From positions 13,160 to 77,159 of the forward strand of contig JADFZK010000001.1 of the NCBI GenBank assembly GCA_015232565.1: 64,000 nucleotides of DNA, written 5' to 3'. Position 1 is the stretch's first letter; each line of letters starts with the position of its first letter. A program made the position numbers and the translations under genes. The stretch is from Candidatus Omnitrophota bacterium. GTDB lineage: Bacteria; Omnitrophota; Gorgyraeia; Zapsychrales; Fredricksoniimonadaceae. This document shows, one piece after another, positions 1 to 64,000 of the stretch. The notes below the pieces were generated by a model. It made no database searches. It was not told the DNA's origin and saw nothing but the letters and a program-made list of their open reading frames with translations.

Positions 1-360
1 AAGGCGGATAAAGACTCTCATAATATGAATGTTTACTGCAATAGCGCGTTCACTGTTGAGCACACTGGAGAGCATGGCAACGCCTTGTTCAGTGAATGCA
101 AGCGGGCGGTGAGAAGAATGTTTTAATGATTTGAACCTATCGCAATTTGCGATGAGTTCGGCGTTCTCCCGGTGAGTTAGTCTAAACATAAAGTCGATCG
201 GGAAGCGGGCTTGGTTGCGCTTGACCTGCTCATTCAAGCGGTAAGTTGGAACGTTGTAAAGCATGGCCAGGTCGCGGTCGAGCATGACCTTCCTGCCGCG
301 GATAAGTATTATCTTTTGTTCGATTCGCTCGGTGATTAGTATTGCAGAAGTAGATCTCAT
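1..360 (-). CDS. ORF6N-domain (KilA-N-like) protein, partial. The start codon is inside the window and the 3' end runs past the window edge.
   Basis: Reverse-strand translation from the ATG (complement of 358-360) gives MRSTSAILITERIEQKIILIRGRKVMLDRDLAMLYNVPTYRLNEQVKRNQARFPIDF..., which is characteristic of the ORF6N domain. GGAG lies 6 nt upstream. It is absent from the ORF track because no stop falls inside the window. Confidence 0.65.
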   Translation of the reverse strand, partial: MRSTSAILITERIEQKIILIRGRKVMLDRDLAMLYNVPTYRLNEQVKRNQARFPIDFMFRLTHRENAELIANCDRFKSLKHSSHRPLAFTEQGVAMLSSVLNSERAIAVNIHIMRVFIRL

Positions 361-376
361 AATGACTCCGTTATTG

Positions 377-1906
377 TTAAATGCTTGTTTTATCCAAACA
401 CCGATAGCCGATCGCTTCGGCCAGATGTTCAACCCGGATGTTCTCACTGCCGGCCAGGTCGCTGATGGTGCGGGCGATCTTGAGGAGTTTGTCATGTACC
501 CGCGCCGAGAGGCCGAGTGTATCTATGGCCTCGTTAAGCAGGCGCCGGCCTTCCGGGGCGAGCGCACAGAATTTCTTAAGGTGCCCGGAGGCCATTTGCG
601 CGTTGGCAAATACTTTGCTGTGCTTAAAGCGTTCCGACTGCCGGGCCCGGGCTTTGGCTGTGCGCTCACGTACCACGGCCGAGCTCTCGCCGTCGGGGGC
701 GCTGCTCAGTTCGCGCGCGGTCAGGGCCGGCACCTGCAAATGCAGGTCGATCCGCTCGAGTAAGGGCCCGGAGATCCGGCCCATGTAGCGGGCAATATCG
801 GCCGGGGCACAGCGGCATTTGCGGCCGGAATTCATTAAATGCCCGCACGGGCAGGGGTTCATGGCCGCCACCAACATAAAGCGCGACGGGAAACGCAAGG
901 TGCGTGCGGCGCGGGCCACTGTAACAAAATGGTCTTCCATCGGCTGGCGCAGGCTTTCCAGGGTGCGGCGCGAGAACTCCGGCAGTTCATCGAGGAACAA
1001 AATGCCGTTATGGGCCAGGGTCACTTCGCCGGGTTTCGGATCGGTGCCGCCGCCTACCAGGGCAATGTGCGAAGCGGTATGATGCGGTGAGCGCAGCGGC
1101 CTTTCGCGGGCCAGGGTGTCAAGGGCGCGGCCGCAGGTGCGGGAAACGGAATATATCCGGGTGACCTCCAGTGCTTCTTCCATGGCCATGGGCGGGAGGA
1201 TGGTCGGCATGCGCCGGGCGAGCATGGTCTTACCTCCACCGGGCGGGCCGATCAAAAGAATGTTATGGCCGCCGGCCGCGGCTACTTCCAGTCCGCGTTT
1301 GGCGTGGGTCTGCCCTTTTACTTCTGCCAGGTCAAGCTGCTCTTCCAGTGATTCAGTCGCTTCTTCCGGTGCCGGCTGAAAAGCGCGGGTGTCGTTGGGC
1401 TCGGTCAGAAAATTCACGGCCTCGGTCAGACTGCCGAAAGGGAATATCGGCACGGTACCGGCCAAAGCGCTTTCTTTGGAGTTCCCCTGGGGCACGATCA
1501 GCCCGCGCAAAGCGCGGTTGGCGCAAGCCAGGGCCGCTGGCAGGGCGCCGGCGGCCGGCAGGATCTTGCCGCTTAAAGAAAGTTCGCCCAGGAAAGCAAA
1601 ACGCGCCAGTTCGGGGAAAACGATCTTCTCGGCGGCGGCCAGGATTCCGAAGGCGATCGGCAGGTCGAAAGCCGGGCCTTCTTTTTTGGTGTCGGCCGGG
1701 GAAAGGTTGACGGTTATCCGGCCGCAGGGAAAATCGAACCCCGCGTTCTTGATGGCCGAGCGCACCCGTTCCTTGCTTTCCCTTATTGCGCTGTCGGGCA
1801 GGCCGACGATCTGCATGGACGGCAGTCCGCGCGCCACGTCTACCTCGATCGTCACCGGATAAGCTTCTATTCCGTTTATTCCAAAACCATGGATCCTGGC
1901 AAGCAT
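377..1906 (-). CDS. yifB: YifB/ComM family Mg-chelatase-like AAA+ ATPase
   Basis: N-terminal Lon-like domain (MLARIHGFGINGIEAYPVTIEVDV...GLPDSAIRESKERV), Walker A (LLIGPPGGGKTMLARR), a CPCG zinc motif and a C-terminal ChlI-like region. The start is taken at the internal Met (MLARIHG), which has a GGGGG ribosome-binding site; the longer ORF-track start is unlikely. Confidence 0.85.
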   Translation of the reverse strand: MLARIHGFGINGIEAYPVTIEVDVARGLPSMQIVGLPDSAIRESKERVRSAIKNAGFDFPCGRITVNLSPADTKKEGPAFDLPIAFGILAAAEKIVFPELARFAFLGELSLSGKILPAAGALPAALACANRALRGLIVPQGNSKESALAGTVPIFPFGSLTEAVNFLTEPNDTRAFQPAPEEATESLEEQLDLAEVKGQTHAKRGLEVAAAGGHNILLIGPPGGGKTMLARRMPTILPPMAMEEALEVTRIYSVSRTCGRALDTLARERPLRSPHHTASHIALVGGGTDPKPGEVTLAHNGILFLDELPEFSRRTLESLRQPMEDHFVTVARAARTLRFPSRFMLVAAMNPCPCGHLMNSGRKCRCAPADIARYMGRISGPLLERIDLHLQVPALTARELSSAPDGESSAVVRERTAKARARQSERFKHSKVFANAQMASGHLKKFCALAPEGRRLLNEAIDTLGLSARVHDKLLKIARTISDLAGSENIRVEHLAEAIGYRCLDKTSI

Positions 1907-2105
1907 ACAACCCCCTTTAGTTGAAAGGAGAAAACTGCGGCCGCCCGGCAAAATGACCGGTGGCCAAAGGTTTTCCTTCGGAAATAAAGGGGGCGTGTTT
2001 TATAAGGACGTGCACTTCTTGCGGCTATTTGGCTCGGAACCACGCTAAAATTAACACGCCGGGCCGAATAATACAATATTTAATTAGCAGTGCATAAGGC
2101 AATTT

Positions 2106-2120
2106 CTGTCATTGTGACAG
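2106..2120. promoter_or_regulatory. Perfect 6-3-6 palindrome CTGTCAttgTGACAG in the divergent intergenic region. Candidate operator.
   Basis: Read directly from the sequence. It lies between the divergently transcribed yifB and DUF4160 genes. Confidence 0.3.
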
Positions 2121-2190
2121 GTGATGCCTGGCGGCTTGCATTGTTCGTGGCGCATTAAGATCGGGTAATGTCTTTGTAGTTAGCCCTGCC

Positions 2191-2218
2191 TTGACACTCG
2201 CCGTCCGGGTGTTATACT
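2191..2218 (+). promoter_or_regulatory. Sigma70-like promoter for the DUF4160/DUF2442 pair (TTGACA-N16-TATACT)
   Basis: TTGACA at 2191-2196 and TATACT at 2213-2218. The ATG at 2229 follows about 10 nt later with no Shine-Dalgarno sequence, suggesting a leaderless or near-leaderless transcript. Confidence 0.45.
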
Positions 2219-2228
2219 TTTTGCAGAT

Positions 2229-2465
2229 ATGCCGACCATTTTGATCGTAGGAGCTTACAGATTCTTCTTTTATTCCAGTGATGCGGGCGAACCGCTGCAC
2301 ATTCATGTTCAGTCAGGGAGTGCGTCTGCCAAATTCTGGGTTGAGCCAGCTCGTTTGCAGTCGTCCAAGGGGTTTACTGAAAGGCAGTTGCGTGACATTC
2401 TGAAGATCATTGAGAAACATACAGCTCTCTTTGAAAGGAAATGGCATGAATACTTTAATTCTTGA
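2229..2465 (+). CDS. DUF4160 domain protein
   Basis: 78 aa. The pattern MPTI...YRFFFYSSDAGEPLHIHV...AKFWVEP is typical of DUF4160. It is paired with a downstream DUF2442 gene. Confidence 0.8.
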   Translation: MPTILIVGAYRFFFYSSDAGEPLHIHVQSGSASAKFWVEPARLQSSKGFTERQLRDILKIIEKHTALFERKWHEYFNS

Positions 2466-2742
2466 GCATGAACATTTGGCCACGGGTCTTTCTTTTTCGG
2501 AAGATTCGTTCGCGGTTAATCTTAATGACGGGCGTTGCATTACTGTGCCCTTGATCTGGTATCCCAGGTTACTGGCGGGCGCAAAGCAGGAGCGCGAACA
2601 ATACGAGTTTATTGGCGGAGGCGAAGGGATCCACTGGCCCAAGCTTGATGAGGATATTCTTGTAGACAGTCTACTGTCAGGACTTCCTTCGCAAGAAAGT
2701 CAGAGCTCACTCAAGAAATGGCTTCAAAAACGCCGTAAATGA
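2446..2742 (+). CDS. DUF2442 domain protein
   Basis: Begins MNTLILEHEHLATGLSF..., and the start overlaps the stop of the DUF4160 gene. This is the usual small partner of DUF4160. Confidence 0.75.
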   Translation: MNTLILEHEHLATGLSFSEDSFAVNLNDGRCITVPLIWYPRLLAGAKQEREQYEFIGGGEGIHWPKLDEDILVDSLLSGLPSQESQSSLKKWLQKRRK

Positions 2743-2783
2743 AGCCCTGCCTGCGCCCTCGATAGGGGTAACCAGCTCTATTA

Positions 2784-2815
2784 CTCTTCAAGTGTCAAGA
2801 AGCGTTAGAGACACT
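2784..2815. repeat. 32-nt element ctcttcaaGtgtCaagaagcgttagagacact (copy 1 of 2)
   Basis: Matches 6655-6686 at 30 of 32 positions. Both copies are intergenic and lie on the + strand downstream of a gene. Confidence 0.5.
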
Positions 2816-2954
2816 CCGCCAGGCAATTCTCCTTGTTGTTTCTGAATCGCGTTTGCATTGACTGTTTTGCATCAAGGCGCCAAAAGTACAACCTGAATGC
2901 GAAACACGAACAGCTTGCTTTTTCTTCTTCCCTCAATATAATAGACTCACTTTT

Positions 2955-3416
2955 ATGCGCAACCTGGACTTTTTCGCAATAATATCGCAATTTTCCCACA
3001 ATCGTATCCTGTGGGTCACTGTCCTGGTGTGGATCACCGGCCAGGGCATCAAGATCGTCACCAATCTGTTGAGCGGGCGGCGGTTCAACTTTCGCTGGCT
3101 TATCCGCACCGGCGGCATGCCGTCCAGCCACGCGGCGGGAGTAACGGCTTTGTCGGTGTGTTGCGGCATGGAATACGGCTTTCATTCCGGGATGTTCGCT
3201 TTGGCCGCTATTTTCGCCATGGTCACCATGTTCGACGCCCAGGGCGTGCGCCGTTCGGCCGGTGAGCAGGCCGAGGTGCTCAACAAGGTTATCGATGATA
3301 TGTACTGGCACAAGAAGGTGGATGTGGGCCGTATTCGCGAGTTTGTGGGCCATTCGCCAATACAGGTTCTGGCCGGCCTGATCCTGGGTTTGGGGATGGC
3401 GGTACTTTTGTTTTAA
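2955..3416 (+). CDS. Divergent PAP2 family membrane protein (YuiD/DUF212-like acid phosphatase/haloperoxidase-related)
   Basis: 153 aa with the motifs GGMPSSHAA and FDAQGVRR. A TATAAT hexamer sits at 2937-2942, just upstream. Confidence 0.8.
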   Translation: MRNLDFFAIISQFSHNRILWVTVLVWITGQGIKIVTNLLSGRRFNFRWLIRTGGMPSSHAAGVTALSVCCGMEYGFHSGMFALAAIFAMVTMFDAQGVRRSAGEQAEVLNKVIDDMYWHKKVDVGRIREFVGHSPIQVLAGLILGLGMAVLLF

Positions 3417-3428
3417 TCGGGGGGCGTT

Positions 3429-4223
3429 ATGAACAAAATAATGATGAGTTGGTTCTTGATCCTGGGCGTGGTGTTGGCCGGTTGCAGTAAGGCGGATGGC
3501 ACTGCGGCCAAAGCGCCGGTGGTTCCCGCTGAAGAAGCGTACAAACAGGCCCAGTCCTTACTGGCCGAGGGCAAGGTTCTGGACGCCAAGGCGGCTTTTG
3601 AACAATTGACCGCCGAACATCCGGACTACAAGAATATCGAGCAGGCGCAAAAAGACCTTTACGACCTGAACATGAAGATCATATTCTCGGATATCGTTAC
3701 CCCCAATGCGGTCATCCATGAGGTCGTGGCCGGCGACACCCTGGGCAAGATCTGCAAGAAGTACAACGTGAATATGGACCTGGTAAAGATCTCCAATGGC
3801 ATGAAGAACGAGGTGGTGCGCCTGGGCCAGAAACTGCGGATCTGGACCGGCAAGTTCAATGTTTACGTTGATAAGTCCCAGAACATCCTGATGCTCAAGA
3901 GCGGCGAAGAGGTCGTGAAAGTTTACAATGTGTCTACCGGAGCCAACAATTCAACTCCGGTGGGCGTTTTCAAGATCACTACCCGCCTGGAGAATCCGGT
4001 GTGGTTCAAGGCCGGCGCGGTCATACCTCCGGAAAGCCCGGAGAACGTGCTGGGCACCCGCTGGATGGGTTTCGACAAGGAAGGTTATGGCATACATGGC
4101 ACGGTTGCGCCCGACAAGATCGGCCAGCAGGTAACGGCCGGCTGTATCCGGATGCGTAATGAGGAAGTGGAAGAGCTTTACAAGTTGTTGCCGCGCGGCA
4201 CCGAAGTGACTATTGTTGATTAA
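3429..4223 (+). CDS. Lipoprotein with a LysM domain and an L,D-transpeptidase (YkuD) catalytic domain
   Basis: Lipobox LAGCS; LysM region VVAGDTLGKICKKYNVNMDLVKISNG; YkuD catalytic Cys in the context GIHGT...TAGCIRMRNEEV. Confidence 0.85.
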   Translation: MNKIMMSWFLILGVVLAGCSKADGTAAKAPVVPAEEAYKQAQSLLAEGKVLDAKAAFEQLTAEHPDYKNIEQAQKDLYDLNMKIIFSDIVTPNAVIHEVVAGDTLGKICKKYNVNMDLVKISNGMKNEVVRLGQKLRIWTGKFNVYVDKSQNILMLKSGEEVVKVYNVSTGANNSTPVGVFKITTRLENPVWFKAGAVIPPESPENVLGTRWMGFDKEGYGIHGTVAPDKIGQQVTAGCIRMRNEEVEELYKLLPRGTEVTIVD

Positions 4224-4243
4224 AGATACCCCAGAGGTTTAAA

Positions 4244-5200
4244 ATGAGTTCCATGCAATTTGAGAAGCCTATTGAAGATATTCAGAACAAGATCGCGGAA
4301 CTGCGCAAGCTTTCCAACGGGCATCCGGACTTCACCGCCGAGATCCAGAAACTGGAGCAAAAAATGGGTTCAGTGCGCGAGAAAGTTTACAGCACTCTTA
4401 CCGCCTGGCAGAGGATCCAGATCGCCCGGCATCCCAAACGTCCGTACACCCTGGATTATATCGACCTGATGATGACCGATTTCGTGGAGATCCATGGCGA
4501 CCGGCTTTTTGCCGATGATTTCGCCATGATCACCGGCTTTGCCAGGATCGACGACGATATGGTGGTGGTCATTGGCCAGCAGAAGGGGCGTGATACTTCC
4601 GAGAATGTGAAGCGTAATTTCGGGTGTGCGCATCCCGAAGGGTATCGTAAGGCTATGCGCGCCATGCGTCTGGCCGAGAAATTCGGTCTGCCGGTGGTGG
4701 TTTTTATTGACACGCCCGGGGCTTATCCCGGGATCGGCGCCGAGGAGCGCGGCCAGGCCCAGGCGATCGCCGAGAACCTGCGCGATATGGCGGGGCTCAA
4801 GACGCCGATCATCGCCACGGTAATTGGCGAGGGCGGCAGTGGCGGCGCTTTGGGCGTGGGCGTGGCGGATTACGTGATGATCCTGCAGAACTCATATTAT
4901 TCGGTCATTTCTCCCGAAGGTTGCGCTTCCATCCTGTGGCGCAGCGCCACCAAAGCCCCGGAGGCTTCCGAAGCGCTTAAGCTTACCGGCGAGCATTTGA
5001 TAAAATTTGGCATTGTTGACGAGATCATCCCCGAGCCGCTGGGCGGCGCGCATAACGACCCCCAGCAGGTGGTTACCCTGCTCAAGGCCGCTATCCGCAA
5101 GCAGTTAAAGCGCCTGGCCGGCCTTAAGGAAAAAGAACTGCTCGACGCGCGCTACGAAAAGTTCCGCGCTATCGGCAAGTTCACCACCGTTAAGTCCTGA
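4244..5200 (+). CDS. accA: Acetyl-CoA carboxylase carboxyltransferase subunit alpha
   Basis: 318 aa, AccA pattern throughout: IARHPKRPYTLDYI, FIDTPGAYPG and GEGGSGGAL. Confidence 0.95.
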   Translation: MSSMQFEKPIEDIQNKIAELRKLSNGHPDFTAEIQKLEQKMGSVREKVYSTLTAWQRIQIARHPKRPYTLDYIDLMMTDFVEIHGDRLFADDFAMITGFARIDDDMVVVIGQQKGRDTSENVKRNFGCAHPEGYRKAMRAMRLAEKFGLPVVVFIDTPGAYPGIGAEERGQAQAIAENLRDMAGLKTPIIATVIGEGGSGGALGVGVADYVMILQNSYYSVISPEGCASILWRSATKAPEASEALKLTGEHLIKFGIVDEIIPEPLGGAHNDPQQVVTLLKAAIRKQLKRLAGLKEKELLDARYEKFRAIGKFTTVKS

Positions 5201-5222
5201 GAGCCTTGTTCTAATTCAATTT

Positions 5223-6308
5223 ATGGTTAACCGGGAGCCGGAAAAGAGCGAGATCAGGGATTTGTCTTTCGAGGAACTCGCCAGCTACCTTGAAAGCATC
5301 AAGGAACCACCTTTCCGGGCCGGGCAGGTTTTTAAATGGCTTTATGAGCAGGGCGTGTGGTCTTTCGCGGACATGAAAAACCTCTCCCAGGGGTTGCGGT
5401 CCCGGCTGGATCAGGACTTCATTCTTAAGCCCAACACTGTTGCGAGCCAGGTCACTTCCCGGGACGGCACCACCAAATTTCTTTTTGATCTCGCTGACCA
5501 CCAGAAAATTGAAACGGTCCTTATTCCCACCGCAGAACGGGTAACGGCTTGTATCTCAACCCAGGCGGGCTGTAAATTCGGCTGTAAGTTTTGTGCCAGC
5601 GGCCTGGGCGGCTGGGAGAGGAATTTAACCAGCGCCGAGATCCTGGACCAGGTTTTACATGTCCGGGGAGTGGTGCGGGGCTTACCACCAGAGGCAAATA
5701 AACGGGAACGGCGGTTGTCGCACATTGTTTTCATGGGGACGGGCGAGCCGCTCGATAACCTGGCCAATGTCCTGAAAGCTATCCGCATTATCAATTCCCC
5801 GCAGGGCCTGAACATCGCCGCCCGGCACATTACTATTTCGACTGTCGGGCTTATACCTAAATTCAAGGAGCTGGCTGAGCAGGGCATTCAGTTCGAGCTG
5901 GCTGTTTCCCTGCACGGTTACGACGACGCTTCCCGCAATGTGCTTATGCCCATCAATAAACAGTATCCGATCAAAGAGCTTATTGCCGCGTGCCGTGAAT
6001 ACATTAAAAGAACCAATCGTCAGGTGACTTTTGAGTACATTCTTATTGCAGGCTTAACCTGCACGGATAAGGCCGCCAGAGAGCTGGGCCGGCTTTTACG
6101 CGGCATGATATGCAAGCTTAATCTCATTCCCTGCAATCCTGTTTCCGAATTCGGCCATCAACCTCCCACCAAAGAACAGATCCGGGCTTTCACGAACGGC
6201 CTGGATGCCGTGGGCGTGCATTACACCCTGCGCCGTCCCCGCGGCCAGGACGTCGCCGCCGCCTGCGGGCAGTTGCGTGCTCTGGCCCGGAAAAGCGTTA
6301 ACACCTAG
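5223..6308 (+). CDS. rlmN: 23S rRNA (adenine2503-C2)/tRNA methyltransferase, radical SAM enzyme RlmN
   Basis: CISTQAGCKFGCKFCASG radical SAM motif, a C-terminal CGQL segment, and a length of 361 aa. Confidence 0.9.
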   Translation: MVNREPEKSEIRDLSFEELASYLESIKEPPFRAGQVFKWLYEQGVWSFADMKNLSQGLRSRLDQDFILKPNTVASQVTSRDGTTKFLFDLADHQKIETVLIPTAERVTACISTQAGCKFGCKFCASGLGGWERNLTSAEILDQVLHVRGVVRGLPPEANKRERRLSHIVFMGTGEPLDNLANVLKAIRIINSPQGLNIAARHITISTVGLIPKFKELAEQGIQFELAVSLHGYDDASRNVLMPINKQYPIKELIAACREYIKRTNRQVTFEYILIAGLTCTDKAARELGRLLRGMICKLNLIPCNPVSEFGHQPPTKEQIRAFTNGLDAVGVHYTLRRPRGQDVAAACGQLRALARKSVNT

Positions 6309-6560
6309 TGCGGTGCGGCAAAGGTGAAGCCACTTCGGTCGCGGATGATCCTTTCCGCCGCGTTCATAGAATTTAGAACGTCGCTCCGGATAAACCAACC
6401 GTCATTTTAACATTCAGCGGGGATTGAGTCGGAAGGCAATAGTTGTAGAAGATCCTACGCGTTAGCCATATCCTCCGCGACGTTCTAAATTCATGAACGC
6501 TAATGTAAACACAGTGGCGGGGATCATATGCGAACGAAGCGGCTTCACCTTTGCCTAGTG
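6306..6560. repeat. Long imperfect palindrome, about 255 bp, starting at the rlmN stop codon. Either a structured non-coding RNA or a MITE-like element.
   Basis: The outer arm 6306-6350 pairs with 6517-6560 at about 34 of 38 positions (core ggcaaaggtgaagcc). The inner arm 6361-6384 pairs with 6477-6499 (cgttcatagaatttagaacgtcgc against gcgacgttctaaattcatgaacg, one indel). No ORF is present. Confidence 0.6.
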
Positions 6561-6576
6561 TGGTGATTTATATATA

Positions 6577-6671
6577 TCTTTACATTTGAATCACCACACT
6601 GGAGCAATGGAGCAATCGAAAATAGAGAAATAATAAAACATTTAGGCTCCATTGCTCTTCAAATGTAAAGA
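6577..6671. ncRNA. Second extended hairpin, immediately upstream of the shared 32-mer and overlapping its 5' half
   Basis: A perfect 14-bp stem (tctttacatttgaa, 6577-6590, against ttcaaatgtaaaga, 6658-6671) plus an inner 12-bp stem (6602-6613 against 6646-6657) around an A-rich loop. 6557-6566 (agtgtggtga) can alternatively pair with 6591-6600. Confidence 0.45.
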
Positions 6672-6686
6672 AGCGTTAGAGACACT
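6655..6686. repeat. 32-nt element ctcttcaaAtgtAaagaagcgttagagacact (copy 2 of 2)
   Basis: Matches 2784-2815 at 30 of 32 positions. Its 5' half forms the 3' arm of the 6577-6671 hairpin. Confidence 0.5.
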
Positions 6687-6848
6687 ACACTAGTACCATC
6701 GATATCAATGCTATAATTGTGCAGCGATCAATCTTTTCAGTGGCGAAACTGGCAATAATGAATATAATGTGCTATATTTTCGTCATGTTCACATTCTTGG
6801 ACATTGGTGTCTGTTTAAATACGTAATAATCTAATAAGGAGTTGGGCG

Positions 6849-9800
6849 ATGAATGTTAATCATTATAAGGGAACTGTTGTTTACCGTTCTATCTGCAGTT
6901 TGCTGATTCTTAGTTTTATTTTCTCCGCGGTTGTCCCGCCGCGGAGTGGGTGGGCCCAGACGGTTCTTAATTTGCCGGCGCCGGGCACCATGGTTATGGC
7001 CAGCCCGGCTTTTATGCCAGTGCTGATCAAGGGGCTCAAGGTTCATCCGGAAAATCCTTTACTGTTCGATTTTATTCTGGATACCGGTTCGACTAAGCTG
7101 GCAACCAATGAAAAGCCCGGCCTGGATGTGAATGGCCCTGAATTCAAGGCCGAGACCCAAAAGCTCATTAAATATTTTCTGGCTTCGCTCACTATTAAGG
7201 AAGACGACCTGTGGGTTAATCTTTCGCCTTTTGAGCGTGACCGCATGATCGCCGCAGACCTGGGCCAGACCGAACTGGGCCGCGATATGCTGGCGCAGGA
7301 TTATATGCTCAAGCAATTAACCGCGTCCATGATCTATCCCGAGAAAGAGCTGGGCCAGGCTTTCTGGGCCAAAGTTTATGCCCAGGCCCAGGAACAGTTT
7401 GGCACCACCGACGTGCCAGTGGACACTTTTAACAAAGTCTGGATCGTAGCCGATAAAGCCCAGGTAATGGAGCACAATAACGCAGCCTATGTAGTGGGTT
7501 CCCATTTAAAAGTAATGCTGGAAACAGATTATTTAGCGACGTCGACCAGTGCAATGCCAACCCGGGGACATGATGCCCCGCCAGCGGATACCAATGAGCG
7601 GGGCTTCGTGTCCCCCCGCCGGTTGCCAACCTCTCAACCAACGAATGTGAAAGCAACCCAGGTCTCAACCCCAACGCCAAACCCCACAAAAGTTCCAAAC
7701 GACATAAACGACACAAACAATACAAATGCGACAACCCCCGAAAACAACATCGCCAAAAACATCTTACGCGAGATCGTGCTCCCGATGATCGAGAAAGAAG
7801 TGAATGAAGGCCAGAATTTTGCCCCGTTGCGCCAGATGTTCTTCTCGATGATCATGGCTTCGTGGTACAAGCAGGCTTTAAAAGGCGCGCTTTTGAACCA
7901 GGTGTATACCAACAAAGCCAAAACTGGCGGGGTGCAGGTTGACGATCAGTCGGCCAAAGAAAAGATCTACGAACAATATCTTCAGGCGTATAAGAAAGGT
8001 GTATTTAACTACATTAAAGAAGATGCCGGGCTGGCGCTTAACCCCGGCGCGGATCCCGAGGCCCAACAGTCAATTCCCCGAAAGTATTTCTCCGGCGGGC
8101 TAATAGTAATGAAGAATTTTGCGGGCAAAGGTCCCACCATTGTGCCGTTTGACGGCGCCGCCGTCGTTAGGGACTTTAGTGCGGCTGTCAATGTGCGGGC
8201 CAGGATGGATCAGTCTCAGAGCATAGACCGTGAAACTTTGGAAAGTGTTCAGATCAGCTTAAATGAATTGATGGGAAAACCTGTTACTCGTGACGTATTG
8301 CAAAATGAACTTACGTCAAAAGCCCGTCTTTCTGGAGTGTCTGTGGATGATGGCATTATAAAAGGCGTAAAAGCAGGCACAATAGTAGTTCGCGAGTCGG
8401 GCATTGAGTATGGTTTTACGCAGGATGAATTGAACAAGCTTGCCGGAAACCCGAACCAGATGACTTTCACGGTTATGTTGTTGTCAAAAGGGAAGCTGGC
8501 GTCATTTTTGGTTGTTATACCCAGAGGCACGGCGGTGGATATTGCCACAATAGCTTTGGATGAAGCCTTCAAGAAGTATGATAATGCAAGAATGTCGCTG
8601 GAGCAAATACAGAGCGGTGGCCGTGGATATACTGAGGAGCAGCAAAAGCCGGGCAGGAAAAAAGATCAGGATCTTCAAGATGAGAGGGATAAGATGGCTG
8701 AGGGTTTAGCAGAAATGATTCCTAGAGTTAAAGTTGTTTTATCTTTGGGAGGCTCAGTTGCTTGGAACATTAGGGATATCGTCGGCGAAAAGGTAAAGCC
8801 TTATCTGTCATGCTTTGTAACGTTCACCCGGAAAGATGGGCGGGTTTATGACATTACGGTTAATGGGGAAAAAGTAGTTGTTCCAATTTCGAGGCACTTG
8901 CATCCATATTGGGGAAATTTAGTTGCCATGCATCCTGATTTACGCCCGCTGGAGCATGTAAAATTGAGCGTGGCGCTGGCTGGTTATGCTGTTACTGAGC
9001 ACGATATTAATGACATCACGACCGACGAGTCGCAGAAATCCTTAATAGATGCAGGTTACAATAAGCTGACGGAAGGCCAGTCGTTGAGGTTCGCTTTAAA
9101 ACCGGGGACAATGGGTATAATGCTGGATATTGAACGAAGTGGGAAGACCAGGCGGGAAAGAGTTTATTTGTCGGTTAATAACCATTACCAGTTAATTGTA
9201 GCGTCCGAGTTGATCGGAGGAGTGCGTCAGGTTACTTTGGATGCATATGGGTTTGTCGATTTGGATGCGCTTCTGGAATCGGATGTGAGTGTGGAAATCC
9301 AATGGAATAATGGCGAAATTGTTGTGCATAGTTCCCGGAGATCGGCAGATCCGCTCTTGGTTAAAAGAAGCGTGTTTTTCCCGGATAATAATTCTGGAGA
9401 ACAGGAAGTTATTGTTTCAAGCAGTAGTGGTAAATCTGAGCGGACAATTATTAACGATGATTTCCGGGAAGGCAAGGGTAATGAATACCAGGTGAACGGT
9501 GCAAAAGTGCTTCTCGTGTCTAGTGGTTCAAATCCGGATAAACGACATGTTGTAGTAAGCGCGTTCGCAGACGTTAAGCCGGGTTCAGGTCAGGAATTTA
9601 CTGTTCAACTTGTTGATCCTTCCATGCAAACCTGGGAGTCGCTGGCTCTCGAGATCCGCGCGCAATTTCTTGCCGCCCTCAAGAGCGATCTGGAGCGCGC
9701 GCTACCAGGTGATATTACGAACATTGGGTTGAGAGGACGTTATGATTACGAAGGCTATGGTATAGCGTTTCCAGCTATTGCTAAGCTTATCCAAGAAGGA

Positions 9801-10628
9801 ACGGTTGCAGCTGATAGTTTATTCAACGCCATAACAGAGTATATTGTTAAACAACATCCAGTGGAAGGTGAGCAATCCATCAGAATTCGGTGGCCAGCAA
9901 AGGACGAAGGAAAGTCGGGCATAAGGCAGTGGGAAAGAGGGATTAGCATGTTGGAAGGTGGGAATCTTAGTCCAAGAGTCTGGACAGGAACGAGTGGGTC
10001 TGATGGACAAGTGGCCATGCTATGGGAGAATATCGCGGATGATGCTCCTTTGCAATACGTGAAAGACTGGCTGGCGAAAGAATCTGCCAAACAGCCGACC
10101 GCCGCTACTGCAGGTGTAGAAGTTAGTCCAGTGGGAAAAGCCGCATTCTCTGGTTCTAATGCTCAACCATTAGTTTTTCAAGAGTACCAGGATATGTTTA
10201 GAGCGTACTCAAATTCGGATGGGATCCGTAGGAAGTGGTTAAGAATTACAACCAAAAATAATGAGGTTGTTAGAGTTCAGGTCATCGGAATGAATGATAA
10301 TTGGATCTTTGGCTTGGATGATAAGCGAGAAAGAGTATATATTACTAGAAACGACTTCAAAAGCGCCACCAGTGATCCTTCTGCGAATCAGGCTTTTTCT
10401 CCCGGCGGTATCGAGCTTAATGCCAAAAGAATGGGTTTGGAGGTGGCAAAGGACGGCAAAGGTGTTAATATGACTATTGACCCGGCTATGGTCGCCGATT
10501 TTGAGCGCGGGGATTTCTCCGGCGTGGTTCCGGTTATTCTGCAGATCGTGCCGATCCGTAATCCGTTGGTTACTTTGGGCCTGGGGGGCGATGCGCCGGC
10601 TGAGAAACTGATACAGGGAAAAGCATGA
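6849..10628 (+). CDS. Very large secreted or membrane-anchored protein of unknown function (1259 aa)
   Basis: Strong AAGGAG ribosome-binding site 7 nt upstream. N-terminal hydrophobic signal/anchor (ICSLLILSFIFSAVV). Low-complexity Thr/Pro/Asn-rich linker (TPTPNPTKVPNDINDTNNTNATTPENN). A single LDTGST motif. I recognise no domain. Confidence 0.85.
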   Translation: MNVNHYKGTVVYRSICSLLILSFIFSAVVPPRSGWAQTVLNLPAPGTMVMASPAFMPVLIKGLKVHPENPLLFDFILDTGSTKLATNEKPGLDVNGPEFKAETQKLIKYFLASLTIKEDDLWVNLSPFERDRMIAADLGQTELGRDMLAQDYMLKQLTASMIYPEKELGQAFWAKVYAQAQEQFGTTDVPVDTFNKVWIVADKAQVMEHNNAAYVVGSHLKVMLETDYLATSTSAMPTRGHDAPPADTNERGFVSPRRLPTSQPTNVKATQVSTPTPNPTKVPNDINDTNNTNATTPENNIAKNILREIVLPMIEKEVNEGQNFAPLRQMFFSMIMASWYKQALKGALLNQVYTNKAKTGGVQVDDQSAKEKIYEQYLQAYKKGVFNYIKEDAGLALNPGADPEAQQSIPRKYFSGGLIVMKNFAGKGPTIVPFDGAAVVRDFSAAVNVRARMDQSQSIDRETLESVQISLNELMGKPVTRDVLQNELTSKARLSGVSVDDGIIKGVKAGTIVVRESGIEYGFTQDELNKLAGNPNQMTFTVMLLSKGKLASFLVVIPRGTAVDIATIALDEAFKKYDNARMSLEQIQSGGRGYTEEQQKPGRKKDQDLQDERDKMAEGLAEMIPRVKVVLSLGGSVAWNIRDIVGEKVKPYLSCFVTFTRKDGRVYDITVNGEKVVVPISRHLHPYWGNLVAMHPDLRPLEHVKLSVALAGYAVTEHDINDITTDESQKSLIDAGYNKLTEGQSLRFALKPGTMGIMLDIERSGKTRRERVYLSVNNHYQLIVASELIGGVRQVTLDAYGFVDLDALLESDVSVEIQWNNGEIVVHSSRRSADPLLVKRSVFFPDNNSGEQEVIVSSSSGKSERTIINDDFREGKGNEYQVNGAKVLLVSSGSNPDKRHVVVSAFADVKPGSGQEFTVQLVDPSMQTWESLALEIRAQFLAALKSDLERALPGDITNIGLRGRYDYEGYGIAFPAIAKLIQEGTVAADSLFNAITEYIVKQHPVEGEQSIRIRWPAKDEGKSGIRQWERGISMLEGGNLSPRVWTGTSGSDGQVAMLWENIADDAPLQYVKDWLAKESAKQPTAATAGVEVSPVGKAAFSGSNAQPLVFQEYQDMFRAYSNSDGIRRKWLRITTKNNEVVRVQVIGMNDNWIFGLDDKRERVYITRNDFKSATSDPSANQAFSPGGIELNAKRMGLEVAKDGKGVNMTIDPAMVADFERGDFSGVVPVILQIVPIRNPLVTLGLGGDAPAEKLIQGKA

Positions 10629-11110
10629 AGAAACCTTTGTTCATAATGTTGGTGTTTATGTTCCTGACGGGTTTGGCCGGGGCGGAGCCGATGCCCCGGG
10701 TCATAACTCTTAAGGACGGCTCAACTATTCAGGGGAAGATCCTCGGGATGGAGAAAGGCGCTTACCTGATAGAAAGCGCGGCCATCGGCGAGTTGCGGGT
10801 TAAGGAGAGCGAGGTGGTCTTGATCACGGCTCCCGGAGCGGCGCCCCGGGAGAATATTCCGCCCGCCGCGGAAAGCCCCGATCTGCAGGCCGTGCAGGCC
10901 AGAATGATGGCCGATCCGTCTTTGATGGCCGAGCTCCAGGCTATCGCCAGCGATCCGGAAGTAATGGCTTTGGTTACCGACCCGGCTTTTATGCAGGCCG
11001 CGCAGGCCAGGGATATGGCGGCTATCCAGGCCAACCCGCGCACGGCGCAGTTAATGAATAATCCCAAGGTTAAGGCCTTGATCGAGAGAATGCAGGCTGT
11101 ACGTCGTTAA
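10625..11110 (+). CDS. Small secreted protein with STI1/DP-like helical repeats
   Basis: ATGA start/stop overlap with the giant ORF. Signal peptide MKKPLFIMLVFMFLTGLAGA. C-terminal repeats DPSLMAELQAIASDPEVMALVTDPAFMQAAQA...ANPRTAQLMNNPKVKALIERMQ resemble the STI1/Hop DP motif. Confidence 0.8.
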   Translation: MKKPLFIMLVFMFLTGLAGAEPMPRVITLKDGSTIQGKILGMEKGAYLIESAAIGELRVKESEVVLITAPGAAPRENIPPAAESPDLQAVQARMMADPSLMAELQAIASDPEVMALVTDPAFMQAAQARDMAAIQANPRTAQLMNNPKVKALIERMQAVRR

Positions 11111-11156
11111 TTGCTTGCCATTTCCCCGGGGTTCCTGGGGGATAATTTTAAAAAAG

Positions 11157-11184
11157 TTGTTCAATTCCGTTTTTTTGTTATAAT
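11157..11184 (+). promoter_or_regulatory. Candidate sigma70 promoter for gap (TTGTTC-N16-TATAAT)
   Basis: TATAAT at 11179-11184, and TTGTTC 16 nt upstream. Confidence 0.4.
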
Positions 11185-11199
11185 CCAACCCAAACTTAA

Positions 11200-12339
<1,140 letters not shown>

Positions 12340-12344
12340 TCGTA

Positions 12345-12367
12345 GGGGCCGACTTTATGTCGGCCCG
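12345..12367 (+). other. Small stem-loop ggggccGACtttatGTCggcccg directly after the gap stop codon
   Basis: An 8-bp stem around a TTTAT loop. A near-identical motif with a compensated base pair occurs at 15418-15440. Confidence 0.45.
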
Positions 12368-12409
12368 TCGTATTGACGATAATGTCTTTGACGAATTGTT
12401 TGCAAAAAA

Positions 12410-12447
12410 GAGCGCTCCCGGCAACAGGAGCGCTCTTTTTATTTTTC
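12410..12447 (+). terminator. Rho-independent terminator downstream of gap
   Basis: Stem agagcgctcc...ggagcgctct followed by TTTTTATTTTT. An A-run precedes it, so it could act in both directions. Confidence 0.8.
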
Positions 12448-12481
12448 AAGGATTCTTGAAAAATAACTCCCACAGCTGCCT

Positions 12482-12499
12482 GGCGGCCAATTGGCCGCC
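12482..12499. promoter_or_regulatory. Perfect 18-bp palindrome GGCGGCCAATTGGCCGCC
   Basis: Read directly. It lies about 20 bp upstream of the -35 element of the second DUF4160 promoter. Confidence 0.3.
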
Positions 12500-12518
12500 G
12501 GAGCGAAGGGAGTACTTA

Positions 12519-12547
12519 TTGAATTTTTTGTAGCCATCTGCTATATT
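12519..12547 (+). promoter_or_regulatory. Sigma70-like promoter for the second DUF4160/DUF2442 pair (TTGAAT-N17-TATATT)
   Basis: TTGAAT at 12519-12524 and TATATT at 12542-12547. The GGAGAAAG ribosome-binding site and the ATG at 12582 follow. Confidence 0.45.
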
Positions 12548-12581
12548 TTGACTGGATAATAAATTACTTGGAGAAAGAAAT

Positions 12582-12842
12582 ATGCCCGAAATAGCTCGGT
12601 TTTACGGAATTATTATTTCCATGTTCTATGATGACCACAATCCGCCGCATTTTCATGCACGGTATGGAGATGAGAGCGTTGTTATACGAATTGATACACT
12701 AAGCGTTCTGGAAGGTAATGTTTCGGCCAGAGCATTAGGTCTTATTATCGAATGGGCGGCTCAGCATAAAGCAGAATTAATGGAAGACTGGAGCTTGGCT
12801 AAACAAAATCAGGTTCCCAAGAAAGTTGCTCCGTTAAAGTAA
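12582..12842 (+). CDS. DUF4160 domain protein (second copy)
   Basis: MPEIARFYGIIISMFYDDHNPPHFHARYGDES... has the same fold signature as the 2229-2465 gene. Confidence 0.8.
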   Translation: MPEIARFYGIIISMFYDDHNPPHFHARYGDESVVIRIDTLSVLEGNVSARALGLIIEWAAQHKAELMEDWSLAKQNQVPKKVAPLK

Positions 12843-12852
12843 GGACTGAATA

Positions 12853-13119
12853 ATGTATTACGATGTAAAATCCGCACAATATTGCGATGGTTATAAAATC
12901 CTGCTTTCTTTTGCGGATGGTAAAGGCGGCATCGTTGATTTTCAGCCGTATCTTCAGAAAGGCGGCGTTTTTGAGAAATTTAAAGATTTAAACTTTTTTA
13001 AGAATTTTCACATTAATGAAGAGGTTGGAGTTTTAAGTTGGGAAAATGATATTGATATCGCTCCTGAAACAATCTATTCCAAGGCAACAAAGTTACCAAT
13101 TCCCCAATGGGTTGCGTAA
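12853..13119 (+). CDS. DUF2442 domain protein (second copy)
   Basis: 88 aa, MYYDVKSAQYCDGYKILLSFADGKGGIVDF.... An AAGGA ribosome-binding site precedes it. Confidence 0.8.
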   Translation: MYYDVKSAQYCDGYKILLSFADGKGGIVDFQPYLQKGGVFEKFKDLNFFKNFHINEEVGVLSWENDIDIAPETIYSKATKLPIPQWVA

Positions 13120-13928
13120 TTAACAAGATTATTTTTGGCATTTCTCTGAGCATGTTGTTTTGTGCTCACTCCTCGATGGCAGCAGATAATAGTCGCGAAG
13201 ATCAAAAGTGCAAGGTATTTGCTTCGCCGTGTTGTTCTGATGGTTATGTTTGTGCCATGAGTGCGCCTGAATGTAATATGTCCGGGGACTTTAGTTGTAA
13301 GGACAGCCATCCGCCGTCGTTGACTCGGGTATATTGTGAGTATCACAAAGCGTCTAAAGATTATTCCCGGGCCGGATGTTATGAAAGACCCTTGTATGGG
13401 GGTGCGAATTGTAAGGAATATTGTGATTATTGGAAATCCCAGGATTGTAAAAGCACTTTTTCAGAACAACAATTAACCGCGGGATGGGATCCTTTTGACA
13501 TAAACAAATGGCAGGAGAATTGCGGGGACATGGACTGTGAATGTATCAAGACTTCTCGTTGTATTCCCGATGGGGAAAGGCTTGGTGCAAATGGCATGAG
13601 TGCCTGTTGTCCTGGTCTGGCGGATCTTCCGCTTAAGGAATGGGATCCAGCCGGGGCACAGGTGCGCTTTTGTACGAGCAAGTGCGGGGACGGGATATGC
13701 GCACTTCCTGAGACCAAGCTCAATTGCCAGCAAGATTGCGATGACACTTGCATAAAAGAGAAGTGTTTCTACGACGAACAATTCAAAAGATGCCATAAAG
13801 AGGGCGTTCTTTTCTCGAGAAAGCCGTTATCTGCCGGCGGTGTTGATCTACAGCCATGCTGCTATGGATTGAAAGAAACGCCCGCTGGCGAGATGAGTGT
13901 TTGTGTAAGAAAGGATGCAGAAGATTAA
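13107..13928 (+). CDS. Cysteine-rich secreted protein of unknown function (about 28 Cys in about 247 mature residues)
   Basis: Signal peptide MGCVINKIIFGISLSMLFCAHSSMA. Three CC-containing motifs: PCCSDGYVC, ACCPGLADLP and PCCYGLKETP. The start overlaps the DUF2442 stop by 13 nt. Confidence 0.7.
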   Translation: MGCVINKIIFGISLSMLFCAHSSMAADNSREDQKCKVFASPCCSDGYVCAMSAPECNMSGDFSCKDSHPPSLTRVYCEYHKASKDYSRAGCYERPLYGGANCKEYCDYWKSQDCKSTFSEQQLTAGWDPFDINKWQENCGDMDCECIKTSRCIPDGERLGANGMSACCPGLADLPLKEWDPAGAQVRFCTSKCGDGICALPETKLNCQQDCDDTCIKEKCFYDEQFKRCHKEGVLFSRKPLSAGGVDLQPCCYGLKETPAGEMSVCVRKDAED

Positions 13929-14363
13929 ATGACCGGTTGGAAAACTTTCTTTTATTGTTTGGGGCTGGGCTTTCTGGTTTGCAGTGCCATGTATTTGTCG
14001 GTAGCGCTCGCCCCGTTCGAGCGGCATGATGATTATTTGCTGGAAACTTCCGATCTGCCCCGGGATTGCCGCGCCTCTTTTGTTTACCGGCTGAGCATGG
14101 AGAGCGGGCGTCCGCTGGCTTCCGAAATCGGCGCCTATCAGAGCAATGCAACCTCCCGGAAGAAGCGTCCAACCCAGCTGACGCTAACTGTTGAAAATCA
14201 TGCCTGGATTATTATCCGTCGTAGATTAAGTTTTCTGCAGGTCAGGCTGGGGAGTAAGGAACTGTTTTCGGGGCGTACCCAGGAGAATGATCCAGGGTGT
14301 AGGCGTTCTGATATCAAGGATATTGAGAAAAGGCTCGGCAAAGGACCGGAATGTTTTGACTGA
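13929..14363 (+). CDS. Hypothetical membrane-anchored protein
   Basis: Its ATG immediately follows the TAA of the Cys-rich gene. One N-terminal transmembrane helix (FFYCLGLGFLVCSAMYLSVAL). Its 3' 138 nt overlap the convergent methyltransferase gene, which lowers confidence. Confidence 0.4.
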   Translation: MTGWKTFFYCLGLGFLVCSAMYLSVALAPFERHDDYLLETSDLPRDCRASFVYRLSMESGRPLASEIGAYQSNATSRKKRPTQLTLTVENHAWIIIRRRLSFLQVRLGSKELFSGRTQENDPGCRRSDIKDIEKRLGKGPECFD

Positions 14364-14879
14364 CCAGTGGTTAAGGTGCCCCGGCGTGTTGCCTCGTTCC
14401 CCGAGGTATTTCCCGCGAAGGACGTTGAGAGCCCGCCATAATGGTTCCCGCGGGACCGAGAGAAGGACGTGGGATTTCGCTGTTAGGCAAAGAGCCTCAA
14501 GGGCTTTCCGTGGATCTTCAAGATGTTCCAGGACCTCGCAACAGACCATCAGGTCTGCTGAATCTGATGTGCTGATATTGTAAATGCTTTTTGCGTAGAA
14601 GTATATCGCTGTGTTATGGAACAGGGAGCGGGCTTGTTCGATGATGAGGGGAGATACGTCACAGGCCTTGATGTTCTGATAGCCCCATAGGGAAAGACGG
14701 GTGCTGAGATAGCCCTCTCCGCAGCCCGCCTCGGTTACCGATCCGATTCGGGCGCGAACAGGTTCCAAAGTGTCCTTTATAGCTGATAAGAATCTGTTGG
14801 TCAGATGACGGACGATTGGATTCCCGGATTCATATTTGTTGCAGATATTCCCTGCAATGAGGCCGTTATCAATAATCAT
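14226..14879 (-). CDS. Class I SAM-dependent methyltransferase (type 11/12-like)
   Basis: SAM-binding motif VTEAGCGEGYLS, and an acidic post-motif-II segment CCEVLEHLEDP. Confidence 0.8.
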   Translation of the reverse strand: MIIDNGLIAGNICNKYESGNPIVRHLTNRFLSAIKDTLEPVRARIGSVTEAGCGEGYLSTRLSLWGYQNIKACDVSPLIIEQARSLFHNTAIYFYAKSIYNISTSDSADLMVCCEVLEHLEDPRKALEALCLTAKSHVLLSVPREPLWRALNVLRGKYLGERGNTPGHLNHWSVKTFRSFAEPFLNILDIRTPTPWIILLGTPRKQFLTPQPDLQKT

Positions 14880-15417
14880 ACGGGCACTTCTTTTTTAGAA
14901 GGGGTGGTTGCATGTTCTGATCTTCTGATTGGTCATCACGGGATATTTTGTATTGTTTTGGCCGAAAAGGGCATGAAATATCTTTAAGAATTTGCCGGTT
15001 CATGATCCGAGTCGAGACATTGATGATGTTACACTGAATGGCCTACTATTTCGATGGCCAGGATGTTTTTTTAAATTTATTAGAATTCCCGGAGTTAATC
15101 AAGTCATTTTATTGAATCTTATTGTGTTCTGGCGATTGTTTTCAACGGCTTGCGTCAATCTGACGTGACACTTCTTTAGGAGCTGATCTATTACTATTCG
15201 GCAGGCCAGGGTGAGTGTTGATTAGTTTGACAACTTGCAGACAATTGTTTCGATCCTGGAGCACAACACCACTTTGGGTTAACAAGAATGCGTTGATCAG
15301 AAGTGCTGTTTTTAATTGGGAATTTGACAAAGCGTCTTTGGTATAGCAATATTGGTTATTATGTATGACCAATTTGGACAGCAATTTCGTCGGTTATAGA
15401 TATTCGGGACATGAATT

Positions 15418-15440
15418 GCGGCGGACTTTATGTCCGCCCG
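15418..15440 (+). other. Small stem-loop gcggcGGACtttatGTCCgcccg (second copy of the motif at 12345-12367)
   Basis: A 7-bp stem around a TTTAT loop. It differs from copy 1 by a compensated C:G to G:C swap. It lies in the AT-rich leader region of the glycan island. Confidence 0.4.
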
Positions 15441-15633
15441 GGTGGTTATAATTACGGACAAGGACAATCTGGCCCGGGGCATTTCCGGCCGGACAGCGGT
15501 CAATATGGATCTGCCGCTTAAGGCCTTAATGTTGGGTGAGAAATAGCGCGACATAAGCAGGCACGTGTCCCCTGAATTGGAACGTTAACACATCGAATTC
15601 GCTGGAATTAAAAAAGCATTAACCCTAAAGAAT

Positions 15634-17928
15634 ATGCTTAACACATTAACCCTTCATACTCGAATTCTCCTGGGCATAATTCTTGCGGCGGGTGTTGTGG
15701 CTTTTGCGGTGGCTCACGAGAAGCTTACTTTTGCTAACCAACCCATATTTGAACTCTCTCGAACTACGTCCTGGCAAGCCAGCAAGAACCTGATCTACTA
15801 TGGCTCGTCCGGCCCCGTGGTGGAAACACTGAATTCCCATGCTTTGTGGAAGAAATTCGTCCTTAGTTTCAGCCTGGCCAATCCGTTGACCGCCGGCGTG
15901 GTCTATGATATCCGCTCCGAGGGCTGGTACCGGTTTTTTATGTTCAACCGGCCGCAAAGAACCTTGATAGCGGGGCAGAATATAAATGGCGCTATTCGTA
16001 TTGACCGTTCGTGGCCGTTGGAACTTCCTGCCGGTGAGGATCTAGTTTTGCCGTTAACGCTGGAAGTGGATGCCGCGCAGGCAGTTTTGCGCCTGGCGGG
16101 TAAACCGCTGGCATCTTTTGAGGCCGCCATAAAAGTGCCGGCGCGCTTTGGTTTGTATACCGAGCAGGCTACGGTGCGTAATAATGTTTTCCTGAATATT
16201 TTGGTAACCGGTGAGCTGGCCGACGGCCGGGCGGTGAGCCTGGGGCCGGAAAGTTATCAGGACTTCGACCGGGGCAAGCCGCTGGCGCGGCTTTGGACTG
16301 TTCCGGGAATAGGTGCGGTTATTTTGTTGTATGTGCTGGCTATTCTTTTTCTGGTTGTGTTGAAAAATAGCGGACCCGGGGCAATTGCGGTTGGGGGGAA
16401 CCATCCGGGCCGGGCATTGGATATGGCAGGGTTGATCCTGTATGCTTTAGCCGGAGCGGTGGTTTTTGTGAAGGCCTGGCAGTTGGGGCACAAGGTGGCC
16501 TTCTATCCGGCTTACTGGCAGACCATGCCGGCGCTGTTATGCGTTATGTCGATGGATATTCTTCTTCTGGGCTTAAGCTGGTTCTATGCCCGCCGGTTCA
16601 TTCGGCTTTCTCCTTTACTGGTCTTTGTGGTGCTGCCGGTTTTTCTCTATGGGGTGCATATTATCAACCTGAACCTTTTGCATTGGCCGGATCCCTGGTT
16701 CTTAAGAGGAGTGCTTGGCTTGCTGGCCTTACCGATATTGTTTATCAGCAAAGAGCAGGTGGCGGAGTTAAAGAATATTGCCGGCTCGATCTTCAAGGTT
16801 AACCGGTATAACGGGCTGGTTTTATTGTGGCTGGTTTATGTCTCATTATATTTCCTGGAATATAATTTCCGTATGCCCCGCCCGCTTTTTGGCGACGAGG
16901 CCAACCTGTGGTTTGCCGCCGCCCGGAACATGATCCACAATGGCGTCCTGGAGGCTCATTTAGCCGGCTATCCGGCGGGTGGTTACCATCCTTTCGGGAT
17001 ACCTTTTTTGACGGCTATTCCCGGCTTGCTCTGGGGTAGCGGTGATGAAAGCCTGATTTTCTTCATGCCGTTGTTCAATATTATCGTGTTCACGGTTTTC
17101 TTATTGCGTTTACGGCAGCAGCCGGGCCTTTTTCTTTTTTTCTACGCGGCTTCTTTCGTGGTATGTGATTACGCCGGGTTGATCGGTGCTTTGTTGTTCC
17201 GCTTGGTTTACGGGGAAGGTTGGTCGGGGCTTTATTTTCTGGTGATGGGCGCCGAGATCATCCGTTTGAGCCGTAACGGCAAGATCACCGACTGGCGTTG
17301 CTGGCTTGGGCTGGGCATGGCGGCCGGGCTGACTCTGCTTACGAAAAGGCCGGTATATTACTGGGGCGCGATTTTTCTTTTGACCGCGGCGGTTTGCTAT
17401 TTTAGAACGGGCTGTTCGCTCCGGCTTTTGCGTAATTTTCTGGCCGGGGTGGCGGTGTTCTTTTTGCCGGTTGGCGCCTGGGGGTGGCTGGCGCACCAGC
17501 ATGGTATCGGGTCGGCCGTCTCGGTAACGGGGACTATGTTTGGCCCGGGCAGTTGGCATTTTAACTTGGGGATACTGGACTGGCGGGCCATGATGGCCTG
17601 GTCGTATGTTAGTCCGCTGGCCGGTTATTATTTGCTGGGCGCTCTGGTGCTTTGCCTGGCGGCCTGGCGGCGCAGTGCCAGTGTGCATTTATTCCCGCCG
17701 TTGACCCTGCTCATCTTTGTGACCGGATACTATGTCTTTGGTTTTCAAAGCGATTGGACCAGTTCTTCGGTTAGGTACTACATGCCGGCGGCTTTATTGA
17801 TCTTATACCTGGCCGGGCTGGCTCTGGAGGACTGGTTACAGCGTGCGGCCGGTCGGGCGCCAAAGGCGGCGGTGTTCTTATACGGAGTGGCAGGCCTGGC
17901 AATTATTTCCGGGATGGTTATCCTATGA
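15634..17928 (+). CDS. GT-C superfamily polytopic membrane glycosyltransferase (ArnT/PMT-like) with an N-terminal periplasmic domain of about 230 aa
   Basis: 764 aa. After one N-terminal transmembrane helix and a soluble domain come at least 12 hydrophobic helices. The FGDEANLW motif sits in the first periplasmic loop, as in GT39/GT83 enzymes. Confidence 0.75.
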   Translation: MLNTLTLHTRILLGIILAAGVVAFAVAHEKLTFANQPIFELSRTTSWQASKNLIYYGSSGPVVETLNSHALWKKFVLSFSLANPLTAGVVYDIRSEGWYRFFMFNRPQRTLIAGQNINGAIRIDRSWPLELPAGEDLVLPLTLEVDAAQAVLRLAGKPLASFEAAIKVPARFGLYTEQATVRNNVFLNILVTGELADGRAVSLGPESYQDFDRGKPLARLWTVPGIGAVILLYVLAILFLVVLKNSGPGAIAVGGNHPGRALDMAGLILYALAGAVVFVKAWQLGHKVAFYPAYWQTMPALLCVMSMDILLLGLSWFYARRFIRLSPLLVFVVLPVFLYGVHIINLNLLHWPDPWFLRGVLGLLALPILFISKEQVAELKNIAGSIFKVNRYNGLVLLWLVYVSLYFLEYNFRMPRPLFGDEANLWFAAARNMIHNGVLEAHLAGYPAGGYHPFGIPFLTAIPGLLWGSGDESLIFFMPLFNIIVFTVFLLRLRQQPGLFLFFYAASFVVCDYAGLIGALLFRLVYGEGWSGLYFLVMGAEIIRLSRNGKITDWRCWLGLGMAAGLTLLTKRPVYYWGAIFLLTAAVCYFRTGCSLRLLRNFLAGVAVFFLPVGAWGWLAHQHGIGSAVSVTGTMFGPGSWHFNLGILDWRAMMAWSYVSPLAGYYLLGALVLCLAAWRRSASVHLFPPLTLLIFVTGYYVFGFQSDWTSSSVRYYMPAALLILYLAGLALEDWLQRAAGRAPKAAVFLYGVAGLAIISGMVIL

Positions 17929-18959
17929 TGCGTTTGCCGGTTTTCAATCTAGCCCGGGCGGTGCCGGCTTCGCTGGTACTGGCGCTTATTGATCTGGTGG
18001 TTTTTATTCTGGCTTACCGGTCATTTAAAGAAGTTTCTTTAAGCCTGGTGGCGTCGCGGGCTTGTTCGATGAGTATTAATTACGTCTTTATAAAGAAGGC
18101 GGTGTATTTCTCCGGCCGCAAGAATTATTGGGTTTTTGGCAAGTATCTGTTGTCGGTTATTTTCTTCAGCCTGGTTTCGTACGCGGGAATGGTCTTGCTG
18201 ATGGAACAGCTGGCGGTCAGCGTGGTGGCCGCCAAGCTGATGGTAGAGACGGTGCTTTTCACGTTGACCTTTCTGGTCCAGCGGGACCTGGTGTTCGTTA
18301 CCGACGGAGCCCGGCAGAAGACGGATTGGGACCGGTATTACCAAAAGCCGTACCAGGCGGCCCGTTTTTCAAGGAGGATCACGCAAAAGCATATTCTGGG
18401 GAAGATCCGGAAGTATGCGCCCAAGGACCCGTCGGGGCTTGCGATAATTGAACTGGGAGGGGCGAACAGCTGTTTTATTGACAGTATCCTTAAGGCCATT
18501 CGCCCGCGCGAGTACCATGTGGTCGACAATAACGCGGTGGGACTATTGAAACTTAAAGAGCGTACGGCAGGTTTGAGCAATGTGTTCTTGTATCATCAGG
18601 ATGTCCTGACGTTCCAGGCGCCCAAAAAGCTGGACCTGGCTTTTAGTACCGGCTTGATCGAGCATTTTAGTGCCAAAGATGTTGAGCGGGTTGTAAAAGC
18701 CCATTTTTCTGCAGTTAAGCCCGGCGGGGTGGTTTTGTTGACTTTTCCCCGGGCTACCTGGCTTTATCAGCTCACGCGTTTCTGGGCGGTATTGTTCCGG
18801 TTATGGATATTCACCGATGAGAAGCCTTTGGATAAAGAAGAGATCCTGTCCTTGCTGAGCGAACAGGGCGAGATCTTGTACGCTACCACCATATGGCCGA
18901 TATTTTTAACTCAAATGCTGGTGGTCATCAGGAAAACAGCCTATGATGCTGAGGTGTAA
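17925..18959 (+). CDS. Fusion protein: GtrA-family membrane domain plus class I SAM-dependent methyltransferase
   Basis: ATGA overlap with the upstream gene. The N-terminal roughly 120 aa carry four transmembrane helices with the GtrA signature SMSINYVFIKKAVYF. The C-terminal part has IELGGANSCF, LDLAFSTGLIEHF and KPGGVVLLTFP. Confidence 0.8.
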   Translation: MMRLPVFNLARAVPASLVLALIDLVVFILAYRSFKEVSLSLVASRACSMSINYVFIKKAVYFSGRKNYWVFGKYLLSVIFFSLVSYAGMVLLMEQLAVSVVAAKLMVETVLFTLTFLVQRDLVFVTDGARQKTDWDRYYQKPYQAARFSRRITQKHILGKIRKYAPKDPSGLAIIELGGANSCFIDSILKAIRPREYHVVDNNAVGLLKLKERTAGLSNVFLYHQDVLTFQAPKKLDLAFSTGLIEHFSAKDVERVVKAHFSAVKPGGVVLLTFPRATWLYQLTRFWAVLFRLWIFTDEKPLDKEEILSLLSEQGEILYATTIWPIFLTQMLVVIRKTAYDAEV

Positions 18960-18967
18960 GGATTGGA

Positions 18968-19684
18968 TCAGAATACTGCCGGCGGGATCTGGTCCAGAGG
19001 AATGCCAGCGGGTGGTTCCTGGGGGCATTGACCCAGCTTGAAGCAACAGGCAAGCGCGATAGCCAGGGCTTGTTTCTGGGCGAACTGGATGTTCTGAAAG
19101 AGTTTCTCGGCCTGGGTGTCGGTGGTGGTGTCACGGCCGGAGAATATTTGCTGGTAGGTACGCGAGGTCAGCATATATTTAACGCTGGCCAGGGGGTCGA
19201 GCTTAACGGCGTCGCTCATCAGCATATACGAACGTTCATAATCATGGGTTTGATAAAGGGTGAGGCCGAGGTTAAATTTCGACCAGAACAGGGCGGGGTT
19301 TAAATAATAAGCTTTCTGAAAGTTTTCGGCGGCGGCAGCCGGGTTGCCTGAATGGTATTCACAGACACCGTTAAAGGTGTAAGCTTCGGGAATTTTGGGC
19401 ATTGCCGTAACCAGGTTCTGATAGTATGATCTGTATTCCTGCCATTCGGCGGCGGTGACTGCCCGGCGGGAAAACAACAGCTCCTGGAGCGCAGTAAAGC
19501 CGGGCATATTGAAATTCAGGCTGGTGATCTCGGCATTCTTTTTGGTCAGGGCGCGTTGATGCGCGATCCTGGCTAAAGGTGCGGAGGTGCTGTCTTTGGC
19601 AGTGTGATCCACGCACCACAAAAGTATTAAAGCCAGGGAAAAGAAGGCGGCGGTCAGCAGGGAGTATTTTTTTATTGGGCGCAT
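18968..19684 (-). CDS. Secreted TPR-like repeat protein
   Basis: Signal peptide MRPIKKYSLLTAAFFSLALILLWC, and helical repeats of the form AAENFQKAYYLNPALFWSKFNLGLTLYQTHDYERSY. It is the only minus-strand gene in the island. Confidence 0.7.
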   Translation of the reverse strand: MRPIKKYSLLTAAFFSLALILLWCVDHTAKDSTSAPLARIAHQRALTKKNAEITSLNFNMPGFTALQELLFSRRAVTAAEWQEYRSYYQNLVTAMPKIPEAYTFNGVCEYHSGNPAAAAENFQKAYYLNPALFWSKFNLGLTLYQTHDYERSYMLMSDAVKLDPLASVKYMLTSRTYQQIFSGRDTTTDTQAEKLFQNIQFAQKQALAIALACCFKLGQCPQEPPAGIPLDQIPPAVF

Positions 19685-19698
19685 GGGTGAATTATACT

Positions 19699-21120
19699 AT
19701 GTTTAAAATCAATAGGAACAGTTTCTTTACCGGCTTTTCTCCGGTCTGGGCGGCCATTTTGCTTAGTGCGCTCTATTGGCTGTACCTTATGCCCATCACC
19801 TTTCCCTTAATGGTCAATGATTCTTTGGGGTATCGGGATTTGGGCCAGCGGATAATGTCGCATGGCGTGTTCTCTTATTTGAATGGCGGAGTGAATCGGG
19901 AACCGCTTTATCCTTGTTTCCTGGCGCTGGCTATGTGGCTGGGGAAGCTGGTTCGCATGGATTATCAGCTCGTGCAGTATGTTATGCAATTTACCCTGCT
20001 TTTGGCGACCCAGTTCATTATGGTGGAAGTTCTGCGGTGGTTAAAGATCAATAAATGGATCATTGCCGGCACGGTGCTTTATTTTGGTTTCTCCCCGGCG
20101 GTAATTGGCGCCGCGGCCAGCGGATGGTCGGAGGTGCTTACCTTTCCCCTGGGTATCGGGGTCATTTTTATATTGTGCCAGTTTTGGGAAGCTCTGGCGC
20201 CGGACGGGAAGCACAGATTCAAGCTTGCGGTTACCGCGGCGGCGCTTTGCTTTATTATGTGCCTGGTGAAAAGTGTATTTGAATATGTAGCGATCTTGCT
20301 GGTGGTCCTGTTGTTCGTCCTGGCTTTTCTGGCTTTGGACCGCAAGAGATATCTGGCGCCATTGATCGTTTTCACGCTGGTCCTTTTTGGCGGGATACTT
20401 TCTTATAAAACGGCCAGTTATTTTGCTAATGGAGAGTTTACACTGAGTCAGCAGAGTGCGTTTGGCAAGTACGCGTTCTATGCCAGCACGGTTAGCAAAA
20501 CGCGACCGTTCACCATGAAAGATGTTAAATCGGGTTTACTGAATGCTACCGGTGGTTCGCTGTGCGACCGCTGGGATCCGGAGGGTTGCGCCAGATGGAA
20601 ATTGACCGTGGTCGACGGGATAGCTTTAGAAAAGCAGAAAGAATTGGCCGGCCGTAAGGATAAAGAAAGCGTGCTGGGCGGATTGATCGTCCAGAACCTG
20701 ACCGCGCATCCCTTCCGGTTTGCGGCGTTATATGGCACTGAACTGATCGGGATGTTCTTTTGGGAGTCGTCCCGCGAGGGTTTTGTGGTGTTCCCGGCAT
20801 TGGTGGTTCGCATTTTGAAGAATCCTTTCTGGGAGGTGTGGATCATTTATATCGTCGGGATCCTGACCTTGAGCGCGGTTGCCCTGGGGGCGGGTTATTG
20901 TTGGCGTCGTTTCTCAAAAGTGAGCTTGCTTCAGGACCGGGCCTTTATATTTCTGGTATTTTCCGGGCTGGTCGTGTTTTCTTTTCTGGGGGGTACGGCC
21001 TTGATATTCTTGCTTAAAAGATATGTGTATCCGTTCGTTCCCGTGTATCTGGTGATCATCGGGTGGGCCATTCAGCAGGTTTTCCTACAAAAGGCGGGAT
21101 ATGGATCTGAAACCAAATAA
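19699..21120 (+). CDS. GT-C family membrane glycosyltransferase (PMT_2/ArnT-like)
   Basis: Start taken at the internal Met MFKINRN.... The longer ORF-track start would overlap the TPR gene. It has about 11 transmembrane helices and an N-terminal loop NDSLGYRDLGQRI...NREPLYP. TATACT lies directly upstream of the ATG. Confidence 0.8.
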   Translation: MFKINRNSFFTGFSPVWAAILLSALYWLYLMPITFPLMVNDSLGYRDLGQRIMSHGVFSYLNGGVNREPLYPCFLALAMWLGKLVRMDYQLVQYVMQFTLLLATQFIMVEVLRWLKINKWIIAGTVLYFGFSPAVIGAAASGWSEVLTFPLGIGVIFILCQFWEALAPDGKHRFKLAVTAAALCFIMCLVKSVFEYVAILLVVLLFVLAFLALDRKRYLAPLIVFTLVLFGGILSYKTASYFANGEFTLSQQSAFGKYAFYASTVSKTRPFTMKDVKSGLLNATGGSLCDRWDPEGCARWKLTVVDGIALEKQKELAGRKDKESVLGGLIVQNLTAHPFRFAALYGTELIGMFFWESSREGFVVFPALVVRILKNPFWEVWIIYIVGILTLSAVALGAGYCWRRFSKVSLLQDRAFIFLVFSGLVVFSFLGGTALIFLLKRYVYPFVPVYLVIIGWAIQQVFLQKAGYGSETK

Positions 21121-22093
21121 AGCGCCGTTGATCTCGGTGGTGTTTTCTTTTCGTAACGAGGCTTTGGGCATTGCCGAACTGGTTAAACGCTGCCGCAAGG
21201 TAATGGCGGAGTTGCGTTCCCGGGGCAGGATCAGTAATCATGAACTGATCTTTGTTAATGACGCTTCCACGGACAATTCGGTTTTTATTCTGATGGAGCT
21301 GGCCGCGGAATTGCATGATATACGGATCCTGAACATGTCCCGTAATTTCGGGGTGGCTCCGTGTGTAATGGCCGGGCTGGCTTATGCCCGGGGCGAGGTC
21401 GTGGTGTATATGGACGCCGACCTGCAGGATCCGCCGGAGATCATTCCCGAGATGCTGGCGGCCTGGCAGGCGGGTGGTGTGGATGTGGTACATACCGTGC
21501 GGCGCTCGCGGCAGGGTGAGCCGGCCTTGAAGTTATGGGTGACGGGGATAGGTTATGCGATATTGAATCGTTATTGCGCGGTCAAGATCCCGAAGGAAGC
21601 CGGGGATTTCAAACTGCTTTCGCGCCGGGTGGTGGATCATTTGTTGACGCTTAAAGAGCAGAATCCTTTTATGCGCGGGCTGGTGTCCTGGGTGGGGTTC
21701 CGGCAGGTCTTTATTTCGTACGACCGCGCGGCCCGTTTTAGCGGCGCCAGCAAATTCTTCGTGCTGAGCCGTAAAGTTATCAGCAACTTTTTTAATTCGG
21801 CTATTGTGAACTTCTCGGCGGTACCCTTGCAGATCGCTTCTTACCTGGGGCTCACGGCGATCTTTGTTGACCTTTTCTTTATCGGGCATGTCTTGATCGA
21901 AAAATTAGCGGGACGTGCTATTCCCGGCTGGACGGCCATTATGACCATAGTGTTATTCATCGGCGGGATACAGCTTTTCTGTGTGGGCATGATCGGGCTG
22001 TATTTGAATGCCGTGCATGAACAGTCCAAGATGCGGCCGCGGTATATTGTTGAGTCAACGTATGGCTTTCCCGGGGAGAATGGCGGTGCGTAA
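21101..22093 (+). CDS. GT2 polyprenyl-phosphate sugar synthase (ArnC/DPM1/GtrB-like)
   Basis: Motifs ISVVFSFRNE, VNDASTDNS and DADLQDPPEIIPEML, followed by two C-terminal transmembrane helices as in ArnC and GtrB. Confidence 0.85.
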   Translation: MDLKPNKAPLISVVFSFRNEALGIAELVKRCRKVMAELRSRGRISNHELIFVNDASTDNSVFILMELAAELHDIRILNMSRNFGVAPCVMAGLAYARGEVVVYMDADLQDPPEIIPEMLAAWQAGGVDVVHTVRRSRQGEPALKLWVTGIGYAILNRYCAVKIPKEAGDFKLLSRRVVDHLLTLKEQNPFMRGLVSWVGFRQVFISYDRAARFSGASKFFVLSRKVISNFFNSAIVNFSAVPLQIASYLGLTAIFVDLFFIGHVLIEKLAGRAIPGWTAIMTIVLFIGGIQLFCVGMIGLYLNAVHEQSKMRPRYIVESTYGFPGENGGA

Positions 22094-23114
22094 CCGGTAT
22101 TTATTATTGAAGGCCAAGCTTTTGGCCCATGCCATCTGGACCGGCAAGCTCTCCTTGCGCAAGGTCATTAATGTCCTGGTTTGCAGTGCGGCGTTCACTC
22201 TGCGTCGGACGCGCTCCGGTGCGGCGCCTTTTATCCTGAGCCTGGAGGTCGGCAATGAGTGCAATGCCAATTGCCTTTTTTGCCGGGACGCCAAAGGCCG
22301 GATCTATGATACCGATCCTAAAGCTTTGCCCCTGGGCGGTATAAGTAAGGGCGTGATGCCCTTTGAAATGGCGGCCGATCTTATCCGGCAATGCTCAAAA
22401 GATTCTTTAATAGCGGTCTTATATACCAACGGCGAGCCCTTGCTTTACAAGGATCTGCCGCGGCTTATCCAGGCTTGTTCCCGGGTGAGATTGCTTTCCA
22501 TGATCGCGACCAACGGGCTTTTGCTGAACGAGAAGAACATTACGGAAATGCTCTCGGCCGGGATCGATTTTATTAAAGTGCAAATGAGCGGTTTTACCCA
22601 GGACGTTTATGCCGTGCAGGTACGCTTTGGCAATGTGGAGCGGCTCAAAGATAATATCCGGCTGTTGGCCCGCAAGCGGGATGAAATGAAATGCCCCACG
22701 GTGTTGATGCTGGACTTTATTGCGTACAGTTACAATTCTCATCAATTGCCCGACGTGCGGGCTTTTTGCCGTGAGCTGGGAGTGTCGCTTAATATCCGTC
22801 CCGGGAATCCGCGCGGAGGCCTGGAGGGCCGGGAGCCGGAGCTTTCGGCGGAGGCTTTGCCTTTGCCGGGCGGCTGTGACTGGCCTTGGAAAGGCCTGCA
22901 GGTTAATTTTAATGGTGAGGTCTTAATGTGTTGCGACGGAGTGACCTTTAGCGGCAGCCAGCCCTATGCCGTGTTCCGTCCCGGTGATCCGGTGGCGGTT
23001 ATCTGGAACGGAGCAAAGGCGCGCCAGGCACGGGCAACGCTGGCCACTCAAGGCCGCGGAGCCATTCCCATCTGCGCCCAGTGTTACCGCAAAGACCTGG
23101 CCTTCAAATGGTAG
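22080..23114 (+). CDS. Radical SAM protein with a C-terminal SPASM/twitch-like cysteine cluster
   Basis: CNANCLFC (CxxxCxxC) near the N-terminus. C-terminal cysteines MCCDGVTFSG...CAQCYRK. GGGGAGA ribosome-binding site before the ATG at 22080. Confidence 0.8.
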   Translation: MAVRNRYLLLKAKLLAHAIWTGKLSLRKVINVLVCSAAFTLRRTRSGAAPFILSLEVGNECNANCLFCRDAKGRIYDTDPKALPLGGISKGVMPFEMAADLIRQCSKDSLIAVLYTNGEPLLYKDLPRLIQACSRVRLLSMIATNGLLLNEKNITEMLSAGIDFIKVQMSGFTQDVYAVQVRFGNVERLKDNIRLLARKRDEMKCPTVLMLDFIAYSYNSHQLPDVRAFCRELGVSLNIRPGNPRGGLEGREPELSAEALPLPGGCDWPWKGLQVNFNGEVLMCCDGVTFSGSQPYAVFRPGDPVAVIWNGAKARQARATLATQGRGAIPICAQCYRKDLAFKW

Positions 23115-23202
23115 TTCTCACTGAGCCTGTCGAAGTTTCTTTTGATCTTTTATTCCTCTTTAGATGGAAAATAGCGTTAGATCTACTACACAAGAGATCG
23201 CT

Positions 23203-24891
23203 ATGATCAAGAAATACGGGTTCCTTCTGGTGCTTCCTTTTATAGCCGCGCTGGTTACCCTGGCGGTTAAGTTCTCGCTGGGGCCGTATTGGTTGGGCCG
23301 TACTAGTGATCCGGCTTATTTCCATTTGGTGCAAAGCTTGTATTTGTTTAAAGGTGTGGCTCCGTTCCACATTGTGCATCCCGCCGCGCCATTGATGGCG
23401 CTGATCGTGCTGGTGGTCAAGCTTTTTAATCCCTGGGCACCGGTACCGGAACTTTTGGCCCAGGCCTTAAGCAACCCGGAGTTTTACTTAAACAGTGTTT
23501 ACTGGGTTCTTTTTACGGCCAGCTTTTTATCCTTTATTCTGGTGGGTGTGTATGCGTTTCGGCGTACTGCCAGCCGGACTTTTGCCTTGTTCTTTCAGGT
23601 GCCGGCCTTCTTGTACTTGGCTTTGCCGGGCCATGGCTGGTTCATCCTGGCCAGTGTTACGGCAGAAATGGGGTTGGTGCCGGCCATTAATTTGTTTTTT
23701 ATGTGTCTTATAAAAATTTATGCGAATCATAAAGCTGCAGCCAGTTTACGGAGCGCTTTGCTGTTTGCCCTGGCGTGCGCGTTCGGGCTGGCGCTGAAAA
23801 TTACGTTCCTGGCGGCGTTGATCGTGCCATTGTTCTTGCTTAAGGGCCGTAAAGTGCAATGCTTCTTTGTTGGGTCTGTCGCTGTTCTATTTGGGTTGTT
23901 CCTGTTCCCGGTATGGGGCCGTATGGAGTTGATAGTCTGGACGGTGGTCGGGCTGGTGACCTCTAGCGGGCCGTTGGGGTCGGGGACGCATAACGGTTTT
24001 ATTGCCTGGGACGGCATGTGGAATAACGCCGGGGTCCTGTTCCGGGATCAGTGGGCGGTTTGCGCGGTCTTTGTGGTCGGAGCTCTGTGGTCCGGGTGGA
24101 GATTGGCCCGGCGATCCGGAAGCCGGGAAGAGCGCATTATTTTGGTTCTGTGCCTGGCGGCGGGCGTGCATTTTCTGATGATAATAAAACATGGCACCTA
24201 TCGGTATTTTCAACTCGATCTGGCTTTGGCGGGAGCAGTGATGGCGTTTCTTACCCGGTCGCTGGCGGCCGCCGGATGGTGGCGGGTGCGCTGGTCGGCT
24301 ATTTTGCTGGTGGTTGTGGTGTTGCTGTCCGGCGTGCAGGGCGTGGGCCAGGCTTATGACCTTAACGGCTGGAGAAAGAAGAAGCTGGAATTTCTCGAGC
24401 GGATAAGAGCCAGGTATCCGCAGGATGTTATTTTGGGGTATTATCCTTCTTCCGGCCAGGGGAATGCCTTGTTTGTTGCCAATGATATTCGTAACGGCCG
24501 GGTGCTGGGAGATGAACTGAACCGGCTTTATCCCGGGCGGTTCTTTTTTGCCAGCTGGAACTATAGGGTAAGTGATTTCAAGGATGTGGTTTATTTGTCT
24601 GATATCCAGAAGTTGTCCGCGGGCGTTTATTTCCAGGGAGATTGTGCATTCCGTTTTGAGCAAGGCCCGTATCGGGTGACCCGGGTTGAGGAAGATGACG
24701 GCGAATGCCTTTTTCGCCTGGACAGTTCGCTGGAGCCTCGGGCGCTGGCCGAATGGTCGCGGGCCAAGACGGCCTGGAATCGGGACGATTTCTCCGGCGC
24801 CTGTCTGGCCGCGAAGAAAAGCCTGGCGTCCCGGTTTTATCCTCCGGCCCTGCCTCGGCAAATGATCCGCAGGGCGTGCGGCCAGAAATGA
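23203..24891 (+). CDS. Polytopic membrane protein, possibly a GT-C-like glycosyltransferase
   Basis: More than 12 predicted transmembrane helices and a soluble C-terminal domain of about 190 aa. The start may be at 23164 or 23203. Confidence 0.65.
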   Translation: MIKKYGFLLVLPFIAALVTLAVKFSLGPYWLGRTSDPAYFHLVQSLYLFKGVAPFHIVHPAAPLMALIVLVVKLFNPWAPVPELLAQALSNPEFYLNSVYWVLFTASFLSFILVGVYAFRRTASRTFALFFQVPAFLYLALPGHGWFILASVTAEMGLVPAINLFFMCLIKIYANHKAAASLRSALLFALACAFGLALKITFLAALIVPLFLLKGRKVQCFFVGSVAVLFGLFLFPVWGRMELIVWTVVGLVTSSGPLGSGTHNGFIAWDGMWNNAGVLFRDQWAVCAVFVVGALWSGWRLARRSGSREERIILVLCLAAGVHFLMIIKHGTYRYFQLDLALAGAVMAFLTRSLAAAGWWRVRWSAILLVVVVLLSGVQGVGQAYDLNGWRKKKLEFLERIRARYPQDVILGYYPSSGQGNALFVANDIRNGRVLGDELNRLYPGRFFFASWNYRVSDFKDVVYLSDIQKLSAGVYFQGDCAFRFEQGPYRVTRVEEDDGECLFRLDSSLEPRALAEWSRAKTAWNRDDFSGACLAAKKSLASRFYPPALPRQMIRRACGQK

Positions 24892-24902
24892 TTGATCAGC
24901 GC

Positions 24903-24932
24903 TTGCGGCATAAAGTATATTCTGTGATATAA
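24903..24932 (+). promoter_or_regulatory. Candidate promoter for metF (TTGCGG-N18-TATAAT)
   Basis: TATAAT at 24927-24932, with the ATG 10 nt downstream and no Shine-Dalgarno sequence. Confidence 0.35.
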
Positions 24933-24942
24933 TCGCGCCATT

Positions 24943-25824
24943 ATGAAAAAACTCACCGAAATATTCCAGGACCGGCCCAGAACCTTTTCATTCGAGGTCT
25001 TTCCGCCCAAGACTGACAAGGGCCGGGAGGCGCTGGAAGCCGCTTTGGTAGAGCTGGCGGGTTTGCCTTTTGATTTTATGTCGGTGACTTATGGCGCGGG
25101 CGGTTCCAGCCGGGATACTACGTCTTCCCTGGTGCGGGCGATACAGGATAAATTCAGTTTGCCGGCGGTACATCATTTCACTTGTGTCTTGCATACGCGG
25201 GCCCAGGTTAAGGCTATCCTGGATGACCTTAAGTCTTCGGGCGTCCGTAATTTGCTGGCCCTGCGCGGTGATCCGCCCCGGGATGAGCCGGACTGGGTAC
25301 CCGGGCCGGAGAACTTTAAATACAGCTCGGAACTGGTGGCGTTTATCCGTCAGCATTACGGGGATCATTTTGCGGTCGGAGTGGCCGGTTTTCCGGAAGG
25401 GCATTTGCTGGCGCCGGATAAAAGTTTCGATGCCGGGATCCTGAAAAAGAAGATAGCCGCCGGCGGAGATTTTGTGATGACCCAGTTATTTTTTGATAAT
25501 GCTCTTTATTTCGATTATGTCAAGCGTTTGCGCGCTCTGGGAGTGGAGGCACGGGTGATCCCGGGTGTTTTGCCCATTACCAATTATGAAGGCGCGGTAA
25601 ATTTTTGTAAAAGTTGCGGCGCGTCGGTGCCGGACGCAGTGCACCGGATATTTGCGCCGCTGGCCGGGGACAAGGATCAAACCCTGGCCGCCGGAACCAG
25701 TTATGCCATTAAGCAGTGCCGTGAGTTATTAGCGGGCGGGGCGCCGGGCATTCATTTTTACACTTTAAACAAGGTGGAGCCGGTGCGGACGATCATTCAG
25801 GAATTAATGCGGAGTCTTACATGA
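24943..25824 (+). CDS. metF: Methylenetetrahydrofolate reductase
   Basis: FSFEVFPPKT...MSVTYGAGGS and a length of 293 aa. Confidence 0.9.
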   Translation: MKKLTEIFQDRPRTFSFEVFPPKTDKGREALEAALVELAGLPFDFMSVTYGAGGSSRDTTSSLVRAIQDKFSLPAVHHFTCVLHTRAQVKAILDDLKSSGVRNLLALRGDPPRDEPDWVPGPENFKYSSELVAFIRQHYGDHFAVGVAGFPEGHLLAPDKSFDAGILKKKIAAGGDFVMTQLFFDNALYFDYVKRLRALGVEARVIPGVLPITNYEGAVNFCKSCGASVPDAVHRIFAPLAGDKDQTLAAGTSYAIKQCRELLAGGAPGIHFYTLNKVEPVRTIIQELMRSLT

Positions 25825-26810
25825 AGAGCCGGGCACAAAACATTTTAATTACCGGCGGGGCGGGGTATATAGGGTCGCATATGGTGCGGCTTTTACTCGA
25901 GCAAGGTTTTAAACCGGTAGTTTTCGATAACCTTTCCACCGGGCATAAGGAGTTTATCCCCAAGGGTGTCCCTTTGGTCAAGGGGGATTTGCGTGATCCA
26001 GCGGCGGTGCGGAGAGCTTTCCGAAGATATCCCGTCAGCGCGGTGGTGCATTTTGCCGCGGCTATTGTGGTGCCGGAGTCGGTAGCGGAGCCTTTGAACT
26101 ATTACGAGAACAATGTGAGCGCCACGGTTAATCTGCTGAAAGGTATGAAAGAGGCGGGAGTGCGGCGGATAGTGTTTTCGTCGAGCGCTTGTGTATATGG
26201 CAATCCGCTGAAAAGTCCGATATTAGAGAATGAGCCGCTTAAGATCGAGAATCCGTATGGCGCTACCAAGGTGATGGTCGAGCAGATCCTGGGCGATCTG
26301 GCCCGGGCGGGGTGCATTGATTTTATTGCTTTAAGGTATTTTAATGTGGCCGGAGCTCATTCCCAGGGCGGGATAGGTATCAAGATGGCCAAGCCAACGC
26401 ATCTTATCCCTAATGTAATGCGGGTGGCTTGCGGCCTGAAGAAGGAATTGGCGGTTTTCGGTGATGATTACCCCACCAAAGACGGCACTTGCGTCCGGGA
26501 TTATGTTCATGTGGTCGATTTGGTCGAAGCGCATCTTTTGGCATTGAGAGCTTTGGCTAAGGGTAAAGTTAAGAATGAAGTCATTAATCTGGGCAATGGC
26601 CGCGGTTTTTCGGTAAAAGAGGTTATTGAAGCGGCGGTTAAAGTTACCGGACGTCCGGTGCCGCATAAGGTCTTGCCGCGCCGTCCAGGCGATTCGGTTA
26701 ATGTGGTGGCGTCCTACGCCAAAGCCCGGCGCCTGCTGGGCTGGAAGCCACAGCGCGGGCTGGACACGATCCTGTCTTCTGCCTACCAGTGGGAATGTGC
26801 CGGCTCCTGA
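25821..26810 (+). CDS. galE: UDP-glucose 4-epimerase
   Basis: ILITGGAGYIGSH, YGATK and RYFNVAGAH. ATGA overlap with metF. Confidence 0.9.
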   Translation: MKSRAQNILITGGAGYIGSHMVRLLLEQGFKPVVFDNLSTGHKEFIPKGVPLVKGDLRDPAAVRRAFRRYPVSAVVHFAAAIVVPESVAEPLNYYENNVSATVNLLKGMKEAGVRRIVFSSSACVYGNPLKSPILENEPLKIENPYGATKVMVEQILGDLARAGCIDFIALRYFNVAGAHSQGGIGIKMAKPTHLIPNVMRVACGLKKELAVFGDDYPTKDGTCVRDYVHVVDLVEAHLLALRALAKGKVKNEVINLGNGRGFSVKEVIEAAVKVTGRPVPHKVLPRRPGDSVNVVASYAKARRLLGWKPQRGLDTILSSAYQWECAGS

Positions 26811-26819
26811 TATATTCGA

Positions 26820-26847
26820 TTGACAAATATTCTCCAATAAATATAAT
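26820..26847 (+). promoter_or_regulatory. Consensus sigma70 promoter TTGACA-N16-TATAAT
   Basis: TTGACA at 26820-26825 and TATAAT at 26842-26847, upstream of the wHTH regulator gene. Confidence 0.6.
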
Positions 26848-26848
26848 T

Positions 26849-26863
26849 GTTCATTAAATGAAC
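26849..26863. promoter_or_regulatory. 7-1-7 palindrome GTTCATTaAATGAAC at the predicted transcription start. Candidate operator.
   Basis: Read directly. It lies immediately 3' of the -10 hexamer. Confidence 0.4.
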
Positions 26864-26917
26864 GGTCGGCTATTTCCGGTATCGAACTCTATCTATTTGA
26901 ACGGGTTGAAATAAGCC

Positions 26918-27493
26918 ATGGACGAGCGAGAATTCGAATTGATCAATATCATCGGCGGTGAGCTGGGGGCCAATCAAAGGGACCTTTCCCGTCAGATGAA
27001 CCTGTCTTTAGGCATGACCAACATGCTTATCCGCCGCCTTATCACCAAAGGCTACCTGCGCATCAAACAGCTTAACAAGAAGAAGGTCGAGTATCTTTTA
27101 ACGCCGCGCGGTTTCTCGGAGAAAATGCGCAAGTCGGTGCGTTATACCATGAAGACCATTGGTTCAATAGGGCTGATTCGCAGAAGTATCTCCCGTTTAT
27201 TAAGCGAACTATATGCCGAAGGCACGCGCAAGTTTTATGTGCTTGGCAGTTCTGATCTTACGCTTCTGATCGAAATGGTTGTCCGGGAAGAGGTCTTTCA
27301 GGGCTCTGAGCTGGTTCATGTTACCGAGCCGCTACAGGCAAAGGGCGATGGCGTCCTTTTGGTGTGCCGCGAGCAGTCCGAACCGGTGGCGCTGGAAGGT
27401 GTGCGTGCGGTAAATGTGGTGGAAGAACTGGCTAAAGACGAGCTCTTCGCCGGGCACCTGAGCCCGGTGCCAGCGGGGGTCCTTAATGGCTGA
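26918..27493 (+). CDS. Winged-helix (MarR-like) transcriptional regulator with a C-terminal domain of unknown function
   Basis: The N-terminal roughly 70 aa, ELINIIGGELGANQRDLSRQMNLSLGMTNMLIRRLITKGYLRI, form a wHTH. Confidence 0.7.
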   Translation: MDEREFELINIIGGELGANQRDLSRQMNLSLGMTNMLIRRLITKGYLRIKQLNKKKVEYLLTPRGFSEKMRKSVRYTMKTIGSIGLIRRSISRLLSELYAEGTRKFYVLGSSDLTLLIEMVVREEVFQGSELVHVTEPLQAKGDGVLLVCREQSEPVALEGVRAVNVVEELAKDELFAGHLSPVPAGVLNG

Positions 27494-28493
27494 AGTTGTT
27501 GATCCGTCTTTTAATGAAGTTATCGCTCTTATCCGTGCGGCTCGTGCGCAGGCTTTTCAGACGGTCAATACGGCATTGATTGACCTTTATTGGCAGTTGG
27601 GTGAATATATCAGTCGAAAGGTGATTTCTTCGGCGTGGGGAGAAGGGGTTATTGATAATCTGGCGTGTTTTATCGCGGATGGTCACCCGGACCTTAAGGG
27701 ATTTACCCGGAGTAATTTATTTAGAATGAGGCAATTGTTTGAGGCTTACCGGGATGATGAGAAAGTCGCACCGCTGGTGCGACAATTGCCCTGGGCACAT
27801 AATTTACTTGTCTTAAGCAAGTGTAAATTATCGGAAGAAAGAGAATTCTATATTCGTTTGGCGGTTCGAGATCGTTTGCCAAAAAGAGAATTGGAGCGGC
27901 AAATTGATGGGTGTCTTTTTGAAAGAAAGGTGCTGGCTCCAGTAAAAGTGTCACCACTGGTGACACTTTTATATCCTGCTGTGCAAGAAGAGTTTAAGGA
28001 TTCTTATCTGGTCGGTTTTCTGGATTTGCCCGAGCAACATTCCGAGAAAGACCTGCAAAAGGGGTTGCTTAAGGATCTTAAGAAGGTTCTTATGGAGTTA
28101 GGCCGTGATTTTTGTTTTGTTGGCGAAGAATATCGTCTTCAGGTGGGGGGGCAGGATTTTTTTGTGGACTTGTTGTTTTTTCATCGGGGTTTGTCGTGCC
28201 TGGTAGCCTTTGAAATAAAGGTAACCGATTTTAAGCCGGATTATATGGGGCAACTTGATTTTTATTTGGAAGCATTGGACCGGGATGTGCGAAAGCCGCA
28301 TGAAAAGCCGAGTATTGGCGTTCTTTTGTGTAAGTCTAAAGACGCTGAGGTTGTGGAGTATGCTTTGAGCCGCACCTTGTCGCCGGCTCTTGTGGCTGAG
28401 TATAAAACACGCTTACCGGAGAAGGCCTTTCTTCAGCAAAAACTGCGTGAATTTTATGATCTGGAGGCAGATAAGAAGGAAGGCGCGCAATGA
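27486..28493 (+). CDS. YhcG/DUF1016 family PDDEXK nuclease
   Basis: N-terminal DUF1016 helical region (LIDLYWQLGEYISRKV...LFRMRQL...LPWAHNLLVLSK) and a C-terminal PD-(D/E)xK core (DFFVDLLFFH...AFEIK). Confidence 0.8.
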   Translation: MAEVVDPSFNEVIALIRAARAQAFQTVNTALIDLYWQLGEYISRKVISSAWGEGVIDNLACFIADGHPDLKGFTRSNLFRMRQLFEAYRDDEKVAPLVRQLPWAHNLLVLSKCKLSEEREFYIRLAVRDRLPKRELERQIDGCLFERKVLAPVKVSPLVTLLYPAVQEEFKDSYLVGFLDLPEQHSEKDLQKGLLKDLKKVLMELGRDFCFVGEEYRLQVGGQDFFVDLLFFHRGLSCLVAFEIKVTDFKPDYMGQLDFYLEALDRDVRKPHEKPSIGVLLCKSKDAEVVEYALSRTLSPALVAEYKTRLPEKAFLQQKLREFYDLEADKKEGAQ

Positions 28494-28573
28494 AACGCGA
28501 CATGTAAATGAAAGGTATATGTGTTACGGCCTATTCGGGTGGTAAAGGCCTGGAGGTTTTCGACCGGGATTAG

Positions 28574-28870
28574 TTTGTAGTTAAGGTGCCGCTGGGAGCG
28601 GAAGGCGTTGATCCGGTGTCCGGGATCAATGTTGCTGACGGGCATGGCGCAGTTCAGCAGACTACCCAGAAAACTACCCAGAAAACTACCCGGCATATAC
28701 TCGCTCTTATGAGGAAGGATCCGCATATTACCCGACAGGAATTGGCGAAAGTTCTGGCCTTGACCGATGAAGGTATCAAGTATAACTTGCGGAATATGCA
28801 AAGGGACGGGATCTTAAAGCGCGTGGGCGCCGACAAAGGCGGGCACTGGGAAGTTCTGGTTAAGGAATAA
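28574..28870 (+). pseudogene. C-terminal remnant of a Schlafen/AlbA_2-HATPase_c_4-type regulator (TTQK repeat plus HTH)
   Basis: The reading frame is closed by TAG at 28571 and no N-terminal domain lies upstream. It encodes TTQKTTQKTT from a 12-nt tandem repeat at 28661-28693, followed by the typical C-terminal HTH ILALMRKDPHITRQELAKVLALTDEGIKYNLRNMQRDGILKRVGADKGGHWEVL. Confidence 0.45.
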
Positions 28871-28904
28871 GGGCGGGTTAAACGAACAGAAAGGATGGCC
28901 GGGT

Positions 28905-29648
28905 ATGAAGACCAAGATCTATAGTTTGGGCTGGGTGCCGGATATACCGGATACCAGGGATTTATACTATAGCGCTATTCGTGCCCGGGTTAAGCTGGCG
29001 CCGGCGGTGGACTTGCGGGCGGGTTGTTCGGTGGTGGAAGATCAGGGCTCGTTGGGTAGCTGTACGGCCCAGGCCCTGGCCGGGAACCTGGAATTCCTGG
29101 ATCTTTTGGCCGACGGGGCTTACGAAGATGTGAGCCGGCTGTTCATTTATTATAATGAACGGGTACTGCAGGGAGATACCACGGTGGACTCCGGCGCTTC
29201 GTTGCGTAACGGGATCAAGACCCTGGCCAAAGCCGGTGCGTGCGCGGAGAGCTTGTGGCCATATAAAATAGAGAAATTCGCTGATAAACCGGCGGCACGC
29301 TGTTATACTGAGGCCCAAAATCATCGGATCGTTTCTTATCACCGGATCACGACTGTGGAAGAAATGCTGGCCTGCCTGTCGGAAGGCTTTCCTTTTGTTT
29401 TTGGTTTTGCGGTCTATGAAAGCCTGCAAACGCCGCAGGTGGCGAAAACCGGCAAAGTGCCAATGCCCAAAAAGACCGAACGCATGCTGGGCGGGCACGC
29501 GGTGCTGGCAGTGGGTTATAACCAGAAAGATAAGCGCTTTCTGGTGCGTAACTCCTGGGGTGCAAAGTGGGGTATGAGCGGGTATTTCACCATGCCGTTC
29601 GCTTATCTGGAAACCCTGGCGGCGGATTTTTGGACGATACGGAAATAA
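28905..29648 (+). CDS. C1 family (papain-like) cysteine peptidase
   Basis: QGSLGSCTAQA provides the catalytic Cys. GGHAVLAVGYN provides the His. NSWGAKWGMSGYF supplies the Asn/Trp. Confidence 0.85.
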   Translation: MKTKIYSLGWVPDIPDTRDLYYSAIRARVKLAPAVDLRAGCSVVEDQGSLGSCTAQALAGNLEFLDLLADGAYEDVSRLFIYYNERVLQGDTTVDSGASLRNGIKTLAKAGACAESLWPYKIEKFADKPAARCYTEAQNHRIVSYHRITTVEEMLACLSEGFPFVFGFAVYESLQTPQVAKTGKVPMPKKTERMLGGHAVLAVGYNQKDKRFLVRNSWGAKWGMSGYFTMPFAYLETLAADFWTIRK

Positions 29649-29687
29649 GGAAAGAAATTCTTTGTAAAGGGATCTTTGAGGAGAGTC

Positions 29688-30671
29688 ATGGCAGATAAGA
29701 AGAAAGTACTTATTACGGGTGCTGGCGGGTTTATTGGCAGCCATTTGGTCGAACTTTGCGTTAGCCGGGGCATGAAGGTTAAAGCGTTTGTTCGTTATAA
29801 TTCCCGCAATCACTGGGGATGGCTGGAGCAAAGCCCCTGTTTAAAAGATATTGAAGTGGTGGCCGGAGATATTCGGGATTATGATTCTGTCTTTTATGCG
29901 ATGAAAGGTTGTGCTTCGGTCTTTCATCTGGCGGCTCTCATTGGCATCCCTTATTCGTATGTTTCTCCACAGGCTTATATTAAAACCAACGTTGACGGCA
30001 CTTACAATATTCTCCAGGCGGCAAAAGAGTTGGCGCTTAAGAATGTGGTAGTGACCTCGACTAGCGAGACCTACGGGACCGCGCAGTACGTTCCGATCGA
30101 TGAGAAGCATCCGGCGGTCGGGCAGTCGCCTTATTCGGCCAGCAAGATTGCGGCCGATCAGCTGGCTATCAGTTACTACCGCTCTTTCGGGTTACCGGTG
30201 CGGATCGTGCGTCCTTTTAATACGTACGGCCCAAGGCAATCGGCGCGGGCGGTGATACCGACGATCATTTCGCAGGTGCTTTCCGGCGCCCGGGAATTAA
30301 AATTGGGCAATACCGCGCCAACCAGGGATTTTACTTTTGTTAAAGATACGGCGCTGGGTTTTGTTGAAGTGTCTTTGGCCAAAAGCCTTGTAGGTGAGGC
30401 GGTAAATTTGGGAACCGGTACGGAGATTTCGGTTAATGATCTTGCGCTTAAGATCGCCGGTTTATTGGGTAAGAAGGTTAAGATAGCTTCTGAGGCCCAG
30501 CGCTTGCGCGGGGTCAAAACTGAAGTCGAACGCTTATGTTCTGATCATACCAAGGTTACGGCGCATACTGGCTGGGTACCGCGGTATGACCTTGATAAGG
30601 GCCTTAAAGAATCCATTCTTTGGATGCAGAAGAATCTGCAGTGTTATAAGGCTGATCTTTATAATGTATAG
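29688..30671 (+). CDS. NAD-dependent sugar-nucleotide epimerase/dehydratase (4,6-dehydratase-like; LegB/PseB-type candidate)
   Basis: VLITGAGGFIGSH; a catalytic triad Thr/Tyr-x3-Lys context (TSTSETYG...YSASK). GGAG ribosome-binding site before the ATG at 29688. Confidence 0.85.
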   Translation: MADKKKVLITGAGGFIGSHLVELCVSRGMKVKAFVRYNSRNHWGWLEQSPCLKDIEVVAGDIRDYDSVFYAMKGCASVFHLAALIGIPYSYVSPQAYIKTNVDGTYNILQAAKELALKNVVVTSTSETYGTAQYVPIDEKHPAVGQSPYSASKIAADQLAISYYRSFGLPVRIVRPFNTYGPRQSARAVIPTIISQVLSGARELKLGNTAPTRDFTFVKDTALGFVEVSLAKSLVGEAVNLGTGTEISVNDLALKIAGLLGKKVKIASEAQRLRGVKTEVERLCSDHTKVTAHTGWVPRYDLDKGLKESILWMQKNLQCYKADLYNV

Positions 30672-30677
30672 TTTGTT

Positions 30678-31856
30678 GTGGTTTATATGAAGCCAGGCGC
30701 GATCGACAGGTGTATTGCATTTATCAAGTCACAATATGAGGGCGAAGAGCCCGTTGCATTGCATGCTCCGCGTTTTCTGGGAAACGAGAAAAAGTATCTG
30801 TCCGATTGTATAGATTCGACTTTTGTTTCCAGTGTCGGGAAATATGTTGAGCGATTCGAAAAGCAGTGCGCTGATTATTGTGGTGCAAAATATGCGGTTG
30901 CTGTTGTTAATGGTACTGCGGCGCTGCATATGGCGCTTGTGCTGAAGGGGATCGGCCCTGGGGATGGGGTAATCACTCAGGCGCTCAGTTTTGTGGCTAC
31001 GGCAAACGCTATTCACTATACTGGCGCCAGTCCTGTTTTTGTTGATGTTGACCGTGATACCTTGAGCCTTTCTCCGGCCAAGCTGGAAGATTTTCTGAAG
31101 ACCGAATCCGTTCTTCGGGATGGAGCCAGGATTCATAAGGCCAGCGGGTTGCGTTTGCGGTCCTGTATTGTTATGCATACTTTTGGCCATCCAGGGCGTA
31201 TGCGGGAATTGCTCCGGGTTTGTGAACATTTTGGGTTGGTGCTTATTGAAGATGCGGCGGAAGGAATGGGGAGTTTTCTGGATGGCCGGCATCTAGGCAC
31301 ATTCGCTCCGATCGGGGCTTTAAGCTTTAATGGCAACAAGATTATTACGACCGGCGGCGGCGGGATGCTTCTTTTTGATGATGAGGCGCTGGCGCGTAAG
31401 GCCAGGCATTTAACGACTACCGCCAAAGTGCCGCATTCCTGGGAATATGATCATGATGCGGCAGGCTATAATTACCGGATGCCGAATTTGAACGCGGCTT
31501 TGGGCCTGGCGCAGATCGAACAGTTACCGGGTTTCCTGGCCAGTAAAAGAGCATTGGCCGCAGCGTATTCAAAGTTCTTTTATGATGAGGGTATTGCGTT
31601 CATTAGTGAGCCGGCTGGCGCCGTAGCGAATTATTGGCTGAATGCCATCGCCCTTGGCGATCGCCGGGAAAGAGATACTTTCCTGGAGAAGACTAATGCT
31701 GCGGGTGTGATGACGCGTCCGTTGTGGAAATTGCTGGATGGCCTGCCGCCGTATCAGCAGTGCCCCAGGGCCAATCTGGATAATGCCCGTTGGCTGGAAG
31801 ACCGGGTGGTGAATATTCCCAGTAGCGTAACGAGGTGGAGAGATGGAAAGACTTAA
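30678..31856 (+). CDS. DegT/DnrJ/EryC1/StrS family PLP-dependent sugar aminotransferase
   Basis: AVVNGTAALHMA and FNGNKIITTGGGGMLL, where the Lys binds PLP. Confidence 0.9.
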   Translation: MVYMKPGAIDRCIAFIKSQYEGEEPVALHAPRFLGNEKKYLSDCIDSTFVSSVGKYVERFEKQCADYCGAKYAVAVVNGTAALHMALVLKGIGPGDGVITQALSFVATANAIHYTGASPVFVDVDRDTLSLSPAKLEDFLKTESVLRDGARIHKASGLRLRSCIVMHTFGHPGRMRELLRVCEHFGLVLIEDAAEGMGSFLDGRHLGTFAPIGALSFNGNKIITTGGGGMLLFDDEALARKARHLTTTAKVPHSWEYDHDAAGYNYRMPNLNAALGLAQIEQLPGFLASKRALAAAYSKFFYDEGIAFISEPAGAVANYWLNAIALGDRRERDTFLEKTNAAGVMTRPLWKLLDGLPPYQQCPRANLDNARWLEDRVVNIPSSVTRWRDGKT

Positions 31857-32901
31857 GAAAATACTGATCCATCCTGATAGCACGATCAAGCAGGCGCTCA
31901 AGCAGATGGACGCTATGGGTGAGAAAACACTGATCACGGTCGACGCGAATAATTACATTCTGGGGACTACTACCGACGGTGATATCCGCCGCTGGGTCCT
32001 TAAGGGTAAAGGTATCAATGAAGGCCTGGCGAAGGTGATGAACTCTCAGCCCCTGACGCTGGTGGAGGGTTATAATAAAGAGACGGCCAAAAAGATCATG
32101 TTGCGCAAACAGATCGAGTGCCTGCCGGTCGTGGATAAGGTTGGCAGGGTTACCGGTTGTCTTTGGTGGATGGATCTTTTTGAGACCAAGGCGAAGATCA
32201 AGAATGACGTTAGACTGCCGGTGGTCATTATGGCTGGCGGGGAAGGTTCGCGGCTTCATCCTTTTACCAAGATCCTGCCCAAGCCGCTGATGCCGATCGG
32301 AGATAAACCCATTATTGAAGTAATTGTCGACCGGTTCTTTGAACACGGTTGCCAGGATTTTTATTTGTCCTTGAATTATAAATCAAATCTTATTAAGGCG
32401 TATTTCAGCGATTTTGAGCATTTATACAACATTAACTATATTTTGGAGAGCAAGCCGCTGGGGACAGCGGGCAGTCTGCACCTGTTGCGCGACAAGATCA
32501 AGACGACATTCTTTGTGAGTAATTGTGATATTCTTATTGAGGCGGACTACGCTGATATGTTGAAATTTCATCGTAGTAATAAGAACAAGATCACCATGGT
32601 GAGTTCCATGAAGAATTTCACCATTCCGTATGGCGTGTGTGAGATACATAACGGCGGGACGCTCAAGAGTATTCAGGAGAAGCCGGAACATGATTTTCTG
32701 GTGAACACCGGCATGTATATTCTGGAGCCGGGAGTCCTTAAGGATATTCCGGCGGACCGGTTTTATCACATTACGGACCTGATCAATGATTATTTGAAGA
32801 AGGGTGAGCAGGTAGGCGTTTACCCTGTTTCCGAGAAGGCCTGGCTGGATATTGGGCAATTCGAGGAGTTGCAGGAAACTTTGAAGAAATTTGAGGTATA
32901 G
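31843..32901 (+). CDS. Tandem-CBS-domain sugar-1-phosphate nucleotidyltransferase (PtmE-like)
   Basis: The N-terminal roughly 120 aa form a CBS pair. They are followed by VIMAGGEGSRLHPFTKILPKPLMPIGDKPII, a nucleotidyltransferase signature. Confidence 0.85.
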   Translation: MERLKKILIHPDSTIKQALKQMDAMGEKTLITVDANNYILGTTTDGDIRRWVLKGKGINEGLAKVMNSQPLTLVEGYNKETAKKIMLRKQIECLPVVDKVGRVTGCLWWMDLFETKAKIKNDVRLPVVIMAGGEGSRLHPFTKILPKPLMPIGDKPIIEVIVDRFFEHGCQDFYLSLNYKSNLIKAYFSDFEHLYNINYILESKPLGTAGSLHLLRDKIKTTFFVSNCDILIEADYADMLKFHRSNKNKITMVSSMKNFTIPYGVCEIHNGGTLKSIQEKPEHDFLVNTGMYILEPGVLKDIPADRFYHITDLINDYLKKGEQVGVYPVSEKAWLDIGQFEELQETLKKFEV

Positions 32902-32906
32902 TGCGG

Positions 32907-34049
32907 ATGGAGAGTCAAAAGGGTTGTTATCTTTGCGGGCACCGGAGGTTTCGTGTTGTGTTGGATCGTCCGGCTGTTGTGCCTTGGACAAGTTCGGGGG
33001 ATAAAGCCAGGGGACGCCGTCGGTTTCCCTGCATTCTTCGGCAGTGCCTTGATTGCGGACATGTTTACCAACCTGTTTCTTTGTCATTGCGAAGGGAATT
33101 GGCTGCAATTTATTCCTCGGACCGAGCCCAAATGTCTACGACTATGGGCAGGGGCTGTTGGGGCAAGGCGCGGTCGGATGTATTCCTGAAGGATTTTTTT
33201 AGAGTGGTGAACTTCTTGCGTTATGACTCCATTCTTGAGATAGGCTGCGGTGACGGATATCTTTTGCGGGAGTTAAAGAAGATGGGAGGGAGGGGGTTGG
33301 CTGGTTTGGAGCCCTCTTTACCTAGTGATTCTTGCCGAAATGGGATCCGGTTGATAAAAGGGTTTGCGTCTGAAGGGGTTCGGTTACCACGACGTTATGA
33401 GTTTCTATTCTCGGCGTATGTGATGGAGCATGTGGAGAATATTCGGGGTTTTATGAGGTTTTGTCTCGCTAACTTAAAGCCTGATGGAGAGATGTATTTC
33501 ATTGTGCCTAATGCACTCAAGGCGATGAAGGATGGGGATTTGTCTCTGTTTACCCATCAGCATATTCAATATTTTATGCCGTCAACGGTGCGCCGTTTGA
33601 TGGAATCGTACGGGTTTGAGGTGTTGTCATTACGTGAGATTGCTGACGATGTTGAGGTGCTAGGGCGCTGGACAGGCCGTTTGGTGGGTAAGCTTCCAAT
33701 TGCAGGTAAGTTTGGTTACGAGGCCCGGTTGCGCAAGGTAATGAAGAGGGCTTTGCGTGTTTTGCGCCGCCCCCCAGTGATTGTCCACGGTATCAGTAAT
33801 TCGTTAAATAATCTTCTGGGTTGGCAGTCTGGGAGTTTTGACATGGCGCTGGTTGACAATGATCCAACCAAGGAGGGAAAGGTCTTTTTTGGTAAGACAG
33901 CTGTTCCTACGGCGAAGATTTCATTGGCCGGTTATCGGGGAGTGTTGATTATTCCTAATACTTATGCGGCAGCGATCCGCCATGAATATGAAGTTCGCTC
34001 TTTTCAGGGGGTTATTTCGGATTTGATTTTGGAGGATCATGAAGGTTAA
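32907..34049 (+). CDS. Zinc-ribbon plus class I methyltransferase plus C-methyltransferase C-terminal domain protein (sugar C-methyltransferase family, Methyltransf_13/14-like)
   Basis: CYLCGH...CLDCGH zinc ribbon, the SAM motif ILEIGCGDGYLLREL, and a C-terminal domain of about 130 aa. A GTG at 32901 is an alternative start. Confidence 0.8.
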   Translation: MESQKGCYLCGHRRFRVVLDRPAVVPWTSSGDKARGRRRFPCILRQCLDCGHVYQPVSLSLRRELAAIYSSDRAQMSTTMGRGCWGKARSDVFLKDFFRVVNFLRYDSILEIGCGDGYLLRELKKMGGRGLAGLEPSLPSDSCRNGIRLIKGFASEGVRLPRRYEFLFSAYVMEHVENIRGFMRFCLANLKPDGEMYFIVPNALKAMKDGDLSLFTHQHIQYFMPSTVRRLMESYGFEVLSLREIADDVEVLGRWTGRLVGKLPIAGKFGYEARLRKVMKRALRVLRRPPVIVHGISNSLNNLLGWQSGSFDMALVDNDPTKEGKVFFGKTAVPTAKISLAGYRGVLIIPNTYAAAIRHEYEVRSFQGVISDLILEDHEG

Positions 34050-34749
34050 GACTGTCTTATGTCCTCGTTTTTCGGAAGTGTCCCGTAGTTTCTTCAATCG
34101 GGATTGTCAGGTTCATACAGCGTGGACTGATGGCGCCTGTGCGCCGCGTGAGATCTTGAAAGCAGCTGAGGACCTTGGCTTGGACACGTTGGCGTTTACA
34201 GAGCACATTCGTTCCGAGAGCGTTTATTTCAAGGATTTCTTTCGCGAGATTGAAGGCCTCCGTAAAGGGTTAGTAATGAAGGTTTTTATCGGAGTGGAGA
34301 CCAAGGTTATAGATGAGGAGGGACAGTTGGATATTTCTTCGGCAGATTATGCCATGGCGGAAATTGTCCTGGGGAGTGTCCATCGTATTCCGCATAATGG
34401 CGGTTTTTATCATCCTCGTGATCTCGGACTTGAGGTGACGCTTGAAGAGGAATTCCGCTATTTAATGGCCATGTTGCGTGGCGGTCGGGTTGATGTGCTG
34501 GCTCATCCGTTTGGGATGTCACTAAGAATGTTTAATGTTTTCTCGACAGATCATTTAGAAGAGGTTATTCGAACGGCGGCTTTGACTGGCGTTGCTTTTG
34601 AGTTCAATTCCAAGTATGCCAGTCCAGTATTCTTGAAGGAAGCGGTTCGTTTTTGTCGCAAACATGATCCTTTGGTGTCGCTTGGTTCGGATGTTCATAA
34701 GATTGAGGATCTTGGCCGTTGCCGTGGGATTCTGGAAGGGTTGATATGA
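34039..34749 (+). CDS. PHP-domain metal-dependent phosphoesterase
   Basis: CQVHTAWTDG...LAFTEHIRSE...GSVHRIPHNG...LAHPFG, a pattern of metal-binding His/Asp residues. Confidence 0.7.
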   Translation: MKVKTVLCPRFSEVSRSFFNRDCQVHTAWTDGACAPREILKAAEDLGLDTLAFTEHIRSESVYFKDFFREIEGLRKGLVMKVFIGVETKVIDEEGQLDISSADYAMAEIVLGSVHRIPHNGGFYHPRDLGLEVTLEEEFRYLMAMLRGGRVDVLAHPFGMSLRMFNVFSTDHLEEVIRTAALTGVAFEFNSKYASPVFLKEAVRFCRKHDPLVSLGSDVHKIEDLGRCRGILEGLI

Positions 34750-35744
34750 TAAATGTTTTGGTGACTGGGGTTGGGTCTTTGATAGGTCAGGGCCTTTTGC
34801 GTGCGTTGAAGAGTTCAGCGTTATCCTGTTGTATTACCGGTACGGATTATTTTGCCCATGCTGTTGGACTTTACTGGGTCGATCGGGGTTATATATTACC
34901 GGACTTGTTGGCGCCTGGGGTTACCGGCAGGGCATGGTTGGCCGAGATAGTTAGGATCATTGGGGAGAGGCGTATTGATGTTGTTCTTGTTGGGCTGGAT
35001 TTTGAGGTTGCGATCTTTGCGGAGAACAGACGCATTATTGAAGAGCAGACCGGGGCAAAGGTTATTGTTGCTACTTCAGAGGCTGTCGCGATTTGCAAAG
35101 ATAAATATCGCACTGCGCTGTTCTTGCAGGAGAGTGGATTCTTGTTCCCGGATTCGTGTTTGCCGCAGGATATAGAGACTTTCTTGGAGCGTCGTGCATT
35201 TCCGTTGGTGGTCAAACCACGTGCGGGGTTCCGTTCTCGGGATCTATTTGTAGTAAGAGATCGGAAGGAACTGGCTGAGGCAATGTCCCGTTGTCCAGAT
35301 CCCGTTGTTCAGGAGCAGGTTGGTGTTTGTGAGGCAGAATATACGTGCGGTACTGTTTGTCAGGGAGGAGAAAGTCTGAGTGTCATTGCGCTTCGGCGCG
35401 ACCTGAAGGATGGCAATACGATCCGCGCCGTTTTTGATGAACAGTGTTTGGGCCTTCATGAATTTGTTCGGAGGGCCGGATTGGCGCTTAGGTCTGATGG
35501 GCCGTTTAACTTTCAGCTGAGGCTTACAGAGCGTGGGCCGGTGGTTTTTGAGATTAATCCCCGTTTCTCGGGGACGACATATATGAGGACGTTCTTCGGT
35601 GTTAATGAAGTTGAGGTGTTGATCAATAAAGTCCATTTTGGCAAGGATCCGGTACCGGTGGAATGGAGTTCGGGAGTAGCGTTAAGGTATTATGATGACC
35701 AGTTTATCCCGATGGATCAATTTCGAAAGTGGTCGATGACGTGA
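34746..35744 (+). CDS. ATP-grasp domain ligase
   Basis: ATGA overlap with the PHP gene. An N-terminal Rossmann-like region is followed by an ATP-grasp core (FPLVVKPRAGFRSRDLFVV...EQVGV...EYTCG...FEINPRFSGT). Confidence 0.8.
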   Translation: MINVLVTGVGSLIGQGLLRALKSSALSCCITGTDYFAHAVGLYWVDRGYILPDLLAPGVTGRAWLAEIVRIIGERRIDVVLVGLDFEVAIFAENRRIIEEQTGAKVIVATSEAVAICKDKYRTALFLQESGFLFPDSCLPQDIETFLERRAFPLVVKPRAGFRSRDLFVVRDRKELAEAMSRCPDPVVQEQVGVCEAEYTCGTVCQGGESLSVIALRRDLKDGNTIRAVFDEQCLGLHEFVRRAGLALRSDGPFNFQLRLTERGPVVFEINPRFSGTTYMRTFFGVNEVEVLINKVHFGKDPVPVEWSSGVALRYYDDQFIPMDQFRKWSMT

Positions 35745-36610
35745 AAGTGCTAGTAACCGGAGGCAGTGGTTTTATCGGCAGTGCGGTTGTGAACCGCCTT
35801 AAGGCGGAGCATGCAGTGCATGTTCTTTCCTCTCGGCGTAAGAGTGTAGTTATGACACACGAGTGTGATCTTTTATCTGCCGCGTCGGTGAAGTCCTTTG
35901 TCGATCATCTGGCTGGTGACGGATTTGACGCGCTGATTCATTTGGCGGCCATTACTTGTTCGGCTGAGAATCGGCTAAAGATTTCTTTGCTTGATGAGAA
36001 TAACATTATTACGGCTAATGTCATTGAGATCGCACGTGCTCTGCGGCCCAAAATGTTCATTCATGCCTCAAGTATGGCGGTATTTCCGAATTGCAACGGG
36101 ATTTATACAGAGGATAGCTTGATTAACCCGGCCGCCAACGGGGATGGGCTTTACGGGTTGGCAAAGTTTAACGCAGAGGTGATGCTGGACTTCTTTCTTG
36201 CTGCGCAGATGCCGGTAACTCATTTGCGGTTGAGCCAGGTTTATGGTCCCGGAATGGTCCGGGATCGCATCATTCCGTCAATGATGCGTGAATGGCGAGA
36301 GAAAGGGGCGATTACGGTGTACGGAAACGGGGAGCGCGTGACGAATTTCATTCATGTTCGGGATGTGGTTGAAGCGTTTGTGCGAGTCTTGGCCGCTCCA
36401 AAACAAGGGGTGTTCAATATTGCAGCTAGCCGGCATTGGTCTTTCTTTGAATTGGCACAGATGATCATTGGTTCAATGGGAAGTAAAGAGATGAGGATAA
36501 TATTGGAGCCAAAAGGATCGCGAGTTCAGCAGCGGATCGATGCTACGCGTTTTAACGCAACGTATGGTTTCTCGGCGGATTGTGTTGACTTTGCGGGTAT
36601 CGAGGCATGA
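35729..36610 (+). CDS. NAD-dependent epimerase/dehydratase family protein (short form)
   Basis: VLVTGGSGFIGSAV, with Tyr-x3-Lys (YGLAK). GTG start. Confidence 0.8.
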   Translation: MVDDVKVLVTGGSGFIGSAVVNRLKAEHAVHVLSSRRKSVVMTHECDLLSAASVKSFVDHLAGDGFDALIHLAAITCSAENRLKISLLDENNIITANVIEIARALRPKMFIHASSMAVFPNCNGIYTEDSLINPAANGDGLYGLAKFNAEVMLDFFLAAQMPVTHLRLSQVYGPGMVRDRIIPSMMREWREKGAITVYGNGERVTNFIHVRDVVEAFVRVLAAPKQGVFNIAASRHWSFFELAQMIIGSMGSKEMRIILEPKGSRVQQRIDATRFNATYGFSADCVDFAGIEA

Positions 36611-37659
36611 AAAGCACACCGGCAGCTCTCTATGATCGGATCAAGCGCGGTCCTGGGGTGTTCATTATAGGTGAAGCAGGAGTGAATCATAATGGTGACC
36701 TTGGTATGGCTTGCCGATTGATTGATGCGGCGGCAGCGGCAGGATGTGACGCTGTTAAGTTCCAGACATTTAAAACGGAGAGGGTCATTTCTACGCGAGC
36801 CCCAAAGGCCAGGTATCAGAAGGAAGCAACGGGTATCGGCGAGTCGCAGTTTGAGATGGTCAAAAGGCTTGAGTTAGATGCCGCGGCGCATCGTAAGTTG
36901 TTGATCCACTGCCGCAAGCGCGGGATCCTTTTCTTGTCTACGCCCTTCGATGAGGAGAGTGCGGACATGCTACAGGAGTTGGGGGTGCCTCTCTTTAAGA
37001 TACCGTCGGGTGAGATTACTAATATGCCGCTGTTGCGCCATATTTCACTTAAACTTAGGCCGGTCATTCTTTCGACGGGTATGTCGACTCTCGTGGAAGT
37101 TGAAAGTGCGGTGAAGGTGCTGCGCAAGGCGGGTTGTGTGCGGCTGGTCCTGTTGCACTGTGTTACTTCTTATCCATGTCCGATCGAACAGGTGAATCTT
37201 CGGGCCATGACGACATTGGCCAGGGCTTTCAAATGTCCGGTTGGATATTCGGATCATACTCTTGGCCTGGACGCGTCTTTGGCCGCGGTGGCGATGGGGG
37301 CGAGAGTGATCGAGAAGCATTTTACGATGGATATCGGTTTGCCTGGTCCGGATCATCAGGCTTCATTGCCACCGGAAGGGTTGGCTGAACTGGTTGAGCG
37401 TGTTAGGGCTTTGGAGCGGGCTATGGGCGACGGGATTAAACGGGCGGCGACTTGCGAGGTAGAGAATATCATGATCGCACGTAAGAGCGTTGTTGCAGCT
37501 CGGGATATCGCCGTTGGAGAAAAGATTGCTTTGGGGGATGTCGTAATTAAGCGTCCAGGTACCGGGATTGCTCCGGGAGATATCCGAAAGGTTGTCGGCA
37601 GGACGATGTCGCGGGCTCTTGGTCGGGATGAAGTTATTACATGGAAAGACACTCGATGA
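36607..37659 (+). CDS. NeuB family nonulosonic acid synthase (N-acetylneuraminate/legionaminate/pseudaminate synthase) with a C-terminal SAF domain
   Basis: IIGEAGVNHNGDLGMACRLIDAAAAAGCDAVKFQTFK...YSDHTLG. The C-terminal SAF domain reads GDVVIKRPGTG. ATGA overlap. Confidence 0.9.
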   Translation: MKSTPAALYDRIKRGPGVFIIGEAGVNHNGDLGMACRLIDAAAAAGCDAVKFQTFKTERVISTRAPKARYQKEATGIGESQFEMVKRLELDAAAHRKLLIHCRKRGILFLSTPFDEESADMLQELGVPLFKIPSGEITNMPLLRHISLKLRPVILSTGMSTLVEVESAVKVLRKAGCVRLVLLHCVTSYPCPIEQVNLRAMTTLARAFKCPVGYSDHTLGLDASLAAVAMGARVIEKHFTMDIGLPGPDHQASLPPEGLAELVERVRALERAMGDGIKRAATCEVENIMIARKSVVAARDIAVGEKIALGDVVIKRPGTGIAPGDIRKVVGRTMSRALGRDEVITWKDTR

Positions 37660-38831
37660 AAACGCGTAGAATTTGTGTGATCACAGGCTCTCGGGCTGAG
37701 TACGGGCATATGTTGATGTTAATGAAGGCTATTGAGGCTGACCGGGGATTACGGCTTCAGGTTGTGGTCACAGGAATGCATCTTTCTTCGGCTTTTGGGC
37801 ATACATTCCGTGTTATTGAAAAAGACGGGTTTTCTATCGATGCCCGCCTTCCTATTTTGAAGTTCGACAACACGCCGGAGGGCATTTGTCGGTCAATAGG
37901 CTTGGGGACAGCTTTGATCGCTCGGAGTTTGGGGAAGCTTAAGCCCGATATTGTTGTTATTTGTGGTGATCGCTACGAAATGCTGGCCGCGGCCACCGCC
38001 GCTCATGTTCTTGGCATTCCCATTGCTCATTTGCATGGGGGAGAGAATTCGGAGGGGGCGATCGATGAGGCGTTCCGGCATGCGATAACAAAAATGTCCA
38101 GTCTGCATTTTGCTGCTACGGAACCGTATCGCCGGCGGATCATTCAGATGGGTGAGCAGCCGTCGCGGGTTTTTAATTTTGGAGCACCCGGGCAGGATCT
38201 TATCCTTAATACGCCTGTGATGGGGCGGGAGGATTTGGCCAGGGCTTTAGGCTTTGATTTGACGGGTCCAGTTGCTTTGGTCACTTTTCATCCGGTGACG
38301 CTGGAGAAGAATAGCGTTGAAGAACAGGTTAAGGCTGTAACGGTGGCCTTGGTTTCTTCGGGACTGCGCGGTATTATCACGCGCTCGAATGCTGATCAGG
38401 GAGGGGCACGCATCAATGCGCTAATGGAGACATTTTGCCTCCGGCATCCACGCAGATTCCGCCTGTTTTCAAATCTAGGGGCCAAGATATATTTCAATTG
38501 TCTGCGTTATGCCGATCTTTTGGTGGGCAATTCTTCGAGCGGCATTGTGGAGGCTCCGACATTCCGCCTGCCGGTGGTGAATATCGGAGATCGTCAACAG
38601 GCTCGTGTTCGTTCGAGTAATGTAATTGATGTTGCGTGTGAATCTGCGGCCATTAAGAAAGGGATTTCTCAGGCTTTGTCCCCGGCGTTCAAGCGGTCCC
38701 TTAAGGGGATGAGAAATCCTTACGGGTCCGGTTCGGATGGCAAGGTCAGCGAGCGGATCAAGGATGTTCTTAAGAGCGCAGAAATCGGCGGGAAGTTGTT
38801 AAAAAAGAAGTTTTATAACATTAAGTTTTGA
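37656..38831 (+). CDS. NeuC/LegG-type hydrolysing nucleotide-sugar 2-epimerase
   Basis: RICVITGSRAEYG, MHLSSAFGHT, HLHGGE and FHPVT. Confidence 0.9.
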   Translation: MKTRRICVITGSRAEYGHMLMLMKAIEADRGLRLQVVVTGMHLSSAFGHTFRVIEKDGFSIDARLPILKFDNTPEGICRSIGLGTALIARSLGKLKPDIVVICGDRYEMLAAATAAHVLGIPIAHLHGGENSEGAIDEAFRHAITKMSSLHFAATEPYRRRIIQMGEQPSRVFNFGAPGQDLILNTPVMGREDLARALGFDLTGPVALVTFHPVTLEKNSVEEQVKAVTVALVSSGLRGIITRSNADQGGARINALMETFCLRHPRRFRLFSNLGAKIYFNCLRYADLLVGNSSSGIVEAPTFRLPVVNIGDRQQARVRSSNVIDVACESAAIKKGISQALSPAFKRSLKGMRNPYGSGSDGKVSERIKDVLKSAEIGGKLLKKKFYNIKF

Positions 38832-38851
38832 GGTCGGTTGTGGGAGTGAAT

Positions 38852-39802
38852 GTGGCTTGTGAGAAGTTAAGGGTTTTAATTATTGGGCTCGGTTCTATAG
38901 GCCAGCGGCATGCGTGTTTGCTTCAGGGAAACTTTGGCCATCAGCTTTTTGCATTGCGATCCGGTAAGGGGGATATTATTGATCTTCCTGGGGTTACGAT
39001 GTTGGATTCCTGGGAGGGTGTGGATGCGGTGTCTCCACAGGTGGCTCTTGTTACGAATCCGACGGGTTTTCATTTATCGACGGCGGTCAGGTGTGCTGTG
39101 AGGGGAATGCATTTGTTCATTGAGAAGCCGATCGATTGCACCGATCGAGGGCTTGACGATCTTTTGAAGGTTGTCAGGGATAAACATCTTGTGGCCTATG
39201 TAGCGTACCCTCTTCGTTTTCATCCGTTGATACTTCTATTGCGTAAGTTGCTTGAAGGGCGGAAGGTCTTGCATGCCCAAGTGGTTTGCTCTTCGTACTT
39301 GCCGGATTGGCGTCCAGGGCGTGATTCGCACACTTTATATTCCGCCAAGAGAGTGGAAGGCGGTGGGGTTTTGCTTGATCTTTCACATGAGCTTGATTAC
39401 GCTGAATATTTGTTTGGATCGCTTAATTTGCTTAAAGGGCGGATGGGTCGGGTATCGGATGTTACGATCGACGCTGAAGATTATGCGGATTTGGTGTGTG
39501 AATATGAACGAGCGGCTGTTAATATTCATCTGAACTATTTCAGTCGGCAGGCTAAGCGTGATATTGGGATTGACCTGAAGAATGGCCACATACAAGCGGA
39601 TTTGCTTAGTGGAAATATTCGGCAGGTTATCGATGGTAAAGTGGAAGAATACATGGTTTCGTTTGGTCGGGATGATATGTTTTTGGAGCAGTTGAGACAT
39701 TTCTTTGGTGCTATTAACGGTGCTCCCTTGATCAATGATCTCGCTTCGGCGGCTAGATTATTTCGGAAGCTCTTGGCGTTCAGAGAGGAGATTCTAGTAT
39801 GA
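38852..39802 (+). CDS. Gfo/Idh/MocA family oxidoreductase
   Basis: Rossmann motif LRVLIIGLGSIGQRHA. The start is ambiguous: TTG at 38828 or one of the in-frame GTGs at 38840, 38846 or 38852. GTG 38852 is used here because GGAG (38843-38846) lies 5 nt upstream. Confidence 0.75.
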   Translation: MACEKLRVLIIGLGSIGQRHACLLQGNFGHQLFALRSGKGDIIDLPGVTMLDSWEGVDAVSPQVALVTNPTGFHLSTAVRCAVRGMHLFIEKPIDCTDRGLDDLLKVVRDKHLVAYVAYPLRFHPLILLLRKLLEGRKVLHAQVVCSSYLPDWRPGRDSHTLYSAKRVEGGGVLLDLSHELDYAEYLFGSLNLLKGRMGRVSDVTIDAEDYADLVCEYERAAVNIHLNYFSRQAKRDIGIDLKNGHIQADLLSGNIRQVIDGKVEEYMVSFGRDDMFLEQLRHFFGAINGAPLINDLASAARLFRKLLAFREEILV

Positions 39803-40509
39803 ATATTCTGATGGTGGTATGCGCTCGGGGAGGTTCCAAGGGTGTGAAGAATAAGAATATACGGCTATTGTGCGGCAAGCCGTTGATCGCGTACTCGCTG
39901 GAGCATTGTAAGGCCTGGGGTCGCGCCGCGCATATTATTGTTTCAACAGATTCATCTGAGATCGCCGAGATAGCGCTTCGGTGGGGCGCGGAAGTCCCAT
40001 TTATGCGACCACCGGAGTTGGCTACGGACACTGCACCTAAGGTTCCGGTGATTCGGCATGCGCTTCTGTCCGCGGAGGCATATTACGGCAGTCAGTTTGA
40101 TGTGGTGGTTGATATTGACGCCTCAGCTCCCTTACGCACTGTCAGGGATATTGAAGGGGCTTTTCAGGCTTTTTGTTTCGGTGAAGTTGATACAGTCTTT
40201 AGTGTTGTTCCAGCTCATCGCAATCCGTATTTTAACATGGTTGAGGAAGGTCTGGATGGCTATTGCCAACTGGTTAAGCCCTTGCCAGGGGTGATAACAT
40301 CACGCCAGATTGCGCCTAAGGTTTTTGATCTTAACGCGTCGATCTATTTTTACAAGTCGGATTATCTCAGGGATTTGGCGGTGTTATCTCCCATTTCGCG
40401 AAAATCTAAGGTTTATGTGATGGATCCAATCTGCGCGCGTGACATTGACTCGGAAGAGGATTTTAATTACGTGGAGTATCTTGTACAGCGAGGATTGGTA
40501 ACCTTATGA
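39799..40509 (+). CDS. Acylneuraminate cytidylyltransferase family (CMP-nonulosonic acid synthetase, NeuA/LegF/PseF-like)
   Basis: MVVCARGGSKGVKNKNIRLLCGKPLIAYSLEH. ATGA overlap. Confidence 0.9.
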   Translation: MNILMVVCARGGSKGVKNKNIRLLCGKPLIAYSLEHCKAWGRAAHIIVSTDSSEIAEIALRWGAEVPFMRPPELATDTAPKVPVIRHALLSAEAYYGSQFDVVVDIDASAPLRTVRDIEGAFQAFCFGEVDTVFSVVPAHRNPYFNMVEEGLDGYCQLVKPLPGVITSRQIAPKVFDLNASIYFYKSDYLRDLAVLSPISRKSKVYVMDPICARDIDSEEDFNYVEYLVQRGLVTL

Positions 40510-41288
40510 ACAAAATGCTGGATTGCTCAGGTAAAGTGGTGGTTGTTACTGGTGGCGCAGGACGTATAGGGAAGCATTTGGCTCAGGCCTTTGCTTTGGC
40601 AGGGGCTGAAGTTGTGGTAGCTGATATCGATGAGAAAGCGGCTGCGGCGGTAAGCGATTTATTGCAACAACAGGGGCACAGGGCTATGTCCCTGCTATTG
40701 GATATTGCGGATGAATCTTCGATTGTTCAGTGCATAGCCTTACTTAAAGCGCGCTTTCAGGCTATCGATGTTTGGGTGAATAATGCCTATCCACGTACTG
40801 CTGACTGGGGAGTCAAACTTGAGGATATCCCTGCGGAGTCATGGCGTAAGAATGTTGACATGCATTTGATTGGTTACTGTTTGTGCTGTCAGAAAGTTGC
40901 CGAGCATATGAAGGTTTTGGGCACGGGCAGTATTATCAATATTTCGTCAATTTATGGTATCATTGCGCCTGACTTCTCTGTATATGAAGGTACTGCGATG
41001 ACCTCGGCGGCGCCCTATGCTGCGATAAAGGGGGGCATTGTGCAGTTTACCCGTTATTTGGCATCGTATTACGGGCCGTCGGGAGTCAGGGTAAATAGCG
41101 TCTCTCCCGGTGGTGTGTTTGACAATCAGCCCGGTTCGTTCGTGAAGGCGTACATTTCTAAGACGCCGTTGCGGCGCATGGCAACAGTTGGAGATGTGGC
41201 GGGGGCGGTCCTTTTTCTGGGCTCGGAAGCTTCGGCGTATATTACCGGGCATAATCTTGTTGTGGATGGCGGGTATAGTATTCAATAA
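40506..41288 (+). CDS. SDR family oxidoreductase
   Basis: VVVVTGGAGRIGKH, NNA and a YAAIK segment (Y-x3-K). Confidence 0.85.
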   Translation: MNKMLDCSGKVVVVTGGAGRIGKHLAQAFALAGAEVVVADIDEKAAAAVSDLLQQQGHRAMSLLLDIADESSIVQCIALLKARFQAIDVWVNNAYPRTADWGVKLEDIPAESWRKNVDMHLIGYCLCCQKVAEHMKVLGTGSIINISSIYGIIAPDFSVYEGTAMTSAAPYAAIKGGIVQFTRYLASYYGPSGVRVNSVSPGGVFDNQPGSFVKAYISKTPLRRMATVGDVAGAVLFLGSEASAYITGHNLVVDGGYSIQ

Positions 41289-41372
41289 ATTTTATGTAAA
41301 GATTTTGAATGGGGCCTGTTCGTTTTAAGGTTGAAACATGGAAACTCGTTTGGCGATCTATATGGGACAAGT

Positions 41373-42137
41373 ATGAGAATTATTCCGCGCCTGGATATCA
41401 AGAACAATACGGTTGTGAAGGGCATTCATCTTGAAGGGCTGCGCGTTGTAGGCGATCCGGCGGAGTTGTCAAGGACCTATTATGCACAGGGTGCTGATGA
41501 GATCCTGTATATGGATGCCGTGGCGAGCTTATATGAACGCAACAGCCTTAAAGATATTATTCGTGTCGTAAGTGAGGATGTGTTTATTCCGTTGACTGTT
41601 GGCGGTGGTATTCGCAGTATCGACGATATCAGAGGGATCTTACGCGCCGGGGCGGACAAGGTTGCCATTAATACGGCGGCTATTCGTCGTCCCGGGTTTA
41701 TACGCGAGGCTTCGCAGATATTCGGGTCGCAGTGTATAGCGGTTTCGATAGAGGCCAAGAGAATAGGCGATGGTGTTTGGGAAGCTTATGTTGATACTGG
41801 ACGGGAGACCACAGGAATTGATGTGGTTGAGTGGGCTCAGGAAGTGGTGCGTTTGGGGGCTGGAGAGATTATTGTAACGTCCATTGACCGCGAAGGCATG
41901 AAGAATGGTTTTGAGATCGATCTAGTAGAACGGATCATGAATCTTGTTTCTGTTCCTGTGGTGGCCTGTGGCGGGTGCGGGCGGCCGGAACACGTGGAAG
42001 CACTATTGAATCGCGCTTCGGTAAGCGGTGTTGCTTGTGCGTCGATTTTTCACTATCAATTAAGTGATGTCACGGCTTTAAAGATGCATTTGGGTAAGGC
42101 AGGTATTCCGGTGAGAGCAGTCGGGAAGAATTTATGA
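41373..42137 (+). CDS. HisF-like cyclase subunit (WbuZ/PseA-partner type, glycan acetamidino formation)
   Basis: MRIIPRLDIKNNTVVKG...GGGIRS, a (beta/alpha)8 HisF pattern. It lies next to a HisH-like gene and an amidotransferase. Confidence 0.85.
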   Translation: MRIIPRLDIKNNTVVKGIHLEGLRVVGDPAELSRTYYAQGADEILYMDAVASLYERNSLKDIIRVVSEDVFIPLTVGGGIRSIDDIRGILRAGADKVAINTAAIRRPGFIREASQIFGSQCIAVSIEAKRIGDGVWEAYVDTGRETTGIDVVEWAQEVVRLGAGEIIVTSIDREGMKNGFEIDLVERIMNLVSVPVVACGGCGRPEHVEALLNRASVSGVACASIFHYQLSDVTALKMHLGKAGIPVRAVGKNL

Positions 42138-42775
42138 AAGTTGTAATTATTGATTATGGGTTATGTAATTTGCTGAGTGTTCACAACGCGCTGAGGTCGT
42201 TTGGGGTTGATTCTACCGTAACGCCTGATCCGGAGAAACTTAAAGGCGCGGATGCCCTCATTTTGCCTGGAGTGGGTGCTTTTGAGGATGGGATGAAGGG
42301 TTTAAGGGACCGTGGTTTTATAAGGCCTATTGAGGAGTACGTGGCAAGCGGCCGTCCTCTTTTAGGCATATGCCTGGGTATGCAACTTTTGTTTGATAAA
42401 AGCTTTGAGTTCGGCGAATTTGAAGGGCTGCATCTTATTCCCGGGGAGGTTGTTCCGGTAAAGCCTGCAGGCTCAACAGGAGTTCCCTGTAAGATCCCGC
42501 ATGTTGGCTGGAATGCATTGCTGAAATCTACGCGAGACTGGAGGGGTACCATTTTGGGCGATATCCCAGCGGGCGCGGAAATGTACTTCGTGCATTCGTA
42601 TCAAGGTGTCCCTGAATATAAGGAGCATGTTCTGGCAGAAACGGATTACTGTGGGAACCGATTTTGTTCTGTGGTTGCTTGTGGCAATGTGTTTGGGTGT
42701 CAGTTTCATCCTGAGAAAAGCGCCGCAGATGGCTTAACAATTCTAAGAAGTTTTCTTTCAATAAAAGGAGTGTGA
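42134..42775 (+). CDS. HisH-like class I glutamine amidotransferase subunit
   Basis: KVVIIDYGLCNLLSV, GICLGMQLL (catalytic Cys) and a terminal HPEKS motif. Confidence 0.85.
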   Translation: MKVVIIDYGLCNLLSVHNALRSFGVDSTVTPDPEKLKGADALILPGVGAFEDGMKGLRDRGFIRPIEEYVASGRPLLGICLGMQLLFDKSFEFGEFEGLHLIPGEVVPVKPAGSTGVPCKIPHVGWNALLKSTRDWRGTILGDIPAGAEMYFVHSYQGVPEYKEHVLAETDYCGNRFCSVVACGNVFGCQFHPEKSAADGLTILRSFLSIKGV

Positions 42776-42778
42776 TTT

Positions 42779-44038
42779 ATGCCTGATTTAGAGGCGCTAT
42801 TCGGACTTCCCCGGGAGGTTAAGTTTTGCAGGATTTGCAATATTACCAATCAGCGTCCGAACTCAGTTAATGAGTATGAGCATGTGCGCTCGTCGGTCAA
42901 GAGTACGATTCAGTTTAATGAAGATGGCGTTTGCGCGGGCTGTATTAACAAGGAGCGCCAGCATTTAGCGATTGACTGGAAAAAGAGAGAAGAGGAGCTG
43001 TGGGCGCTTTGTGATCATCATCGCAAGAGTGATGGCAATTATGATTGCATTGTGCCGGGAAGCGGTGGTAAAGACAGTATATATGCTTCTTGGCTTCTTA
43101 AGTATAAGTTCAAGATGCATCCATTGACGGTCACCTGGTCGCCTCATTTGTACACTGATGTAGGCTGGAGGAATTTCCAGTCGTGGATCCATAAAGGTGG
43201 ATTTGACAATTTCTTGTTCACTCCCAATGGTAAGTCGCATCGCTTGCTGACTCGTTTGGCAGTCCAGAATCTTCTTCATCCATTTCAACCATTCATTCTG
43301 GGTCAGAAAACATTTGTTACTAAGATGTGCGCGCGAATGGATATTTCTTTGGCGTTCTACGGGGAAATGCCTGGAGAGTACGGGACTACAGGCATTCTGT
43401 CCGCTAGTGGAGAGGAGAAGAAATTCTCAGGTTACGCTGGTTCAGGCTTTAGCACGGATATGCTGGGTGGCAGGGATGTGATGGATCTCTATCTTGGCGG
43501 TGTCTCGGTTAAGGATATCGTGGAGAAACACGGTGTGGCCTTGGTTGATTTGAAAGCTTATCTTCCCCTTGAAGCTCAGATCGTTCGTGAGAAAAAGATT
43601 GATATTTATTTTACGGGCTATTTTGTAAAGTGGGATCCGCAGGAATGTTATTATTTCTCGGTTGAAAAGACCGGATTTGAAGCAAATCCCGTTCGTACTG
43701 AGGGGACTTATTCCAAATACAATAGCCTTGATGACAGGATTGATGGGTATTTCTACTATACTTCTTGGATCAAATTCGGCATGGGCAGAGCCATGCAGGA
43801 TTCAGCGCAGGAGATTCGCAATAAGAAGATCACAACAGATGAAGGCAGGGCCTTGATAAAGAAGTTTGACGGGGAATTCCCGTTGCGGTATTACAAGGAA
43901 TTTCTGGAGTATATCGGGATGACGGATAAGGAATTTCGTGATATATGTGATTCGTTCCGTTCGTCTCATTTGTGGGCTAAAGTTAATGGTGAGTGGCGGT
44001 TGCGGCATACGGCCAATAATGATGGGGTTGATGATTAA
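42779..44038 (+). CDS. N-acetyl sugar amidotransferase (PP-loop ATP pyrophosphatase, WbuX/PseA-like)
   Basis: N-terminal zinc ribbon CRICN...CAGC and the PP-loop CIVPGSGGKDSIY. 419 aa. Confidence 0.85.
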   Translation: MPDLEALFGLPREVKFCRICNITNQRPNSVNEYEHVRSSVKSTIQFNEDGVCAGCINKERQHLAIDWKKREEELWALCDHHRKSDGNYDCIVPGSGGKDSIYASWLLKYKFKMHPLTVTWSPHLYTDVGWRNFQSWIHKGGFDNFLFTPNGKSHRLLTRLAVQNLLHPFQPFILGQKTFVTKMCARMDISLAFYGEMPGEYGTTGILSASGEEKKFSGYAGSGFSTDMLGGRDVMDLYLGGVSVKDIVEKHGVALVDLKAYLPLEAQIVREKKIDIYFTGYFVKWDPQECYYFSVEKTGFEANPVRTEGTYSKYNSLDDRIDGYFYYTSWIKFGMGRAMQDSAQEIRNKKITTDEGRALIKKFDGEFPLRYYKEFLEYIGMTDKEFRDICDSFRSSHLWAKVNGEWRLRHTANNDGVDD

Positions 44039-44144
44039 TAATCGGTCGGGAAGTGCTGCAGGTCATCGCGGTCTCCTGTAAGGGCGGCATCTTTGAAGAG
44101 TATTAACACTTTAAATAGAGTTTCTTAACGGGGGAGCGAAGGTA

Positions 44145-45377
44145 ATGCATAAGAACATAGATAAATGCAGAATCTGCGGAAATACGAACCTGGTTGAGGT
44201 CGTTGATCTTGGGATGATGATGTTAACGGGCGTTTTCCCCAGATCTGTTGACACTAATATCACGTCTGGTCCCATAAGTTTGGTCAAGTGTTCCGGAGGG
44301 GAGGGAGTTTGTGGATTGCTACAATTGAGGCAATCGTATGACCTGGGTGATCTTTATGGTATGAATTATGGGTATCGTTCAGGTCTTAATAAGAGCATGG
44401 TCGAGCATTTGCATGGGAAAGTTAGAAAGATAGAGAGCTTGGTTAACCTGAAGGCCAATGATTTGATCGTCGATATCGGCAGTAATGACGGCACAACGTT
44501 GGCGGCTTATCCCGAGGAAGGTTTGGACCTGGTGGGTATTGATCCCACAGGTTTGAAGTTTAAGAATTACTATAGACCGCATATTAAGCTTATCCCGGAT
44601 TTCTTCTCGCGAGAGATCCTAATGAAATATTGCGGAAAGAAAAAAGCTAAAGTGGTTACATCATTCTCGATGTTTTATGATTTGGAAGCCCCTTTATTAT
44701 TTATGAAGGAAGTGCGAGATGTCCTGGATGATGAAGGCATTTGGGTGTTTGAGCAAAGCTATATGCCTACAATGCTCAAGACGAATTCATTTGATACTAT
44801 TTGTCAGGAACATTTGGAATATTATGCTGTTAAGCAGATCAAGTGGATGGCTGACAAGGCAGATTTAAAGATCATTGATGTTGAATTTAATAATGTTAAT
44901 GGCGGTAGTTTCTCGGTAATGGTGGCAAAAAGAAGTTCGCATTATCCGCAGGCGCTTGATTTAGAGGAGTTGTTGAACGAAGAAATTGAAAGGGGATTTG
45001 ATACGCTGGTTCCTTACCGTGAATTTGCTAAAGTGGCGGATAGGGTAAGAAACGAGCTTTTGGCGTTTATTGATCGGGTTCACTCCGAGGGGAAGACCAT
45101 TTGCGGATTGGGTGCATCTACCAAGGGAAATGTTTTGTTACAGTATTGCGGCATCACCGCTGATCGTTTGCCGTGCATTGGTGAGGTCAATGCTGAGAAG
45201 TTTGGGGCGCATACGCCGGGGACATTTATTCCGATCATTTCCGAGAGTGATCTTTTGGCGATGAATCCGGATTATTTGCTTGTTCTTCCGTGGCATTTCA
45301 GGAGTTTTTTCACTAAGATACCAAAGTTTAGGAAAGTTAAGTTGGTCTTCCCATTGCCACAACTAGAGGTGGTGTAA
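44145..45377 (+). CDS. Zinc-ribbon plus class I methyltransferase plus C-methyltransferase C-terminal domain protein (second paralog)
   Basis: CRICGN...C zinc ribbon, SAM motif IVDIGSNDGT, and a C-terminal domain. It has the same architecture as the 32907-34049 gene. Confidence 0.8.
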   Translation: MHKNIDKCRICGNTNLVEVVDLGMMMLTGVFPRSVDTNITSGPISLVKCSGGEGVCGLLQLRQSYDLGDLYGMNYGYRSGLNKSMVEHLHGKVRKIESLVNLKANDLIVDIGSNDGTTLAAYPEEGLDLVGIDPTGLKFKNYYRPHIKLIPDFFSREILMKYCGKKKAKVVTSFSMFYDLEAPLLFMKEVRDVLDDEGIWVFEQSYMPTMLKTNSFDTICQEHLEYYAVKQIKWMADKADLKIIDVEFNNVNGGSFSVMVAKRSSHYPQALDLEELLNEEIERGFDTLVPYREFAKVADRVRNELLAFIDRVHSEGKTICGLGASTKGNVLLQYCGITADRLPCIGEVNAEKFGAHTPGTFIPIISESDLLAMNPDYLLVLPWHFRSFFTKIPKFRKVKLVFPLPQLEVV

Positions 45378-45382
45378 GTTTA

Positions 45383-45850
45383 GTGCTTTCTAATGGGGGG
45401 GGAATGCATTCAGTTATTCCAGATAGGCTGTATAGACAGATTTTAAGGGTGATGCCAATTGCCTGCGTTGACTTACTTGTATTTGATCAGGTGGGTCAAA
45501 TATTACTGGTTAGAAGAAACAATGAGCCGGTAAAAGGGCAGTGGTGGTTTCCGGGTGGCAGGGTATGGTTTGGAGAAATGCGGGAGGCCGCCGCTAGGAG
45601 AAAACTTAAAGAAGAGTGTGGGATTGACGCTAAATTAGTAAAAGAGTTCGGGACATATGATGTCATTCTTCCTGTGAAGGGAAGTTTTGTGCATGCTGTT
45701 TCAACGGTGTACCGTCTTTCGGTAGCGCAGGATTCGCGCGTGATTCTTGATCAGCAGAGTAGTGAGTTTCGCTGGCGTTCGGTAGAGGATTGGCTGAAAG
45801 ATCCTATTGATGACTTTGTAAGAGGTATTTTGAAACAGGAGATTCACTGA
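45383..45850 (+). CDS. NUDIX hydrolase
   Basis: NUDIX box GQWWFPGGRVWFGEMREAAARRKLKEECGI. The start is uncertain (GTG 45383 or ATG 45404). Confidence 0.8.
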   Translation: MLSNGGGMHSVIPDRLYRQILRVMPIACVDLLVFDQVGQILLVRRNNEPVKGQWWFPGGRVWFGEMREAAARRKLKEECGIDAKLVKEFGTYDVILPVKGSFVHAVSTVYRLSVAQDSRVILDQQSSEFRWRSVEDWLKDPIDDFVRGILKQEIH

Positions 45851-45863
45851 AGTTAGGGCAGGA

Positions 45864-46667
45864 TTGAATGATATCTTAACGTATGTTGCTTTTGGGAGCG
45901 AGGGTATGTCATTGAAGAAGATAAAGAAGATTGTATTAGTGGCTCATGATAATGAAGGGTCAGCTAGATTGTTTAATAGGGTTACGTCGAATTTTCCTGA
46001 TGTCGAGTTTCTACTGGTCATTGGAGAGTCTTTGTATTATAAGAAATCATTCTTGGCTTCTGTAATTAAGCTTTTGCGAGAGGCCAGCTGGCTTTTTGTA
46101 TTTGTTCGGTTTATTGAGCTCGTAAAGTACAAGATTATCGGTAAGACCCTGAAAAAAGAATGTTTGGATAAAGGCATTCGTTATATTTGTACCAGGGACA
46201 TTAATGCGCCGGAGGCGCTTGAAAGTATCCGGGCATATGCACCGGATCTTCTTATTTCGTTGTTCACTATGCAGATCTACAAGGCATCGGTTATTGGTAT
46301 CCCTCGGTACGGGGCGATTACGAGTCATCCGTCGATTTTGCCGAAATACAGGGGATTGGAAGTGTTTTTTTGGGTTTTGGCCAATGACGAGAAGGAGACT
46401 GGTGTCAGTGTTTTCTTTTTGAATGAAAAGATAGATGCCGGAAAGGTGTTTGAACAGGAGGTTGTTCCGATAACCGCAGGTACAACGGTCGCTTCTCTTT
46501 ATAAGACCATAACCGATATCGGCGGAGATTTATTGGTAAAAGCTGTGATAGATATCGATAACGACGAGGTTCACTATATTGGTTCCGAGGGAGAGGGGTC
46601 TTATTATCCTATGCCTGATAGAGCTTCGGTACGGCGTTTTCTTAGGCTCGGGCGTAAATTCTTCTAA
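45864..46667 (+). CDS. Formyltransferase (Fmt/PurN-type N-terminal catalytic domain)
   Basis: ITSHPSILPKYRGLEVFFWVLANDEKETGVSVFFLNEKIDAGKV matches the HxSLLPxxxG and SLYxxD-like motifs. An alternative start at 45906 gives MSLKKIKKIVLV. Confidence 0.8.
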   Translation: MNDILTYVAFGSEGMSLKKIKKIVLVAHDNEGSARLFNRVTSNFPDVEFLLVIGESLYYKKSFLASVIKLLREASWLFVFVRFIELVKYKIIGKTLKKECLDKGIRYICTRDINAPEALESIRAYAPDLLISLFTMQIYKASVIGIPRYGAITSHPSILPKYRGLEVFFWVLANDEKETGVSVFFLNEKIDAGKVFEQEVVPITAGTTVASLYKTITDIGGDLLVKAVIDIDNDEVHYIGSEGEGSYYPMPDRASVRRFLRLGRKFF

Positions 46668-46697
46668 GGATTTGAACTCAATGACGAGGGGCTTTTT

Positions 46698-47816
46698 ATG
46701 GCTGATGTGCTGGTTTATAAAGAATTTATTCCCTGGGCAAAGCCTAGTTACTGGGGAAAAGAGAAAGAGTACGCTTTAGAGGCGATTTCTTCTTCGTGGA
46801 TATCTGGTGGGCCCTTTGTGGACCGGCTGGAAAAAGACATTGCCAGATATTATGGTTGTGGTCGGGCTTTGACTTCATCCAATGGTACGGCGGCACTTCA
46901 CATGGCGTTTCTTTCGCTTGGGCTCGGACCGGGTGACGAAATCATTGTCCCCGGATTTGGTTTTATGGCGGCAGCTAATGTGGGTTCCTTGATGGGGATA
47001 AAGCCTGTTTTTGCCGAGGTCGATCCGGACACATGGTGTATGCGAGCGGAAGATGTCGAGCCTTGCGTGACCGAGCGTACTAAGGCGATCGTGCCGATAC
47101 ATAATTATGGCAATGTGTGTCCGATGGATACGATCATGGCCTTTGCTTCTCGAAAGGGTATTGCCGTTGTAGAAGATGCGGCAGAATCTTTCGCTTCCCG
47201 TTATGACGGCAAGCTGTCCGGCACTTTTGGGACTATTGGTACGTTCAGTTTTCACGCGACAAAGACAATTACCACGGGTGAAGGAGGCATGGCTATTACG
47301 GATCGCCAGGATCTTGGGGATCTGATGGCGCTATATCGGAGTCATGGGTTGCTGAGGAAACGTCATTACTGGCATGAAATTACGGGACATAATTTCAGGC
47401 TAACCAATATGCAGGCGGCACTCGGGTGCGCGCAGATGGAGAGACTGGAAGAGATCATTCGTGAACGCAAGAGGATCCATCTGGCGTATGCGGGCCATCT
47501 TGGTTCTTTTGACGGAGTGTCAATGCAGGTTTTTACGCCTAAGGTTGATCCTGTGCTTTGGGCCACAGCGGTGAAGATTGATTCTGTGGCATATCCTCAG
47601 GGCAGAGATATTGTACTCCAGCAGATGCTTGCGGCAAATATTGAAACCCGGCCCGGTTTTTATACGGCTTTTGGTATGAAGCATCTTCATCAAAGCGGGC
47701 GACTGCCCGTGTGCGAAGCGTTAAGCGGCCAGATCATCAGTTTGCCGACTTTTCCGACATTGAGTGATGAACAGATCGATTTTATTTGCACAAAGTTGAA
47801 AGGTCTCCGCAGATAA
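46698..47816 (+). CDS. DegT/DnrJ/EryC1/StrS family aminotransferase (second)
   Basis: SSNGTAALHMAF, SFHATKTITTGEGGM. Confidence 0.9.
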   Translation: MADVLVYKEFIPWAKPSYWGKEKEYALEAISSSWISGGPFVDRLEKDIARYYGCGRALTSSNGTAALHMAFLSLGLGPGDEIIVPGFGFMAAANVGSLMGIKPVFAEVDPDTWCMRAEDVEPCVTERTKAIVPIHNYGNVCPMDTIMAFASRKGIAVVEDAAESFASRYDGKLSGTFGTIGTFSFHATKTITTGEGGMAITDRQDLGDLMALYRSHGLLRKRHYWHEITGHNFRLTNMQAALGCAQMERLEEIIRERKRIHLAYAGHLGSFDGVSMQVFTPKVDPVLWATAVKIDSVAYPQGRDIVLQQMLAANIETRPGFYTAFGMKHLHQSGRLPVCEALSGQIISLPTFPTLSDEQIDFICTKLKGLRR

Positions 47817-48625
47817 TGATAAAGGTAAGGAATAATGACGATTTGTTATTGGCATATATGGGTATGGCACCGCTTGCGCTTGCTTTTGAAAGATATTTGG
47901 AGTGTCAGATATACCGGGATCTTGAGCTGGCTGATCCGGTGCTTGATATCGGTTGTGGTGACGGCTTGTTCGCGCATATTCTTTTTGATGGGCAGGTTGA
48001 TACCGGCATAGACTTGAATCCGCATGAATTGGAACGGGCGCGTGTGTTGGGCGGGTATAAAGAGCTGATTACTTGCAGTGCGGGTGCGATCCCGAAACCG
48101 GATGGATCATACCGGACGATTATTTCTAACAGCGTGCTGGAACACATACCTGATCTTTCTTCTGTGCTTAAAGAGGCGCATCGTCTTCTTGTGCCGGGTG
48201 GAAGATTTTATGTGACTGTGCCTGCTCCCGAGTTCGAGGAGTATACTATCGGGAATATTGTTCTTACCGGGATTGGGTTGCGAGGGGTGGCGGCTGGGTA
48301 CAAAGCCTTCTGTAGCCGTGTGCTTTGGCGACAGATTCACTATAAGTCGGTTGAGGGCTGGAAGGCTCTTGCGATGGCGCATGGTTTTGAAGTGCTGGAT
48401 GGATTTGCCTATGATTCTCGGCAGGTTTGTCTTTTGAATGATTTTCTGTATCCCTTTAGCATTCTGGATGTGATCAAGAAGCGGTTGTTGAACCGCTGGA
48501 CACTAATGCCGACTTTTCGACGTTTCTGGATGTATCCATTTTATCTTTTTGCAAAGAATTTCTTAAAAGGCAATGTCCGGGCAGATTCTGGAGGTTTGGT
48601 TTTTCTTTCATTAAGGAAGGGGTAG
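47816..48625 (+). CDS. Class I SAM-dependent methyltransferase
   Basis: VLDIGCGDGLF, and ISNSVLEHIPD. TAATG overlap with the upstream gene. Confidence 0.8.
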   Translation: MIKVRNNDDLLLAYMGMAPLALAFERYLECQIYRDLELADPVLDIGCGDGLFAHILFDGQVDTGIDLNPHELERARVLGGYKELITCSAGAIPKPDGSYRTIISNSVLEHIPDLSSVLKEAHRLLVPGGRFYVTVPAPEFEEYTIGNIVLTGIGLRGVAAGYKAFCSRVLWRQIHYKSVEGWKALAMAHGFEVLDGFAYDSRQVCLLNDFLYPFSILDVIKKRLLNRWTLMPTFRRFWMYPFYLFAKNFLKGNVRADSGGLVFLSLRKG

Positions 48626-48630
48626 TGCAT

Positions 48631-49356
48631 ATGAAAGTATCCATCATTCTTCCCACCTATAACGAGGCAGGCAATATTGTTGCGCTGATCCGCGAGATTG
48701 TGCTTAATATCCCCCGGGAATGGGCACACGAGATTATTGTGGTTGATGACAATAGCCCCGACGGAACGTATCAGATGGTTCGGGATGCTTTCAGCGGGGA
48801 TCCTGCTGTTGTTGCTCTTTTGCGTACCATGGATCGGGGCTTTGCACGGTCGATTCGTGCCGGGATCGATGCGGCTCAGGGAGATCAGATCATCGTTATG
48901 GATACGGATTTTACTCATGATCCTGTTGAGATCCCCCGGTTGCTTCATGTTGGCGTGGTTTATGATATCGTCAGTGCTTCGCGGTTTTGTTCTGGTGGCA
49001 ATATGCAGGATGTGCAGCATTATATAGCCAGTATGTTGTATAATTGGGTTCTTCGGATCCTGCTACGTACCCAGGTTCAGGACAATCTGGGCGGGTACTT
49101 TACGATGAGGAGAGAAAAGCTGATGCAGCTTCCGCTTAACGATATATTTTTCGGATATGGAGAATACTTCTTTAGGCTGGTACGCTTTGCTAAATGCCAG
49201 GGTATGACTATTGTCGAGGTTCCCGCACTCTACAGGACCCGTCATGCCGGCAAGAGCAAGTCTAACTTTCTAAAAATGCTTTTTACCTATGGCATGGCAG
49301 CGCTCAGGTTGCGGCGCAGTTGCGCTCTAAGAAAAGAGAAGACGAATGGCTGGTGA
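48631..49356 (+). CDS. GT2 glycosyltransferase, dolichyl/polyprenyl-phosphate mannose synthase-like
   Basis: VSIILPTYNEAGNI, VVDDNSPDGT and DTDFTHDP. GGAAGGGG ribosome-binding site. Confidence 0.85.
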   Translation: MKVSIILPTYNEAGNIVALIREIVLNIPREWAHEIIVVDDNSPDGTYQMVRDAFSGDPAVVALLRTMDRGFARSIRAGIDAAQGDQIIVMDTDFTHDPVEIPRLLHVGVVYDIVSASRFCSGGNMQDVQHYIASMLYNWVLRILLRTQVQDNLGGYFTMRREKLMQLPLNDIFFGYGEYFFRLVRFAKCQGMTIVEVPALYRTRHAGKSKSNFLKMLFTYGMAALRLRRSCALRKEKTNGW

Positions 49357-51076
49357 CATTTATTGGGGTTTTGTTGCAGTCGTTTCGGCCACTGTGGGAT
49401 TGCTTACTGTTCTGCCTGAGATCTATGCGTGGTTAAAGGCGCCCTCAAGGTGGACGCCTGTCAATTCACCACCTTATATGCTCGGTGACGACTATCATTA
49501 TTTCGCACAATTGAATGATATTCACCGGAAATGCCTTAACTTCTTCTATGGAACCCGTCTTTCTACGCGCCCGCTTACGGCGCTCTTCGGTTTTCAGTTG
49601 GCAGGATATTTCTTTAATCTGCTTCCGTATCATATTGGCTTTCTACTTGGAGACAGGCGTCTGGGTGTGTTGGTAGTTAGGGTGTGGAATCGTTCATTGC
49701 TGGGGCTTGCTACAGCAGTGTTTGCAAAGGGGTTCTTTTTGTTGATCGGCGTTACGCCAACGACAGGGTTACTTATTCTGGTTTTCTTGGTGTTTTTTAT
49801 TTTCTTTCCGGGGCCTTTTGAGCTTGGAGGGGCGGATAGTATCGTGATGCAAATGGAGAATTCTCGGCATATCTATGACCGCTCGAACGCCAATGATCTT
49901 ACCAGAGGGATGTTCTCGGAGACCACTGCGCCACTACTGTTAAGTGCCTGCGCTGTCTTGACACTTGTGATTGATGTGCGGCATGGGATGGTGGTAGGGA
50001 TCTTGGGGCTTTTTTGTCTTGCAGTGCTTTTCTTTCATTATTTTCCAGCCGCGGTGGTTTTTGCTTGGTTGTTATTTCTCATCTTTCTTGTGAAGCATTA
50101 TTTCTTGTTAGCCTTTGCCTGTGGCTTGCTGACCATAGGGCTTTCCTGTTTTTCTATGCATATGTTGTCCCGTAGCGATATTGGCAAGGAGCTTTTTGTG
50201 CAGAATGCCGGTACCGCAATATTCTCTTTTCGAAGAAGTTCGTTTATTGGGGTGGCATTTACTTTGTGCTTGGCGCTTCTTCTAGTGTTTTCTCTTCCGG
50301 TTACACCACAGACAAGCGTGCTTGTGCTTTATCTTGGATCCGTGTTTTTCCTGGCCGGGCTTTTCTTTGTGAAACATCAGGCGATCCGCTTTTGGAGCCG
50401 GGGTGCAGTGATCCCTTTTGAGGTTATGTCCACGGTAGTCCTTGCTACTATTGCGCTTCCTTTATTAACCGAAGGCTTTATCTCTGTATTCATCTTGGTG
50501 TGTTTTGGTATCCTTGTTCGTTATTATTACCGACAGGCGTTTTTCCTTTATCATGTTGGAGCCACGTTATTGGCCGACGGCATTGAGTTTGATCGTGACA
50601 TTTGTCCTCGTGACGCGGGCAGGTTTCCGGCACGCAGCCGGCTAGTTGCGACTAATTCAACGGCATTGGCGGACTGTATTTGTGTTTTCAGTGCGGATGA
50701 GACGTACTTGAGAAACTATTCGATACAGTCTGTGGGTTATCGGGGGCAGGTAAGGTTCTTTTGTGCGAATTTCAAGGTGCTGGGTATTAGTTTTGCTGAA
50801 TGTGAGAGGTGGCTGGCGATGTCTGTAGAGTATAAGGATTGGCTGTTCGCTCGGCCGTTTCAGAAGCAGACGCCATTCGCGGAGCTCTGTTATGCCCATA
50901 CGCTTCAATATATGGTCAGCAACAGGGAGTATAATCAAGCGTTGTTGAGAGATGGAATGCATGACGGGACTGGATGGACACCGAAGTACAGGGACTTTTT
51001 GCGGGAGACGTGGGGAACGGTGGATCTTTCCATGATGGGCGATGTTGTCGGGGTAGTGGTAGAGCGCCCGTATTGA
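49346..51076 (+). CDS. Polytopic membrane protein of unknown function (Wzy-type polymerase or GT-C-like candidate)
   Basis: 576 aa with more than 12 hydrophobic helices. Its start overlaps the upstream gene by 11 nt. Confidence 0.7.
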   Translation: MAGDIYWGFVAVVSATVGLLTVLPEIYAWLKAPSRWTPVNSPPYMLGDDYHYFAQLNDIHRKCLNFFYGTRLSTRPLTALFGFQLAGYFFNLLPYHIGFLLGDRRLGVLVVRVWNRSLLGLATAVFAKGFFLLIGVTPTTGLLILVFLVFFIFFPGPFELGGADSIVMQMENSRHIYDRSNANDLTRGMFSETTAPLLLSACAVLTLVIDVRHGMVVGILGLFCLAVLFFHYFPAAVVFAWLLFLIFLVKHYFLLAFACGLLTIGLSCFSMHMLSRSDIGKELFVQNAGTAIFSFRRSSFIGVAFTLCLALLLVFSLPVTPQTSVLVLYLGSVFFLAGLFFVKHQAIRFWSRGAVIPFEVMSTVVLATIALPLLTEGFISVFILVCFGILVRYYYRQAFFLYHVGATLLADGIEFDRDICPRDAGRFPARSRLVATNSTALADCICVFSADETYLRNYSIQSVGYRGQVRFFCANFKVLGISFAECERWLAMSVEYKDWLFARPFQKQTPFAELCYAHTLQYMVSNREYNQALLRDGMHDGTGWTPKYRDFLRETWGTVDLSMMGDVVGVVVERPY

Positions 51077-51128
51077 TGTTTAAGGAAGAGCGTGTGGCTG
51101 ACGAGTTGTCGTCTTTTGGTTTGATGGC

Positions 51129-52646
51129 ATGATGAGAAAGAAGATCATTAAAGATACGTTATTTCTTAACATGGCCATGCTTTTGTGTCAGGGCATGGGA
51201 ATTGTTCAGACCGTGCTTATTATGCGGTTTCTGGATCCGTATTACTACGGGATATGGATGGCACTTAACATTGTTCTTATGTATGCTGATTATTTTCATC
51301 TCGGCGTAGGGTACGGTTTTCCTATAAGGCTAACTTATTATCAGGGGCAGGGCAAGCCTGACGAGGCGGCCAAGATCGCGGATAGTGGATACTTCTCTTG
51401 GAGTTTGTTGACGATCATATGTGCTTTGGGAGTGCTGATTTACGGGGTTAGCGCACCGGGATTGCCGGGATTTAGCAGGGTGGGGCTTGCTATCATTGCG
51501 ATTATTACTATCGCAGAACAGCAGATCTTTTTCTTCCTTCGTTGGCAGGCAGCAGCTTGTAAGGACTTTAAGATCTGCAGTGTTTTATTTGTTGCACGGG
51601 GTGTGTTTAGTTTCATTGTGCTGGTGCCTTGTTCGTTCTTTTTTAACGTCGCAGGGCTCATGGGAGCAACCATGATGGTTGCTATTGTTTTTGCATTGGT
51701 TTGGCGGGTTAAGACATCTTACCGTTTTCAGGGCCGGGTTAATTTTGTTAGTATTGTTGAAATGATAAAAGTTGGTTTTCCGACCATGCTTGTTTGTCTT
51801 GCGGGAAAATTGATCGAAACGGTTGACCGTATTCTGATAGTCTTTTTTCTTGGCTCTGTTAGTCTCGGGTGTTACGCTGTGACAGCAATTGGAGGAAATG
51901 CCTTGTATGGCTTGGTCGCACAGGCCGGGACTGCTATGGCACCTCATATTGTGGAGCACTTCGCGCTTAATAACGATTCCCCCGTATCATTAAAGAAGTT
52001 TCTTGTTGGTCCAACAATAGTGTTTGCGTATGTAATGAGTGCTCTTCTGATGGTTGTGGCGATATTGATTCCGCTACTCGTGATTACTTTATTGCCGAAA
52101 TATGTTCCGGGGATTAGCGCTTTCTATTGTTTCTTGCCAGGGTTCTTTTTTCTTGGCGTCATCCTTACAGCGAACAATATTTTGAACTATATCCTTATTT
52201 CCAAAGGCCACCAGATGTGGTTGGCATATTTTCAGGTAGTTCCAATTTTTGTTCAGATCGGGCTAGGGTTTTTGTTTATAAAGATTGGTTGGGGTATAGC
52301 TGGCGTCGCTTTAGCATCAACTTTATCATATGCGTTGTATGGAGGTGGGCTCTTATGGTGGACTAGTAGACATGTATTGCCTGATCGGCAGGAAAGAAGA
52401 CGATTTATGGGGGATGTGGTCTTGCCGTTTATTTATGTATTGCCTGTGGCGTGGTTAATAATTCTTTTCGGGCAAAAGTTTTTTCCCTATGATTTGATTC
52501 TAAGGGGCGTTGTTCAACTTCTGGCATGTGTTGTTTCGTTTGTTCCGTTTGTTTTCTTTCTTAATCTAAGAACAGGGATCTTTATTGACGCCAAAAATAT
52601 TATTGGTTCGGTTATTCGCCGATTCCAGGGATCTCCCGAGATGTAA
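51129..52646 (+). CDS. wzx: MOP-superfamily oligosaccharide flippase (Wzx-like polysaccharide biosynthesis protein)
   Basis: 505 aa with 12 or more transmembrane helices, and the N-terminal LFLNMAMLLCQGMGIVQTVLIMRFL motif typical of Wzx/PST proteins. Confidence 0.8.
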   Translation: MMRKKIIKDTLFLNMAMLLCQGMGIVQTVLIMRFLDPYYYGIWMALNIVLMYADYFHLGVGYGFPIRLTYYQGQGKPDEAAKIADSGYFSWSLLTIICALGVLIYGVSAPGLPGFSRVGLAIIAIITIAEQQIFFFLRWQAAACKDFKICSVLFVARGVFSFIVLVPCSFFFNVAGLMGATMMVAIVFALVWRVKTSYRFQGRVNFVSIVEMIKVGFPTMLVCLAGKLIETVDRILIVFFLGSVSLGCYAVTAIGGNALYGLVAQAGTAMAPHIVEHFALNNDSPVSLKKFLVGPTIVFAYVMSALLMVVAILIPLLVITLLPKYVPGISAFYCFLPGFFFLGVILTANNILNYILISKGHQMWLAYFQVVPIFVQIGLGFLFIKIGWGIAGVALASTLSYALYGGGLLWWTSRHVLPDRQERRRFMGDVVLPFIYVLPVAWLIILFGQKFFPYDLILRGVVQLLACVVSFVPFVFFLNLRTGIFIDAKNIIGSVIRRFQGSPEM

Positions 52647-52687
52647 TAGACGGGTTAAATGGTAAACATGTTTGTGTTGAGAAAGGC

Positions 52688-53704
52688 ATGATGAAGACAG
52701 CCATTATAGGCGCCGGTCGCATGGGACGGCGTCATATGCAGGTGGTTCGTGAAATGGGGCTGGAGTTGGCCGGGATTTGTGATGTGAGTCAGCAGGCGCT
52801 GGCGCTGGCGGCGGCCGAGCATCAGGTTCCATCGGAAAGGCAATTCTCCGATGCTAGAGTGTTGTTTAACCGTACGCGGCCAGAATGCGTGGTGATTGCC
52901 ACGACAGCTCCGTCACATTGTGAATATACGTGTCTGGCCGCTGAGAGCGGTGCAAAATACATCTTGTGCGAGAAGCCTATGGCGGTGTCCCTTGAGGAGT
53001 GCAATCGCATGATTGCTGTTTGTGAACGCGCAGGTGCGTTGTTGGCGATAAATCATCCAATGCGGTTTATGGAGCAGTACACTGTGGTCAAAAAGATCGT
53101 GGATTCTGCTGAGTTCGGAGGATTGGCAAGTACGACAGTTATTGCAGGTAATGTGGGAATCGCTATGAATGCTAGCCACTATTTTGAAATGTTCCGTTTT
53201 ATGACCGGTGAGCCCGTTCGGGAGCTCACGGCGTGGTTTGCAAAGGCGGTTGTGCCCAATCCCCGAGGGCCTCAGTTCGAGGACAGGGCGGGAGAAGTGC
53301 GGGCGGTTACGGCTTCCGGAAAGCGGCTCTATTTTGAAGCTGGGGATGATCAGGGCCATGGCGTGCAGGTAGTTTATGCTGGAAGGCAGGGTTTGCTTTT
53401 TGTTGACGAACTTACCGGGTTTGCCAGGCTTCAGGTACGGGAAGAGGTTCATCGGACCATGCCGACTACCAGGTATGGCATGCCTTGGGTCGAGCGCGTG
53501 ATTAGTATTCAGCCGGCATCTGTAATCGGACCCACACAAGCTTTACTGGCGGCATTGTTTTCTGCGCGGGGTTATACCACTGGTGCGCAAGGCCGTGCCG
53601 TGGTGGAGGCATTGGTTGCGGCGTATGTATCGCATGAGAATGGGCATATGGCGGTAGAGGTTAACAGTAGTTTACCGCAGGGCAGGGTATTCCCCTGGGC
53701 GTGA
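52688..53704 (+). CDS. Gfo/Idh/MocA family oxidoreductase
   Basis: KTAIIGAGRMGRRH, with EKP. Confidence 0.85.
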   Translation: MMKTAIIGAGRMGRRHMQVVREMGLELAGICDVSQQALALAAAEHQVPSERQFSDARVLFNRTRPECVVIATTAPSHCEYTCLAAESGAKYILCEKPMAVSLEECNRMIAVCERAGALLAINHPMRFMEQYTVVKKIVDSAEFGGLASTTVIAGNVGIAMNASHYFEMFRFMTGEPVRELTAWFAKAVVPNPRGPQFEDRAGEVRAVTASGKRLYFEAGDDQGHGVQVVYAGRQGLLFVDELTGFARLQVREEVHRTMPTTRYGMPWVERVISIQPASVIGPTQALLAALFSARGYTTGAQGRAVVEALVAAYVSHENGHMAVEVNSSLPQGRVFPWA

Positions 53705-53715
53705 AAAGGGTATCT

Positions 53716-54672
53716 ATGGCACAGTTCAATGAGTTCAGGGTTGTCATTATTGGTGCTGGATATACAGCGCGTGAACATATTCGTGCGTTTGCGGACCTTC
53801 CGGGAGTTTGTATTGTCGGAATCCATAGTCGTACTCGCAGCAAGGCGGAGGCTTTGGCAAAGGAATTTGGCATTGCTTTGGTATGTGATTCGATCGTTGA
53901 TCTTTATGTAATGACTCGGGCTGACCTTGTTGTTGTGACGGTTTCCGAATTGTCCATGCGTGACGTCAGTACGGCCTGTTTTGAATTCCCATGGGCTGTA
54001 CTGCTTGAGAAGCCGGCGGGATATGATTGTGCGGATGCGCGCCTGATTAAGACGGCTGCGGAAAAGAAAGAGCGGAAAGTCTTTGTGGCGCTTAATCGCC
54101 GGTTTTATGGGGGCATTTGTGCGGCGAAGGCCAGCCTGAAGGAGATTGGCTCGCCGCGTTTTATTAAAGTTCAGGATCAGGAGGATATGAGTGCTGCATT
54201 GGCCCTGGGTATTCCGTTAAAGGTTGTGAAGAACTGGATGTATGCCAACTCGATCCACATGATTGATCTGTTAAGGGTGTTTGGTCGAGGCAAGATCGTT
54301 GCAGTTGAACCGGTTATCCCATGGAACGCCGGCAATCCTGGTGTGGTTATGGCCAAGATTGTATTTGATAGCGGGGATATCGGCATATACGAAGGTATTT
54401 GGGACGGCCCCGGCCCTTGGTCGGTTGTTGTCAATACGCCTCTTAAGCGCTGGGAACTTCGGCCTGTTGAGCAGGCTGGGTTTCAGAATCGGGGTGAGCG
54501 CAGGCTTCAGCCCGTGGAGCTTCATTCCTGGGACCAGGCTTTCAAACCCGGGTTTCGTCTTCAGGCTGAGCAGGTGGTGTTTGCCGTCCTTGGCCGACCT
54601 TCGGAAGCGGTCTCCCTGGCCGAGGCCTTTGGGACAATGGAATTAATTGAGGCGATTTTTGAGAAATCATGA
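53716..54672 (+). CDS. Gfo/Idh/MocA-like oxidoreductase
   Basis: FRVVIIGAGYTAREH...LLEKP. AAAGGG ribosome-binding site before the ATG at 53716. The GTG at 53701 is an alternative start. Confidence 0.8.
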   Translation: MAQFNEFRVVIIGAGYTAREHIRAFADLPGVCIVGIHSRTRSKAEALAKEFGIALVCDSIVDLYVMTRADLVVVTVSELSMRDVSTACFEFPWAVLLEKPAGYDCADARLIKTAAEKKERKVFVALNRRFYGGICAAKASLKEIGSPRFIKVQDQEDMSAALALGIPLKVVKNWMYANSIHMIDLLRVFGRGKIVAVEPVIPWNAGNPGVVMAKIVFDSGDIGIYEGIWDGPGPWSVVVNTPLKRWELRPVEQAGFQNRGERRLQPVELHSWDQAFKPGFRLQAEQVVFAVLGRPSEAVSLAEAFGTMELIEAIFEKS

Positions 54673-56744
54673 ATACTGTTGAGGTTCTTCGTCAATCGGC
54701 TCAAATGGAGGTCGTGTATGCCGAGTGTCTGACCTTGCCCTGGATATTGAGGGCCTTACCTTCGTTAATGGCAGATGGTCGATCCACCAGTTGTATTTAT
54801 TTCTTTGATGCCACCCTTGTTGCCCGATTGCTTGCAGCAGGGTTGAGTGTGTTTGGCCGTGTACGTTTTGAAAAGCTGCATTTTGAGGCTATGGATGTTC
54901 GTGATGAGGAGGGCCTTTGTATTTTTATTCGGCTTCTTTATCAGGATTTGGCGTTATTGCGCGGGATTATTCTAGAGGAACACCGCGCTATGTTTACTGC
55001 TCTTGAGAATTCAGAGAGGCTTGGGGAGTATTTGTTAAAAGCTCCGGTCTGTTCGTATGATTTTTATGGCCACAGGAAATATAGTGATCTATGGCATGTT
55101 CTAATGCTGGTGCAGGTAGCGTGCTGGCATGCCCGGAGGGAAGGTCACAGCCCACGTTCTCAGTTGGTTATTTTTACCCGGCCATTCGCTTCCGCACTGG
55201 AGGCGTATTCCTGCAAGTTTGGTGTGGACTTGCGAATGATGGGACGCTTTCAGCCTTTCTCCCCCGTTTTACAAAATATATTTCTCAGGTTTTCTAAATT
55301 TAATGTCAAATTCCTGAAAGGAATACTGAGGGACTTTTGTGTTCGTTTCTCTCGGTGTCGTGGCGTCGATGTCGTCGGTGGAGCTTCCGGGGATGAAGTG
55401 CGTATGATGGCTGAGTATTACGGCCAGCTCAATCTTGAACGGTCTGGCCTGGTTTCTGATTTGTTCTTTCTTGATGATAACGGGATCCGGGGGAAGGACG
55501 TTTGCCTGGTGTTTAATGGTAGTCAAGATCCGGTAGATGAGCAGAAATCGTCCGAAATGTGCCGGCATGGCGTGAGCGCGGTTGCTCTTACGCCTCAATC
55601 CAGCCTGGTGAGTGAGGACGTGGTTCCGGTTTTTCGCTATGTGTCTGAGACTGCGGTGAGTTATCCGGAGGGCTTGTCGCCGGAGTGGGTAGAGCACGCT
55701 GGACAATATGCACGTCAGCGGGCTTATTGGGGTGCATTCTTTCGCCGGTACAATCTTAGGATGTGGTATTCCTGGACCAAGTATGATTCCGGACATATTG
55801 CCCTGGCGGATGCGCTATCGGAGTTGGGAGGCATATCGGTAATGTATCAGCGGGCGCACGAAGCGGGATCTGCACCGCAGTTGGCTGTCGGCGCGGATTT
55901 GATCTTCGGGTTTGCTCCGAGCGGATATCAGACCGAGCTCGGAAGCGGCTCGAGGTTTCGTTATCATGTGGCGGTCGGTTATTGCGGTGACGGGCGTTTT
56001 CGGCATTTGCGTTTGCAGGCTCAAGAGGTCCGTGATCGTCTGATGCGTAATGGTGCTAGTCATATTGTCACCTATTTTGACGAAAACACGATTATTGATG
56101 GACGCTGGTTTCATGGTCATGATGTTGCCGGAAGAAATTATTCGTTCTGGCTTGAGAAGTTGCTGGCAGATCCGCAGCTGGGCTTGATATTCAAACCGAA
56201 ACGACCGGTAAATCTTCGTCAGAGGCTTGGGCCTGTGGCGGCTCTGCTGAAAAGGGCAGAGAAGACCGGTCGTTGTTTTGTGTTCGAGGGAGGTCTTTTG
56301 CAGGGGGCATTTCCACCTGCGGTCGCGGCGCTTGCGTCGGATATTTCTGTGCATGAAGCCTTGAGCGCGGGAACTGCCGGATTGGAGGCCGCTCTGGCTG
56401 GCGGAAGAACGATCCTGATGGACCTTGAAGGTTGGCCGAGGAGTCCGTTGTATCGGCTTGGAAGTGAGGTTGTTTTTAAGGACTGGCCTGCGGTCTGGAG
56501 CGCTTGCAATGATTATTTCCGGGATCCAGGATCCCGTTCCGGCTTGGGTGACTGGTCGTCAATGATCAGTGAGCTGGATCCTTTCCATGACGGCCGCGCC
56601 GCTGAGCGGATGAGTATTTATTTGAAAGACTTGCTTGAGGGCTTACGCCGTGGGGAAACTCCGGCAACGGTTATGGATATGGCCGCTGAACGTTACGGAC
56701 AGCGGTGGGGCAAGGACAAGGTCCAGCGCGGGCCGCATAAATAA
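54669..56744 (+). CDS. Large soluble protein of unknown function (691 aa); GT-B-like C-terminal half suspected
   Basis: ATGA overlap. There are no transmembrane helices. The C-terminal segment RCFVFEGGLLQGAFPPAVAALASDISVHEALSAGTAGLEAALAGGRTILMD resembles a GT-B C-domain or sugar-transferase nucleotide-binding fold. Confidence 0.65.
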   Translation: MNTVEVLRQSAQMEVVYAECLTLPWILRALPSLMADGRSTSCIYFFDATLVARLLAAGLSVFGRVRFEKLHFEAMDVRDEEGLCIFIRLLYQDLALLRGIILEEHRAMFTALENSERLGEYLLKAPVCSYDFYGHRKYSDLWHVLMLVQVACWHARREGHSPRSQLVIFTRPFASALEAYSCKFGVDLRMMGRFQPFSPVLQNIFLRFSKFNVKFLKGILRDFCVRFSRCRGVDVVGGASGDEVRMMAEYYGQLNLERSGLVSDLFFLDDNGIRGKDVCLVFNGSQDPVDEQKSSEMCRHGVSAVALTPQSSLVSEDVVPVFRYVSETAVSYPEGLSPEWVEHAGQYARQRAYWGAFFRRYNLRMWYSWTKYDSGHIALADALSELGGISVMYQRAHEAGSAPQLAVGADLIFGFAPSGYQTELGSGSRFRYHVAVGYCGDGRFRHLRLQAQEVRDRLMRNGASHIVTYFDENTIIDGRWFHGHDVAGRNYSFWLEKLLADPQLGLIFKPKRPVNLRQRLGPVAALLKRAEKTGRCFVFEGGLLQGAFPPAVAALASDISVHEALSAGTAGLEAALAGGRTILMDLEGWPRSPLYRLGSEVVFKDWPAVWSACNDYFRDPGSRSGLGDWSSMISELDPFHDGRAAERMSIYLKDLLEGLRRGETPATVMDMAAERYGQRWGKDKVQRGPHK

Positions 56745-56745
56745 T

Positions 56746-58575
56746 ATGGCACAGCTCTTTCGGATCAATGATCTGCAGGCGTTTCGGATTAAGGCGGGGA
56801 AAAGCAAGCCGCTGGTCATAGTTATTGACAGGCTTGAACAAGGCGGTCAAGGGCTTGAGCAGGGGGTGCTCGAGGGCCTCCCCGTTCCGGTTTATGCGGA
56901 CAGTGACCGGTCGTTGTTTATCAAGGATTATATCGATTGTATCGCCCGTCTTAATGGTTTGTATAAGGATCAATTTTTATGGTGGGCCACCAATCTTTCT
57001 TCCAAGAACCGGTATCTTTGTCCCCTGCCCGATCTGGTGCTGGAGTTGCAGGAGATCGATCTGGCCCTGAGAACTTTTGCTGACTGCCATATTTTGATCG
57101 TAGCCCCGTCGCTTGCGATACAAGCTTCTTTGCGTAAGTTGTTGTCGGGAAGCGGCAGAACTGTTTTTTGGCAGTGTTCGGCGATCGGCCCATTGCGGGG
57201 ATGTGTAATAAACAGCGTTCTTAAATCGGCGGGCCTCTTTTACAATGCGTTCAAGATCTTTGCGCGCAGCTTTTATGCCCGGGCGCTGTTAGGCCACCAG
57301 GCAGGGGAGTTCTTTGCCCAGCGCAGGCCTTGTTATGTGATAAAAACATTCTCATATGGTTCTTCGTGGGATAAAGCAGGCCAGTATACGGATCCTTTCT
57401 TCGGAGAGCTGGCGGGTTATTTGCGGCAAGAAGGCAAGAAGGTTCTGACCTTAAGTTATCATTGGCAGGGCTTCCGTCATTTTATTAAGCAGGTCAAGAG
57501 GCCTGGCGAAGAGTTTATCCTTCCGGTCGAGTTCTTTATTTCTTTGCAGGATATTCTCGGGGCTGTTATCCGCATTCTGTCTTTTAGGATTCCATTGCCT
57601 GGCAAGGTTGATTTCCGTGGCCTTGATATTACCGCTACGCTGGCTTATGAGCTCGCCTGTAATCTGAACGGTATCCAGCTTTTTCAATTGCTCCATTATG
57701 ACGCCGTAAGGCGCCTTTCCAAATGTGTTGCAATAGAGACGTTCTTGTTCACTTTTGAGAATAATCCCTGGGAGCGCATGTGCATGCTGGCTTGCCGCCA
57801 GTGTAGTTCAACCACTTTCTTGATCGGCTATCAGCACTCGGTGGTTCCACCGGCAGCGCTTAACATGTTCGTTAGTTCGCTCGAGCGCCTTATTGTTCCT
57901 CTGCCTGACAAGGTTCTTACCACTGGGGAGGTGTCCGCGAGTATTCTGAAGCAGTATGGTGATTATTCGGCAACAGAAATTACCCCGGCGTGCGCGTTAC
58001 GGTATGCCTATCTTGAGGGTGCCCCCGTAAAGCCCCGGGCCAGGAAGCGGCGGGTCCTGGTTGTTCTTGATGGCGTATTGGAAACAAAGGCGCTGGTTGA
58101 TTATGCCTTGAGTCAGTCTGCTCTTATGCCGGAGTGGACCTTTGTCCTAAGGTCGCATCCGGCTTTGCCTTGGGCTTTCCTGGCGGGGCAGTTTGGGTAT
58201 TCTTTGGGCAGGTATTCTTCTGTTCTGTTTTCGCAGGGTGTGTTGCGCGATGATATTGAGTCAGCGGATCTGATCCTGTACTGGCAGAGTGCGGTAGTTC
58301 TTGAAGCGTTGTTGATGGGTTGTCCGGTTGTTAATTTCTCCCCTGCTGGCATTCTTAGTTATGATCCGATTCCTGGTTGTTCAAATTTGAGGTGGAATGT
58401 TTCTTTGCAACAAGGGTTGAAGGATGTAGCTGAAGAGGTTTTTAACATTACGGAAGCTCAATACCAGGAGCAAAGTCTTCTGGCCGGTCAGTATGTTCAA
58501 CGATACTTTTATCGTGTTACCCCCGAACGTTTTAGAGAGTTCCTGAGTCGCCATTTGCGTTCAAGTTCATCTTGA
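56746..58575 (+). CDS. Large soluble protein of unknown function (about 609 aa); GT-B-like C-terminal half suspected
   Basis: Start at MAQLFRIN, immediately after the upstream stop. The C-terminal part RVLVVLDGVLETKALVDYALSQS...ADLILYWQSAVVLEALLMGCPVVNF is Rossmann-like. Confidence 0.65.
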   Translation: MAQLFRINDLQAFRIKAGKSKPLVIVIDRLEQGGQGLEQGVLEGLPVPVYADSDRSLFIKDYIDCIARLNGLYKDQFLWWATNLSSKNRYLCPLPDLVLELQEIDLALRTFADCHILIVAPSLAIQASLRKLLSGSGRTVFWQCSAIGPLRGCVINSVLKSAGLFYNAFKIFARSFYARALLGHQAGEFFAQRRPCYVIKTFSYGSSWDKAGQYTDPFFGELAGYLRQEGKKVLTLSYHWQGFRHFIKQVKRPGEEFILPVEFFISLQDILGAVIRILSFRIPLPGKVDFRGLDITATLAYELACNLNGIQLFQLLHYDAVRRLSKCVAIETFLFTFENNPWERMCMLACRQCSSTTFLIGYQHSVVPPAALNMFVSSLERLIVPLPDKVLTTGEVSASILKQYGDYSATEITPACALRYAYLEGAPVKPRARKRRVLVVLDGVLETKALVDYALSQSALMPEWTFVLRSHPALPWAFLAGQFGYSLGRYSSVLFSQGVLRDDIESADLILYWQSAVVLEALLMGCPVVNFSPAGILSYDPIPGCSNLRWNVSLQQGLKDVAEEVFNITEAQYQEQSLLAGQYVQRYFYRVTPERFREFLSRHLRSSSS

Positions 58576-58638
58576 TGCTATTTACCTCTGTGCTACAATA
58601 AGCGCTCATTTGAATAAACTGACGAATAAGAGGGCTTT

Positions 58639-59355
58639 GTGGATTCATTGATCTATAAGGAACAACAGGTTTGGGGACGTACCGGGAATGAGCTTTTTTT
58701 CCAGGGGACGCGAAGCCAGGTCGATCATTTATATCGTTCGGAGAAGTTTTTTTTGCCTCAACTGGTGAAGGAGTCTGCGTCTTTTCTGGACTTGGGCTGT
58801 GCCTGCGGGGATTTCAGCCAGATCGTCAGGCATTATAATCCGGAGATCCGTTATACAGGGGCGGACATTATTGACCGTTTTGTTCAGATAGCCCGGAAAA
58901 ATTATCCGCAGGATGATTTTATTGTCAGTGACGGCATTAAGCTGGATTATCCCGATGGCGCTTTCGATCTGGTGCATTCTAGCGGGATCTTGCACCTGAA
59001 TTCCCGGTATCAGGATATTGTCCGGGAAATGTACCGTGTTTCCTCCAGGCATGTGTTATGTGATTTTCGCCTGACGAACGGGCCTGCGGTTACGGGGGAG
59101 ATGGATGTTAACCTGGCCGGCCAGAGTGAACAGCAGACTTTGCCATATTATGTGGTGAATACTGACGACCACCTGGCATTTCTTAAGAACTTATCTCCGG
59201 CGCCTTTTAAGATCACTGTTAAAGGATATGCGCATCCTCCTACCAAGGCGGCGCGCATCAGCGTGGATAAGGTTATGATGGCGTTTTTCCTTATTGAAAA
59301 GGGCCGTGCCGGAATCGGGCACGAAACTGTTGTTGAAATAAACCTTAATTCCTAA
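58639..59355 (+). CDS. Class I SAM-dependent methyltransferase
   Basis: FLDLGCACGDF, DLVHSSGILHL. GTG start. Confidence 0.75.
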   Translation: MDSLIYKEQQVWGRTGNELFFQGTRSQVDHLYRSEKFFLPQLVKESASFLDLGCACGDFSQIVRHYNPEIRYTGADIIDRFVQIARKNYPQDDFIVSDGIKLDYPDGAFDLVHSSGILHLNSRYQDIVREMYRVSSRHVLCDFRLTNGPAVTGEMDVNLAGQSEQQTLPYYVVNTDDHLAFLKNLSPAPFKITVKGYAHPPTKAARISVDKVMMAFFLIEKGRAGIGHETVVEINLNS

Positions 59356-59365
59356 TAAAAATGGA

Positions 59366-60451
59366 ATGATTATGATTCAGCCAAAAAGATTATTGCTCAA
59401 TATCTCACGGGCGCCGTCCAATACAGAGAATCGTCTGGGTAAGGTTATGCGCCTTGATCATAATGAGCGGACCACCCCGTTGCCGCAAGCGGTTCTTGAC
59501 GCGGTATGGAAGACAGTGTCTCCCGAGGAGGTGGTGGCTTATCCGGCTTTGGAAAGCCTGTATCGCAAACTGGCCGCCTCTCTTGGGGTGCCGCGTGAAT
59601 GTCTGCTGTTAACCTATGGGTCCGATACTGGTATCCGGATGGTCTTTGATACTTACCTCAACGAAGGCGATGAGGTTGTAATGCTTGATCCTGGTTATGG
59701 GATGTTCCCGGTTTATACGGACATGTTTGGGGGTAAGAGGGTGTTCGTTAAGTATGATGCCGATTTCAGTTTGCCTGTTACGCGGATTATTGAGAAGATC
59801 AACGACAATACCAAGTTGGTTATTCTTGCTAACCCTAATCATACCGGTACGGCAATGGCGGATGGGGACATCCTTAAGGTCATCCAGGTAGCTGCTACGC
59901 ATAATGCGTTGGTTTTGGTTGATGAGGCGTATCATTATTTTTATGAGAAAACCATGATCGGGCAACTGCCGGCGTATGACAATTTGATTATCGTCCGGAC
60001 CATGTCAAAAGCTTTCGGTATCGCGCCTTTACGGGTGGGGTATCTGGTAAGCCAGTCGGCGAATATCAATAATCTGATTAAAGTCAAGTTGACTTATGAC
60101 GTGACGACTTTGTCGGCCAAGTTTGCCGAATACCTTATCGATCATCCGTCAATAGGTCTGGAATATGTGCGTGATGTTAATGAGGGTAAAGCATATCTGG
60201 CCGATGAGTTCAAGAAGCTGGGGGCAAAGGTGTTCCCATCGGTAACGAATTTTGTTTTTGTACGTTTACCGGAAGGCAGTGATGCAGTGAAGCTGGTGCG
60301 GGCGCTGGAAGCCCGGGATATCTGGATCAAAGGACCGTTCAAAGGGGTGCCGGTTGACGGGTATATCCGTATAACGGTTGGCCCCCGGGCGCAGATGGCC
60401 ATCTTTATGGAGCATGTTAAGGAATTGATGGGGAAAAAGCATGAAGGATAA
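59366..60451 (+). CDS. Class I/II PLP-dependent aminotransferase (HisC/CobD-like)
   Basis: LANPNHTGT, VLVDEAY, and RTMSKAFGIAPLRVGY where the Lys binds PLP. Confidence 0.85.
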   Translation: MIMIQPKRLLLNISRAPSNTENRLGKVMRLDHNERTTPLPQAVLDAVWKTVSPEEVVAYPALESLYRKLAASLGVPRECLLLTYGSDTGIRMVFDTYLNEGDEVVMLDPGYGMFPVYTDMFGGKRVFVKYDADFSLPVTRIIEKINDNTKLVILANPNHTGTAMADGDILKVIQVAATHNALVLVDEAYHYFYEKTMIGQLPAYDNLIIVRTMSKAFGIAPLRVGYLVSQSANINNLIKVKLTYDVTTLSAKFAEYLIDHPSIGLEYVRDVNEGKAYLADEFKKLGAKVFPSVTNFVFVRLPEGSDAVKLVRALEARDIWIKGPFKGVPVDGYIRITVGPRAQMAIFMEHVKELMGKKHEG

Positions 60452-61202
60452 GTATAAAGGCAAGAAAGTCGTGGGAGTCATTCCGGCGCGCATGGAGTCG
60501 TCGCGTTTTTACGGTAAGCCGCTGGCCAGGATACTGGGCAAGGAAATGATCCAGTGGGTTTACGAGTATTGTATGAAATGCCGTAATTTGAAAGATGTTT
60601 ACGTGGCGACCGATCACGAAGATGTCGGCAAGTTTTGTGAGCAAAAAGGAATGCGGTGTATTATGACTGCTGCGACACACAAGAACTGCTCTGAACGTTC
60701 GGATGAGGTGTGTCGGCGGGTAGGGGCGGAATATGTGGTTGAGATCCAGGGGGATGAGCCTACCCTGCGCGCGCAGGATGTGGATGATTTTATCGACCGG
60801 GCTTTTGATTTCGAGCAGTTTGATGTCGTAACACAATACGTGCAGATCTCTGAAGAAGAAGCCCGCGATCCTCAGTCGGTCAAAATCGCGGTGGGTAATG
60901 AGGGTAAAGCGTTGTATTTCTCGCGGTGTGCTATTCCGTACAATTTCAAGAACCGTAATCCTGAATATTACAAGCAGGTGGGGTTGTATGTCTGGCCGGC
61001 CGAGGCTATCAAGCGTTTCTCGCAGACTCCTAAGGGTTATCTGGAAAGCATCGAAGATACCCATATGCTGCGTTTGACCGAATACGGTTTTGATGTGCGG
61101 CTGGTATCGACCGATATCGCAACGGTGGGGGTGGACCTTCCGCAACATATCGCCCAGGCAGAAGCATTTCTAACAAAACGCAAGGAGGCTGGCGGTGAGT
61201 AA
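60441..61202 (+). CDS. KdsB-type cytidylyltransferase (CMP-Kdo synthetase family)
   Basis: VIPARMESSRFYGKPLA, IQGDEP and GLYVWPAEAIKRF. Its start overlaps the upstream gene by 11 nt. Confidence 0.85.
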   Translation: MKDKYKGKKVVGVIPARMESSRFYGKPLARILGKEMIQWVYEYCMKCRNLKDVYVATDHEDVGKFCEQKGMRCIMTAATHKNCSERSDEVCRRVGAEYVVEIQGDEPTLRAQDVDDFIDRAFDFEQFDVVTQYVQISEEEARDPQSVKIAVGNEGKALYFSRCAIPYNFKNRNPEYYKQVGLYVWPAEAIKRFSQTPKGYLESIEDTHMLRLTEYGFDVRLVSTDIATVGVDLPQHIAQAEAFLTKRKEAGGE

Positions 61203-62271
61203 GGAGTTGAGGCTTGGGATCATCGGCTGCGGACGGGTGGCTTTTCATCATGCCGAGATGCTTAAAGGTTTGGATGGTATCAAGCTGGTTGCCATCTGCG
61301 ATCTGATCGAGGAGAAAGCTCGGAAGTTATCCGAGAAGTCCGGCGCTAAAGTTTACATTAATTATCGTGAAATGCTGGCACGCGAGGAGCTTGATCTGGT
61401 TACGCTGGCTACTCCTACAGGTGCTCATTATGAGCATGTAAAAGATATTCTAGCTCATTGCGCAGTGAATGTTTTGCTCGAGAAACCAATGGTTTTGCGC
61501 GTGGCCCAGGGCCTGGAGCTTAATGCCCTGGCGGCAAAGAAGGGCGTGCGGATCTTCCCGGTCTATCAGAACCGGTTCAATAAAGCGGTCCAGCGGGTAA
61601 AATCAGCGATGGTTAGTGGCGAGTTGGGTGATGTGGTGTTGGGCACGGTGCGGTTGCGTTGGTGCCGGCCTCAACGTTATTATGATCTGGCGGCCTGGCG
61701 GGGCACTTACTCCATGGACGGCGGCGCGTATGTGAATCAGGGGATCCATTATATTGATATTCTGCGTTACCTGGCCGGTGAGGTTGAGGAAGTCAATTCC
61801 TGCCTGGCACAGCTGGGGGCCAAGCTCGAGGCGGAAGACACCGGCGTGAGCCTGCTTAAGTTCCGTAGCGGCGGACTGGGCCAGCTGGAGATAACCATGG
61901 CGGCCCGGCCTGATGATTTTGAGGCGTCTGTTTCTATCGTCGGTAGTAAAGGGCTGGCGGTCCTGGGTGGAATTTGTGCTAACAAGCTGGAAACATTTTC
62001 ACCGAGTCCGGGTGAGCAGGCGATTTACAGTGAAGAGGTTGGCATGGCGTATGGCTTAAGCCATCGTCAGGTCTATAGCAAACTGATCACAGCGATCAAT
62101 GAAAAACAGCCATCGCCGGTGGACTTTAATGATGGGCTTAATACGATCCGGTTATTGCATGCTTTATATCGTAGCAATGAAGACCGCCGCTGGGTGCGGC
62201 TCGATGAAGAAGTAGAGTCGAAACGCCTGGGTGAGCGAAACGATAAATTGCTGGCGGAATATTTGATATGA
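61195..62271 (+). CDS. Gfo/Idh/MocA family oxidoreductase (WbpB-like candidate)
   Basis: LRLGIIGCGRVAFHH...LLEKP. GTG start with an AGGAGG ribosome-binding site. Confidence 0.85.
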   Translation: MSKELRLGIIGCGRVAFHHAEMLKGLDGIKLVAICDLIEEKARKLSEKSGAKVYINYREMLAREELDLVTLATPTGAHYEHVKDILAHCAVNVLLEKPMVLRVAQGLELNALAAKKGVRIFPVYQNRFNKAVQRVKSAMVSGELGDVVLGTVRLRWCRPQRYYDLAAWRGTYSMDGGAYVNQGIHYIDILRYLAGEVEEVNSCLAQLGAKLEAEDTGVSLLKFRSGGLGQLEITMAARPDDFEASVSIVGSKGLAVLGGICANKLETFSPSPGEQAIYSEEVGMAYGLSHRQVYSKLITAINEKQPSPVDFNDGLNTIRLLHALYRSNEDRRWVRLDEEVESKRLGERNDKLLAEYLI

Positions 62272-63344
62272 AAAAACCGTTGCGGGTTGGTATTGCCGGG
62301 TTTGGTGTGGTAGGCAAGGTTCGCCGGAAGTTTATCGACCAGCATCCGCGTATGCTGGTGACGGCGGTTTGCGATCAGTCTTTTGCCAAAACAGGCGGAA
62401 AACTCGAGGGGCTTTCCTGTTTCAGCAGTTACAAGCAGTTGCTGGCAGAACCGCTGGATGTGCTTTTTGTGTGTTTGCCGAATTATCTGGCGCCGGAAGT
62501 TACTATTGCCGGTTTGGAGAAGGGCTTGCACGTTTTTTGCGAGAAACCACCGGGAAAGAGTGTGGAAGATATTCTGGCGGTGATCCAGTGTGAACGGAAA
62601 CATGCGAAACAGAAACTCATGTATGGTTTTAATCATCGTTACCATGAGTCGGTGCGTAAGGCCATGGACATTATCCGTAGCGGTAGTTTGGGCAAGGTTA
62701 TTAATTTGCGTGGGGTGTATGGCAAGTCCAAGATCGTCAGTTTTGATTCGGACTGGCGTACCAAACGGGCTTTGGCGGGCGGCGGCATCTTTCTCGACCA
62801 GGGGATCCACATGGTCGACCTGATGCGCTTGTTTGCCGGCGAATTCACGGAAGTGCACAGCTATATTTCCAACGATTTCTGGAAACATGACGTGGAAGAC
62901 AATGCTTATGCTTTAATGCGTACCGCCGATGGTGTTGTGGCCCAGTTGCATTCCTCGGCGACCCAGTGGAGGCATTCGTTCAATCTTTCCATTGCGCTGA
63001 CCAAGGGCTCGCTGATCCTCTCCGGGATCCTGTCCAATTCGAAGTCTTACGGAGCCGAGACGATTACCATAGTCCGTGCCAGCGCGAATGACGGCGGCGA
63101 TCCTTTCGAGGAGATGATCCGTTATAACGAGGACAATTCCTGGCGCGATGAAGTGTTTGATTTCGCTAGTGCGGTTATCGGGGATAAGAAAGTGACCGGT
63201 GGCACCAGCCTGGAGGCGTTAAAAACGATGAAGACGGTTTATCGTATTTATTACGCGGATCTCAAGTGGCGCAAAAAATATAATATTCCTGATCCTGATC
63301 GGAAAGTGTTTTCTAGGGGTGCCCCTAAGGCAGGTGCGACTTGA
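62268..63344 (+). CDS. Gfo/Idh/MocA family oxidoreductase
   Basis: [16 protein letters not shown], with CEKP. ATGA overlap. Confidence 0.85.
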
Positions 63345-63898
63345 GGATATTGATTTATCTTTTGAGAGATATCAGGTATCGCCTATGGTGTTTGGGGGCT
63401 AGGATACAATGCGCGCATCAATTTGATTTTTATCCGCCACCAGGCACGTTGATCCGTCATCCCGAGAATATAACAATCGGGAAGCATTTCGCTTTGGCTG
63501 ATTTTTGTCAGTTGATATGTCAGGATCCTGAGCGCGGTAGCCGGTTAGTGATTGGTGATCATGTGTCGATTAACAGCAATGTACTTATTATTGCTGATGG
63601 CGGTGGAAGGATCACGATCGGTGATAATGTGCTTATTGGTCCATTGACTGTGTTGAGAGCGGCGAATCATTGTATTGCTTCGGCGGACCAATTGATCAGG
63701 GAGCAGGGGCATGAGCCGGGTGTGATTACAATTGAGAATGATGTGTGGTTAGGCGCGGGTGTGACTGTGGTCCCTGGTGTTACTATTGGACGCTCTGCTG
63801 TAATAGGTGCGGGTAGCGTAGTAACGCGAGATGTTCCTCCTTATGCGATTGCGGTGGGAGTTCCAGCTCGCGTGATAAAGATGAGAAAAGTTGTTTAG
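63341..63898 (+). CDS. Left-handed beta-helix (hexapeptide-repeat) acetyltransferase (WbpD/maltose O-acetyltransferase-like)
   Basis: Hexapeptide repeats [50 protein letters not shown] and [14 protein letters not shown]. The start is uncertain (TTG 63341). Confidence 0.75.
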
Positions 63899-63918
63899 AT
63901 CTATTTCCGGGGGTTTCT

Positions 63919-64000
63919 ATGAGTATGATGGAAGATGTTTATAAAAATAATAAAAGTGCCAGCGACTATTCAAAGGCGTACATCAGTCATCTGATTGAGA
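63919..64000 (+). CDS. Start of a further gene (truncated by the window end)
   Basis: ATG at 63919 opens MSMMEDVYKNNKSASDYSKAYISHLIE..., which continues to the window edge. It follows the co-directional island. Confidence 0.35.
   Translation, partial: MSMMEDVYKNNKSASDYSKAYISHLIE

Follow-up and report, generated by a model that had tools for sequence, protein, structure and literature searches.

Two candidate GT-B transferases for CMP-activated acidic sugars in a polysaccharide locus of an Omnitrophota bacterium

Organization of the ORF1-ORF2 locus

The window, i.e. the whole analyzed stretch of 64,000 nucleotides, contains two adjacent genes for large proteins, ORF1 and ORF2, which are embedded in a series of carbohydrate-related genes (Table 1). 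ORF1 begins with an ATG that shares bases with the stop of the Gfo/Idh/MocA gene before it (53701-54672), and the ATG of ORF2 follows one base past the stop of ORF1. For ORF2, the longest possible frame begins with TTG at position 56635, encodes 646 aa and runs into ORF1. Since homologues align from the ATG at position 56746, the product was set at 609 aa. Transmembrane helices were predicted in neither protein. Thus, coordinates, homologue alignment and the absence of such helices agree with the original prediction of two soluble, back-to-back ORFs of 691 and about 609 aa. Its placement of the pair between Wzx/Gfo genes (51129-54672) and a KdsB-type cytidylyltransferase gene was likewise confirmed.

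Table 1. Features of the ORF1-ORF2 locus and of the pathways presumed to supply it
Feature	Position	Strand	Remarks
Legionaminic-acid pathway genes	29676-44038	+	presumed donor supply for ORF1
NeuC/LegG	37641-38831	+	TIGR03568, 448 bits
LegF/PseF-like CMP-synthetase	39799-40509	+	within the legionaminic-acid pathway
GT2 glycosyltransferase	48625-49356	+	assembly machinery
Wzy-like polytopic membrane protein	49346-51076	+	576 aa; no Pfam match
Wzx-like flippase	51129-52646	+	assembly machinery
Two Gfo/Idh/MocA oxidoreductases	52688-54672	+	directly 5' of ORF1; the second overlaps the ORF1 start
ORF1	54669-56744	+	691 aa; soluble, of predicted GT-B fold, accessory domain at the N-terminus; candidate for transfer of a legionaminic-acid derivative
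ORF1 K509-P510-K511-R512-P513	56193-56207	+	proposed phosphate-binding site
ORF2	56746-58575	+	609 aa; soluble, of predicted GT-B fold, accessory domain at the N-terminus; candidate for transfer of the KdsB-activated sugar acid
ORF2 R469-S-H471-P472	58150-58161	+	His-Pro follows strand 2 of the C-terminal Rossmann lobe
Methyltransferase	58639-59355	+	between ORF2 and the KdsB-type gene; synteny in L051, L052, L054, L056
HisC-like class I/II aminotransferase	59366-60451	+	between ORF2 and the KdsB-type gene; synteny in L051, L052, L054, L056
KdsB-type CMP-sugar-acid synthetase	60441-61202	+	PF02348, 5.9e-43; presumed donor supply for ORF2
Two further Gfo/Idh/MocA oxidoreductases and hexapeptide acyltransferase	61195-63898	+	3' of the KdsB-type gene

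The GT2, Wzy-like and Wzx-like genes (48625-52646) imply a lipid-linked repeat unit as acceptor. A GfoB orthologue (67% identity) likewise stands before ORF1 in locus L051. Downstream of ORF2, the methyltransferase and the HisC-like aminotransferase (58639-60451) probably tailor the substrate of the KdsB-type enzyme. The latter scored 238 bits with NF003952 (cutoff 193) and 243 bits with NF009905 (cutoff 255), and orthologues of 65-82% identity occupy the same place relative to ORF2 in the loci L003, L005, L051, L054, L056 and L059.

The upstream pathway region encodes LegB, LegC, a PtmE-like CBS-nucleotidyltransferase, a methyltransferase, PHP and ATP-grasp proteins, an epimerase, NeuB/LegI and NeuC/LegG, together with Gfo, the LegF/PseF-like CMP-synthetase, PtmA, HisF, HisH and an N-acetyl sugar amidotransferase. 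Profile scores were high (TIGR04180, 469 bits; TIGR04181, 515 bits; TIGR03569, 462 bits; for TIGR03568 see Table 1) and the amidotransferase matched PDB entry 8wex with 7.6e-140. Hence, the window holds an entire legionaminic-acid route, including a CMP-synthetase of its own, in addition to the KdsB set. These two CMP-synthetases face exactly two transferase candidates: a further paralogue of ORF1 or ORF2 was not found in the window, and the scanned window proteins included no Maf-like, GT52-like or Capsule_synth-like gene product.

Predicted fold and sequence families

AlphaFold2 models were obtained with a pLDDT of 82 and a pTM of 0.81 for ORF1 and with values of 94 and 0.92 for ORF2. In Foldseek searches both models matched GT-B glycosyltransferases and epimerases over approximately 420-460 columns covering both Rossmann lobes, with best E values of 4.8e-10 (ORF2) and 5.9e-7 (ORF1) and target TM-scores of 0.5-0.6. 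Among the glycosyltransferases matched were TagF, a CDP-bound polysialyltransferase and WaaA; the PDB matches of ORF1 comprised NeuC, HepE, MnaA, MurG, TagF and the polysialyltransferase. The models thus show both proteins as members of the GT-B fold superfamily with two Rossmann-like lobes, preceded in each case by an additional N-terminal α/β domain. A GT-B-like fold had been proposed before, but for the C-terminal half only, which understated its extent. The matches were GT-B glycosyltransferases and the related UDP-GlcNAc 2-epimerases, not the unrelated families that would have refuted the predicted transferase role. Nevertheless, the fold alone is no proof of transfer because Foldseek ranked UDP-GlcNAc 2-epimerases and NeuC equal to true glycosyltransferases.

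For the same reason, an alternative has to be considered in which one or both proteins, above all ORF1, serve in biosynthesis or tailoring and act on a nucleotide-sugar intermediate, for instance as a hydrolase or epimerase similar to NeuC or PseG. NeuC and PseG have a GT-B fold as well, and NeuC/UDP-GlcNAc 2-epimerases were among the top Foldseek matches of both models with target TM-scores of 0.55-0.61. The sequence families contribute to this question on both sides. ORF1 is a member of a large family (2010 representative clusters at E<=1e-3, 929 at E<=1e-30) for which Pfam and NCBIfam have no model. The protein itself matched neither collection, TIGR04326 and BFO_1060 included, and gave no significant match to curated glycosyltransferase models, as would be compatible with a biosynthetic enzyme. 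Matches to Epimerase_2 (PF02350) and PF05159 were absent from 67 ORF1 relatives.

For ORF2, on the other hand, the significant family matches are to transferase families. Neither ORF matched Pfam at E<=1, but ORF2 was recognized by TIGR04326 with an E value of 8.4e-19 and a colinear alignment of residues 311-550 to profile positions 315-563. As the score of 67.3 bits lies far below the cutoff of 250 bits, ORF2 falls into a sister clade. The BFO_1060 model (NF046086) matched residues 461-535 (E 0.0027, 16.9 bits, cutoff 200 bits). Within the ORF2 family, for which 109 homologues were retrieved by a word-indexed search, 64 of 64 sequences matched TIGR04326 (best E 5.3e-35), 50 TIGR04396 and 36 BFO_1060 (best E 1.6e-10). 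Profile comparisons therefore show a remote homology of this family to TIGR04326 and to the Pse/Leg transferase family BFO_1060, outside the cutoffs of both. Five of the 64 members also matched DUF6716 ("putative glycosyltransferase", 1e-7), while Epimerase_2 was hit by a single one (E 0.2). Moreover, H471-P472 of ORF2 is invariant in all 64 sequences, and His-Pro is a mark of CMP-sugar/CDP-alcohol transferases (PMC5420450). A fusion to a HAD domain occurs in the ORF2 relative P0112.

The BFO_1060 family comprises Tanf_01245 and TFUB4_00887 of Tannerella forsythia, transferases of Pse and Leg derivatives whose genes are required for addition of these sugars (PMC5420450). What ORF2 has in common with them is a GT-B/TagB-type protein encoded beside genes for CMP-NulO biosynthesis and an HP motif in the conserved C-terminal domain (PMC5420450); residues 461-535 of ORF2 align with the HP-containing region. 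What separates them is the size of the Tannerella enzymes, which have about 445 aa and no counterpart of the approximately 190-aa N-terminal accessory domain, and the conserved neighbourhood of ORF2, which is a KdsB-type pathway instead of Pse/Leg genes. The similarity to the "surface carbohydrate biosynthesis proteins" TIGR04326 (O_ant_LIC13510) and TIGR04396 extends to length, the profile having 602 positions compared to the 609 aa of ORF2. We know of no demonstrated function for these two families; genes with the latter annotation, "surface carbohydrate biosynthesis protein", have been noted beside neuABC genes (PMC6679464).

The relationship between ORF1 and ORF2 is less clear. An hhalign comparison of the two families gave an E value of 5.3e-4 over 416 colinear columns at a probability of only 31%, and hmmsearch cross-matches were weak and colinear. 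The motifs DxFF, YQ(R/H), a basic pair after C-lobe strand 2 and T-x-x-LEA-L are common to both. ORF1 may accordingly be a distant paralogue of ORF2, a weak link given the hhalign probability. His-Pro is absent from ORF1 and replaced by Lys-Pro-Lys, in which K509 and K511 are invariant among 67 diverse members. The alignment sets the K509-P513 stretch against R469 and H471-P472 of ORF2, with K511-R512 facing H471-P472. Conservation is concentrated in the GT-B lobes; 24.5% of the ORF1 columns in the C-lobe were at least 90% conserved versus 1.5% in the accessory domain.

The original prediction had suggested searches for several known transferase families. PF01973 (Maf/DUF115, MptE-like) and Glyphos_transf (PF04464) matched neither ORF1, ORF2 nor any of 131 scanned relatives; GT52 and GT38 were not matched; PF05159 (Capsule_synth) did not match the two proteins themselves at E<=1 and only weakly 4 of 64 ORF2 relatives (best 0.0025). 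The best PDB sequence match of the ORF2 profile in HMMER was KpsC (6mgb), non-significant with an E value of 0.2, though with aligned HP motifs. The sialyltransferases of GT38, GT52 and GT80 resemble the two proteins in having a GT-B fold, a CMP-activated 2-keto-3-deoxy acid as donor (presumed here) and, for ORF2, the His-Pro motif; the CDP-bound polysialyltransferase matched by the ORF1 model is 5wcn. They differ by the lack of a sequence match, by the extra N-terminal domain and Lys-Pro-Lys of ORF1, the former shared by ORF2, and by the D/E-D/E-G motif. No three-column run exceeding 50% [DE][DE]G was present in either alignment, D471-E472-N (ORF1) and E338-N-N-P-W-E343 (ORF2) being found instead. 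The retaining enzymes KpsC/KpsS (GT107), WbbB (GT99), KpsS1 (GT118) and KrkA (GT140) use CMP-Kdo or CMP-Pse and have GT-B-derived folds, and they depend on a nucleophilic Asp that is absolutely conserved within a QxxxD motif (PMC12887879). By contrast, the ORF2 alignment contains no Qxxx[DE] columns, and in ORF1 Q394 is 96% conserved but position 398 (Glu) is acidic in 84% of the sequences and thus not invariant. In addition, these enzymes have a reduced N-terminal lobe, while ORF1 and ORF2 match full GT-B proteins. The Maf/DUF115 flagellin NulO transferases are likewise proposed Pse/Leg transferases encoded near NulO genes but belong to another fold family. Membership of ORF1 or ORF2 in Maf, KpsC/KpsS, GT52, GT38 or GT80 is therefore not shown by these profile matches and motifs.

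The resemblance to TagF raises the question of whether the proteins are TagF/TagB-like phosphotransferases that transfer an alditol-phosphate or sugar-phosphate from a CDP-linked donor to form phosphodiester links. ORF1 matched TagF/TarL structures with E values of 5e-5 to 1.5e-3, a likeness at the fold level and confined to ORF1, relatives of BFO_1060 were given a TagB-type domain by CDD (PMC5420450), and the basic residue pair after C-lobe strand 2 would suit such an activity. However, none of the 131 scanned family members matched Glyphos_transf, no CDP-glycerol or CDP-ribitol synthase was annotated among the scanned neighbours, and the conserved cytidylyltransferases belong to the CTP_transf_3 type (KdsB/NeuA/LegF), whose products are CMP-sugar acids. 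This possibility deserves very little credence.

Genomic context of the two families

In 38 GTDB loci whose sequence extends 3 kb or more upstream of the ORF1 homologue, LegC lay directly upstream in 16, LegB/LegC (>=35% identity) occurred in 28 and some Leg gene in 30. The ORF1 homologues reside within or after legionaminic-acid operons in the order PtmE-LegB-LegC-ORF1, in metagenome-assembled genomes labelled Omnitrophota, Acidobacteriota, Nitrospiraceae and Elusimicrobiota, among other taxa, and identities of 30-47% are retained in the family across phyla. ORF2 homologues, for which 27 metagenome loci reaching 9 kb or more downstream were analyzed, stand first in a conserved cassette of about ten genes. 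It encodes Gfo, a 335-aa protein, a GmhA-like isomerase, an FSA-like aldolase, an HpcH/HpaI pyruvate aldolase, a HAD phosphatase (the domain family fused to P0112), two SDRs, a KdsB-like cytidylyltransferase and a 2-hydroxyacid dehydrogenase. The KdsB-like gene was present in 19 of the 27 loci and the other cassette genes in 13-14 each, except for the dehydrogenase (10). A Gfo homologue was the commonest gene directly after ORF2 (21/59 loci), and the cassette was also detected in a Kiloniella genome and a Halopseudomonas MAG. The HpcH, TAL and HAD genes are missing from the sublineage of the window, at least in its nearest relative L051. Nucleotide-sugar genes adjoin the homologues in nearly every informative locus; their absence would have refuted the original prediction, which is instead refined: ORF1 goes with legionaminic-acid genes and ORF2 with a KdsB-type pathway.

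This context bears again on a biosynthetic role, to which the position of ORF1 immediately after LegC across phyla and that of ORF2 at the head of a strictly ordered biosynthetic cassette would both be suited. Yet the ORF1-bearing operons contain genes for a genuine NeuC/LegG and for a PglD/LegH-like acetyltransferase, which leaves no gap in the known Leg pathway for ORF1 to fill. Together with the transferase matches of ORF2, this makes a biosynthetic role rather unlikely, even though the tight conserved place of ORF1 after LegC could equally fit a biosynthetic or tailoring step.

It is also conceivable that ORF1 and ORF2 polymerize the acidic sugars, forming a homopolymer or an alternating polymer of both as do polysialyltransferases, KpsC or TagF-like capsule polymerases. 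Fold matches to the polysialyltransferase 5wcn, TagF (3l7l), TarL (8va1) and the Cps3 multienzyme (8qoy) point in this direction, the large accessory domains recall capsule polymerases, the identity within the ORF1 family across phyla fits a conserved acceptor, and ORF1 adjoins an ORF2-like gene in 15 of 39 ORF1 loci. On the other hand, 24 of these 39 loci lack an ORF2-like gene downstream and 29 of 37 ORF2 loci lack ORF1 upstream. Genes for ABC-transporter export were not seen among those adjoining either ORF, and both the window and locus L135 hold Wzx/Wzy-type genes, an initiating transferase and GT2/GT4 enzymes, as is typical of heteropolymer repeat units. Polymerase activity is therefore regarded as unlikely, somewhat more so than a biosynthetic one. 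In a further locus, L052, an MptE-like gene lies upstream of the ORF1-ORF2 pair.

In the window itself, ORF1 is located about 23 kb from LegC and adjoins ORF2, for which reason a one-to-one assignment of donors rests on other genomes. Both proteins might thus be transferases of CMP-activated sugar acids with swapped or shared donors, ORF2 using, for instance, the Leg derivative and ORF1 the KdsB product. Apart from the distance of the window ORF1 to the Leg genes, this arrangement could account for the fact that the only experimentally anchored relatives of ORF2 transfer Pse or Leg, and for the NeuB-like genes in some ORF2 loci (L066, L078, L095, L110, L124). It is quite improbable, however, as adjacency to LegB/LegC goes with ORF1: LegC was downstream of ORF2 in none of the 27 ORF2-selected loci, every ORF2-selected locus with a LegC match (L056, L058, L075, L086) also holds ORF1, and the KdsB cassette stays with ORF2 where ORF1 is missing.

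Proposed roles and significance

Taken together, ORF1 and ORF2 may well be cytoplasmic GT-B enzymes, each dedicated to one CMP-activated acidic sugar. They probably attach these sugars, because ORF1 tracks legionaminic-acid genes and ORF2 a KdsB-type pathway. That the two are candidate transferases of a CMP-activated sugar, as originally predicted, is supported by fold, context, the homology of ORF2 to BFO_1060 and the His-Pro motif, from which we infer the activity. The C-lobe would bind the CMP part of the donor, with R469 and H471 in ORF2 and K509 and K511 in ORF1 as proposed phosphate contacts, and conserved acidic residues of the N-lobe (D216, E338 and E343 in ORF2, D410 and D441 in ORF1) may serve as base. 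The proteins could be anchored at the inner membrane face by the variable, basic amphipathic helix that joins the accessory domain to the GT-B core. The sugar added by ORF1 would be an acetamidino-type derivative of legionaminic acid and that added by ORF2 a Kdo-like acid, activated by the LegF-like and the KdsB-type enzyme, respectively. Both would presumably be attached to a repeat unit linked to undecaprenyl diphosphate prior to its flipping by Wzx.

Only a small number of transferases is known for legionaminic, pseudaminic and other non-sialic ulosonic acids, and homology searches detect them with difficulty (PMC5420450), and the new CAZy families GT99, GT107, GT118 and GT140 were founded from single enzymes (PMC12887879). 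More tentatively, it is possible that ORF1 and ORF2 are the founders of two new glycosyltransferase families, ORF1 as a widespread environmental legionaminic-acid transferase with a Lys-Pro-Lys phosphate clamp replacing His-Pro, and ORF2 as a transferase for an undescribed CMP-activated ulosonic acid that is made by its cassette, bypassing synthases of the KdsA/NeuB type. ORF1 represents a large family without a Pfam or NCBIfam model that is coupled to legionaminic-acid operons in MAGs of several phyla. It is a concrete candidate for the missing Leg transferase with a potential use in chemoenzymatic glycan synthesis. ORF2 ties the unnamed TIGR04326-type proteins of surface carbohydrate biosynthesis to a defined donor pathway. 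Its cassette may make a novel CMP-activated sugar acid and is relevant to recent mass-spectrometric work that reported CMP-ulosonic acids without assignment from environmental bacteria (bioRxiv 10.64898/2026.04.20.719630).

The two gene products and their predicted fold

ORF1 (691 aa) and ORF2 (609 aa) lie back to back, as had been described, with a Wzx-like gene and two Gfo/Idh/MocA genes upstream and genes for a methyltransferase, a HisC-like aminotransferase and a KdsB-type cytidylyltransferase downstream. In a mechanical ORF list, ORF2 starts at a TTG codon (56635-58575, 646 aa). This version was discarded because alignments of homologues begin at the ATG at 56746, one base past the ORF1 stop, and the ORF2 product thus has 609 aa. 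Identical proteins, annotated as hypothetical (HQL20_00305 and HQL20_00310), are recorded for a Candidatus Omnitrophica MAG. No transmembrane helix was predicted in either of them, which agrees with their presumed solubility and led to the rejection of a membrane-protein reading. The sole hydrophobic stretch of ORF2 (residues 257-275) is located inside the confidently folded core of its AlphaFold2 model. A Pfam scan at E<=1 yielded nothing for ORF1 or ORF2, and tblastn against PLSDB plasmids gave no match for either.

Structures were predicted with AlphaFold2 from family alignments of 18 (ORF1) and 64 (ORF2) sequences. The ORF1 model was good (pLDDT 82, pTM 0.81), the ORF2 model very good (pLDDT 94, pTM 0.92), and a Foldseek comparison with the PDB revealed that both resemble GT-B proteins across 420-460 columns, confirming for the models the fold that had been anticipated. 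For ORF2 the matched structures were BshA, the kitacinnamycin glycosyltransferase, GtfA, HepE, NeuC, WaaA and the Cps3 multienzyme (best E 4.8e-10); for ORF1 they were SPY, NeuC, HepE, MnaA, MurG, TagF, TarL and a polysialyltransferase with bound CDP (best E 5.9e-7). Since 2-epimerases rank as high as transferases in these comparisons, the modelled GT-B fold alone does not tell transferases from 2-epimerases of the same fold. A role as TagF-like phosphotransferases is unlikely because there was neither a Glyphos_transf signal nor a neighbouring gene annotated as a CDP-alditol synthase. The domain layout (see table) was read from the secondary-structure strings of the models. Columns conserved to at least 90% account for 24.5% of the C-lobe of ORF1 versus 1.5% of its accessory domain. 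This concentration of conservation in the GT-B lobes fits a nucleotide-binding site that is conserved while its surroundings vary more.

Features of ORF1, ORF2 and the surrounding polysaccharide locus (nucleotide positions in the window unless stated otherwise)
Feature	Position	Strand	Remarks
ORF1	54669-56744	+	691 aa; ATG overlaps stop of preceding Gfo/Idh/MocA gene
ORF2	56746-58575	+	609 aa
N-terminal α/β accessory domain	ORF1 residues about 1-195; ORF2 about 1-146		from secondary-structure strings
Long basic amphipathic helix	ORF1 residues 207-224; ORF2 160-177		follows accessory domain
Two GT-B lobes, then helical tail	C-terminal of amphipathic helix		ORF1 and ORF2
Complete legionaminic-acid route	29676-44038		
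LegB, LegC, PtmE-like CBS-nucleotidyltransferase	within 29676-44038		LegB: TIGR04180, 469 bits; LegC: TIGR04181, 515 bits
NeuB, NeuC, Gfo protein, PtmA	within 29676-44038		NeuB 462 bits; NeuC 448 bits
HisF/HisH, N-acetyl sugar amidotransferase	within 29676-44038		amidotransferase: PDB 8wex, E 7.6e-140
LegF/PseF-like cytidylyltransferase	39799-40509		activates first CMP-linked acid
Sugar C-methyltransferase (Methyltransf_13/14), NUDIX hydrolase, formyltransferase, DegT aminotransferase	44145-47816		in a row
Membrane protein	49346-51076		576 aa; many hydrophobic segments; no Pfam or NCBIfam match; adjoins Wzx
KdsB-type cytidylyltransferase	60441-61202		activates second CMP-linked acid
KdsB cassette of locus L050	12142-20325 (L050)		after ORF2-family gene; also in L049, L060, L063, L066, L069, L075, L078, L083, L086, L095, L100, L122, L124

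Sequence relationships

ORF2 is colinear with TIGR04326, a 'surface carbohydrate biosynthesis protein' model of the same length, at 67 bits (8.4e-19), the cutoff of 250 bits being far above this value, and it weakly matched BFO_1060 (NF046086), a Tannerella family of Pse/Leg transferases. At the level of sequence, the kinship to both became solid when all 64 aligned relatives were scanned: TIGR04326 was matched by 64/64, TIGR04396 by 50/64 and BFO_1060 by 36/64 (best 1.6e-10). Pfam detected DUF6716 ('putative glycosyltransferase') in five of the relatives (1e-7) and Capsule_synth in four (0.0025); one relative, P0112, is fused to a HAD domain. Directly past the second strand of the C-lobe, H471-P472 is kept in all 64 sequences, and HMMER aligned this HP with that of KpsC (6mgb), only at E 0.2. 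The BFO_1060-family proteins Tanf_01245 and TFUB4_00887 have the sialyltransferase HP motif and are needed for the terminal Pse or Leg derivative on the Tannerella O-glycan (PMC5420450). A literature search returned no relevant paper on TIGR04326, LIC13510, TIGR04396 or DUF6716.

For ORF1 itself, no Pfam and no NCBIfam model was matched. An exhaustive search revealed a family of 2010 representative clusters at E<=1e-3 (929 at <=1e-30), while a word-indexed search detected far fewer proteins, namely 18, and the same 18, none of them named, when a 67-sequence ORF1 profile was used. The 67 diverse relatives showed three weak DUF6716 matches and nothing else in Pfam, and ORF1-family profiles did not match anything meaningful among PDB sequences. 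The link to ORF2 emerged from a profile-profile comparison of the two families (416 colinear columns, E 5.3e-4, probability 31%), with which weak, colinear hmmsearch cross-matches agree. Paired in this alignment are SDLFF/DPFFG, YQR/YQH and TAGLEAALAG/TVALEALMMG (ORF1/ORF2), and the invariant K509-P-K511 of ORF1 stands opposite R469-x-H471 of ORF2. Judged by these paired motifs, ORF1 looks like a distant paralogue of ORF2 in which the motif histidine is replaced by lysine. The conserved D/E-D/E-G motif and the invariant QxxxD nucleophile motif, as defined in PMC5420450 and PMC12887879, were absent from the alignments of both families. A window scan with the HMMs of both families did not reveal any copy beyond ORF1 and ORF2.

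The polysaccharide locus and the neighbourhoods of homologues

From about 29.7 kb to its end, the window is occupied by a single-strand surface-polysaccharide locus. As it encodes both a LegF-like and a KdsB-type enzyme, the locus makes two CMP-activated acids. The first is probably an acetamidino form of legionaminic acid, since HisF/HisH and the amidotransferase are encoded. Between PtmE and NeuB lie inserted genes for a methyltransferase, a PHP-domain protein, an ATP-grasp protein and an extra epimerase; they suggest that the Leg derivative carries an unusual N-acyl group or some other modification. The following methyltransferase-to-aminotransferase set probably represents a pathway to a C-methylated, N-formylated amino sugar; it is succeeded by GT2, a polytopic Wzy-like protein and Wzx. 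The polytopic 576-aa protein probably acts as a polymerase or ligase of a divergent Wzy type. As a variant, ORF1 and ORF2 themselves may be polymerases; this Wzx and Wzy-type context favours single additions. Maf-like, GT52-like or Capsule_synth-like genes were not found among the scanned window proteins.

Other features of the window were recorded as well. Two blocks of polysaccharide genes are separated by genes for a YhcG/DUF1016 PDDEXK nuclease and a papain-family cysteine protease (27486-29648), which may mark where two modules meet or where an element was inserted. Four large ORFs in or beside the polysaccharide region (1259, 764, 513 and 575 aa; 6849-10628, 15634-17928, 19579-21120 and 23164-24891) did not match any Pfam family at E<=1e-4. 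The glycan genes are interspersed with those for a radical SAM/SPASM protein and a methylenetetrahydrofolate reductase (22008-25824); radical SAM genes recur near ORF1/ORF2 homologues (L052, L134, L135). GC skew over 1-64000 is positive in every 2-kb bin except 6001-8000, and cumulative skew climbs with a single small dip. Almost all long ORFs occupy the + strand; the window belongs to one replication arm whose genes are co-oriented.

When one genome per GTDB species was scanned, 48 ORF1 loci were recovered, all from MAGs of uncultured organisms, labelled Omnitrophota, Acidobacteriota, Nitrospiraceae and Elusimicrobiota, among others. By tblastn with window proteins, the order PtmE-LegB-LegC-ORF1 recurred, often after NeuB-NeuC-HisF-HisH-amidotransferase. 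Upstream sequence of 3 kb or more was available for 38 loci. LegC was located directly 5' of ORF1 in 16 of these; LegB/LegC at 35% identity or more were present in 28/38 and any Leg gene in 30/38. In L135, ORF1 is accompanied by LegF and two tailoring genes, then GT2, Wzy, GT4, WecG-type and initiating transferases. An Omnitrophota MAG (L017) possesses two ORF1 paralogues (3798-5795 and 10001-12004) in one Leg locus; one of them is located after LegC, the other after the amidotransferase genes. L052 carries ORF1 and ORF2 as a pair, and situated upstream of its LegF and PtmA genes are a Maf-like gene (MptE-like, PF01973) and a B12-binding radical SAM gene (1077-3695); the Maf-like gene is possibly a second NulO transferase of that genome.

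These neighbourhoods bear on the main rival explanation, that a nucleotide-sugar intermediate is the substrate of ORF1, or with lower probability of ORF2, as it is for NeuC and PseG. Such a function would account for the tight operon position and for the epimerase fold matches. On the other hand, Pfam-annotated ORF1/Leg operons already encode NeuC and a PglD/LegH-like acetyltransferase and thus the known Leg pathway is complete without ORF1, while the sequence affinities of the ORF2 family are of the transferase type.

For ORF2, 80 loci were obtained by a metagenome scan. Downstream of its homologues, a highly conserved cassette of strict order was detected: Gfo, a protein of about 335 aa, a GmhA-like SIS isomerase, an FSA/TalC-like aldolase, an HpcH/HpaI (GarL-like) pyruvate aldolase, a HAD phosphatase, two SDRs, a KdsB-like cytidylyltransferase (NF009905, 269 bits, over its cutoff) and a 2-hydroxyacid dehydrogenase. 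Among 27 loci with at least 9 kb available downstream, the KdsB-like gene was present in 19, the other cassette genes in 13-14 each and the 2-hydroxyacid dehydrogenase in 10; LegC was found downstream in none. The cassette is also located behind an ORF2 homologue, without ORF1, in the genome of Kiloniella antarctica (L049) and in a MAG of Halopseudomonas aestusnigri. The cassette seems to represent a pathway, not described before, that would yield a CMP-activated ulosonic acid without a KdsA or NeuB-type synthase; a literature search found no paper describing it or an HpcH/HpaI aldolase combined with KdsB. A sequence search of the PDB gave no relative of its 326-335-aa protein. In the sublineage of the window, the KdsB-type gene is nearer to ORF2 and joined by a HisC-like aminotransferase and methyltransferases. 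As the window stops at 64000, short of the remaining KdsB-linked genes, the nearest relative, L051, was consulted, where SIS, SDR, a DHQ-synthase-like protein and a 2-hydroxyacid dehydrogenase follow, with no HpcH, TAL or HAD genes in this continuation. The Kdo8N pathway of Shewanella has the aminotransferase KdnA and the oxidase KdnB beside kdsB. We presume a resemblance to it in the HisC-like gene directly 5' of the KdsB-type gene (59366-61202) and the nearby DHQ-synthase-like gene of L051 (18988-20004).

An ORF2-like gene adjoins ORF1 in 15 of 39 ORF1 loci, and ORF1 is upstream in 8 of 37 ORF2 loci. The pairing is recurrent, not obligatory, and an obligate heterodimer was rejected because 24/39 loci have no ORF2-like gene downstream of ORF1 and 29/37 have no ORF1 upstream of ORF2.

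Proposed functions

The simplest account is that ORF1 and ORF2 are dedicated transferases, each for one CMP-activated acid. ORF1 would add the legionaminic-acid derivative and ORF2 the KdsB-activated acid. A swapped donor assignment is possible, against which stands the association of LegB/LegC with ORF1 and of the KdsB cassette with ORF2. Placed in the cleft by secondary structure and alignments, R469/H471 of ORF2 or K509/K511 of ORF1 may contact the CMP phosphate and an N-lobe carboxylate may act as the base. The amphipathic helix might dock the proteins at the membrane, where the acceptor would be a lipid-linked repeat unit before flipping by Wzx.

In their mode of action, ORF1 and ORF2 probably resemble bacterial sialyltransferases of the GT-B type and the NulO transferases of Tannerella. 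The original prediction had named Maf, KpsC/KpsS and sialyltransferase families; membership in these could not be demonstrated, nor could it for GT38, GT52, GT80, GT99, GT107, GT118, GT140, TIGR04326 proper or BFO_1060. Of all testable curated thresholds and defining motifs, only the GT-B fold (both proteins) and the HP motif (ORF2) were present. If activity is shown, ORF1 and ORF2 would likely found one or two new glycosyltransferase families.
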